Notes: generated by a model from the letters alone, not told the origin. A DNA stretch of 64,000 nucleotides from Microbotryum violaceum (GCA_001244265.2 CDLV01000004.1:3410001-3474000), one strand, 5' to 3'. Numbered from the stretch's first letter, positions 1-64,000 are shown. Translations and numbers: made by a program.

Positions 1-837
1 ACTTGCCGGTCTCGGTCTTGCTGACGAAGGCGAAGAGGAGGACGAAGACGCGAAGACTGCGACGATGAGGATGAAGACGGCGGGGGACGAAAGAGAATGG
101 TGATGGTGAACGTACGCGTCTTCGGCTCTTTTTCGGATGTTCCGTTCTGTTTAAGGTGCAAGCACAGACTGACATTGAACTTTTGAACACCTAGGACGAA
201 GTTCAAGTAAAGGGGTCGAGGTGGCGAGTCTCGCCTTCACAATTCTTTGCGCACTATTTGCCAAACGCGACGAGTACTTCTCAATCCCGCATTGCACCCA
301 GCGTCCCTTCCTGGAGTCTGTGATTTACGGATGTACTCCCAAGTCGAGACCGATCAACTCAACAAATCCGGTTGCATCAAGAGAACCTACGCCTCACCAC
401 GACCCAAGGCATCAACGGCTTGACCCCGAACCAAATTGGACGTTCCATGACCTTGAGCTCGACGTTCAAGAATAGACCGCGCGACATCACGTGGCAGCGA
501 TACCAGGATGCGATGGCGTGCGTTGTCAAACATGGAAAACCTCCGCTGCTCATCACGATGACGTACGGCCCGAAGCACCGGAAATCAAGGCTGCACTGGG
601 GCCGAGTGACAAAGCATGCAACCGTCCGGATCTCATTGCACGAGTGTTTGAAGCCAAGTCCGGCAACAAGCGACATGCAGGCTGTTTCGGCGATGAATGT
701 AGGATGAATGGATTTGGTTTTTTTGCTGTACTTCGTATTGTGTTTTCTTAACCTCTGCGCTGAGATCATGTAGACTGTTCGATTATCCTGCTATTTTTTG
801 AATTTGATCCTCCGTTAATTTAACGGGTTCCCACTGG
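1..837 (+). mobile_element. Helitron 3' portion (internally deleted) carrying a Rep-domain fragment
   Basis: Rep-like peptides 'YQDAMACVVKHGKPPLLITMT' and 'NRPDLIARVFEAK' at ~480-660, in shifted frames. The 3' end has palindrome CCGTTAATTTAACGG (812-826), then CTGG (834-837, CTRR) followed by T. The 5' end was not located. Confidence 0.75.
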
Positions 838-2840
838 TTTTGTGTAAGTTTTTTGGCCTATTTTGGCCCCAAAATGTCAAAATTTCGCATGCGCCTCGGA
901 AATATTATCAAAATGTGTTCTACATGCTCCAAAAAACGCTCAAAAGTCCTCGAAAACGCGTTCCGAGCGTTTGCGGACGCGCGGCGGCCTATCGAAAGTG
1001 GCTTGTGGCGCGCGTCGCTTCGGCTGGTGTTGCGCGTGGCTCCACGCTTCAAACAAGCCTTCCTTGCTTTGCTGGCTGGCTCGCTGCTTCGTTGTCAGAC
1101 TTCCTTTTTGCTGAAGTTGAGATCCTTGTTTCCGCGGTGGCATTTGCGCGGCTTGTAGAGGTTCTGCCGGCGGCATCTCGCAGGCCGGGCACGCTCCGAA
1201 GGGCGGCAAATCTTTGCTCGGCATGTGCGCTCGTATTCATTAGGCGCTCGTCCGGGTAACATGAGGTAAGGTCCGTGGTTGAACGATATGTAGTCGTTGA
1301 CGGGCCTAATGACTCGATGACCTGTCGACCATCAATCATGCGGAACGGCATAGTGCCATCAATGAGGTGTGTGGAATAGCATGTTTTCTTGATGAGGCGA
1401 AGCTCCTGTACGACGACATTTGAGAGTAGAACCAACGAGGCGAGCGTGTCTTGGTTGCAGTGGTTTGTTGTCACTCTGCTGTAGATGTGTCGCACTGTAG
1501 GACACAAGACTTGTGTCAAACGAGAACTTCACAGCTCAACTGCCATTCAAGGCATCGTACCAATTCCAATGAACAGCACTTCGTCTCCATAGGCAGTTTG
1601 GTCGCAGCTGAGTGAATGCATGCCACACTTGAGGCCAAAGCAGATCAGAGATCCAATCTCCAGTGGTGTGGCAGCGGTTACAGCTCCGTCAAGCGATCCA
1701 AAATGAGGATAGCGTTGTGCTAGCGCTCCATACTGCTTGTCTCTCTCAGGGAGCTTTTCCTAAAAGTATCGGACCGGCAAAACATTAGATCCAGTTGCCT
1801 TCGTTCCTAAATTCAGCAACAACTCACTTGAATGCGGCCATCCTCAATATAGGTGTTCTTCTGAATCTCGTTCAAGCTCCTCGTCGTGCCCGCCATGTCT
1901 TCGCAGCGAGATGGTCCCATGGACTGTACCAACCCTTTCAAGACGCATGAATGCGTTGTACTGCGTCCTTCCTCTGTATTGCTAACCCCTACGCCTGCCT
2001 CTCCGCGAGTTGGGTCGCTCGATTCCATCGGCCTCCCTTGAGTAGAACAGCTTGAGGTGGCTACACTTATGAGCAGCTTGATGGGCAATCAGGTTGGCCA
2101 GTTCAGCGAGAAATTGGTATCGCGAGCATCGACAACTTGAGGCGGAAGTTTCAAGTGTGTGGGCTGTGTAGAGCCAAACACGCGTGAGCTTAGACCAAAA
2201 TTTCGATAGTTGAGCTTGGTAGACGCACGATTGGTCGTGAGAAGCTGTTTGCCTTCTCAACGGCATCGAGTAGATGATAAGGTCGAGTACTGGGTGTGCT
2301 CGTCTTTGGACAACTCGATGTGAAGAGACGCGTCGGCGGGAGTGACATCGAAGGCGAGGAGCTCGGCGATCGTCATGTTCGTGTTGGTGAGCGGCAATAA
2401 TCAATCGAAGGCATCGTTCAAATAGTAGGCCTGCATGGGATGATGTTGTCGTGCTATGCTCCAATCTCGGACCGAAGTGAAGCGGAACGGAACCTGCGCC
2501 CCTTCAATATCGAATCGGCTTAGTCCCTCACAGCCACTTAACTCAAGTGATTACCGAAGATGGCTAGTACTAAGTGACTTGTTCAGGCGCGAGCATCGCT
2601 AAACGCGTCTCGAAGCGAAGGCAAACGGGCCCAAAGTCATGTCGTAGGCTGCTCAGGGTAGGCCAAATTTGGGCCGACTCACGGGAAAATGTCAAAATCT
2701 AGACATGCGCCTCGGGGGCGAAACGTGTGTTTCGTCCCAAAATGTCAATTTTTTGCAACGCGCCTCGACGATTTTCAGGATTTTGGGTCCTCAAACTGTC
2801 AAAAAAAAAAATGCGCCTCCGGCTGGGCTTTCGGGGTTCT
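838..2840 (-). mobile_element. Degenerate DNA-transposon relic, possibly KDZ/Zisupton-like
   Basis: Broken minus-strand frames with a SWIM-like 'CRCSRYQF..HKCSHL' (~2060-2140), a Cys-containing segment after an intron-like stretch, and 'NTSAHAEQRFAAL'. Repeated motif AAAATGTCAA..(AT/AC)GCGCCTC near both ends (871-898; three copies in 2686-2820). Confidence 0.35.
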
Positions 2841-2862
2841 AGCACAGCTATAGCATCCACTG

Positions 2863-4790
2863 GGGGAAACGTCGACAACGCAGTGAAGGCCCAAAGGGGA
2901 ACGTGCGTTGCGAGTACCGCCCGTGAGCCCGCGTGTGTGGGAAGCACAGCTATAGCATCCACGGCACCGTTGAACTGGTCGACACGATCACAAAGTTCGC
3001 AACCTTCTTATCAACGACCTTGGTCTGCACGATCGTCGCGATCGCAAGCCCTATTGCCGTCCCGAGTTGGGTCGAAGGGTTGAACAACCCAGCCGCGAGG
3101 GATTGTTGGCCCGGTCCGGCGACTTTGGAGACGTAAAGGATCGAGCAGGCGAAGATGAAGTCCGCGCCGAGGACGCAGAGGATCATGGCGGGGAATTGGA
3201 AGGCCCTGTACAAGCACGAAGGGCTTGTCTGAGATTCCCTTTCTCAAACCAGTTACCGCTTCACATCAAACGTACCAGTAGGTGGCATGAAGCTTTTGTA
3301 CAGCGTAGAGCAGTGGAGCGATACCAGTCCCAAGTGTGCCAATGCCGATCAACCATTGAGCACCAATTCGACTCGTGAGCACCGCGACGATCATCTGCGA
3401 GCGTACCCCGGGACACCATTGTCAGCGTAGGGCTTGGAAAATAAATTATCTATGAACGGCTCCGCCGCATGCTCACATTTGAGGATCAGCCCTGTGACTG
3501 GACTGGGGAGGAATCGCACCGTTGCCTGAAGAGGTGTCAGGCCTTGAAGGTTCTGGAACCACTCGGTGGCGAAGAACCTGATTCAGGGCACAGGCGACGG
3601 CATCAGCTTTCTAAAATTTCAGCATAGAAAGGAACGCAGAATTGTGAATCACATGAACGAGCTGAATGCACACCACCCCAGCGCCCCCATGAGTTGCACG
3701 CACGCAAACCTCCCTCGAAACCACAGGGCCGTCAACATCAACGGCTGCTTCTCCGTCCTAAACTCGAGATGTCTTTCCCTGAACCAGAACGCAACCAAGG
3801 TGAGCAGGCCCAAGACAAACACGATGGGAATATAGGGGGTGTTTCAACCGACTCCTGAGCCGTCGGCAAGGGCGAAGGTGAAGAGCGTCAAACCGCTGGT
3901 GATGAGAGCGGCGCCGATCCAGGCAACGGTCAATTCCATGTTGCGTGGTGGATCCCGAGGGACGAAATATTGGGCCCCGACGATGACGATGACGCCCAAC
4001 CCAGCAGATACGTAGAATGTTGTTCTCCAACTCGCATATTGCGTCATGAACCCTCCAAGAACAAATCCAAGGGATCCTCCCAAGGGAGCCCCAGCGGAAA
4101 AGATGGCGAAAGCTGTGCTCTTGGCCTGACCAGGGGCGAACGATGCGCCCAGGATACCCAGTGCGGAGGGGACGGCGGCCCCCATGTCTACGCCTTGCAT
4201 GGCCCTGAAAATCCCCATAGCGACTTGGTTGGTCGCGAGAGCGACGCCGATAGAGAAGGCGGCGAAGAATGCCATGCCGAATTGGAAGATGGTGCAGAAG
4301 AGAGGGTCGCGGCTCGGTTAGTAGACCGGACTCGGGCAAACGGTCCTGGTGGGCACGACTGACAGCTTAGGACCATGGATATCAGCCAGTCGACCGAAAA
4401 AAAGTAAGACGGCACCGAACGCAAGTGAATAGGCCGAAGTCTGTGAGAAGAGATTTTGGCGGAGCGAGATCTCAGTGGCCCGCTCAACTCGGAGAATAGA
4501 TGTCCCACCGTCGTCGGCTTCACAAGCCACTGATAATTGACGACTTCAATAGTCAGGTCCCTCCCTATCGCCTCCAGACTAAGTACAACAGCTTGAACTT
4601 GAGTAATCTAGATACAGTCTCCTTTTATCAGTGAGAATCGCTTTTCGCCCCTCGCCGGAGAAACTGAATCTCGACCCCACGCGCGGCGCTTGGACCTACA
4701 TTAAGCACCATCGCCAGTGTCAAGAAGAAGACGAGCATCACCTGCGCTCAAATGAGGGAAATTCCCTTCTGCTTCCTTCCCTTCCAGATC
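2863..4790 (-). pseudogene. MFS drug:H+ antiporter (DHA2/ATR1-like) pseudogene, intron-containing
   Basis: Exons read 'VMLVFFLTLAMVLN', 'IGRDLTIEVVNYQWL|TSAYSLAFGAVLLFFGRLADIHG', 'FRAMQG..AAVPSALGILG', 'GAPLGGSLGFVLGG..WR' and 'QQSLAAGLFN..QLGTAIGLAI'. Premature TGA at 3844-3846 in 'GVG*NTPYIP', plus frameshifts. Confidence 0.85.
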
Positions 4791-7479
4791 GGCAGGTCCA
4801 TTAAGCCAGCCAAAAAAACTCGTGCGCGCACGCGCGATAAGGCAGCTTTTCTGTTTTTTTGGCCGGGGGGAGCTTGGTAGAGGGATGGTGTACCATTGCT
4901 CCCCCTCCTCGCACACTCTGGCACGGTGCACCTCTGGGCGTCCCACGAGCCGTGAAGCGAAGCTTATTAGCTAATTGGTATTAGAGTTATCCCTATAGAT
5001 AATACCAATCTTCCTATACCAATGTTCCCAAGAGTCGAATTCGGAACCGAAATGCGATATAGCTGTTGTACCCAATACCGCCTGCTGACGAGATGGAGGA
5101 TACAACCAATGCACAGGTAAGACAGCTGCTGTATTGACCTTCTGCCCCCCCCTCCCTCCTAATTTTCTGTTTCTCTTCACTCACTACTTACTACCCCTGT
5201 TTTTTTCTTTAATTCAACAGCAGTACAACCACAACAATACCTAAAAACCTTGGGAAAGTCGGAGCGAATGCAGTTGAGCACACTGACTAGTAGGCCAGCT
5301 TCGGAGCTTCGGATCTCGAAGATGGGAGTTTCCTTTTGCCGAGTCTTATTGGGCCCTACTGGGTCTTAAGGGTATTAATGGTATGCTGACTGGTCGCTTG
5401 CTGTTATTGAAGTGTATTAGATAAAAAAAATGTGGCTCACGGTTCGCTCCCGCACTTTGACCTTGGCCCAAGCACATCGACGCGTCGACGCACACTGGGT
5501 TACTAAATGCTCCTCAAATTGAGTCGGACCAGGTTGATGATTAGTCCCTCTTCTTGTTCATGTTCCTGTTTTTGTTCTTCTGCAATGATCGATTGGGAGC
5601 GATCTTACACCTTGTCCAAACACGACCTCATCGCTGTCTCTCGCGATCTCGCGCCTCGCATCTTAACCAATCGGATCATTTTGTGATAAGTTGTTCCGCA
5701 TCTCGATAGTTGACACAAAGCACGCAAGGGGACCACACCGGTGACATTTCCGGTAGGACGTTTCAGAATTTGGGTGTGTAGCTCTTCATTCTTTCATCAC
5801 CTGATTGTGTCCTGTTCTCTGAAGTGCGACTTGATTTCTGACAAATTGCACTTTTCACAGTGCATGCATGACCCGGGACTTCTCGCTTGACCCTCAGCTG
5901 CGCACCCAACGCAGCATCGGACAGTGCAGTAGAAGGCTGTGGGCAAATTGATGGGAAGTGCAATACAGAGGGCGACTGATAAATCTCAGGTTTTGTCTTC
6001 CATGTGGAAACCCGAGTATTCAAGACGATTTCGATCGCAATGTTGACCACCGGTGGATTTTCCCCGCGCCGGGCACCCTGACTCAAAAACCTAGTCACTT
6101 TCAGTGCCACTACAGTACGATCTGGTGATGACCCTCGGTCTTACAAAGATGATTTCAAGCAAACAAAACCGAGGAGACCGATTGAGATACCACCAGAACT
6201 GTCATCTGCAAAGGCTGCGTTGGTCGACAGTAGAAACAGTCGGAGGCCAGCAATAGCTCGCAAGCCACTCGCGCACTCTGATGCGAGGAGGAATGGCAGA
6301 GTACGAAGAACAACATCGTGATCCTGACTCAATGATGTTCGTTCAGGTGTATACACCCCACTTTTCTGTCCATAGCTAACTCTCAGCTTCCGCCTTTACG
6401 ATGTAACAGTAGTACATGTACCGGTGAGAGCACGCAACAGATTGGGTCACACGGCAGAGAGCACATGAAAGGCGCAGGTGTGATTGGCATCAAAGTCACC
6501 TTTTTCTCAGCACCGGGACAGATATCACTGATATATTGTCAAACTCATTCCTCGTTATCAGACTAGAATGAATTCAATCTTACACGAACATCCCGTCAGG
6601 GGTATTAAGTGCGTCGTCATGCATCTGAAATGTCGAGAGTCGATAATGTCGACGCAAACGTACAACTGTCTAAGTGGCTGCGTGGCTTAAAGTGGCCAAG
6701 ACAACACCATTGAAAAGCACCGAAAAACAGATCGAGTATGGGACCAGTTTAGCCTTAGTTGGAGTGTACATTAGAGTGTGGGGGTAAATGGAGTCTGATA
6801 ATTAGCAATGTGCTCTTTGCAAAGATCTCAGGAAGTATCAACAAAGACTCGACCCGGCACGGACTTCGGGCATCTGACTGCCCTGACTGCGCACGCTATA
6901 AACACCAAACGCAATGGCGAAAATTTGAAAGCGCACTCACTAAGCGCAGGCAAGAAGAATTCCCGCTTATCTTATCGCCAGCAGCAGTGAGCTTTCCTTC
7001 TGGATCTCTAGCTGACCTGTTAGACCTCCCGCTGTCGGCACTACTGCTGGGCAGTAACCTTTTCAAGCGGGCTAGAGCGCATTTAAGCGGTAGCCAACCC
7101 CTGTCAGCGTTGGTTGCCTCTCGGTCGTATGGCTGCTACTTTGCATTCCCTGCACTTCCGGGAGAAGGGCAATATTTTATGATGAAGAGACACTAGTCAA
7201 TGAAAAGGCAAAAGCACGCGAGCGCTCGCATCATCTGTTTGGATTGAGGCTTTTGGAACAAGAGCCTTCGATCCCAGACAGCCATTAAAAATTTCCCAAG
7301 TTTCGTCATCACTGCCATCATCTTCCGCATTGAGCTCCCACTCCTCAAGCACAAATGCACCGTTGTCTGTGGCGTCGATAGAGTAATGACTCAAATCGTC
7401 GCTCGAATGATCACTCATGTCAAAGTCAACTGCTTTGTTTGTGTTGTCGTCCGTCTCATCAATTGTGTCACCAGGGCTG

Positions 7480-7596
7480 TGTAAGGCTCGGTTGCCTTAC
7501 GCTATTTAACTACCCTTCTGATTTCAATATGCATCTATTGAAATCGTCAGTCTTTTGGACCGTGTAACCTAGTCGTGAAGGGCCTGGGGTATTACA
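7480..7596 (+). mobile_element. Solo LTR (117 bp), Gypsy-type
   Basis: TGTAAGG...GGGGTATTACA termini. 5-bp TSD GGCTG at 7475-7479 and 7597-7601. Confidence 0.85.
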
Positions 7597-7816
7597 GGCT
7601 GCGGGCAAACGAAGTCAAATCCGGCAGGCCATCCGCTGTCGTTTGCTCAGCGTCGTCGGTACACCAAAGCCCAAGCGCCACGCACCCCTCCATCGGTTGT
7701 TCGCCCGTGCCTTGGGTGCACTGCCACAGGTAGTAATCAAGGCTCGGGATCGATGGCTCCGATGGAGGAGGGCTCCGAGTCGGTCGACGTGTCAGACGCG
7801 GCCTCGTTGGGTTGCC

Positions 7817-7873
7817 GTGATTACTGTGGTACTCGGTGAATACTGTGGTACTCGGTGAATATTGTGGTACTCG
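7817..7873. repeat. Tandem repeat, 3 x 19 bp
   Basis: GTGAATACTGTGGTACTCG in three adjacent copies with single substitutions. Confidence 0.9.
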
Positions 7874-9063
7874 GGATCCGGTCGCATCCGCTATTTCAAT
7901 TAGTCAAGGCTAAGAAAAGTCGTAGCGGCAGTAAGTCCTGGACTTGGGCGTCTCGACGACGAGTCATTCCCGGCGGCCACGAGAGGAGGGAGGCTAAAGC
8001 CGGCTTACGGGAGGGAGAGGAAGAGGATGTGATTTCGAACGGGCCTTCACTTTTGCGCCGCCAAGACTCGGAAAATGACGAGCATTGGTGGGACCAGTGA
8101 GGCAGGATTTGGAAGGAAGACGGAGCCCGATGTGCGGATGAAGCGGTGAAGGGGAATGAACAGAAAGCAGCGGTTTGAACTGCCGGGACGTTTGAGGGGA
8201 GTTTTCTTCTTGTTTTCAGGAAGACTTCCAGGATCCAATACAAAATTTTCCTCCTTTCTCACTTTTTGCGTGTTTCAAGTCTCGTCTGGCATCGTCTCCA
8301 GTCTCCGACCTCAGCGTTTCGTTCTCGAACTCGGTCTCGCTTTCAATTCTAGTACCCCCACTGCAGTCTCTCGTGTCTTTCACCTTGGTGTCTTAAAAGC
8401 TCTTAGTCATCCCTTAGCCTTTTATTATCATATCATCTTTGATAGATAATATCTTTGATCGATAACAACTTTGATCGCTATACCATAATGCCAGCAGCGT
8501 AGCCGGAGGATTTTATAAACGCCTCGCCTTCGGGACAAGACTGGCTTCTTTTTTCGTTCTCGCATGGGCCATGACCTCATGGCATCTTGTTCTTTTTCTT
8601 TTTCTTCTTCGCCCCATCCTCTGGCCCCGTGGTCGCCCCGCTCTCGATGATCGCGTCAGCCGCCTTCTTCTTCCTCCGCCTCGTGAATTTCTCACGCTTG
8701 GTCTTGGTGTCTTTTTCCTTGTCTTTCTCTACTAGGGACGCTGGATTTGCTTGTGGTAGTGGCGATGTGTGTCGCAGGGAGCCCATGCTTGAAGCGATGC
8801 CGATGAGTGCAAGGCGGTGGGGGAGGGTTGAAGCTTGAAGGTGGGGGTGCCAGTGCCATGTGTTGAGGCAAAGGGCCGATTAGCGTAGGCGAGTTAGCAA
8901 GTGCACTACTTAGCCGCTATTCTGCCTCCCGGCGGGGGCCGTGAGAGGGGGGGGGGATAGTATACCATGCCTGTACCAACGTTTTCCTGGGCCAAATTTC
9001 AAAAAAGCTGCCTTAACGCGTTGCGCGCGACCTAGTTTTTTTGGCAGGCTTAATTTGACCCGC

Positions 9064-9460
9064 ATAAGTGTTTCCTTCTGAATCCTCATCTTCGCCGACC
9101 TTTTCAGCGGACCTGTCGTGCTTGATATCCGACTCTGTCATTGGCTCATTTAAGTCGACGACGGTGCTGGGCGCATCAGTGCTATTCCCATCCTTCTGCA
9201 TCGCCGGCGTGGGATCGGACGGATTCGCCGTCGGTGCAGCCTCGGATATTCGCTTCTCGTCGTCAATAATCCCGAGTGATCTGAGAGGCTACGGCCGGTC
9301 TTCGTGATCACCTCGTGGTGTAGCCTATCGACAATGTCCTACGCCGTTTCGCCGTGCGCACCCGGCACCAATCCCTTCCACGCCGCCCGCTGAGTCGACG
9401 CGCGTTACGCGCGATGTTAGCGTCTGACGATTTGTCGGAGGTCCTAGTCGCGGCTATGGT
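9064..9460 (-). pseudogene. Probable detached hydrophilic N-terminus of the MFS pseudogene
   Basis: 'IIDDEKRISEAAP..STVVDLNEP..AEKVGEDEDSEGNTY' stops at the inverted repeat and rejoins in frame with 'DLEGKEAEGNFPHLS' at 4790. The assignment is inference. Confidence 0.45.
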
Positions 9461-9891
9461 CTGCCTTTGGGTAACGGAAGGGAACGACGAGTCTTGTAGG
9501 CACAGAGATGGTATCAACTTGGGGAGAACGGGTAAGTGTTCGAGCTATCGCCGGCGACGCACGCGAGGTGCCGCCGTCGCGCTTCAAAGTTCCCACTAGC
9601 GGATGCCGAAAGCGCAGCCGCGCCGCGCAGCCGAAAGCCGGCCGAGCGGAAGGTAGGGTGGGAAGATCGTTTGGCGCTGAATGGTAAGCAGCTTACGGGA
9701 TCGTCAGGAGCTGTTGAACGCAGCTGCCTAATTAGGAGATGACATGTGGTGCAAGGACTGTTGTAGCTAGATGGCGTGAAGTGTAGTCAAACAAGAAGAA
9801 ACTAAGGAAAAATCGTTTATATCGAATGTCCCCCCTTTAACCAACCCAGAAAATAGCACGTTCTCATCCCCAACCTCGACCCTCGAGCCTC

Positions 9892-12800
9892 TCATCGTTT
9901 CGGTGTCTGACTCCCACTATTCGTACTCCCCGTCGAGCTATCGCTCGTACCCCTCACACCCCTCGAAAAAGGGATCACAGGCGTCGAGCTTGTTCCCGTT
10001 CCCGTCCCTCCTCCCCCATTCGCAGGTGATGGTGCTCTCCCCGTCGCCGTCATTGAAGAAGGTTCCGAGATCGAAGCACCCGAGAGGGATCCTGTCACTC
10101 GCGGCCGAATTGGTGCCGAGGTTCGAGAGGATGAAGTTGTCCCCAAGGTGACTGTCGAATGATATGTCGATTGACCCTGATAAAACTCCGACTCATTCCC
10201 TTCGGCTTCCAAAAACGACGCCCTCCTCTTCTGATTAAGAGGGAACGTCGCCGACCCTGGCGAAACAAGCGACGAGAGGATGTCCGAAAACGAACCCGTG
10301 AAATCGGTCGGTGCTTGATGCCTCAACTTGTCCAACGGTCCTCCACTTCTCGCCGAGGGCGAAACAAGATAGGGACTTCCAGGTTGGGAGGGAAATCCAT
10401 TGCCTTCTTCAATGTAATCGTCCATCCCTTCGAGGGTGACGAGCGATTTCCTCTTCTCGCGCAGGATCGCCTTCTTGGTCGCTTGTCGACGACTTGCAGT
10501 GGCGTTGGAGAAAACGGGCAAGAGGTAGCGCTCGTCCAGCACGGTGAACCATTGACCGTCCCTCCATACTCGCGTGTTGTCCCCTTCCCCTGCGGTGGCG
10601 GCAGCTCCTGTCCCAGCTTTGGACACCGAAGGCAAGACGTCCCCTTCGGAATCCGAGCCGCTGTCCCGTGACGAATGGGAAGGCGATGAGGGTCCTTTGA
10701 AGGATCCATGCGGATGCAATGTCCCCATCTTTGGTACTGAAGAAGGTGGTGTGGTGGAAACCAACGACTTCAACGCCATCCGATCACTGTACGGCGAATC
10801 CATTGCCGACAGCACCCCCTCCTCCTCTTCATTGCGTCCTGCATGCCCATTTCCACCAAACTTGCGACTGTTCGGCAAAGTCCTCCTCGCTTTGTGAGTC
10901 GCCAATCCAGCGGCCTTGTTCCCTCCGGCTGCGGATCGAGTTCCCTCGATATCGCCTTCCCCGTTGTTAGTTATCGCGTACCCAGCTCCACCTTCATCAT
11001 CCGAGCTCTCGGGATCATCATCCTCGACGCCGGTTCGAATGCCAAGAATTTCAATCATCCTCCCGATCGTGCCACCAAAGACGACGACGGTTAACACGAC
11101 CGAGACCAGCACTGTCGTTCGTAAGGCGATGGCGTTGGGTCCTTTCATCCCTTCCGCCAAAGCGACACCGACGGCTCCTCGGAGCCCGGCCCAGAAGAGC
11201 ATCATCTGGTACGAGTGAGGTAGCTCATCGGGCCGGTTGCCGCGCGCTTTGAAGAATACGTTGATGCCTTTGGAGATGGGGAAGACGGCGCAGTAACGAG
11301 CGATGCAAACGGCGAACTGCGCGAGCATGCACGCCACTAGGGTCAGTCCTCTACGTCTTGAAGTTATAGGGACACGGGACACAGCACGCACTGCAGTGAC
11401 GAGGATGAACATGGGTTTGTACACGAGCTGCGTTTGGGTGAACAAGCTTAGTCCGAGGTAGATGAAGATAAAGTTCTCGCTCAGTTGCGCGAGTGAACCA
11501 AACATGTAACGCGACGTGCGTTGGGTCCGATGCGACATGTTGTGGTACGCGTAGTGCTTGAGCGTGATCCCGCAGAAAAGGAGAGAGACGATGCCTGCCG
11601 CATGTATCACGGATTCAGCCTGCATAGCCAGCGATGTGATGAGTCTGATGCGAAGAAACTCACCACTCATAGTCACGGCGTTGGAGAAGAAGTAACTCGT
11701 GTACGCGATCAAGAAGACGAGACAACTTTCAATTTCCGTGTAGCGACCTGTGCGCGAATGGACTCTCACAAGGTCAGCACGCGCTGCAACAGCGCCGTCA
11801 GAGCTCCGTTCAACGGACCCAATTCGGAATGCTTGAGCATCAACGAGCACGCCAGACCAAAGACGACACCGAGCAACATGGACACGCAGAAGGTGAGCAG
11901 AAAAATGCCGACGCCGTGGAAGAAGGAGAGCACATGTATTTTTTCTCCGTGAAATTGGGATAGCGTTCTGTGCGCGGCCCCGCGATTGTGAAATCAGCTC
12001 GAGAACGCAGCAGACTTTGGACCCGTTTCAGACCACTCACTCGAACATGACGATGGCGACGGCGTCATTGAGGATGCTCTCGCCAAAGATAACCGAGTAG
12101 AGCTTGGGGTCGACGTGAAGCGCATTGAAGATGGCCAGAATCGTGACCGGGTCCGTGGCAGAGAGGGTCGAACCAAACTGGAGACATTCGATGATGTTCA
12201 AGGATAGACCCTCGAGTCCGAGGAGCGAATAGATGTAGACGATGACTCTGTAGCACGGAGGAGAGAGGGGTGAGCCAAACATTTTTGCGGGTGGCTGAGG
12301 TGAAGAACAAGGCTGACCCGAGTACGACGGCCGAGATAAAGGTCCCGGCAAAAGCAAAGGTGATGATGACGCCAAAGTTGCGAAAAAAGTTTTCCTGTTG
12401 CCCACAAAAACATCAGGGATTGGATCTGCAAGCGATTTTTTGATCCAACGACGGAGGCGACGAACCTGCTTGAGCTGATAGCCCGAGTTGAGGATGATGG
12501 GTGGGAGCAGTACGTTGAGCAGGATGGTGCTCTTGAACGAGATCATGGTCTGGATGACGTTGCCCGGTGCGAGTCGTACGAGCAGACCGACACACATGCC
12601 TGGGGAGGGGACCATGTGAGGTCGCAGTCAGGAAGCGGCAAAGCGAAAGTAGCTTGTAGCTGGCGATGATGCTGTGGAACTGACCTGCAAACATGGCAAC
12701 GATAGTTTCATGGATGGAGCGAATCCTTCGAATCTTGAGGTAGTACGACACCCAAAAGGACAGGATGAGGAGCAAGAGCACCTGAGCGGGAGCGGGAGCA

Positions 12801-13118
12801 GGAGCAGGGGAGATGGGGACCAAGCGGAGGTCAGGCATGCTGAGCAAGACGAATACGCTCCAACGGGTGATTAGCGAAGTGCATCTGCACGATGTGTTTC
12901 TGTCGTCCAGTCGTCGTCGGGTCGGCTGGACTGCGCAGCGTGTGCTGCGGCTGACCGTCTGCGCCCTTGCAACCACGGGTAGGCCAGAAACCAACCGACG
13001 AACGTACCAGTAACAAAGCCCTCGAACTCCACAGCTCCTCTGTCTCTGGATCGAGCTCGGGCATGGTGCTGATCGGAGTGGTCGGCACTTTGGCCAGGCC
13101 CCCGTTCGGGCTCGACAT
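9892..13118 (-). CDS. NHX1: Endosomal/prevacuolar Na+(K+)/H+ exchanger, CPA1 family, multi-exon
   Basis: Motifs 'IHETIVAMFAG', 'NVLLPPIILNSGY', 'FGSTLSATDPVTILAIF', 'IFGESILNDAVAIVMFE', 'GIVSLLFCGITLKHYAY', 'WAGLRGAVGVALA'. GT-AG introns; ATG at 13118; stop at 9892. Exact exon boundaries were not all resolved. Confidence 0.93.
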
Positions 13119-13473
13119 CGTCACTCGTCACTGGTGAGCAGACGGTTAGTAGTGGTGGGGCGACTTGAGCGTGCTGAGAGCTCAGAGACGAGAGATGTAA
13201 CTGAGCTGAGTTGCAGAGGTGCTTGCTCGACCGAGACGGTTATCGCAGTGAGCCTGCTCGCTTGGAGGTGACAAGGGGATGATGGATGGTGACGTGCGCA
13301 GCTGGGCGACCAGTCCACAACGCGCTGACGACGACGAGAAACACCACAGATGACTATCGACCTGGTGTTGAGACCAAAATATCGATTCGTCTCTAGCGGA
13401 TCAGTAGGCGATCTCCAGTCGTGCAGTGGCCGTGCCTCACTAATCGGTGGCTCGTAGTGACGCGTCGCCAACA

Positions 13474-13580
13474 GAGCGCGCGGAATAGAGCAAAACCGAG
13501 TGCTTGAGTAGGCTTGCGTAATAGGCTTGCGTCTGCTTGCGTTAGGCTTAGAAATTAGGCTTCGGGTATTACGCGCGCTC
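13474..13580. repeat. MITE-like segment with 14-bp inverted ends and internal AGGCTT repeats
   Basis: GAGCGCGCGGAATA (13474-13487) versus TATTACGCGCGCTC (13567-13580), 13/14 match. No TSD. Confidence 0.4.
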
Positions 13581-13780
13581 GGCTGTCACTTTGGCCAGAC
13601 TCGACGGTCGACTCCTGACCACTCGCGCGAGTTGTAGCGGAATAGTGGTTCGAGTTGCAGCAAGACGAAGTACAACATTGGTGTATTGCTATCCTTGTTG
13701 ATGACTCGGAAGATGAAGAATGTTGTCCGGGACCGAGGGAAGACCCTGGCCTGACTTTCCCCTCTCCCCCTCAGCAATCG

Positions 13781-14135
13781 CTGCGGGTGACGGCGAAGCG
13801 AGACACCGGCGGAGAATGTCGGCGCGGTCATATCGTCGCAGAGACGGTCGTCCAAGCGAGCGGGAGAAATCGTCGACGAGTGGCAAGGCAGGCTCGTCGC
13901 GAGGTCCACCGCGGAGAAACTCGACGCGGAAAGCCCCTCTGCGAGCGACGACGAAGCGAGACGCCGGCGGAAGATATCGACGCGGTCATGTCGTCGCAGA
14001 GACGGTCGCCCAAGCAAGCGGGAGAAGTCGACGACGAGCGGCAAGTGCGAACTGGGCACGGCAGGCTCGTCGCGAGATCCGTCGCGGAGAAAAACTCGAC
14101 GCGGAAGGCCCTGCTGCGAGCGACGACGAAGCGAG
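13781..14135. repeat. Degenerate tandem repeat (~158-175 bp unit, about 2.1 copies), cut by Gypsy A
   Basis: Units start CTGCG(G/A)G.GACG.CGAAGCGAG at 13781, 13939 and 14114. Confidence 0.8.
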
Positions 14136-22980
<8,845 letters not shown>

Positions 22981-23311
22981 CTTCACTCAGGTCAGGCGGC
23001 TAAGGGCAAGTCTGACTTAGACTTGCTTCGCAGGCTGGAGTGAAGTTCTAATGGGCACTAAGACTCTCTTAGAGTAAGGTACTTAGTTCTAATGGGCACT
23101 AAGACTCTCTTAGAGTAAGGTACTTAGTACTAATGGGCACTGAAACTCTCTTAGAGAGAGGCACTTGTTAACTCATCCTGGTTCTCTCAGGCTCGAGTGG
23201 GTGTCAGCGGGCCCTCTTGTGTCGAGAGGCATTTATTACGAGTGCGGCGGACTCTCAAACGGAATATATTACAAACTAGGTTCGGCGGCGCGCTCCGCGC
23301 GCCACCTCACA
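22981..23311 (-). mobile_element. Truncated LTR-like sequence of another family
   Basis: Minus strand begins TGTGAG at 23311 with a TATA-like TAATATATT. It contains a tandem repeat and is cut by the 5' LTR of B. Confidence 0.45.
23044..23166. repeat. Tandem repeat, 3 x 41 bp
   Basis: AGTTCTAATGGGCACTAAGACTCTCTTAGAGTAAGGTACTT twice exactly, plus one diverged copy. Confidence 0.92.
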
Positions 23312-23556
23312 CCGTAACCCTTGATCCGCTACAATGTGATGTACTTTACTGCAACAGCTGTGCTACTGTTGTAACGGAAACCTAGTGGTTCAAGTCCGGA
23401 GAGGACCGCGCGCAACAATCAAATGTACACAGTCTTCATTCCATCATTGAACTACTTTTTTGTTCTCCGGGAGCCCGATGATGGGCTCAGAATGTCGTCG
23501 AGACCTGCGTCAAGTGTGGACCTTTTCACGGGTGTTGCAAGCTTGACTTGCGAGCT

Positions 23557-25162
23557 GCCACGTAATGGTGAGCCGCAATTCATCGAGTTAGACGTCTGTT
23601 TTTGCGTGACACAATTATCAGTATTCTTGCTGTTGTCTATCTGTAGCCATGGCAGTGAAGACTTACATTTAGTGTCCCATGGACCCGGATTCTCAGCGGT
23701 ATGAAGTCAATCCTTCCGCTGTATTTTCCCATGGCCTTTGACTTCCACACTCTGCCTTGTATCAAGCACATGACTGAACAGACATCCACCACCCTTAGGA
23801 TGGTGCCTCACACTGAAAATCAGCAGTTCTGTTACACGAAATGCTCTCGCTCAAGCCGTTCCCATTGAAGACGTCTTTGCTGACCTTGAGACCTCCAAGA
23901 GATCGCAGCGTTCATAGCCGGTGGATCCATTGGATGAAGTTGATCCTCCGGCAGTGGACGCAGTGTCAGCGCCATCGGTGACTGTGTGGCGGCTTGACGT
24001 CGGTGTGCCCTAGATCTTCTGAAAGTAGACTGGTTCATCGATGTTGATGCGGTAGACGCAGGGTTTGGCGAAGAACTGTGGGACCGGACTGGAACGCTCT
24101 TGCTCAAGCCTTTCCCGTTGACAACGTCTTTGCTGACCTTAAGACCTTCGAGAGATCGCAGCGCTCACAGGCGGTGGATCCATTGGATGATGACATCCAC
24201 CGGGACAGAGTGGACGTCGGGCGTTGGCTGGGGTGGAGGCGATTGATTGATAGAATCATTTGCTGCCTTTCCCTGAGTCTCCGCACTTGATGTGCCCTAG
24301 ATCCTCTGGAAGTAGAATGATTCGTCGCTGTTGATGTGGTAGAGGCAGGGTTTGGCAAAGAACTGTGTGGGACCGGACCGGAACGCTTTCGCTCAGGCCT
24401 TTCCCATTGACAATGTTGTTGCTGGCCTTCAGACCTCCGAGACGTCGTGCAGCTATCAGTATTCTTGCTGTTGTCCATCTGTAGCAATGGCAGTGAAGAC
24501 TTGCATTTAGTGTTCCCATGACCCGGATTCTGCACCGTACAAAGTCAAGCCGCACCTCAACTTCCCCCCAGAAGTCAGCATTCCATGAAGCAAGCAACTT
24601 CGGAATAACGGGGAGGCATTGCTTCGGATCCCCTGTGATGGTACAGTCCTACCGGCCAGTTAGTCATGCTGCCCTGCGCTTTGCTTTTGAAAAATCGGCA
24701 CATACTTGCCAACACGACGGTCACTCCACCAAACCGAGCCGTTGAGGATCTGCCACGAGATGTAGCCCCTCAACTTCCCCCCAGAAGCCAGCATTCCATG
24801 ATGCAAGCGTCAACAATTTGTCCAGGCCGTGACTTTGGAATACGGGGAGGCATCTTAAGAAAACTTGTCCCTTGTGATGTTACAGTCAAACCCGTCAGTT
24901 AGTCATGCTGCCCTGCGTTTTGCTTTTGAAAGATTGGCACACACCTGCCAACACGACGGTCACTCCAACGAACGGAGCCGTTGAGGATCTGCCACGGATG
25001 GTGAGCCGCAATTCACGGAACCTGTTTTTTTGCGTGATTCGTCCTTTAGAACTATCAGTATTCTTGCTGTTGTCCATTTGTAGAAATGTCAGTAAGGACT
25101 CACATTTAGTGTCCCATGAACCCGGATTCTCAACCGTACAAAGTCAATCCTTCCGCTGTTTC
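23557..25162. repeat. Mosaic of three diverged repeat modules (X-Y-Y-y-x-Z-Z-X)
   Basis: X core TATCAGTATTCTTGCTGTTGTC..CCCGGATTCT at ~23616, ~24454 and ~25053. Y units of ~250-290 bp start at ~23840, ~24092 and ~24382. Z units of ~215-240 bp start at ~24555 and ~24767. Confidence 0.8.
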
Positions 25163-25611
25163 ACTGACGTTCAATGTCTGTTTTTCGTATCAGGTTTTCC
25201 GTCATATCTAAGACTGCACAGCCATGTCAAGAGATAACTCACGCATGCAGTGTCACCAGCTGACGGTGAAGAAACAACTTGAGGGTTGACACTCAAAGAG
25301 GACGTGTTGAAGGGAATTTCTGCTTGGTAGTAACCCATTAGCTTCTGAACAATCCCACACCAAGAGCACAGTTCATGAAGTTACGTACTCGAATTCGTAG
25401 CTATGTTGCATGCGGCAGCCATTTCTGTATCCCGTATTTGTTGCAGAGCTTCCATGACGACCGCTTCGGATGTCGCGAGCTCGAGGTGGCAATGGGATGA
25501 GGTGCGATGGGCAACGTGTGAAGAGCAGGAGGGAGAAAGATGGAGAAGCCTGCGCCTCAGTTTGAACCGGACTCATAGAATGTTGTGGAAGGCCACAGAA
25601 CATTGTGGAGT

Positions 25612-26093
25612 TGTCACAAATGGAAGCTCGCCACTCCGAGTTTGGCCTCTCAGCACTCTCGTCATCCGCGTGACCTCGGCCTTCCCGCGCCTCGGACCTT
25701 CTCTCCCCGCTTCGGCACCTGCACTGCTTTCTTCTCCTCCAACTACACACTCGCAACCCTCTCGCCCCCAACTCTTATGTGATCATCAACCAAGCTCTAT
25801 TACGTGATCCTCAGCCTCAACACTATTATGTGATCCTCGTGCCTTGCCTCCTCAAGCTTGTCACCTCGTCCCCGACTCCTCTGGTCTAGTTCCCCCTTTC
25901 CGTAGCTTACTTCTCTCTTTCCCTTCTGCAACTCGAATCTTGTCAAAGGTCACATCCTTGCACTCGTCCCTCGTCCTCGTCTCTCTTGAGAAGTCTCTAG
26001 AACCTCTCTTGACTTGTCCCTTGTCCCTTGCCCCTTTGTCCGGCTCGTTCCTCCTATCATTGTCCTTTGTGATAGGAGTGAAGGCCCGTGACA
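25612..26093 (+). mobile_element. Probable solo LTR (482 bp)
   Basis: Terminal inverted TGTCAC...GTGACA, pyrimidine-rich interior, triple TTA(T/C)GTGATC repeat, and hairpin CTCCTATCA..TGATAGGAG near the 3' end. Flanks (GGAGT/CGCTG) do not form a TSD. Confidence 0.5.
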
Positions 26094-26885
26094 CGCTGGC
26101 GGGGCCCCTAACGGCAGGAATTGGCGTACTGGCCGACGCTATCCGAGGTCTGGAACTGCTTCAAGTGGACAAACAAATCTCAAGCTTGGAGGTGAAGAAC
26201 TGCGGGCCCGTTGCACTTTCCGTGCGACATTGAGACTGCCTGCTGCCGGTGCAGTTGACTTGACGAACCAGTTTGCGCGACGTTGTGTTGATCCGTTTTG
26301 CGAAGGCATCATTGCCGCTGAGCTTCGGCAATTGTTCAAGGTTGCTGGCGGCGGGGTCTGTGCGATTAGAGCGGGAGTCAGGAGGAGTCGGAATGTGCGG
26401 AGGAAGAACGCGAGCAACTGCCAACGTCTGTGCTGCCCCTCTGCTCTCCGTGAAGATTGTTGTACAGGAGACGGGATGTGAAAGCCTGCAGATGACTGCT
26501 CGGCAGTGGCAGAACTGGATGGTTGAAGGGACTACGCTCCGATGTGGCAGGCACGCAAAACCGGTCGTCTGGGGAGCAGAGAGTCATGTGCCACGCTGCT
26601 TTGATGGGAAATGGAACCTCGACGAAGGTAGGCGAAGCGGTCTCGCCGATGCTGAAACAGCGCTAGCTAACTGGGATGCGCTGGACCGAGAGCTGCCGAT
26701 GACGTCAAACCACGTGGTTTGTCTTTCGTTCTCTGACAAACTCTAGCCACACAGATTCATTTATATAGATAGGAGATTGTTTCGTTTCTTGGTTAAAATG
26801 TTCATTAGCCGTACACATTTTGAAACGCAAGGCGTAGATTAAAGGTTCATTTGCTTGCTCACTTCAAACTCATCTACCATGATGC

Positions 26886-29800
26886 TGTAAGGCCCGTGCG
26901 CCTGGGCCTTAGGAAGAGGGGACGCGCGCCTGGGCACTCTTAGTCTCTCTCCAGCGACTGATACGAGTGTCCAGGTGAGCACAAGGTGGATCAGAAGGCA
27001 TTGTCATACCAGCAACTGATACGAGTGTCCAGTGTCAATTCTACATACTTTGGTCCTGTGATCCTTGTCGTCGTCGCTCAGGTGTACACTCCAACGGGGT
27101 GTATTACACTTTTTTTTCACACCGGTCAAAGACGCACACTGCCACGTGCGCCAGCGACACACCCACGGAACGAACAAACGACAACGAACGGTAACAGACG
27201 AACATGGCGCGTGGCAAGAACTCCACCGCCCAACCAGCGCCACCATCGGCACCAGAGGAAAGGGAGGACAGCTCGGACGATGAACAGGAGGTTGCAACGA
27301 TGCCAAGGGGCATGAAGCTCAGCGCGCCCAAGCTTGCGAACGGCACGAAACTCACTCTCTCCTCGATCCGCGCATTCCTCAACGACATGGACAACATGTT
27401 CTTCCAGTACCAAGTGAAGAACATGCGACTAAAGATAATGTTCATCGCCAACCACATTGAACACGAGGCGCTCAAGGATTGGCTGGTGACGGCGACGGAG
27501 GAACGCACGTGGGACGAGCTTAAGGTCGCCTTCATCCGCAAGGCACTACCCTTGGATTTCGCCTTCACGACAGAGCAGCGTATTCGCCACAGCCACCAAG
27601 GCAACCACGACTACGCGACGTGGGCTTCGGGACTTCGGGCCTCACAGCTGCAGCTCGGCCAGACCGCCCTCAGCGACATTGAGTTCATCAAGATCCTACT
27701 GTTCAACATGGACCCTCAATTGAGCGTTGTTCTACGACAGAACGACCTTCTGTTGGGTACTGGCCTACACCAAGATGATTTAGACTACGTGGCGGCTTCA
27801 AAGGCGGCGCTCCCCAAGCTCAAGACATTATCTTACGAGGTGTTCGAGCGATTGGCAAGATCCCAATGGAATGTGATCATAGCGGTTCGTCCTGTAGCAA
27901 CTCCCCGAACGCAGACCTCGACTACGAGCCCAAAGACCAGCTCTGGCCGACCTTTTGTGACCTCGGCGACCACTCGACGCAGGCCGACGAGACTCACGGA
28001 CCCGATGAAGGATTATCTCTCGGGGAAGGAGGGATGCTTTAGCTGCAGACGCATCAACACGGATCACCGCGCGAGCGACTGTACAGCCAACTGGCAGCAG
28101 GCACCGGATGTCCCGGAGGGGTGGGCCAAGTTCGAAAAGAAGAAGGCGAAAGCGGCCAAGAACGACATCCTCCATCAGATTGCGGAAAACTCAGAAGACG
28201 ACATCTCAACGGATGAAGAAAACGAGTACGCCCCTCAGTTCATCTCCACCATCCCCATCACTCTGCACAACGACACAAATTTAAAGACGTTGCAGGCACT
28301 TGCTGACTCCGGGGCCTCTTCCTCCTTTATCGCAGATAAGGTGGTTGAGAAACTGGGGTTAGTTGTGCATCGTCTCCCTGTTCCTACATTGGTCAAAACT
28401 GCAATCAAAGGCCAAGCACGCGCGTTTCACGTTACCTCGTTCGTAAAGATTCCGATCACGCTCGAGAATGGCGCATGGGAAGCGGGACACACGATTCTGA
28501 AGGTGGCTAAACTGCAGGAGCCCTTGGAAGTGGTACTGGGGTTCAACTTCCTTGTAAAACACAAGGTTACCATCGACTTCGCGGCACACAAGATCCTGGT
28601 GCCACATCCGACCATGCCTGACGTAAAGATTGACCTTCTTGCGCCGGTCTTCGGACCCCACCCCCAGCGAGCCGCGGCGAGGAATGCCAAACGAAGCGAT
28701 AAAGCTCGGATCAACTGGCGTGCATTGATTGCCTACATCGACGGGGTCCAGCAAAGGGAAACGGAGTTGACGGAGTTGCGACGGCGGGAGGCAAAGCTAC
28801 GGGTCGAGTTTGCGGATCGGTTCCCGGGGGATATTCCTCCGGTTTCGACGTATGAATCACCGGTCCGACACCGAATCGAGCTGAAGGACGGAGCAACAAA
28901 ACCGAACTTGAAGGGTTATCGAGCGGCACACCGTTACCGGGAAGCCTGGAAGCGCCTGATTGATCAGCACGTCGCCAATGGCCGCCTTCGAAAGTCGTCA
29001 TCAGAGTTCGCATCCCCGGCGTTTGTCATCCCAAAGAAAGGTATGGATAAGGACCCGTCAATCCAACCACGCATGGTCTGTGACTACCGAGTACTCAACG
29101 AAGGGACGGTCCGAGATCGCACACCTCTACCACTTCCGGACAAGATTCTGTCGGTCTGCTCAAACGCGCGATTCTGGGGGAAGATCGACATGAAAAACTC
29201 CTTCTTCCAAACCAAGATGGCCGAGGAAGACATCCGGAAGACGGCGATTGTGACACCGTGGGGATTGTACGAGTGGACGGTAATGCCAATGGGACTCTGC
29301 AACGCCCCGGCAACGCATCAGCGCCGAGTCAACGAGGCACTCGGAGACCTTATCGGGAGCGTGTGTTTCGTGTACCTCGATGACATCACAATCTTTGCCG
29401 ACACCTTGGAGGAACATGAACGACGGGTGCGACTAGTCCTGGAGGCGCTGAGACGGGCGGATCTGTACGTATCGCCGAAGAAGACGGAACTGTTTGCTGC
29501 CGAGTGCTTTTTCCTCGGCCACCAGATCACTCGGGAAGGCATCAAGGTCAATCCTGACAAGGTGGAGCGGATCCAACAGTGGCCGCGACCAAGGACGGTG
29601 AAGCAATTGCGGGGATTCCTAGGTCTGGTGCAGTATCTGCGGAAGTTCATCGACAAGCTTGCGGATTTGACGGCGGTTTTAGTCCCGCTGACACGGAAAG
29701 GGGTGCATGTCGACGAAGGCTGGACGGGAGAGCACGACAAGGCGTTTGAGGCAATCAAGTCCTTGGTGGGCAACCTTCCTTCTCTACATCCCATTGACCA

Positions 29801-32076
29801 TTCCGACAAGGGCGACCCATTATGGCTGATGACGGACGCGAGCAATCGGGGAATCGGGGCGGCACTCAGTCAAGGAAAGCAATGGCAGACGGCCATGCCG
29901 GCAGGCTATTGGTCACGACAGTACAACCCAGCGGAAGGCAACTATGCAGCCCACGAGATGGAATTGCTTGCAATTGTGGACGCCCTTCATCACTGGCGGG
30001 CGGACCTTTTGGGTGTTCAATTCAAGATCCTCACAGACCACCACTCCTTGGCGGGCTTCATGAAGCAACCAAGCCTTTCACGACGACAAGCTCGATGGAC
30101 CGAACGACTGGCCGATTACGACTTCGAGATTGTATATGTACGAGGTCCAGAGAACACAGTGGCTGATGCATTGAGTCGTTACTCTTTCCCGGAGGAACCC
30201 ACAGCCGGCCGCCAGGCAAGCGACAATGTCAACGTGCTGGCGGAGGCAACTCTCGATCCGGCCTTCCTTCGCAAACTCAGGGACGGTTACCGCAAGGACT
30301 CGCAATGTCAACAAGCTATCAAGAACATCGACTCAACACCAGCCTACTCAGTCGACAATGGAATCGCATGGTTTGAGGGACGGATCCTCCTGCCAAAGAC
30401 GGGGAACTTTTGGGAGGACGCGCTACATGACGCACATGACGCTGCGTGCCATTTTGGACTACACAAGACGTACGAACACCTGCGCCGCAACTTTATCTGG
30501 TCGGGAATGAAGGATGCATGCAAAGATTACGTTGAGTCCTGTGCTGCTTGTCAGACAATGAAGATGCATGGCACCGGTTTTGCCGGTCGGATCCACAATT
30601 TGAATGTGCCTGACCGGCCAATGCGGGAAGTTGGCCTAGACTTTGTCGGGCCACTTGTACCTAGCAATGGTAATGACGCACTGCTTACGGTAACAGATCG
30701 CCTTTCAGGCTACGTTCGCCTCATCCCCTGCCGCACGACGGACGACGTGACTACCACGGCGGACCGGTTCTTTGAGGGGTGGCATCGACACTTCGGCATG
30801 CCACGAGTGCTGGTCTCCGACCGCGACAAGCTCTTCACAAGCGAGTTCTGGCGAGCGTACATGGGCCAGCTGGGAACGAAACTGGCAACATCGACGTCTT
30901 TCCACCCACAAACGGATGGCCAAAGCGAGCGAACAAATCGGACCGTGATCCAAGTCCTGCGAACAATGGTCAACCGACGGCAAAATGACTGGTCAAAGCA
31001 CTTGGCTACGGTGGAGTTTGTGATCAACTCCAGTATGAACAGGTCGACGGGGAAGACGCCATTTGAAGTGGTACTTGGGTTCACGCCGGAGCTGACACCG
31101 ATCACCCCAGTGGAGCCCTCAACCACGTCACAGGCAGTCAAATCCATCGTGGAACAACGTGAAGCAGCGGTTGCGGAAGCCCGAGACAATTTGGCAATTG
31201 CAAAGATCCGACAGGCCAACCAGAGCAACAAGGCGAGGAAACCGGAGCCCGGGTTTGCAGTTGGCAACATGGTCTTAGTCAACTCGCGGGATCGACGACT
31301 GCGGTACAAGGCCGATGGGGAAGCACGGTCAGCCAAACTCTTTCCCCGGTTTGACGGCCCCTACGAAGTCCTAGCAGCACGACCCGAAACCTCAAATTAC
31401 AAGCTGAAGCTCAAGGCGAGGGACAAGTCGCACAACGTCTTCCACGCCTCCAAGCTCCGACGCTGGGTAAAGAACAATGGGGTGGTGTTCCCAGGACGAG
31501 AGGCAACGGAACCAGCGGCCATTATCGTCCAAGGAAACGAGGAGTGGGAGGTAGAACGGATTGTGGACGAAAAGGGGAAGGGGTCAAGGAAGAGGTTCTT
31601 GGTGAAATGGAAGGGGTGGGCAGAGAGCGACAACACATGGGAGCCATGCTCACACCTGGAAGACACCGCAGCGTTGGAAGAGTGGGAGAGTGGGAAGGCG
31701 GGGGAGGACAAGGCAAGGAGGGGAGGGTGTAAGGAGGGAGGGGAGTTTGGTTTAGGTGGTGGAGAGTGTAAGGCCCATGCGCCTGAGCCTTAGGAAGAGG
31801 GGACGCGCGCCTGGGCACTGGAGCGAGGGGAGTTTGGTTTAGGTGGTGGAGAGTGTAAGGCCCGTGCGCCTGGGCCTTAGGAAGAGGGGACGCGCGCCTG
31901 GGCACTCTTAGTCTCTCTCCAGCGACTGATACGAGTGTCCAGGTGAGCACAAGGTGGATCAGAAGGCATTGTCATACCAGCGACTGATACGAGTGTCCAG
32001 TGTCAATTCTACATACTTTGGTCCTGTGATCCTTGTCATCGTCGCTCAGGTGTACACTCCAGCGGGGTGTATTACA
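26886..32076 (+). mobile_element. Full-length Ty3/Gypsy chromovirus copy C
   Basis: 223-bp LTRs at 26886-27108 and 31854-32076 with 3 differences seen. TSD GATGC at 26881-26885 and 32077-32081. Confidence 0.98.
27204..31793 (+). CDS. Intact single-ORF Gag-PR-RT-RNaseH-IN-chromodomain polyprotein (1529 aa)
   Basis: Zn knuckle CFSC..H..C, ADSGAS, YLDD, TDAS, HHCC, integrase core (LDFVG, SDRD, QSERTN), 'DGPYEV' and a C-terminal chromodomain. Confidence 0.97.
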
Positions 32077-33777
32077 GATGCATCATTGGCGTCCTGAACA
32101 TTCCTTCTACGTCTCTGCTTGGGTTGCACAAACTAAGCAAGGAGCGGAATGGCCGAAGTTCTTTGCGGATATGAATAGTCTCTTGACTTCTCGAGCAGTA
32201 GCGGTTTCTGTACCAATCACGTCACATAAAGATTGTGTTCATTTCCGCGATGCCACTCCTATATCACTTTCACAACAAAAAGGTACCCCGCTGAAAGATC
32301 ATTTGATGCTCCATTGGTTTGTTTCTCCGGCCTCCCGCCTACTTCAAACTTTGAACTTGCTCGCCAGCAGCCTTGATCTGTTGGGCCAATGACTAAGTCA
32401 GTACCAGCTCTTGGCTCTGCGCCGCACCAAACACTCACGATGGCACTGCAAGTCGTTTCCGCATTTGCCCCTTGTGGCACCGTGTAGACGACGCCAAGTT
32501 TTTTGGCGAGGTCCACCGTCATTTTCCTGCAGTGGAGAGTTGCCCAACCATGGCTGAGCCAAGTTCTTGCAGTGTTGCATCAAGCGTAACTAGTACCACC
32601 GGCGGGAGGTTGCATTTTTTTTTTCGGGACGGTCAGTGTCAGCGTCAATCAATGTATATTCAGTTTCGGCAAGAAGTGACTCACACTTGGACTTCTTTGC
32701 TGGCGGAGCCCGAGGGGGTGCCTCCAGTGCGCTCAACACACGTTTGCTGCCTACAATGGCCTGAGCGGTGTGTGGCATAGGATAGTAAGCAAGTTTTAGT
32801 AAAGGAATTGCCGATCGGGTTCATGCCGCAAGCCAACTCTCTTTACCGTGACCCGGCACCTATGGCCACCTCCTCAACCCCAGCTTCCTCCTCCAAACTT
32901 CCTGCGTGCCCGGCTTTCCCTTTAACTTCGTATCGCTTGAGAGACGCCTGAATGGCGAGTGTTGGGGTTAGGACAATGTCCCCCATAACCATATCAATGA
33001 CGTAACCGACAACAACTTGAGGGGAAGCATTTGCGCCTTTTCCCTCAAGCGAACCTTTGCCCTTTCTCGAGGTCTTGTAGAGGGACTTTTTGCGAGCGAT
33101 TGTGGCGGCGCAGTTCCACACCTTGACAAGTACATCCTCAATCGTCTACTGCGTCCACTTTTTGATGTCTTGTCTGATGTCCGCCAACGCACCAAACCTG
33201 CGGTTGTATGTAGCCAATTGATTGGCAAGTGCGAACAGCTTGAACATGTCGTCGCCCAGAGCGCTTGCGATAGAATCGCCGACCTTGTTCAGTCGCTCTG
33301 TAGTTGTGTAAGAACTCGGTCAGTTGTCCACGCTTCATGAATGCTGACAGCCTTTAAACCTAGGTGAACGCACTGGGGACGGCCGTAGCTGGATAGGTTA
33401 GAGGGAACAAAGATTGAGCATCGCACTCCGGTGTCGCTCGGGCTGCAGACGACCGAAAGTGCTCACCTCTCATCACCATTGGGTACGCTTCGTTGGCCAA
33501 GCGCCTCTGTCAAAAGGAGTTTCGAGATCACCAAGTCAGAGATGCCGCTCGCCCATGCCAACGCGCGGCATCTCGCGATCGAGTCAGGGCTCTAACCGAC
33601 TTACGGCTTCGTTGTAGCACTCATCGTCGATTTCCTGATCATCATCTTCCGAGTCCTCCTTGTTTCCTCCTTGATCATCGTCGTCGCCATCCGAGGTGTC
33701 TGCCCATCCGTTGCCCTGCATTTGTGGCGCACGCAAGATGGATCAGCTCACATCGAAAGTGGGCATGTTGAGTCAGA

Positions 33778-34656
33778 TCAATCGTGTTGGCTCAGGCCTA
33801 CCATCGTCTCCTGTTGATTGCTGCTGGCACGAATCGATTTGTTGGCGTTACCTGCTCCTTGCTTGTTGGACTTCTTGAATGCTGGCTTGCGTCCAGGATG
33901 TTGGAACTTTGGGTTGTTGGCAATGTATTGGGCAATTTCGTTCTGGTGCACGTTCCGAATGCCCTCGAGGATCTTGCCAAGCCAGATGACGGGCTTGTAC
34001 GAGCATGAGCACAGACCCAGGAATGGGCCAACATGTTCAAGAGACTCAAGAATTGAGATTGCCGGCGCGAAGATCGGAGTGAAATAACCTGATTGTAGAT
34101 GTTTGAGGTAGAGAGAGCAAACATCGATCGTGTCGTCTTCCCACTTCGACCGGATGAAGCTCGTAACCGACTTCCTTCCCTGGCGCAGATCACTTTCGTA
34201 GAGATGCCTTTTGGGGTTAGCCACTTTCAGAATCATTTCCCCGTCCTTGTTGCGGAGGATGAAGTCGAGGCGCAATTTGGGCTTCGCCTTGGGGGCAATG
34301 CCAGTGTCGTCAATGTTTGCTGACTTCTCGGCGTTGGCCTCTTCACGGGTCCAAAGAACGGCAGCCTTAACGTGGGGAGGTCGTCGGCGAAGCGTGAACA
34401 ATGAAGAGTTTGAGCCTTGTTGGGCGCTCGAGGACGTGATTCGATTGGCCTGGTCCACAGCCGACGTTGATGACACCCCGCTTGTCCTCGCAAGGAGCTC
34501 CATGTGCTTTGTTTGGAGCTCACAGAGGTCACGGAATATGGCTGCGTGCAGGGGATTGTGTAACAGCTCGGCTTTGGTGGCCAAGCGTATCACATTAATC
34601 CTAGCATCTCCCACGTCGTTTAACCCAACACCGAGGTGATCGTCTTGCTCGCTCAT
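33778..34656 (-). CDS. Hypothetical protein divergent from the CACTA transposase (probable element accessory gene)
   Basis: 292-aa ORF with protein-like composition and a 'PFLGLCSCSYK' motif. Further broken minus-strand frames continue to ~32250. Confidence 0.5.
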   Translation of the reverse strand: MSEQDDHLGVGLNDVGDARINVIRLATKAELLHNPLHAAIFRDLCELQTKHMELLARTSGVSSTSAVDQANRITSSSAQQGSNSSLFTLRRRPPHVKAAVLWTREEANAEKSANIDDTGIAPKAKPKLRLDFILRNKDGEMILKVANPKRHLYESDLRQGRKSVTSFIRSKWEDDTIDVCSLYLKHLQSGYFTPIFAPAISILESLEHVGPFLGLCSCSYKPVIWLGKILEGIRNVHQNEIAQYIANNPKFQHPGRKPAFKKSNKQGAGNANKSIRASSNQQETMVGLSQHD

Positions 34657-35234
34657 AGCCTGGACAAGGTGGCTGCCACGGTTGGGACGTTGGGAAAGGA
34701 GCGTCGATCGATAGGTAGGCTCGCAGCATGTTTGCCTGCAGGGACGCAGGTGCCTGTGGTATCTGCACGGGTGCGCATGCGTTTAGGGATTAGTCCCTTT
34801 AGTATTGCAGTTGGATCTCCTTAAATTAGAGACCGTCACGCGGCTATTTACTTTTGCTACTATAGTTTAAAGTTCTCATTCGCTTTGCATTGTGCTCCTG
34901 ACTTCTTGGCTTCGCTACCTCTACCCTATCAGAAGGTCAGTTGATGGAATTGTACAATAACTCGCTCTACATTATGGTCCTGACGTCTCGACGTCGCTAT
35001 CCTTCTCCTGTCGGAAGACTACCTTCGCGCTCACACCGTTTCTGCGATCTCGCGCCCTCGAGTCAAACTCGGTCGGGCTGGCGCGCGCTCAGCTTCCCTT
35101 CCATCACTTCAGATAGTGCATGGAACTCCTCCCGCATGTTCAGTGAGTATGACTACGCCTCTTGCGTCAGAAGTTCGTCTCTGAAACTCAAGTAATCTCC
35201 TTCCATCCAGTTCCGGTTTGAAGTCACCGATCAA

Positions 35235-38200
35235 ATGCGGTACCTGTGCCAATGCTTCCTGAATGGCTGTGGTGTGCGCGCCAGCAGTCGGATCCATGCA
35301 AAGTCGACCATATACAACCATCGAAAAGAAGATGAGTTGTATTTCAACAGCCTTTGCAAGCGTGGATTAGACGTATCGGACGAGCTCTTACAAGCCATCG
35401 CGTGGTCCGGCACAAAGCTCGAACCCGAACCTCTCGACTCGCTGCATCCCCACCCCAGCCCATCACCTTCGAACCTCGATCCGCACCATGATGATGATCT
35501 CGGTCATAACATGCTACCAAAAGACACTTCACAATCGAATTATTCCGATTTGACCCCTGAATTTGATGATCAAGGTCCTGCATTCGACCCCGAATTTGGC
35601 GGAGGGGGGGACTCCCCATTTGGCCAAGGCGCGCTCCCTCTTGACGACAAGCATAATAGCGAATCCGACAAGGAGACAGTGTTCAATATGACACCCAAAA
35701 CTCCCCACAACTCTGGATCCTCGTCGAGCGAGGACAATGCGGACCACAACAAGAGCGAGGGGAACGTCGAGGGAAGTGGCGATAACGAGGACAATAGAGG
35801 CACGAGCTGGAACTGGCTCAAGACAGGGCTGGCTGAGTACGTCCGGGACGAGATTGGCGGTGATGACGACGATCATTTGGCGAATGTGCAAGCTGAGCGC
35901 GATCTATGGAACGAGGAAATCGACATCAATGTGACTGATCCCGACGTCTTACGAGCCCTAGATCCCATTGAGACGCTGTATCATCCTGCGGCGGATGCGC
36001 CACGCGGTCCACCACCTTGTTGCACGCAATTATCCGATCTCAGTCCTGAGCAGATGTTGTCCCTCCGTTGCTACATCCGAGCCGAGGGAAGTGGCATGAG
36101 CGTGGAGCAATACAACGAGCTACTTGCGGAAGCATGCCATCAGAAGGGTGTGGACCTGAAGGACTGCATGTTGCTTGAGAGCACAGGTCGCTGGTTCAAT
36201 GCGGTATCGGGCCTTGTCCCCGAGTACTTCAATACCTGTGTCCATGGTCATGTCGAATTTGTCGGACCGCGTGCTAATCAGATGAGCTGCGACGCCAAGG
36301 CAAAGAAGCCTGGGCCCATCAACCCGCGGACAAACAAAGGTCAGCAGGTGCCCGCGGTGTGACGAAGCGAGGTTTGAGACGGAGCGAGACTGTTGCGGTG
36401 GGACTGTACGCAAGCCTCGACAGCAGGCCATTTTCCTGGACCCGGTACCCAGAATCGAGGCCGCGTTCGCCAGTGCTCAGCAGGCCAAACTGCTTCGGTC
36501 CTTATACGAGGACCTCATGTCGTTTATCAAGAGGCGATCCGAGTCGGGCAACCCGGACACAGGGGGCTACTTCGATCTATCATCCGGTCAAGCACTGGCA
36601 CGAGCGCACAACCTTGGCGCTTTCCATGACGAGAGGAATTGCTTCTTTGGAATTTCATCAGATGGCGCTCTAGTGCAGGAACAACAGACAGGCTCGTTGT
36701 GGATATGGTCGGTCACGCTTTACAACATTCCGATCAATTTGGGTTGCTACAGTCGTGACAACACATTTATTCTCATGATCGCTCCGTGCGCAACGACACC
36801 GACCAACCTCGACACTTTTGCGTGTATAATCTTGAAGCGGTTCGAGGAGGCGGCCCGAGGGATTTGGTGTTTCGATTCGCTCACACAAGTGTGGTTCCTC
36901 TGGCGCGGCATCATCCTCTTCTTCCTTGCGGACCTCATGGGTCAAGCGAAGCAGTCGGGGTTCGCAATGAGCCGCGCTCTCGTCCCCTGCATGAATTGCG
37001 AGATCATCGCCGGAACCAAGGACAATGGCGCCGGACGCTTTCCAGTTGAGGACGGCCGCGCAACCTACGAAGTGAAGAAGAGGGTCAGCAAGAAGAAGCG
37101 TAAGACGGACAACGATGAAGACGACAACGGCGACGCCAACAATGATGACGATGCCGACGACGAGGGCGGCAATGACGTCGTGAGGGGTCAGAAGAAGCGG
37201 GGCAGAACCTTATCGAGAGCGCAAAAAAAAAGTCAACATGATACGGCCAGTCGACGGCTACTACGCGCACAACGGTGCTCCGAGCCCCGAACCCCGAACG
37301 CTGCAACGCTACAAAGCCCAAATCTCGAAGGCATTCGATCCCAAGCTCGACGCCAAGACAAGAGCCCAGTACCGCACTCGCTTCGGGATCACGGCAATCC
37401 CGCTCGCGGCCAGGTTGAGACTCTTTGACGTTCCCTCCTCGTTCACCACCGACATCGCCCATCTGTTGGCCACCAACATCCCAACTCTGATGTGGAAGTC
37501 GCCAAAAGCTTGGCAGTCCGTACCCAACGGGAAAACAATTCTTGCAAAAGTGGGCACTCTGATTGAGGACGCCAAGTGGACAACCCCAAGCGCGTTCGGC
37601 AGGTATCTTCGCAATCCTCACACCAAGGCCAACACAAATTACACGATGCACGAATGGATTCAATTTGTATTGAACGTATCGGTCCCCGTCCTCCGCAATG
37701 TGGGCATGCTGGGACCATACATCGCGCACTGGGCCGACTTTGTCAGGCTGGTCCGGCTCGTGTTGGATTGGAGCCCCTCCAGCGCCAAGAGGATTGACTT
37801 GATTGATCGCCTTGCCAACCGGTTCGTATGCGGACAAGAGCGCCTCTTTGTCAAGTACGATTACAAGAGTATCAAGGCCATGCTGTTGCTGTCCATTGAC
37901 TTTGGCATCTTGGAGAATGGATTTGCATCGTTGGAAATCTCAGCCTGGTGTGGCAGATGGTACTCGAACGCATCATAGGCTATGTCAAGAAGCCCCCGAT
38001 GTCGAACAGCGCACCGGTCAAGAAGGCGAGTCCCTTCGCGGCATCTGCTCTGTCCGAGAACGCTCTTGCTGAGGGCAACAATCCTCCCTCCTTATCTTGC
38101 AGGCGGTTACCAGGCAGCAGATGACGTGCTGGGCGATGGCTGATCCGGCGGTGGCAGGGTTGCGGGATGAACTGTTACCAGCGCCATCGCAGCCCAAGAC

Positions 38201-38271
38201 AGGGAACATTCTGACGGGGTTCTCACCCGAGGAGACACGGGCTAGCGAGGACTGGGCAAGCGAGTGTGAAG
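35235..38271 (+). mobile_element. CACTA/En-Spm-type (Tnp2-like) transposase 1, frameshifted; main part
   Basis: 'FGISSDG..SLWIWSVTLYNIP', 'FLADLMGQAKQSG..PCMNC', 'RFGITAIP..FTTDIAHLL' and 'ERIIGYVK' across ORFs 35235-36362, 36517-37428 and 37238-37978. Confidence 0.8.
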
Positions 38272-38508
38272 TGTAGAAATCGAACAGCGATGTGCTGAAC
38301 GAGTTGGCGGCAGTGGCAAGCCAATGAGTTCGTAATCAAGTGGGATTGCAATAAAGGAGTTCTTCACACACCTGAACGAGTTGGCGGCAGTGGCAAGCCA
38401 ATGAGTTCGTAATCAAGTGGAGAAGAAGAAGGAAAGACGCGATTGGACCGCGCGGCTAATACAAATAGAGACGCGCGCTAGGCAGATTTAAGGCAAGAGT
38501 AATCTACC

Positions 38509-41500
38509 TCAACACCCCCCTTGCTCTTGGCCTGAAATGCGGCGCAGACCGATGGCGTCACAATGACGCTGGAAGACTACTCGCGGCAGCGGCTTGGTGA
38601 AAATGTCGGCAACCATATCGTGGGTTGGGATGTAGGTGACCGAGATCTCTCCATTCCGAACATGCTCCCGAACGAAATGCTCCAACATGCGCAAATGTTT
38701 GGTGCGAGCGTGGAAGACCGGATTCTGGGTGAGCGCTATAGCTCCCTGGTTATCCCGAGAAGACGTAAAGGGGACGACGTATCGAGACCGAGTTCGGTGA
38801 GGAGCGAGCGAAGGAAGACAGCCTCCTTGGCTGCATGCGAGAGGCCCAGGTACTCCGCTTCCGTGGATGAACAAGCTACGCGAGGTTGGAGACGAGATGA
38901 CCATGAGATGGCCCCACCCGCCAGTTTGAACAAGTAACCCATAGTGGACCTCGACGTCTGTATGTCCGATCCCCAGTCCGAGTCAGAGTACCCCTCGTAC
39001 CCCAGCAGAGGCGCACTGGTGCGCGTGTAGTGTATGCCAAGATCGAGCGATCCTTTGATGTAACGAAGGACGCGTTTGGCCGCCTCGAGGTGAGTGTCGC
39101 TAGCCTTGCCGACGAAACGTGACAGATATTCGACGGAGTGGGCTAGATCAGGGCGAGTGGCAACAACAGCGTACATGAGTGAGCCGATCATGGAACGGTA
39201 GATGGCATTGTCGGCGGAGTCTGTATCGGGTTCCGGCGAAAGCTGTAGGTTGGCTTCCATGGGTGACTTGCAGGGGTTGCAGTCGGACATGTTGAAGCGA
39301 TCCAAGACGTCAAGGAGGTATTGACGCTGGAGAAGGGGGATCCCGCCATCGTCGTGTCGTACGACCTGAACCCCGAGTACCCATTCGGCCGGGCCGAGGC
39401 GTTTGACTCCGTAGAGGGTGTCGAGTTGGTCAAGGACTCGATCGATTTCCCCGAGATCCGGCCCAAAGAAGAGTAGATCGTCGACGTAGAGTGCAATGTA
39501 GTGATCACCCCCAGCGTCCTCATGACGATAGATGCATTCGTCGCAGGCGAGGCGACGATAGCCGAGACTCGCGAGCGTGGCGTTGATCGTGTCGTTCCAC
39601 ACTCGACCTGCCTGCTTGAGACCGTAGATCGATCGATGAAGGCGGAGGCATTTGCCTTCGTAGCCTTCGATGCCAGTTGGAACCCGCATGTAGATCTCCT
39701 CCTCCAGCACACCGTGAAGATAGGCCTTGTCAACGTCGGCTTGAATGATGTGGTGGCCCTTCGAGGCCGAGTGCGCGATGAGCGTGCGGATGGAGGTGTA
39801 CTTAGCCGTGGGTGAGAAGGTGTTGTTGAAGCTGTTTGGGCCTTGTGCGCAGCCCTGTGCAACAATGCGGTTCTTCAGTGAAACCATCTTCCCGGCTTTG
39901 TCGCGTTTGGTTCGAAAGACGTGACGACTTGGTAAGATCGTAGCTCCTTTGGGCACGGAGGATAGTCCGACGACGCTGAACACCTTGAGATCGTCTTTCA
40001 TCAAGCGGAATTCCTCAATGGCTCCCGCTTTCCATGCCGCGGCGTGAGGATGGCGCATGGCCTCATTCCACGTGGTGGGATCACTGCTCGGGAGCGAGAA
40101 CGGGTCCTCTGGTTCCGAGAGCGGTCGATTCGCCGTCGAGGTGTCAATGCCCGCCGCGTCGAGATCAGCAACAAGTTCGGTTACCTCCTTGCCTAGAGAG
40201 AATGCGAAGGCAGAAGGGGTCGAGCGCAAAGATGCTAGGGCGCCGTAACGAGGTGGGGGGTTGCGCGGGCGCGAACCCAGGGGTGGCTGCCACGCGGGCC
40301 CCGGTGCGTCGAAACGTAAAGCAGCCGGAAGCTCCGCTTGGTCGGGGGGTGCCTGATTGGCATGCTGGTCAGGGAGTACAACGACTTCGTCATCGTCGTC
40401 GTCGTCGCCTGCGACGGGCGCGTGAGCTGCTGTGATGCCCTCCCGCCTGGCTGGGAACTCGTCCTCGAAGAATTTGACGCTGCGCGATTTGAAAACTTGT
40501 CTGGTAGCGGGGTCAAACAGTCGGTATCCCTTGGATTCGAGATCGTAGCCGACGAATACGAGTGGAATGCCCCGCGGATCGAGTTTGCTGCGCGCTTCGG
40601 TGGTAGCTGCCTTCCACGCTCTGCAGCCGAATACGCGGAGATGGCCGGCTGACGGCTTCGATCCGTGCCAACGCGTGTGTGGTGTGACGCCTGAATTTGC
40701 CGAGTGTGGTGAGCGATTTTTGACGTAGACATATGTCGCCAATGCCTCGGCCCACAAAGCGTGAGATAGACCCGACTGGTGGAGCATTGATCGGACACCC
40801 TCGGTGATCGAGCGATTTGCGCGTTCGGCAACCCCGTTTTGCTGAGGGGCATCGGGAATCGAAAGCTGACGAGTGATGCCTTGTTCTTCCAGGAAGCTCG
40901 AGAACTCGTTCGACAAGAATTCACCACCGTTGTCGGAGCGGACTGCCAGGAGTTTTCTCGACGAGGAGCGCTCGACCTTTGCAAGCCACGACTTGAAGGC
41001 CGCAAAGGTATCGGACTTGTGCGACATCGGAATTGCCCAGAGATATCGGGTGTAATCATCGACAATGACGAGGGCGTATTTTGCGCCGCCTAACGACACG
41101 GCGCCGTCGAACGCAAGAAGGTCCATGTGGACTCGATCAAGAGGCTGGGCTGAACGATTCGACGCGACGGTGGGGAAAGGGTGATGTGTGATCTTCCCAG
41201 CCTGGCATGTATCACATTTCAAGTCTGCGTTCAATGCTACCTCCATGTTGACTCCCAGCACAGCCTCAGTTGAGATCAGCTGTCGTAGAGCGCGTGGGTG
41301 AAGGTGAGCGAAACGTCCGTGCATGATGGAGACGGGGACGGCCGCGAACGCACGTGGGGACGCACCCGGTTGCTCGATGAGAGTAGTGACGTCGACTAGG
41401 GAAGCATGCATGTGGTACAAGCCGTTCGTGATCTCCCCGGTGTGGCAAATCGACCCGTCGACTGAGACCGTTGCTTTGCCTCGGGAAAGGTTGATGTCGT

Positions 41501-42567
41501 AGCCCGCGGCGTTGGCGCGACTGGCGGAGAAGAGGCTGACCGGCGCGCTGGGGACGAACAACGCGTGGTGGAGTTGACCGATGCTGCCGTCGAAGGAGCG
41601 AACGACAGCGGAACCGACGCCTTCGATCGAATTGACCGCCTCGCCCGTGATGCCCTCGAGCGGAGCAGGCTTGCACTTGCGGAAGTTGGTGAAACAAGCG
41701 CGATCGTTGACGATGTGATGCGTCGCGCCGCTGTCGAGGATGAGGGAAGGTTTGGCCAATGTGGACATCGCTGCGGTGAGGTATCCGCGGACCGGGCCGT
41801 CTACCAACGTCGAGATGTCGGGAGCAGCGGCGAGTGATGCGGACGGCGCGGAGGAGGCCTTGGACTTCTTGTCCTTGACGGGGCATTTTCGATTCCAGTG
41901 AGGACCTCCACAGTGTCGGCACGGAGCTGACGGAGTCGATGAAGATCTGTCCGTCGCGGTCAAGCTAGCTACCATCGCCACGGGCTTGTGTGCCGGCGTG
42001 GATTCAGCTTGAGTCTGAAGCGTTTGAAGCGCTTCAATCGGATCAGGGAGCTTGTCGAGGTCTTGACGGAGCGCTTGAGTATAGTACTCCTTGTAGAGGT
42101 CCTTGCCAAAGTGGATCAAGCGTATCGAGATGACCTGGTCAAAGGTAAGGTTGTATCCCGAAAGAGTGTTAAACAGCTCAATGGTGTTGGCTTGGTACTT
42201 CTCGAACGCGTTGACACCGGAGGGAGGCGGACCCGCATCGAGCAGGGCTTGGAGCTTGATGAAGATGTCGGTGACTGTGCCTGCTGCGACCGCTTTCTTG
42301 ATCATCTTCAAGACGTCGGTGGGAGTGTGATCGAATCCATCTTTGATCTGCTTCTTGATGTTGAGGGAGACCGAGCGCCTCAAGAGCGCGATCGCTTGGA
42401 AGTTGGCGTGCTCCAGGTCGGTGCGCGCGTTGGGTTTCTGAATGGGCGTCGCAAGCGTGCAGTTCCAATAGTCGCCCCGAGAGCTCCACGGACGTCGTTG
42501 ATCCATTGCGACCAGCCTCCCGCGTTGCGCAGGTGGCATGACGGGTCGATATCGCGGGGTTTGACAT
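38509..42567 (-). CDS. Copia Gag-PR-IN-RT-RNaseH polyprotein (three apparent 1-nt frameshifts, probably artefacts)
   Basis: CRHCGGPHWNRKC, LDSGAT, SDNGGEF, QQNGVAER, DVDKAYL, LYVDD, SDSDW, SSTEAEY and ADIFTK in Copia domain order. Confidence 0.92.
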
Positions 42568-42657
42568 AGACGATAGAGGTTGTTCCCCCTGATACCACAG
42601 TGTCCGTATCACCGGGCATGATGACTTGATGACTCGAGTTGGCTGAGCCGCTACGTT

Positions 42658-42669
42658 GGGCTCGTAACC
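42658..42669 (-). other. Primer-binding site of the internal tRNAiMet-fragment type
   Basis: GGTTACGAGCCC directly after the 5' LTR. It resembles the Ty5/copia-type GGTTATGAGCCC with 1 mismatch. Confidence 0.7.
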
Positions 42670-42917
42670 TGTAGAAATCGAACAGCGATGTGCTGAACGA
42701 GTTGGCGGCAGTGGCAAGCCAATGAGTTCGTAATCAAGTGGGATTGCAATAAAGGAGTTCTTCACACACCTGAACGAGTTGGCGGCAGTGGCAAGCCAAT
42801 GAGTTCGTAATCAAGTGGAGAAGAAGAAGGAAAGACGCGATTGGACCGCGCGGCTAATACAAATAGAGACGCGCGCTAGGCAGATTTAAGGCAAGAGTAA
42901 TCTACCTCAACATGAAG

Positions 42918-43441
42918 CATGGCGGAGGTGGGGACAAAACAAAGCGAGTCGCGTGAAGGCCGCGATCGTCGGCGAGAACGTCGTGCGGTGGGAACATTAC
43001 GGGCGTGCGGCGATTCCCGGTGGTAAGGGGCAGTACCTCTCGACAACGAGACGCGAGGGTGCGAGCCACCGAAACCGCAGGCAGGCCTCGCGTTTCTTGA
43101 CGACCTCGTTCACTTCCTCGGGAGCTCGAGCTTCGAAAATGAAGCCGGTCTACACCGTCGGCCGAGCCATGGCCATCGTTCGCGTGCCCAACAATGTCGA
43201 TGTTGGCGAGCTCGGTGCATCGCGCCTCGTCGTCGTCGCCGAGCTGTATCCACCGGCCCAACGTTTGCACAATGCGATGCCGTACGTGCACATCGAGTCG
43301 ACGAACCCTGCCGTGCTTCCGTTCGAGGCCGTGGAGAAGCTGCTGGGAGCGTACTACTCGCCACGAGAGCCAAGGATGTACGTGTTCAAGGACGTCTTTG
43401 ACAACGATGGATCGACCTTTGTGAAGCTCTTCGAGCCATAG
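42918..43441 (+). mobile_element. C-terminal part of CACTA transposase 1, resuming after Copia F
   Basis: 'VRWEHYGRAAIPGGKGQYLST..RRQASRF' continues directly past the TGAAG TSD. Confidence 0.65.
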
Positions 43442-44350
43442 TCCTAAAGTTGGATGACCGGAGGCGACTGCTTGAGCATCACAGGCGGCAATGGATAACA
43501 TTCGCAGGACAGATTTGGTAGGACTTACGTCGAGTATCCTATGTTACATACGAGAGAGCGAAGGGCAGCAAGGCAGGGAGAGTAGTAGTTTGGTGAGGGT
43601 GCGTCTGTTGCAGTCAGCGGTAAAAAGTCTGAAGATTTACTATTTTACGTTTTGATTATATTTCCATGCTAAAAGCATAACATACTTCCTTTAAAAATCT
43701 TGCCCTGGCCTCACAAATGATTAGCTTTCAGTACACTTAGTGTGACCAAGTGATACTACACTTCTTAATTCTTCTCCGTTCGCTCTCGCAAAGTGTTGTT
43801 CAGTGCGAGATACATAGCATCCCAAATCCATCATAACGTCGACTCCAAAGGACCGCGTGCGGCAGCTCCGCCGGGTCGGGCCGTTGATGGACGAATGTCG
43901 CCTGACTGTGCCCCCGACCGACTTGCGCCCGACTCGTGATTCGACTAACCCCTGACCTGCGCTCGACTGGCTGACGACTTGCGACATCCCAACTCGCGCC
44001 CGACCTGACGTTCCTTAGAGAGTGACGCCCGCGTCCACGCGTCAACGACAGCGAGACCACGCCTGAGCTCTGTAGAAGAAGTGTCATGCAAACCCACGCG
44101 CTTGCTATACATTAAATCCCACACAAACTGCCCAAATAGTTGGGCACCCCGCCAAAAATCAACAAAAAAATTCCTCGGACTGTAGCTCGACTTTTATGGT
44201 GCAGAAAATGCGAAAAGGGTCGTACATGACTTCTGGTCGCTACGCCAATATAACAGGCAGGTGCGGCAGACGCAATACTGTACTGGTACATTCACTATAG
44301 GCGGCCCTCTGGGCCGCAACGCAGTCAAAAACAGCGATTTCAGGTACATG

Positions 44351-44380
44351 GTCGCGGATCGACACTTTTTTTTACTAGTT
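44351..44380. other. Transposon terminus (CACTA-like TIR or Helitron 3' end) that truncates the hAT gene
   Basis: Reverse complement reads AACTAGTAAAAAAAA (CACTA-like, 1 mismatch). Alternatively a weak hairpin GTCG..CGAC followed by CTAG|T. Ambiguous. Confidence 0.4.
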
Positions 44381-46331
44381 AGGGTAAAGGGTAACAATTC
44401 AAAGACTTGCTTGAGAGAGGCTTTGGATTGGGGCAAGTCGGTCGGCATCAAGATTCAACCCATCCTTCGACGAAAATGCATGACCATCATTCCTATGATC
44501 GCCGATTTTGCACAACACGTTTTGGGACCGAGAGTCAAATCCTCCGACAAACACAGATGGCAGCAGTCGGTCATTGCCACCGCCAAGGACCAACTCGATT
44601 CCAAGGCGACGGAGCTTTCCCGCAAAAACAAGACGCGTTGGAACTCTATTCACCTTTGCCTTCAGAGCCATGTTCTGTTCTTGAGTGCCATCGACTACTA
44701 TATGGCGCGCAACGACACCCTCAAACATCGTGCACAAATTCACCCTTCCTGATGACGCACTTGATATCGTTATAAAGCTCCTTGACATTGGCGAATACCT
44801 CAAGACCCTGACGGTTCAGTTCCAAGATGCAACGCCTCGCACTTGGGATGTCATCGCCGAGTTCGAACGAGTTGAAGGCATGCTTGACAACAAGGCTCAA
44901 ACCGCTTCTCCCATGGTGCGCACCGCAGCCAAGTCCGCTTTGATTGTTCTGGGCAACTACCACTCGAAGGTTGGCGACGATTCGATTGCTGCATTTGGGT
45001 CGATGTTCTTTCATCCTCGTCACCATCTGCGATTCTTTCAGCGACCTGGAACTGCTTGGGCCGAAATCGATATCAATGAGAAGCAGAAGAAGCTCCATGA
45101 AATCTACAAGAAGGTGTACCTTCCTCTCTATGAGGACATCCCGAAGCTGGTCCTCCGTCCCCGAATGATTCCGATGCTTGCTCCGACCACGATGTGTATG
45201 GTGATGAAGGAGGTGACACACAAGGCTCTCACAACTACTACGAGCCAGATGCCTTCCTCCAGTACTGGGCTAGGGGATGCGTCAGACTGAACAAGAACGA
45301 CGCCTACAAGGGGTGCCCTATCAAGGATTGGGTGACACAACGTGAGGGCAGAAGGCTCTTGCCAAGACGGCAATTGACTTCATCACAATTCCACCAACTG
45401 CGTGCGATGCGGAACGCGCTTTCTCCACCGGCCGCGGGACGATCAACTATATGCAGCACAGCACCTCCGCCGAAGTTCTGAATGCCAAGGTGTGTCTCGG
45501 TAGCTGGGCTAACCCGACCGCTCCTATCTTCGGGGGCACCCCTGAGGGCTTCGCTCGTCATGCCCGACCCATCATCGCGAGTTCAAATGAGAGGAGTCAT
45601 GCTAGCCCCAGCTACTTGCAGCAACTGAGGACCCAACAATCTTTCTTGCAGGCAAGCTCCGTGCTCCATTCAAGCGTGTCGTGGCAAAGAAGAGTTCTTC
45701 GGCAGTCCACAGAGCGAATAAGCGGCAGCGCCACAACATCACTGGAGAATCCTCGCGATCGACCTTGCTCTCGCAAAATTCGCCGATTGAGGAGCTGGAA
45801 CTCTCAGGCATGGACGAAGAGTCGTCTTGAGCGCTACCCAAGTATGCAACAGGGTAAATCTTCGTTTCTCCCATGTACATAATAAGCCCTCAACAACATA
45901 TTTTCTCTTTGTTTCTCTGTTTCTGCTCCTTCATAGATGTTTCAACCGAGTCCTCTAGCTTTCCCTCATTTGCACTTGCTCTCCGTCGTCTGTCAATAGA
46001 ATACAAGGCACGGCTGCCATTCTGCCACTTCGTCGAGTTTTTCTGGCGGCAGCTGGAGAGATCTTGTCATGGCTGCAAAGGCCTTTTGTGTCGAGGACAA
46101 GGGAACAAGGGTCCGCCCTGTCATATCTCTCCACGCACATCTATGCATGCCTCCACACATCTAGTCATCATCTATCAAGTGGCGTTTATCTACGTAGATG
46201 TCCACTAGATATCTATCTTTCATCTATCTGTTCTGCTGTAGATGACAGATCTATAGATAGCCCGAAAAAGGGCAAAATTATAGATAGATAAAAGATATCT
46301 ATGCGCATATCTGATCTAATGCGAAGCCCTG
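44381..46331 (+). mobile_element. 5'-truncated hAT transposon with degraded transposase (coding to ~45882)
   Basis: 'KTRWNS', 'FFHPRH' and the dimerisation motif 'AIDFITIPPTACDAERAFSTG..LGSW'. ATAGAT/ATCTAT subterminal repeats at ~46205-46310. End GCGAAGCCCTG (reverse complement CAGGG) at 46331. Confidence 0.85.
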
Positions 46332-46769
46332 CCCATCTTGGACTATCAATTCCAGCTAGCGAGCGATAGGGTATGATTTGAAAAGCTGCCACATTGCAAG
46401 GTTCTCTTCCGACCATCGAACATCCACCAAATACTTCCGCCGCGCCTCCTCAATCTCATGAGCATTAAATTGGAAACCTTGAACTCGGATCTCTTTGAAC
46501 AGCGCTGTCTTGGCTTCTTCGTCCAGCAGTTCGTCGCCAACTTCCGTTCCTAGGGCATGCTGATCGCCGTCTTGAAGGTGGGTGAGAACAGGCGGCAGCG
46601 TAGCCATCTTGGGCAATGAGAACTGAAGGGGGACCGAAGCAGACGTAAAGCGCCGTCGTCAACTCTCAGCGCTCAGCCACTCGACGCCTCCCAAGGGTTG
46701 AACCACCTAAGAGTTGGAGATTTTTTTTTTTTCGCGGGCAGTGTTGTGTGAATTTTATTTTTTTCCCTG
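46332..46769 (-). mobile_element. Fragment of another element starting CAGGGAAAAAAA that cuts off Gypsy E
   Basis: The integrase of E ends abruptly at 'GKTPF'. A-rich terminal sequence follows, with a short ORF at 46356-46616. Confidence 0.35.
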
Positions 46770-49700
46770 CGCGAAGGGGGTTTTCCCGGTAGCGACATTG
46801 AGAGACGAGTTGATGGCATACTCACAGACAGCAAGGCACTCCGCCCAGTTGGATTGCTCCTTGTTGACGAGAGCTTGAAGAATCTGGAAGGCAGTCTTGT
46901 TCGTTTTCTCGCTGCGACCGTCCGTCTCCGGGTGAAACGCTGAAGAGAGCTGGAGCTTGATATTCAGGCGCTTGTGCAGGGCAGTCCAGAACTTGCTTGT
47001 GAACAGCTTGTCCCGGTCCAAGACAATGCTTTGAGGGAGGCCAAAAAGGCGGTGCCATCCTTCATGGAAGCGCGCGGCAACCTCCGCTGCGGTGTCAGCT
47101 TTGCGGGCAGGGCGCAAACGGACGTATCCCGACAGGCGGTCGGTGATTGTCAACACGCGGTCAAAGCCTTTGTTGGCGGGCAGCGGTCCAATAAAATCGA
47201 TGGCAATGTCGGCCATGGGTCGCGTCGGGACAGGGAGCGAGTGGAGTTTGCCAGCGATGCGAGTGGTACGAGCCTTGGTCCGCTGACAAGAATCACATTG
47301 TTGGACGTAGTGCTTGACGTCCCGGGAAATGTTGGGCCAGAAGTATGCCTGCTGAACGGTTCGGTACGTTTTCATATCACCTAGGTGCCCCTGCGCATCA
47401 TGAGCATTGTGAAGGATGGACTCACAGAGCGGGGCTAGTGATGGAATGATAAGCCGGCCCCGTAAATACAGCAATGCATCAACAATCTTGAATTCCGATG
47501 TGACCGAGCCAATGTTAGACATGGCATGCTGGCAGAATGGGTCGGTCTTGTACGCGTCGAGGATCTGCTGCTTGACAGCATCCGAAAGCTTGACGTGGGA
47601 GACAGCGGCCACTAGGGTGGGCAGTGGGTCGGTGAAAGAGTATCGACTCATGGCGTCGGCTACGATGTTGTCCTCGCCGGGCAGGTATCGAAGGTCGTAA
47701 TCAAATTCGGCCAGGGTGTCCAGCCAACGGGCTTGTCGGCGAGAGAGAATGGTGCGCTGGGTCTGGAAGTGCTTGAGTGTGGAGTGATCAGTGAGGATGT
47801 GGAAGTGGCCGCCAAGCAAGTCAATGCGCCATTCCTTGAGTGCTTCGACAATGGCAAGGAGTTCCTGCTCGTGTGTGGGGTAGCTGCGTTCAGCGGGTAT
47901 GTATTGCCTGGACCAGTACGCCATGGGGCGCCCCACCTTCCACTCCTGACCCTGGAGGAGGACACCACCAATTCCCTGATTGCTTGCATCAGTCATCACC
48001 CAGAACGGAGCGGCGTTGGCGGAGTGGTCGGGCGGCCGAAGGCAGTCAAGTGAGGTGACGATGGCCTTGATGGCTTTGAAGTGGCGGACCTCATTAGGTG
48101 TCCAGAGCGTGGCAATAGATGAGAGTCCTTGGCGCGTCAAGGGAGTCAGTGCGGCGGTGTGCTCAGCAAGGCCAGGGATGAACTTGCAAAGATACTGCAC
48201 CAGCCCGAGGAAACCCCTGAGTTCCTTGACCGTCTTGGGCAGTGACCAGTCTTCAATGCGCTGGATCTTCTTGGGGTCTGCATGCACCCCGGCGCGGCTG
48301 ATGATGTGGCCAAGGAACGAGCACTCCGCAGTGGCAAGGTTGGTTTTGGTTGGCGAGCAATAGAGTTTGGCACGGCACAGCGCATCCAGGACTTGGCAAA
48401 CACGGGCCTCGTGCTCCTCCAGTGTATCCGCAAAGATGGTGACCATGTCGTCAAGGTAGACGAAGCAGATGGTGCCAAGCAGGCCTTGGAGCGCCTCGTT
48501 GACACATTATTGGTGGGTGGCAGGGGCATTGCAGAGGCCCATGGGCATGACGGTCCATTCGTACAAACCCCAAGGTGTGGACACGGCCGTCTTATGGATG
48601 TCTTCCTCCGCCATCTTGGTCTGAAAGAAGGAGTTGGTCATGTCAATCTTGGCCCAGAATTGCGCATTGGAGCACGTCGAGAGAATGTTGTCCGGCAAGG
48701 GCAGAGGCGTGCGGTCTTTGATGGTGTGCTTGTTGAGCTCGCGGTAGTCGTTCACCCAGCGCGGGGCGCTCGTGGGATCCACGTCGCAGCCCTTCTTTGG
48801 GATGATGAACGAGGGTGACGAGTATGCCGACCGAGAGGGGCGGAGGCGACCGGCCGCGAGATGTTCCTGTAGTAGTAAGTACCATGCCTTGCGATACTTC
48901 TTCGGGAGGGGTATCCTCGAAGGTTGACAACAGTGGACGGAGTGTCAAGCTCAATACGGTGTCGCACCGGGGATTGGTACAAGTGTACAGGCGGGATATC
49001 CGCAGGAAAACGGTCGGCAAACTCCGCTCGGAGGCGATGGTCAAGCGCGGCAAGGCGGAGCTGCTCCTCGTCGTCAGAAACCGGAGCAATTGCGGCAACC
49101 CGCGCGGCAGCGCACAGCTGGGACGACAGCGCCAGCAGGTCTATAGCGTGTATGGGGTTGGCTTTGCAGGTGAGGTGTGGCTGAGGGAAGAGGCCGAGCT
49201 CCATCTTGTGCCGATAGATGAAGTTGCCTCCCAAGATGATTGCAAGGTCCTTCCCAAGGGGCGCTACCTCGGCGTACGTCGGTCCTGCGGCCCAGAGCCC
49301 ATTGGCCAGCTCGAGCGGGATTTGAACAAAGTGCGTGCAGGTGACGACAGTGGGGGCTTGGTTTTGCATTGCAAGGGTGTACTTCGAATGCTGTTCCAGG
49401 GCGCGCCGTTCCAAACCCAGTTGCTGAACAAGCTCCTCACTTAGAAACGTTTGAGGCAATCCCGAATCGACTAGGGCAGAGGCAAGGAGAGTACCATGAG
49501 CGCCGGCTAGGGAGACGGGTAAGGGGGAAAGGGATGCGGTGCGTACGAAGGATCGTTGTCGTCCTCCGAGTCGCTGCTGAGGCCGGCGAACACGGTTGAA
49601 TCGCCAGTTTCTTGGAAGGTCCGAATGGCCGCCACCATACGGGGCCCGGGGCGAGGCGCAGGAGCGGTCGACGTTGGCGTCGACGGAGTGGCGGACGCTC

Positions 49701-49914
49701 CCATGGGTGACAAGTAGCGGGGGCAGTTGCGCGAGATGTGGTCGGCGTTGAGAGTGCGGCAGCGATAGCATCCGTGGTTCTGGTCCAGGTACGTGCGCTC
49801 GTCGACGGTGAGTCGGGCGACGGGGCGGGGGCCACCCGTGATCGGGGAATGGCCGGTAGCAGCTGTCGCAACGTGGGGTGCAGCCGAGGCTGCAGCGGGT
49901 CGCGAGTACGTGGG
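46770..49914 (-). mobile_element. Ty3/Gypsy element E (third family), 3' part: gag end, PR, RT, RH, IN; degraded and truncated
   Basis: CYRC..H..C knuckle, [24 protein letters not shown] core. Stop at 48507-48509. No 3' LTR. Confidence 0.93.
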
Positions 49915-52900
49915 TGTAATACACCCCGTTGGAGTGTACACCTGAGCGACGACGACAAGGATCACAGGACCAAAGTATGTAGAATTGACACTGGACACTC
50001 GTATCAGTCGCTGGAGAGAGACTAAGAGTGCCCAGGCGCGCGTCCCCTCTTCCTAAGGCCCAGGCGCACGGGCCTTACACTCTCCACCACCTAAACCAAA
50101 CTCCCCTCCCTCCTTTCCTTGTCCTCCCCCGCCTTCCCACTCTCCCACTCTTCCAACGCTGCGGTGTCTTCCAGGTGTGAGCATGGCTCCCATGTGTTGT
50201 CGCTCTCTGCCCACCCCTTCCATTTCACCAAGAACCTCTTCCTTGACCCCTTCCCCTTTTCGTCCACAATCCGTTCTACCTCCCACTCCTCGTTTCCTTG
50301 GACGATAATGGCCGCTGGTTCCGTTGCCTCTCGTCCTGGGAACACCACCCCATTGTTCTTTACCCAGCATCGGAGCTTGGAGGCGTGGAAGACGTTGTGC
50401 GACTTGTCCCCCGCCTTGAGCTTCAGCTTGTAATTTGAGGTTTCGGGTCGTGCTGCTAGGACTTCGTAGGGGCCGTCAAACCGGGGAAAGAGTTTGGCTG
50501 GCCGTGCTTCCCCATCGGCCTTGTACCGCAGTCGTCGATCCCGCGAGTTGACTAAGACCATGTCGCCAACTGCAAACCCGGGCTCCGGTTTCCTCGCCTT
50601 GTTGCTCTGGTTGGCCTGTCGGATCTTTGCAATTGCCAAATTGTCTCGGGCTTCCGCAACCGCTGCTTCACGTTGTTCCACAATGGATTTGACTGCCTGT
50701 GACGTGGTTGAGCCCTCCACTGGGGTGATCGGTGTCAGCTCCGGCGTGAACCCAAGTACCACTTCAAATGGCGTCTTCCCCGTCGACCTGTTCATACTGG
50801 AGTTGATCACAAACTCCACCGTAGCCAAGTGCTTTGACCAGTCATTTTGCCGTCGGTTGACCATTGTTCGCAGGACTTGGATCACGGTCCGATTTGTTCG
50901 CTCGCTTCGGCCATCCGTTTGTGGGTGGAAAGACGTCGATGTTGCCAGTTTCGTTCCCAGCTGGCCCATGTACGCTCGCCAGAACTCGCTTGTGAAGAGC
51001 TTGTCGCGGTCGGAGACCAGCACTCGTGGCATGCCGAAGTGTCGATGCCACCCCTCAAAGAACCGGTCCGCCGTGGTAGTCGCGTCGTCCGTCGTGCGGC
51101 AGGGGATGAGGCGAACGTAGCCTGAAAGGCGATCTGTTACCGTAAGCAGTGCGTCATTACCATTGCTAGGTACAAGTGGCCCGACAAAGTCTAGGCCAAC
51201 TTCCCGCATTGGCCGGTCAGGCACATTCAAATTGTGGATCCGACCGGCAAAACCGGTGCCATGCATCTTCATTGTCTGACAAGCAGCACAGGACTCAACG
51301 TAATCTTTGCATGCATCCTTCATTCCCGACCAGATAAAGTTGCGGCGCAGGTGTTCGTACGTCTTGTGTAGTCCAAAATGGCACGCAGCGTCATGTGCGT
51401 CATGTAGCGCGTCCTCCCAAAAGTTCCCCGTCTTTGGCAGGAGGATCCGTCCCTCAAACCATGCGATTCCATTGTCGACTGAGTAGGCTGGTGTTGAGTC
51501 GATGTTCTTGATAGCTTGTTGACATTGCGAGTCCTTGCGGTAACCGTCCCTGAGTTTGCGAAGGAAGGCCGGATCGAGAGTTGCCTCCGCCAGCACGTTG
51601 ACATTGTCGCTTGCCTGGCGGCCGGCTGTGGGTTCCTCCGGGAAAGAGTAACGACTCAATGCATCAGCCACTGTGTTCTCTGGACCTCGTACATATACAA
51701 TCTCGAAGTCGTAATCGGCCAGTCGTTCGGTCCATCGAGCTTGTCGTCGTGAAAGGCTTGGTTGCTTCATGAAGCCCGCCAAGGAGTGGTGGTCTGTGAG
51801 GATCTTGAATTGAACACCCAAAAGGTCCGCCCGCCAGTGATGAAGGGCGTCCACAATTGCAAGCAATTCCATCTCGTGGGCTGCATAGTTGCCTTCCGCT
51901 GGGTTGTACTGTCGTGACCAATAGCCTGCCGGCATGGCCGTCTGCCATTGCTTTCCTTGACTGAGTGCCGCCCCGATTCCCCGATTGCTCGCGTCCGTCA
52001 TCAGCCATAATGGGTCGCCCTTGTCGGAATGGTCAATGGGATGTAGAGAAGGAAGGTTGCCCACCAAGGACTTGATTGCCTCAAACGCCTTGTCGTGCTC
52101 TCCCGTCCAGCCTTCGTCGACATGCACCCCTTTCCGTGTCAGCGGGACTAAAACCGCCGTCAAATCCGCAAGCTTGTCGATGAACTTCCGCAGATACTGC
52201 ACCAGACCTAGGAATCCCCGCAATTGCTTCACCGTCCTTGGTCGCGGCCACTGTTGGATCCGCTCCACCTTGTCAGGATTGACCTTGATGCCTTCCCGAG
52301 TGATCTGGTGGCCGAGGAAAAAGCACTCGGCAGCAAACAGTTCCGTCTTCTTTGGCGATACGTACAGATCCGCCCGTCTCAGCGCCTCCAGGACTAGTCG
52401 CACCCGTCGTTCATGTTCCTCCAAGGTGTCGGCAAAGATTGTGATGTCATCGAGGTACACGAAACACACGCTCCCGATAAGGTCTCCGAGTGCCTCGTTG
52501 ACTCGGCGCTGATGCGTTGCCGGGGCGTTGCAGAGTCCCATTGGCATTACCGTCCACTCGTACAATCCCCACGGTGTCACAATCGCCGTCTTCCGGATGT
52601 CTTCCTCGGCCATCTTGGTTTGGAAGAAGGAGTTTTTCATGTCGATCTTCCCCAGAATCGCGCGTTTGAGCAGACCGACAGAATCTTGTCCGGAAGTGGT
52701 AGAGGTGTGCGATCTCGGACCGTCCCTTCGTTGAGTACTCGGTAGTCACAGACCATGCGTGGTTGGATTGACGGGTCCTTATCCATACCTTTCTTTGGGA
52801 TGACAAACGCCGGGGATGCGAACTCTGATGACGACTTTCGAAGGCGGCCGTTGGCGACGTGCTGATCAATCAGGCGCTTCCAGGCTTCCCGGTAACGGTG

Positions 52901-54943
52901 TGCCGCTCGATAACCCTTCAAGTTCGGTTTTGTTGCTCCGTCCTTCAGCTCGATTCGGTGTCGGACCGGTGATTCATACGTCGAAACCGGAGGAATATCC
53001 CCCGGGAACCGATCCGCAAACTCGACCCGTAGCTTTGCCTCCCGCCGTCGCAACTCCGTCAACTCCGTTTCCCTTTGCTGGACCCCGTCGATGTAGGCAA
53101 TCAATGCACGCCAGTTGATCCGAGCTTTATCGCTTCGTTTGGCATTCCTCGCCGCGGCTCGCTGGGGTGGGGTCCGAAGACCGGCGCAAGAAGGTCGATC
53201 TTTACGTCAGGCATGGTCGGATGTGGCACCAGGATCTTGTGTGCCGCGAAGTCGATGGTAACCTTGTGTTTTACAAGGAAGTTGAACCCCAGTACCACTT
53301 CCAAGGGCTCCTGCAGTTTAGCCACCTTCAGAATCGTGTGTCCCGCTTCCCATGCGCCATTCTCGAGCGTGATCGGAATCTTTACGAACGAGGTAACGTG
53401 AAACGCGCGTGCTTGGCCTTTGATTGCAGTTTTGACCAATGTAGGAACAGGGAGACGATGCACAACTAACCCCAGTTTCTCAACCACCTTATCTGCGATA
53501 AAGGAGGAAGAGGCCCCGGAGTCAGCAAGTGCCTGCAACGTCTTTAAATTTGTGTCGTTGTGCAGAGTGATGGGGATGGTGGAGATGAACTGAGGGGCGT
53601 ACTCGTTTTCTTCATCCGTTGAGATGTCGTCTTCTGAGTTTTCCGCAATCTGATGGAGGATGTCGTTCTTGGCCGCTTTCGCCTTCTTCTTTTCGAACTT
53701 GGCCCACCCCTCCGGGACATCCGGTGCCTGCTGCCAGTTGACTGTACAGTCGCTCGCGCGGTGATCCGTGTTGATGCGTCTGCAGCTAAAGCATCCCTCC
53801 TTCCCCGAGAGATAATCCTTCATCGGGTCCGTGAGTCTCGTCGGCCTGCGTCGAGTGGTCGCCGAGGTCACAAAAGGTCGGCCAGAGCTGGTCTTTGGGC
53901 TCGTAGTCGAGGTCTGCGTTCGGGGAGTTGCTACAGGACGAACCGCTATGATCACATTCCATTGGGATCTTGCCAATCGCTCGAACACCTCGTAAGATAA
54001 TGTCTTGAGCTTGGGGAGCGCCGCCTTTGAAGCCGCCACGTAGTCTAAATCATCTTGGTGTAGGCCAGTACCCAACAGAAGGTCGTTCTGTCGTAGAACA
54101 ACGCTCAATTGAGGGTCCATGTTGAACAGTAGGATCTTGATGAACTCAATGTCGCTGAGGGCGGTCTGGCCGAGCTGCAGCTGTGAGGCCCGAAGTCCCG
54201 AAGCCCACGTCGCGTAGTCGTGGTTGCCTTGGTGGCTGTGGCGAATACGCTGCTCTGTCGTGAAGGCGAAATCCAAGGGTAGTGCCTTGCGGATGAAGGC
54301 GACCTTAAGCTCGTCCCACGTGCGTTCCTCCGTCGCCGTCACCAGCCAATCCTTGAGCGCCTCGTGTTCAATGTGGTTGGCGATGAACATTATCTTTAGT
54401 CGCATGTTCTTCACTTGGTACTGGAAGAACATGTTGTCCATGTCGTTGAGGAATGCGCGGATCGAGGAGAGAGTGAGTTTCGTGCCGTTCGCAAGCTTGG
54501 GCGCGCTGAGCTTCATGCCCCTTGGCATCGTTGCAACCTCCTGTTCATCGTCCGAGCTGTCCTCCCTTTCCTCTGGTGCCGATGGTGGCGCTGGTTGGGC
54601 GGTGGAGTTCTTGCCACGCGCCATGTTCGTCTGTTACCGTTCGTTGTCGTTTGTTCGTTCCGTGGGTGTGTCGCTGGCGCACGTGGCAGTGTGCGTCTTT
54701 GACCGGTGTGAAAAAAAAAGTGTAATACACCCCGTTGGAGTGTACACCTGAGCGACGACGACAAGGATCACAGGACCAAAGTATGTAGAATTGACACTGG
54801 ACACTCGTATCAGTTGCTGGTATGACAATGCCTTCTGATCCACCTTGTGCTCACCTGGACACTCGTATCAGTCGCTGGAGAGAGACTAAGAGTGCCCAGG
54901 CGCGCGTCCCCTCTTCCTAAGGCCCAGGCGCACGGGCCTTACA
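49915..54943 (-). mobile_element. Full-length Ty3/Gypsy copy D (near-identical to C), inserted in the gag of E
   Basis: 5' LTR 54721-54943 (223 bp), 3' LTR 49915-50079 (165 bp). TSD GTGGG at 49910-49914 and 54944-54948. Confidence 0.98.
50091..54624 (-). CDS. Gag-Pol-chromodomain polyprotein of D (two 1-nt homopolymer frameshifts relative to C)
   Basis: ORFs 53101-54624, 52637-53104 and 50091-52640 match the protein of C almost residue for residue. Confidence 0.9.
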
Positions 54944-56254
54944 GTGGGGCGCTGTTGTAGCGCACTGACCTGGGTCGCAATGGCTTGGCGTCGCTGCGCA
55001 ATGACGCTCCATTCCTCGCGACCAATCCTCTCAAAGACTTGGTAATCGAACTCGAGAGGTTGGTCCGTGTGTGCGTCACTAAAAACCTCAGCGGCCTCCG
55101 GACTGGTAGGGACCACCGGAGCGTCGAGGGCAAGCTTCTCGAGCGAGAGGTCCGACCAGCCAGCCAGCAACGAGACCATGTGGGTGCGGAGGATCCGGCA
55201 GAGTTCCGGATCGGTGCCCAGGAGAACCAGCTTGGCCACTTCTTGGTCGGAGACAACCTGGAAGCCAATCTCTATTTGCAGTGAGCGCATCTGATCGGAG
55301 AATTCCTGAAAGGCGTTGATGTCGTGGCCGGGGGCTTGGCATAGACGGTGGAGTTCGGCGAGCTGGGTCCAGACGAAGTCCGCTGGTACAGCCCGGCGAA
55401 TCAGTTCCGACTTGAACTGAGCGTATGGCTTTGCAAGGTGCTTGCTCAGGCCCTGGGTGAACCAGGTCTTGAGCGCAAAGACCTGCAACCCCATACCGGC
55501 CCCCTCGATCTTATTGTAGTCGCTTGTGATGGGTGTATGGGCAATGCGACGGTTGTAGAAGTCCAGACGCATGAAGTATTCGCGCAAGGCCTCCATCAAG
55601 GTGCTATGGAGTTGGGGAGGGTCATTGGGTTTATACGTGGGGCTGTGGCTGGGGGCGGTGGGCGTGGGCATGGTGCGCGGGGACGGTGCGATGTTGGCTG
55701 GTGAGGCGTGCGAAGGCGGTGCGTGTGTGGGCGTGCTGGGGTTGCTGGGCGTGCTGGGCAGTGCTCGGCTGGGCTGTGCTGGGGCTGGGAGTCTGCGTGC
55801 TATGGTTGTGGGATCGGCTTGCCTCGACCGATCTGGGCTAGTCGATGGGTTCGATGGTTCGACTACGGCCGGGCCTCATGAACGTAGGCCGTATCATCGG
55901 GGTACCAATGAACTCCAGTACTCACCTAGCTTCTGGTGTCAGCCCAATGGGGAGGGAACTGAAGAAGGTAGGTGCGCGCAATCTCTATTTCTAATACCTG
56001 TGGCCCGTAGTAAGGCACGCGCCTTACATACCGCACCTCCCGTATATATATCCCTACGGGAAATCCGCGCAACCGCAGTTGACCGCGGTTGGACAATTGC
56101 GCCAAAGTTAACCGCAGTTCAACGTTCAACTGCGGGCATTGTGGTCGGACCGCAGTGCCCGCGGTTGCACAGATTACCAACTGCGGTTGCAACTGCACAA
56201 GGTCGCCAACTTGGGAATGCTCCATTACGCCCTGCAATTCTCAGTTGGCTCACA
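54944..56254 (-). mobile_element. Gypsy E 5' part: LTR and gag N-terminus
   Basis: Gag ORF from 55671 rejoins in frame across D ('QQRPT|YSRPAAA'). The LTR starts TGTGAG at 56254 with TATATATA near 56043-56050. The inner LTR boundary was not resolved. Confidence 0.8.
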
Positions 56255-56459
56255 GACTAAGGAGAACAGCCTGACTTTGAGACGTTATCTAGTGCAGCAA
56301 ACAACTCGTGATATAGTCTTGAGTGGTGCTCTAATTACATACATCAACCTAAGAATGTGTAACATCTCCAGATTCGAAGATGTGGTGGTCTTGGAATTGG
56401 ACAAGGTTTCTAAAGGATTGAGGCTAATGAGCAATTGGAAAAGCTGCACCCCTGTATCT

Positions 56460-57330
56460 TCAACCGGATGACCAAATGGAGAGCACTCTGCCTGGTGTCA
56501 GTGCCAGGTGTTGACTTGGCGCAGAGGGGTCGCAGTTGAATGTGGAAACACAGATATCACATATGTGTCGGGAGCTGTTACAGCTGGCCCTGCACCTTGC
56601 GCAAGCTGGGCCGCGGTGGGAGGCGACCGCATTGTATTTGGGATGATGGACACAAGTTGGCGGAGACGCTTGACGCCGATCAGGCTGAGGGTGCAAGGAC
56701 CATCTACATTGACTCTCTTGTACAGCCCCCGGATGTCCATGGCAACTGGGAAGACATTGACCAATGAAAGCAATTGCTTCTCCTTCAGCGTCATTATACC
56801 TAGCTCGACAAAACACACAACTTGCCGGCGCGCTGTGAATTGTCGGCCTCCATTGACATCTGTGGATCCCAGATTCACTGTCAAGAATCTCTTTGCTGAC
56901 ATCAGATGTGATGAGTTGATTTGGTGGTACTCACTCGCACAGATCTAGCCGTCTTGCAGTTGACGGTGCCTTGCGTGTTTTGCATCTCGTTACCGGATCC
57001 GAGCAACGTGACTGCCAATGCACCTGCACCCTCAAGGCGCCGTCATCCTTCGTCGAGCGAGCTGCCAAAGTCCATCGCATAGATGGTTCTTGGTGTAGTC
57101 GTTTGCATTCGACCCCAGAGAGTTATCGACGTGACACTGCCTCCGTGGAAGACTGCGACCTTGTCGGTCAAGTTGACAAAATTTTGCGAAGGGCGTTGCG
57201 CCATTTTCTTGAGCGTGTGCAGCTTGTAGCCCGGCAGCTGGGCATGCAAGGCATGACCCCTCGGCAAAATGTCCCAGAGATCATCCATTGTAGGTATGTT
57301 GTACTTTAGTCAGAGGATCATCTTCATGTT
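56460..57330 (-). mobile_element. C-terminal part of CACTA transposase 2, downstream of Copia G
   Basis: The frame resumes across the ATGTT TSD ('MRN|MKMIL*LKYNIPTMDDLWDILP'). ORFs 57043-57288 and 56498-56902. Confidence 0.6.
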
Positions 57331-57767
57331 TGTTAGAAGTGGGGTCTGAGAGCCTAACTCATTGCTATTAGTCTTGGTTAATACTTTATTCTGTGCGCGC
57401 GCCTATCTTTGTCTTTGCGTCTTTTTTCCTTCTGTGTTTCTTCTCCACGCTATTCTCATCATCTCACTCGTGTATCTCGGAGCTGAGTCGTGGAGTACCT
57501 CTTAGTCCTTGTTGCAACAGGTTATGAGCTCAATAGGCGAATCCGACTTCCCCAACAGGTTGGGCAATCGCTTGTATCTCAAGGACACACAAGGGTACAA
57601 GAGCTGGTCACAACGTGCGTTTATCAATCTTTGAGCCGACAAAGTATGGGATGTTGTCGATCAATCCATCGACTCCCTTCTCGCGGACTATCGGTCCACG
57701 CTCGTTATCTCACATGCAACTGCGTCCGTCGCGCCAGTTGAACCAGCCTCCTCCGGCTTTAGCGGGC

Positions 57768-57816
<49 letters not shown>

Positions 57817-60800
57817 CTCTGGTTCTGCGCACTCGGACACCTTGCCCAGGCTCACCAGCGTTCAAGTTGCGGACAAGGTCGCGGAATATTGCGAACGGGC
57901 CATCCGCCGCAACGATTTGGCATGCAATTACATCGCCAATTCGATCTCTGAGGAACAGATGTCTCACTTGATTCATCTTACCTCGGTGTACGAGATGTGG
58001 GACACCCTCCGTGGTCTCCACTCTCACAGTCGCCCGAGTCGCACTATGGACCTCCTCAACACTCTAGCGCAACCTTACTCTGGGGATATTCCTTTTAAGA
58101 AATTCGTCAACAAGGTCAAGATCGCCATGTCCGATTTTCAAAACCTCGGAGCTCCGCTTCCGCATTGGCTGTTTGCAGGCATGCTCGTTCGGTCGCTCCC
58201 AGCCCAGTATGACTCAATCATTGGGAACCTTGCCTCCGACATCGACATCCACATGGATTGGAACACGTTCTATCCGAAACTCCTGATGAACGTCGAAATG
58301 GCTGATACCCAAAACAAACAAAAGGAATCGTTATCCGCTCAGATCGTTGACGATACTAGCCTCGTCGCCCGTATTTCCACCACAGCGCAGAAGGACTACT
58401 CCAAGTCGTATTGTTCGCGCTGCAAAGCACTGGGACACGAGCGTGGTTGGCGTCTCTGTCCAAGCAGGAACAAGGATGCGAGCGCTCCCGCTTCCTCGGA
58501 CTCAAATTCGAACGTAGCTGCCATTGGTGTAGATGAATCTGCATTGATGACCTACACTTTCCCCTATTCGCGAACGGTGCCACGTTTTCCATGGATCATT
58601 GACTCGGGTGCTAAGGTCCATTGCGTTGGAGACAGGTCGGTCCTATCGGACATTGTCTCTGAGCCTCTCAAAATTTCTGTCGCCGATCAATCTCAAATCG
58701 AATCTCCCGGTCATGGCTCAGTGACGTTTCTTACCTCATATGGCGCTCGTATCACCATTAAGAGGGTCTACTACATGCCCGGTGCTCAATGCGGTTTTAT
58801 CTCCATCGACCGTCTGTTGGAATCGATGACGTACGCTGTTGGTCCCCAAAGCAATCTCATTTTCAGCATCCGCGGCAAGTCGATTCTGCGCTCGCTTCCT
58901 GGTCGGGGGTTTGTCATGGATGCAGCTCCCATTCAGCCTATCGTGTCATCTCACCGCCTTCAATGGCGTCACATCACATTCCTTGAGACTCCTTCCGTCG
59001 TCACTTCGTCTCAAGATTGTGCGGACACTTCTGATCCCGTTCATCATTCTCAACCTCCTCATCCTCCGCCAGATGTGTTGCCGTCTACACCAACTTCACC
59101 TGTTGTGGATCCAACTTTGCCGGATCCACAGCCTCCTCCGGTGGTTCCAATTGGAGTTGGTCAACAGGGGGGATATCTTGCAGTCGTTCCTCGTAAGGAT
59201 GACGACAATGACAACAACGATGGACCTGATAACTATCATGATGCAGAAGAACCACTCGACGGTGAGGCGGAAGTCGCTCTCGCTTCTTGTGAAGGTTACG
59301 CCATTGTTCGCACTGGTCCAAATCCTGGCCAATTCAAGAATGTTGATCCTTCCAACATCCTTCCTGCTGGTTCTCGTCGTCGACCTCAACCTCCGGAAAA
59401 TATACTTCCCATCATTTCGGCTATCATGGTCGATGTCTTGGATACTCCACCCATGTTCCATGACAAGCTTTCCTACAATGCCTACTGTGCTGCCGTGTTC
59501 GCCGAAGAAGACATCGAGATACCCAAGACATTCGAGGAAGCCATGAAGTCACCCTATCGCAACCATTGGAGTGCGGCAATGGTCTCAGAACTTCTACAAT
59601 TCGATCATCATGGAGTCTTTCAGGAAGTCAAGTGGCACGAAGGATTTCGGGTATGTTCTTGATTGCTCTGGCTGCTGCTCAGGGCCTGTATCTCGAACAG
59701 TTCAATTTTGACTGCGCCTTTCTTAACGGCAAGATGACCGAGGATGTCTATGTTCGATACCCAAAAGGATGGATTTGTCCTCAATCCCCTGGCAAGTGCC
59801 TCAAGCTCGTGGGTTCCATGTATGGCACCAAACAGGCGTCCCGTGAATGGTATTGAGCCATCAATGATCTCATGATGTCTCAAGGCTACATGAGGGCAAC
59901 TGCTGATGCTTGCCTCTACATCAAACATTCGGGCACTTTGTTTGCTATCATCACTCTCTATGTTGACGACGGTCTCATCACGTCCAACAATCAGTCCTTC
60001 TTGGACTCCGCTCGGATCGCTTTACAAGGCCTTCCAGCTCAAGCGTGTCGGACCCGTCTCCTACTTCCTGGGCTTCGAAATTCATCGCATCAAAGATTAC
60101 ATCCTCGTTCACCAAAGCAAGTATGTCCGCACTATGCTCGAGAAGTTCGATTTCGCTTCTCCATCCAAGCGCCGTGCAGTCACGCCCATGGACGATCACC
60201 CCTCGCTTCGAATCGATGCTACTCCGTTTGCCGATGTGTCATTGTACCAATCGGCTGTGGGTTCCCTGCAGTACGCGTCCACTTGATTTTGACCCGATAT
60301 TGCGATTGCTGTTCGTGCCGTTGCTCAAAAGAACTCCTGTCCAACTGTCAATGATTGGGCTGCGGTCAAGCGTATATTTCGCTACCTCAACAGCACCATC
60401 GATTTGGGAATTCTTTATCGAAACAGTTCCACAACTCGATTGATGGTCTACTCCGATGCCTTGTTTGCGGATGACCCGGAATCTTGCAGATCGGTGGGAG
60501 CCTATGCATCAATGTTCGCTGGCGGCGTTATCTCCTGGCAGTCGAAGCAACAATCTATGATCGCTACATCCACTACCGAAGCCGAAATCCTCTCTGCATC
60601 CTCAGCCACTTGTGAAGCAATCTGGCTCCGTTGTTTGACTGGTGATGTCGGCATTCCACAAGCACAGCCTACTATCATTCAAGAGGACAACGCCGCATGC
60701 ATCCAAATCGCCAAGGATCCGGTCGATCACATGCGAACCAAGCACTTCGACATTGCTCATTTGTTCGTTTGAGACCGGGTTGCTTCTGGCAAGGTCGAAC

Positions 60801-61112
60801 TTGAATACTGCCCTACCCACGTCAATGCCGCGGATATTATGACGAAGCCTTTGGGACTTCAACGCTTTGATCAACTTTGTGCGCTACTTGGAATGGTCTC
60901 GTTAGTCTCTTTGACCGGTGGGAGTGTTAGAAGTGGGGTCTGAGAGCCTAACTCATTGCTATTAGTCTTGGTCAATACTTTATTCTGCGCGCGCGCCTAT
61001 CTTTGTCTTTGCGTCTTTTTCCTTCTGGGTTCCTTCTCCACGCTATTCTCATCATCTCACTCGTGTATCTCGGAGCTGAGTCGTGGAGTACCTCTTAGTC
61101 CTTGTTGCAACA
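57331..61112 (+). mobile_element. Ty1/Copia element G, internally deleted and degraded
   Basis: LTRs 57331-57519 and 60925-61112 (about 4 substitutions and 1 indel). TSD ATGTT. PBS GGTTATGAGCTC at 57520-57531. WIIDSGA, LYVDD, STTEAE and ADIMTK present; integrase core absent; several stops. Confidence 0.96.
57770..57816 (+). repeat. 47-nt poly(G) run in the gag of Copia G
   Basis: Direct count. Confidence 0.9.
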
Positions 61113-61117
61113 ATGTT

Positions 61118-63900
61118 CCGCATCTCCGCCGAATTCATGCCAGACTTGACGGGTTTGACTTGCTTCTCATCCCCCTTTGATGTAACCCATCATCGTCTCC
61201 GTTCCGCAAGCCAAGTACTCGCGAAGCGGCCCCACTCTCTTCATAACTTCGGGAACGTGCATAAGACCATGATTCGTGGCGGGGAACAGATGAAAGAACT
61301 CGGGATCTTGATCATAGAAAAGCTTCTCGCGCAGCAGCAGCGTCTGTTCAATGAGAACATAGAGGTAGGTGTACGTGATGGGAACCTCGCCCTTTTCATC
61401 GAGCTCGCACAGAAGAAGTTGTTCGAGCCGGTCGACGCCCGGTAGGCCATCGAAAAAGTCAACGGAGTCGTCAATGAAGACATCGGTCTTCATCGCCGCA
61501 AACATTCGGATGGTGAGCGCCGTCAGTTGCTCAAACTCGGGTTCCTTGAATTGCTGGTACAAAAGCGGTCCCAGGTCATGCAAGATGAAAAGTTCCCGTT
61601 CGAGTGCTTTCCATTTTTTTCTTTTCTTGGCTAAGGGCCTGACAATCACACCCTCCACTCTCGCAAGGTACGGCCAAGACAACAGCTGCGCACGAGTCAT
61701 GCGAACAATTGCGTCGGAGGACAACGTCATGGAGTGCCTGCGTGCCTTCGAGTCCAAGTCGCCGACGAGGATATTGATGAAAGTGATGCCACTGTTGATA
61801 CCAATCAGATGCATATAATCCAATGGTAGGAACGTGGAGTAAGCATCCTTGAACAGGTCAAGCGCCTCGATCGGAGCTTCGCCTGATATCCCCATATGAC
61901 GCCGCAGCGATTTGAGCTTGGTCGGGTGTCGTTTCATTGCTTTAACCACCCGACGGTAGTGCTTGTAGTTGCGCTCGTTATCCAGTCGAAAGTCCCGTCC
62001 ACCAGAGGTTTGGAATGTTGTGGCGGTGTCGACAAGCCCAGCCCACTCGGGATGGTCGAGCACCGATACGATCATTCCCTCGTCGTTTTCGAACACTTTC
62101 GCATGAGGAACACAGAACGGCAGATAGCCTTTGGTGTTTCCAGGTGCGTAATGAGGTATGCTGATGATCGAGCAGATCAAGCACGAAGCGAGGCCTCTTG
62201 CTCCCACAAGGTTTCCAAGGGCTGCTTGCTCCAGCATGTCGGCTATGCAAGCCACAATCCTGTCTCTGCAAAGCACGTGCCTGTCCCGAGCGGCTGAAAA
62301 GGATGTACGCTCCCCTTCGAAAATGTGAAGCTGCTGACAGAATGTTTCGAGGAATGACTGCTCGTCTTTGGGTTTCTGAGGGCCGTTCACGGAGATGACA
62401 AAGTGCGATGATAGCTTCCAACGAAGTTCGGGGGGCAGGGTCCTGGGTATCACCCCAGAGATGTGGGTGTTGACCTTGCGATTGGCGTTGGAGTGCGCGA
62501 GCACTTCGATTCCATCGGAGAAGGTTGCAAGAGGGATGTCATCCGGCTTGAGATCGCCGTTTGCGTAAAGCGTCCGTGCGTGTAAGCCGTCAACCCATCG
62601 CCTCAGGACCGGGTAAGAGCCCGAAGAGCCCGAGCCACCTGACGCCTTGTGCAAGTCGACAACCTCGTCGCTCGGCTTGGCATTGGCAAGGGTAGGACCA
62701 ATTACTGGGTGTGCACGAAGCGCTTCAACAAAAGGGGCGGGGTCATAAAGACGCTGCGTTGACCGTTCAATCTTCTTGCCATTCTTCCCAGTGTGAAACA
62801 GTTCTCGCGGCACCCGGGCGTTGGACACTCCTCAAGATCTTCGAGCCGTTTGGCGCCATAGGACACGCAACCTTTGGGGCACTTCCCGATCTCCACAGTT
62901 CTGAAGCCGGTGAGATGTCGTATCGTTCGGACCATTTTGTACTCGGACATGTCGCTGAGGTCGGCGTTGTGGAAGGCGTAGGTGTGCAGCAATGTGAGGA
63001 GGTCAGTCCAAGCGTCCCTCGAAAGCGAATGGTCCCGCTTGAACATGTAGAGTTGTAGCTTTGCAAGGTCATGGGGTGGAAGTGTTCGACGAAGTCCTGT
63101 ATGAGGTACTTACTGCCTCAGCCCTCGTGTTCGTGTCAAATATGACCACTTGAAGCACAGCAAGACTTTGAGTCACCTTCGGCACCAAGCTCGGCGAGAT
63201 GAGCCTCAAGCGCGGCAATCTCATCTTCAGTGGGCTCGGGCTCTTCTGCCTCCCCTTGGACATCCTCTTCCTCTCTCGCGCCTCTCAGAACGTTCTCATC
63301 GCTTTGCGCTCCACCCGTATGAGAGTCCGTATCGCTGGTATCTCTGTCACTATCATGTTCCTCCTGCGTTTCCGAGCCCAATTCGAGTTTGAGATTGTCG
63401 AGCTCCTTCGGACCGCGCATCTCCTCTTCGTCTACGACCATCTCTTCTCCCTCTTCATCTGCGGCTTCATTGAGGTTTCCTTGGAGATTGTCTCCGTCGC
63501 CGTTTTCGTCCGCCTCTCCGCCGAATCCTTAAAACTATATAATAAAAAACGTCGTCGAGACAAAGAACATTCTAGAACGAGACAAACCACGTGGCGCGAC
63601 GTCATGGCGCGCGAAGCGCCGCCACCGCACTAGTTCTCGATTCATATCATCGGCGTTGTCGTCATCGACCGCCATTGGGATCGCGTGACCGACTGCTGCC
63701 AGCAAAAGACGTCCCGAAGGTCAGAATGGAGATTGGCCAAGATGAGTGAAGTTGTTGACGGACCTGGTGTAGCACCCTTTCGCTTCCAGCACTTGGCTAG
63801 TTCTTTCGCGCCTGCGCCTGGCGCCGCGCTCGGACCTCTTTGAACTTGGACTTAGAATACCCGAGCTGCGACTAGCGCAGCCGTCTCTCTCTCTCTTTCC
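61118..63900 (-). mobile_element. CACTA/En-Spm-type transposase 2 (main part; upstream limit approximate)
   Basis: 'KCPKGCVSY..ECPTPGC', 'FSDG', 'LPPELRW', 'GPQKPKD.QSFL', 'ADM..GARG.ASCLIC', 'PLDYMHL', 'HGLMHVP..VGPL' and 'ETMMGYIK'. Acidic N-terminal region. Confidence 0.88.
63526..63633 (+). mobile_element. 108-bp non-autonomous mini-Helitron
   Basis: Inserted between A63525 and T63634. Starts TCCTTAAAACTATATAATAAAAAA; hairpin GGCGCGCGAAGCGCC at 63606-63620; ends CTAG. Removing it restores the host frame 'DDMNREFGGEADENG'. Confidence 0.88.
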
Positions 63901-64000
63901 TTAACGTTCCCAATCCTTTTCTATTCAGCATCATTGTTTGCTCACTGCGCTGCTCCTCATAGGTTAATGTAATGCATCATGAAAGTTTCCAATCCTATTA

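Follow-up and report, generated by a model that had tools for sequence, protein, structure and literature searches.

The element at positions 26886–32076 of CDLV01000004.1 from Microbotryum violaceum, termed C and numbered here from the start of the 64 000-nucleotide stretch analysed (the window), is an intact Ty3/gypsy chromovirus that probably makes a Gag-only mRNA through the optional removal of a short intron where the protease-coding region begins, with the ratio of Gag to Gag-Pol set by splicing. Contigs from two public runs join the last codon of gag to two acceptors within the protease-coding region, and the frame closes directly or shortly after either joint.

Element C and a probable short intron at the gag/protease junction

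C is bounded by two LTRs of 223 nt on the plus strand (26886–27108, TGTAAGG..TATTACA, and 31854–32076, with the same TG..CA ends) and is flanked by a 5 bp target-site duplication, GATGC (26881–26885 and 32077–32081). A single uninterrupted gag-pol frame of 1529 amino acids (27204–31793, plus strand) encodes, in order, Gag with a CX2C..H..C knuckle, protease, RT, RNase H, integrase, SH3 and chromodomain, and the polyprotein matches the Pfam families RVP_2 (residues 363–466), RVT_1 (609–775), RT_RNaseH (870–972), Integrase_H2C2 (1070–1121), rve (1145–1234) and Chromo (1448–1495). The LTR and target-site-duplication structure, the order protease–RT–RNase H–integrase and the C-terminal chromodomain are those of a Ty3/gypsy chromovirus.

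The five Gypsy copies in the window (A–E) represent just three lineages, with identities to C of 99.3% for D, 95–97% for A, 80% for B and about 71% for E, the last over one matched stretch only. The C and B families differ at 37% of third codon positions outside the frozen stretches described below. B itself is defective, since its active-site Gly is missing and its branch point reads TTGAC; E is degenerate, with gag and protease in different frames. Scans of metagenome contigs and viral contigs returned no DNA relatives from outside the window. A protein search with Gag gave eight matches, all labelled as Microbotryum species by their sources; in one of these models an ab initio intron begins with the GT of the second acceptor, and another model reads through the LTR. 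None of the eight terminates at the spliced stop (...ENE), although the ends of these models are uninformative as to splicing.

The original prediction placed a donor-like GTACGC at the gag/protease junction of all five copies, and the hexamer was located in each of them, at 28226 in C and 14736 in A and, on the minus strand, at 21652 in B, 53602 in D and 49546 in E. The codon phase is also common to the five, the G being the third base of a GAG or TCG codon that is followed by TAC GCx (Tyr-Ala-Pro). In C the site (28226–28231, plus strand) lies directly after an exon end at 28225, two bases into codon 341, and it appears to act as a genuine donor, two of the 12 joints listed for the runs beginning exactly at 28225. 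The conserved Tyr-Ala codons largely dictate the hexamer, of which the first G alone is free; GTNNGY survives here in 60% of 200 000 synonymous recodings, and the ORF of C contains 23 such sites.

The run data consist of assembled contigs of four public runs (X1, X3, X5 and X6), matched at 90% likeness. X3 and X5 come from one study and their kind was guessed as RNA ('RNA?'), none of the 18 candidate runs being recorded as RNA; their contigs would thus represent transcripts on that assignment. In both runs joints lead from 28225 to 28336 and from 28225 to 28341, corresponding to an intron of 110 nt (28226–28335, plus strand), which is the major form in the contigs, and one of 115 nt (28226–28340, plus strand) that uses the alternative acceptor AAG|G. 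Both have GT..AG ends, and microhomology is absent from the first. The shorter side of the junction contigs is 20–29 letters, and such joints can stem from repeats or other organisms. Eight skip joints lie inside C, among which only this pair shows GT..AG on the plus strand. The upstream contig stops at 28225 and downstream contigs start at 28341, as expected from a branching assembly graph. Rough depths of the junction contigs are 9.55 + 3.2 in X3 and 9.7 + 5.5 in X5, compared with 2.92 and 7.41, respectively, for the intron-bearing contig. Contig depth is no guide to how the parts of one gene compare, and the unequal depths of gag and pol in X3 and X5 were accordingly given no weight. Neither joint occurs in the contigs of X1, which has a flat, genome-like depth, or of X6, which is from another study and barely covers the site. 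A further skip of 58 nt (28577–28634, X3 only) is read as a deletion variant, with GT..AG on the minus strand only, a weak donor and 4 nt of microhomology.

None of the four genomic copies A, B, C and D lacks the segment, and the joined form is therefore not the common DNA form in the window. Intron-less processed DNA copies would yield identical contigs, yet would still imply past splicing.

Removal of 110 nt brings a TAA into frame (28337–28339, plus strand; GA|A TAA), so that Gag ends ...EENE at 341 amino acids, and removal of 115 nt brings in a TAG (28360–28362, plus strand) that adds seven residues to Gag. In A, B, C and D alike the frame closes after one codon in the 110 nt form and after seven in the 115 nt form. 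The longer of the two products and the shorter both lack the protease, which requires intron retention because the catalytic Asp-Ser-Gly codons lie inside the intron (codons 342–378 in the 110 nt form). On the proposed mechanism, RNA that retains the intron would be translated into the full Gag-Pol polyprotein, to which the intron would contribute 37–39 residues including Asp-Ser-Gly, and could double as genome. Its removal would shift the frame and lead to a stop at once or seven codons later, and translation of the spliced RNA would give a Gag of 341–348 amino acids with its zinc knuckle and no enzymes. The spliced share of transcripts would then determine the Gag to Gag-Pol ratio, which may be of importance to the element.

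With its premature stop and a 3' UTR of 3.4 kb, the spliced form should attract nonsense-mediated decay, a consideration that counts against the Gag-only reading.

Splice signals and their conservation

The host introns that could be inferred in the window, six in all, are 69–75 nt long, with GTNNGY donors (6/6), CAG acceptors (6/6) and CTGAY-like branch points 18–26 nt upstream. The corresponding candidate signals of C, a GTACGC donor, CTGAC at 29 nt and a CAG acceptor, fit this grammar. The branch-point-like CTGAC (28303–28307, plus strand; 29 nt before the first acceptor) spans the Ala codon GCT, which is rare in C (13 of 143 Ala codons), and the GAC codon of the protease active-site Asp; the pyrimidine tract (17/20) and acceptor CAG occupy 28314–28335 on the same strand. 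Four intron-like configurations occur in the ORF of C, and the one at 28226 alone has at least 16/20 pyrimidines, a combination produced by one of 300 codon shuffles. With the protein fixed, donor, branch point, YAG and pyrimidine tract are retained together in 0.098% of 200 000 synonymous recodings.

Homologous 110 nt introns are found in the sequences of A (14736–14845, plus strand), D (53493–53602, minus strand) and B (21543–21652, minus strand). That of B, from the 80% family, retains the donor, the pyrimidine tract, both acceptors and both stops, with TTGAC in the branch-point position. B and C agree at every third base over a run of 16 codons (28334–28382, plus strand; background 0.63), and three of the seven runs of at least ten identical third positions fall within 28217–28382. 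A published PCR primer site for Microbotryum gypsy-like copies (28344–28366) lies inside the 16-codon run. E retains the donor alone (49541–49546, minus strand): a homologous branch point and acceptor were not found, and the donor is followed only by a non-homologous 76 nt candidate intron with CTCAT at 26 nt, 17/20 pyrimidines and TAG. By the same criteria, no intron-like configuration is present at gag/protease in the Copia element at 38272–42912.

These data could also arise if the 110 and 115 nt joints were real but without function for the element, reflecting cryptic host splicing or segment-less DNA copies, with the conservation explained by shared ancestry and by constraint on the protein. 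A protease motif of 11 residues, conserved as protein in all relatives, coincides with half of the signals, only two lineages retain the complete signal set, and the kind of X3 and X5 is not on record; variant copies are moreover present in these two runs, since they also hold the non-canonical deletion joints 27938 to 31453 and 30727 to 31185. Protein constraint nevertheless accounts poorly for signals that so few synonymous recodings preserve, and although single synonymous changes could abolish harmful splicing, the third positions are frozen between families that differ elsewhere at 37% of them. Two deletions with a common GT start and both ending in AG, the first joint without microhomology, are unexpected from DNA slippage, and the segment is present in every one of the four genomic copies. 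An absence of function is thus considered unlikely, and optional splicing that serves Gag production is the preferred reading.

The LTR motif

The original prediction had the gag/protease donor spliced to an acceptor in the LTR. Its idea of a Gag-only mRNA from GTACGC is supported, in that the frame ends right after Gag, but the acceptor, the intron size and the loss of the polypurine tract are not. A join between 28225 and 31943 would indeed give GA|G TGA once 341 codons have been read; the contigs lead instead to 28336 and 28341, the introns are of 110 and 115 nt rather than 3.7 kb, and the source of the immediate stop is the TAA at 28337–28339 and not an LTR TGA. The spliced RNA keeps the polypurine tract, and the argument that it could not be reverse-transcribed therefore falls. 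The junction 28225|31943 is absent among the 12 joints listed for the four runs, an absence that is not proof because contigs can miss rare forms.

The motif on which this prediction was built is present in each family's LTR, as CCAG|GTGAGC in A/C/D and B and as CTAG|GTGAGT in the 5' LTR of E. Exact copies of CCAG|GTGAGC lie at 14221, 26971 and 31939 on the plus strand and at 18046, 22886 and 54849 on the minus strand; the one proposed as acceptor (31939–31948, plus strand) occupies LTR positions 86–95, and no contig joins it to the gag donor. The window contains eight matches to the 10-mer with at most one mismatch, a count that is reached in 12 of 100 shuffles and is not beyond chance. A copia-like intron of 3717 nt that ends with the AG at LTR position 89 (31942), with a G TGA stop and loss of pol and the polypurine tract, has correct arithmetic in its favour. 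It is also favoured by the one non-trivial feature of the LTR signal, namely that all three families place a CTRAY pentamer (CTGAT, CTAAC and CTGAC) at precisely 13 nt upstream of the AG; as all three fit CTRAY, every change keeps the consensus. An identical 23 nt block 58 nt downstream may itself be an acceptor (an X3 joint with 18 ambiguous letters), and the AG is probably in the transcript because contigs extend beyond it in the 3' LTR context. However, no contig of the four runs links 28225 to 31943 or 32001, whereas the donor is joined to 28336 and 28341 in two of them, 3717 nt is about 50 times the host intron length, the pyrimidine tract is poor (9/20) and a consensus donor directly follows the AG, favouring a donor reading. 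Splicing from gag into the LTR is accordingly regarded as highly improbable.

The AG|GTGAG of the LTR reads better as the donor of a 58 nt intron-like unit, GTGAGC..CTGAT..CCAG (31943–32000, plus strand; 26975–27032 in the 5' LTR), which is bounded by a 23 nt direct repeat. The layout of the motif, a branch-point-like CTRAY, 13 nt, AG and then a GTGAG[C/T] donor, is that of a recursive site and is found in the three LTR families. It is conceivable, if somewhat doubtful, that AG|GTGAG[C/T] serves as the donor of a 58 nt mini-intron or as a recursive-type juxtaposed 3'/5' site, rather than as the source of an acceptor and stop for gag. GTGAGC matches the host donor, the second CCAG is preceded at 13 nt by CTGAT, and families A/C/D and B agree in the 58 nt length of the unit. 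An X3 joint from 31924 to 27015 (18 ambiguous letters, depth 20.4) equals removal of 31943–32000 with GT..AG ends, and the unit is also missing from the LTR contig of X5 and retained in X1 (contig 26957–27108). Deletion between repeats would nonetheless mimic splicing, because the 23 nt direct repeat bounds the unit, and the unit-less form does exist genomically: the 3' LTR of D (49914–50079, minus strand) lacks exactly these 58 nt, and therefore the motif, while its 5' LTR keeps the unit. In E the donor is present and the second repeat is absent.

Relation to known systems

How single-ORF retroelements obtain an excess of Gag over enzymes is a long-standing question. Ribosomal frameshifting or readthrough accounts for most retroviruses and many Gypsy elements, splicing for copia, BARE1 and EVD, and protein degradation for Tf1. 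In Tf1 of Schizosaccharomyces pombe, Atwood et al. are said to have found in 1996 that excess Gag arises by regulated degradation of Pol proteins. Tf1 resembles C in being a single-ORF Ty3/gypsy element of a fungus that needs more Gag than enzymes, but acts after translation, whereas the step proposed for C is splicing. Drosophila copia, the template of the LTR-acceptor proposal, reportedly makes a 2 kb Gag RNA by splicing from the gag end. A Gag-only mRNA spliced from the end of gag would be common to copia and C, but in copia almost the whole of pol is intron, whereas the intron of C is 110 or 115 nt and would leave pol in the RNA as untranslated sequence.

According to PMC3735527 and PMC5580714, copia splicing takes out about 2.9–3 kb of pol. 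The former describes an alternatively spliced 104 nt intron at the gag end of the barley Ty1/copia element BARE1. BARE1, as presented there, shares with C a single gag-pol ORF and a small intron from the gag end (104 nt versus 110/115 nt), the removal of which causes a frameshift; a stop follows within a few codons, so that the spliced RNA of either element can encode Gag only. The same text reports no spliced DNA copies of BARE1 in the genome, and none is found among the four window copies of the C family. It places BARE1 in the Copia elements of a plant, whereas C is a Ty3/gypsy chromovirus of a basidiomycete-like fungus, and the intron of C, unlike that described for BARE1, contains the codons of the protease active site and can end at either of two acceptors. 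BARE1 is described as having separate promoters and RNA pools; its spliced RNA is demonstrated to be translated, as would be predicted for that of C.

PMC5580714 describes a subgenomic shGAG mRNA for EVD and other Arabidopsis Ty1/copia elements. As in C, the EVD intron is centred on the protease, splicing yields a frameshift and a new GAG stop, and retention yields GAG-POL; by that account, however, it takes out the whole protease, exceeds host introns about threefold in length and is coupled to premature polyadenylation. Such conserved splicing is stated there not to have been seen in Arabidopsis Ty3/Gypsy elements. Cer1 of Caenorhabditis elegans, for which PMC10309623 describes a spliced cerv mRNA, is like C a single-ORF Ty3/gypsy element with genomic RNA that keeps usable splice sites, but the product described is an accessory export protein from five exons and not a Gag-only message.

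C lies outside Ty1/copia, the superfamily of all described cases of Gag-only splicing, its domain order and chromodomain being those of Ty3/gypsy; its proposed mechanism would match that of BARE1, EVD and copia without membership of that superfamily. The literature searched (subscription journals and supplements were outside reach) yielded no description of Gag-only splicing for any fungal or Ty3/gypsy element, and neither 'splic' nor 'gag' occurs in the text of the Microbotryum gypsy paper.

Poorly spliced transposon introns have been reported to trigger RNAi in basidiomycete genome defence, on which the short-intron finding bears. Pipelines that call these ORFs intronless, or that place ab initio introns elsewhere, as for the eight database proteins, misdescribe the products. 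Fungal Ty3/gypsy chromoviruses may, as a tentative generalization, have evolved a retained-intron Gag:Gag-Pol rheostat independently of the Copia elements of plants and insects; the intron would be carried by synonymous positions around the protease active site, leaving unspliced RNA as the only source of protease. With it would go a second, co-evolving LTR splice module (the juxtaposed acceptor/donor and 23 nt repeat) that would process the leader or 3' UTR and may mark translated versus packaged RNAs. If the splicing of C is as proposed, the same answer would have arisen in another superfamily and kingdom, and a donor at the last gag codon, a short frame-shifting intron and an immediate stop would provide a signature with which to search fungal elements.

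Element C and its neighbours

The window is made up of nested transposable elements. Element C, the reference copy (26886–32076), is bounded by LTRs of 223 nt (TGTAAGG..TATTACA) and flanked by the 5-bp target duplication GATGC. Its single gag-pol ORF (27204–31793, 1529 aa) encodes Gag with a zinc-knuckle-like motif, protease, RT, RNase H, integrase, an SH3-like domain and a chromodomain, in that order. It is a Ty3/gypsy chromovirus, and the nearest database proteins carry Microbotryum species names from their sources. Identity to C is 99.3% for copy D (54943–49914, minus strand), 95–97% for copy A (14138–17916), which is internally deleted and truncated at one end, and 80% for copy B (22982–17914, minus strand). 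Copy E, interrupted by D, is degenerate and only distantly related; by identity, the five copies represent three lineages.

In C, but not in D, 87 nt made up of the polypurine tract and the initial 53 nt of the LTR are tandemly duplicated (31733–31906), and the duplication contains the stop codon of the ORF. The stretch following the 5' LTR (27109–27160) starts with C and a run of T and is without a TGG-type tRNA primer-binding site. In copy E (49400–49560, minus strand) the gag frame stops 13 codons past Ser-Tyr-Ala-Pro and the protease (VDSG) lies in a different frame, which may mean that a dead copy has acquired an indel or that gag and pol are arranged differently. The window also holds a tnp2-type transposase (36517–37428), a Copia gag fragment (57842–59662) and a Copia-type element (38272–42912, minus strand) that is probably very young, with 100% identical 243-nt LTRs and one 1267-aa gag-pol ORF; a scan of the gag/protease region of this last element for an intron-like configuration found none.

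A probable short intron in the protease region

The original prediction joined a donor, GTACGC at 28226, over 3.7 kb to an LTR acceptor at 31943 to produce a Gag-only mRNA. The element is present in 18 public sequencing runs, none on record as RNA, and the assembled contigs of four of these (X1, X3, X5 and X6) were aligned to 26600–32400 at 90% likeness. Two of the 12 joints listed, that is, contigs connecting non-adjacent element positions, begin exactly at the predicted donor (28225 to 28336, skipping 110 nt, and 28225 to 28341, skipping 115 nt), and both are GT..AG. Each occurs in both X3 and X5, two samples of a single study whose kind is only guessed as RNA; these are assembled contigs and not reads, and the shorter side of the junction contigs is 20–29 letters. 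The upstream contig of X3 stops at 28225 and the downstream contigs of X3 and X5 start at 28341, which is the pattern expected from an assembly graph branching at splice sites. With one flank joint and three backward joints left out of the comparison of joint ends, these are the only two of eight skip joints inside the element that show GT..AG on the plus strand at any allowed register. By rough contig depth, the two spliced forms together exceed the intron-bearing contig, at 9.55 and 3.2 versus 2.92 in X3, and 9.7 and 5.5 versus 7.41 in X5. X1, with flat depth near 48 over pol and covered flanks, looks like a genomic run; it keeps the intron and has neither joint. X6 is nearly without coverage of the place. 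No assembled contig in any of the four runs joins 28225 to the LTR.

Two further joints, 27938 to 31453 (with 5-nt microhomology) and 30727 to 31185, are non-canonical and have a high contig depth in both X3 and X5; they probably come from derivative copies that have lost internal sequence and retain gag and the 3' end. A 65-nt skip seen in X5 only (30212 to 30278) can be read with GC..AG ends at register +3 and is a possible second, minor intron of the integrase region.

The intron spans codons 342–378 (or 342–380), those for the catalytic Asp-Ser-Gly among them, and the Pfam match to protease begins at residue 363. RNA retaining the intron would encode Gag-Pol. The 110-nt splice would read GA|A TAA and yield a 341-aa Gag ending in EENE, and use of the second acceptor would add seven codons before a TAG. 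Joining 28225 to 31943 does read GA|G TGA as originally proposed. The short-spliced RNA retains the primer site, the polypurine tract and the LTR sequence, so the proposal that it could not be reverse-transcribed fails. Of the original interpretation, the donor and its proposed purpose are supported; the LTR acceptor, the 3.7-kb intron and a lost polypurine tract are not. None of four copies in the window is intron-less. The preferred reading, considered probable, is that a 110/115-nt intron of the protease-coding part, by being retained or removed, switches between Gag-Pol and Gag-only mRNA.

Splice signals and their conservation

All five copies were confirmed to carry GTACGC in one codon phase, spanning codons xxG TAC GCx. 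The evidential weight of the predicted motif set is smaller than it appears, since the five copies are three lineages and the hexamer is mostly set by a conserved Tyr-Ala, which leaves only its first G free. GTNNGY is kept at the donor in 60% of 200,000 synonymous recodings, and the C ORF contains 23 such hexamers. Donor, branch point and YAG are kept together in 8.0% of recodings (amino acids fixed, codons sampled at the frequencies of this ORF), and in 0.098% when at least 16 of 20 pyrimidines are also required. The branch point depends on GCT, which is rare among the Ala codons (13 of 143), and TCT or TCC encodes the three serines in the tract. Only one of the four intron-like configurations in the C ORF, the element intron itself, has a strong pyrimidine tract; one of 300 codon shuffles gave such a configuration.

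Host introns were taken from a single Na/H-exchanger gene (9892–12546, minus strand), in which six were inferred from frame continuity, their removal leaving 741 codons open. They are 69–75 nt long, with GTNNGY donors in all six (GTTCGT, GTCAGC, GTGAGT, GTCCGT, GTGAGT and GTGCGT), CAG acceptors in all six and CTGAY-like branch points 18–26 nt upstream. The element intron has a GTACGC donor, CTGAC at 29 nt, 17 of 20 pyrimidines and a CAG acceptor, with AAG at the second acceptor.

In copy B, which is 80% identical to C overall and 63% at third codon positions, the donor and the tract are retained, as are the two acceptors and the two post-splice stops. Seven runs of at least ten consecutive identical third positions occur in the part compared (27204–31000), three of which cover the donor (28217–28247), the branch point and tract (28298–28328) and the acceptors and stops (28334–28382); variability between the two copies is greatest in the middle of the intron. 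The stretch directly after the acceptors is where a published primer for Microbotryum gypsy-like copies lies. Copy E retains the donor only; it has a non-homologous 76-nt candidate intron, but is degenerate. The remaining runs are one at 27620–27650 and three within 30551–30704. Part of the integrase core (30537–30704) is thereby another hotspot of conserved synonymous sites, with stretches of 16, 22 and 11 identical third positions against a background of 0.63; a cis element or a patch of recombination could account for it. The 30727 to 31185 joint of X3 and X5 begins just past it.

The LTR module and known Gag-only strategies

As first noted, copies A–D have six LTRs with an exact CCAG|GTGAGC, and E has CTAG|GTGAGT. 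The non-trivial part of the LTR evidence is a CTRAY pentamer whose distance upstream of the AG is exactly 13 nt in each of the three LTR families (CTGAT, CTAAC and CTGAC), every change preserving the consensus. The AG|GTGAGC doubles as a consensus donor, and in A/C/D and B a 23-nt block ending in CCAG recurs 58 nt downstream with the same family-specific substitutions in both repeats, so that GTGAGC to the second CCAG forms a 58-nt intron-like unit (26975–27032 and 31943–32000 in C). By its sequence, the juxtaposed acceptor and donor resemble a recursive splice site. The unit could be removed by splicing: an X3 joint (31924 to 27015, 18 ambiguous letters, depth 20.4) corresponds to loss of exactly this unit, which the LTR contig of X5 also lacks and X1 retains. 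However, the genomic 3' LTR of D (49914–50079, minus strand) lacks the same 58 nt, whereas its 5' LTR (54721–54943, minus strand) keeps them. The target duplications of D (CCCAC, 5 bp) are intact. A splice-like deletion therefore distinguishes the two LTRs of this single young insertion. Deletion between the repeats would give the same product as splicing, and these observations cannot decide between the two. The LTR module is a feature separate from the gag/protease intron.

Tf1, a fungal single-ORF Gypsy element, reportedly achieves excess Gag via degradation. A full-text literature search, with subscription journals and supplements outside its scope, returned no case of Gag-only splicing in a fungal or Ty3/gypsy element. 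Splicing of Cer1 yields an accessory protein (PMC10309623), and copia removes ∼3 kb of pol (PMC3735527, PMC5580714). BARE1 has a 104-nt intron at the gag end, with a frame shift to a stop three codons on (PMC3735527). EVD and other Arabidopsis Copia elements have a protease-centred intron with a frameshift and coupled early termination; the same study did not find conserved splicing of this kind in Arabidopsis Ty3/Gypsy elements (PMC5580714). The element C intron resembles that of BARE1 in its small size (110/115 nt), its start at the gag end and the predicted frame shift to an early stop; unlike the BARE1 intron, it carries the protease active-site codons and has two acceptors, and its position at the protease is shared with EVD. 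The proposed intron switch is probably a fungal Ty3/gypsy version of the BARE1, EVD and copia strategy.
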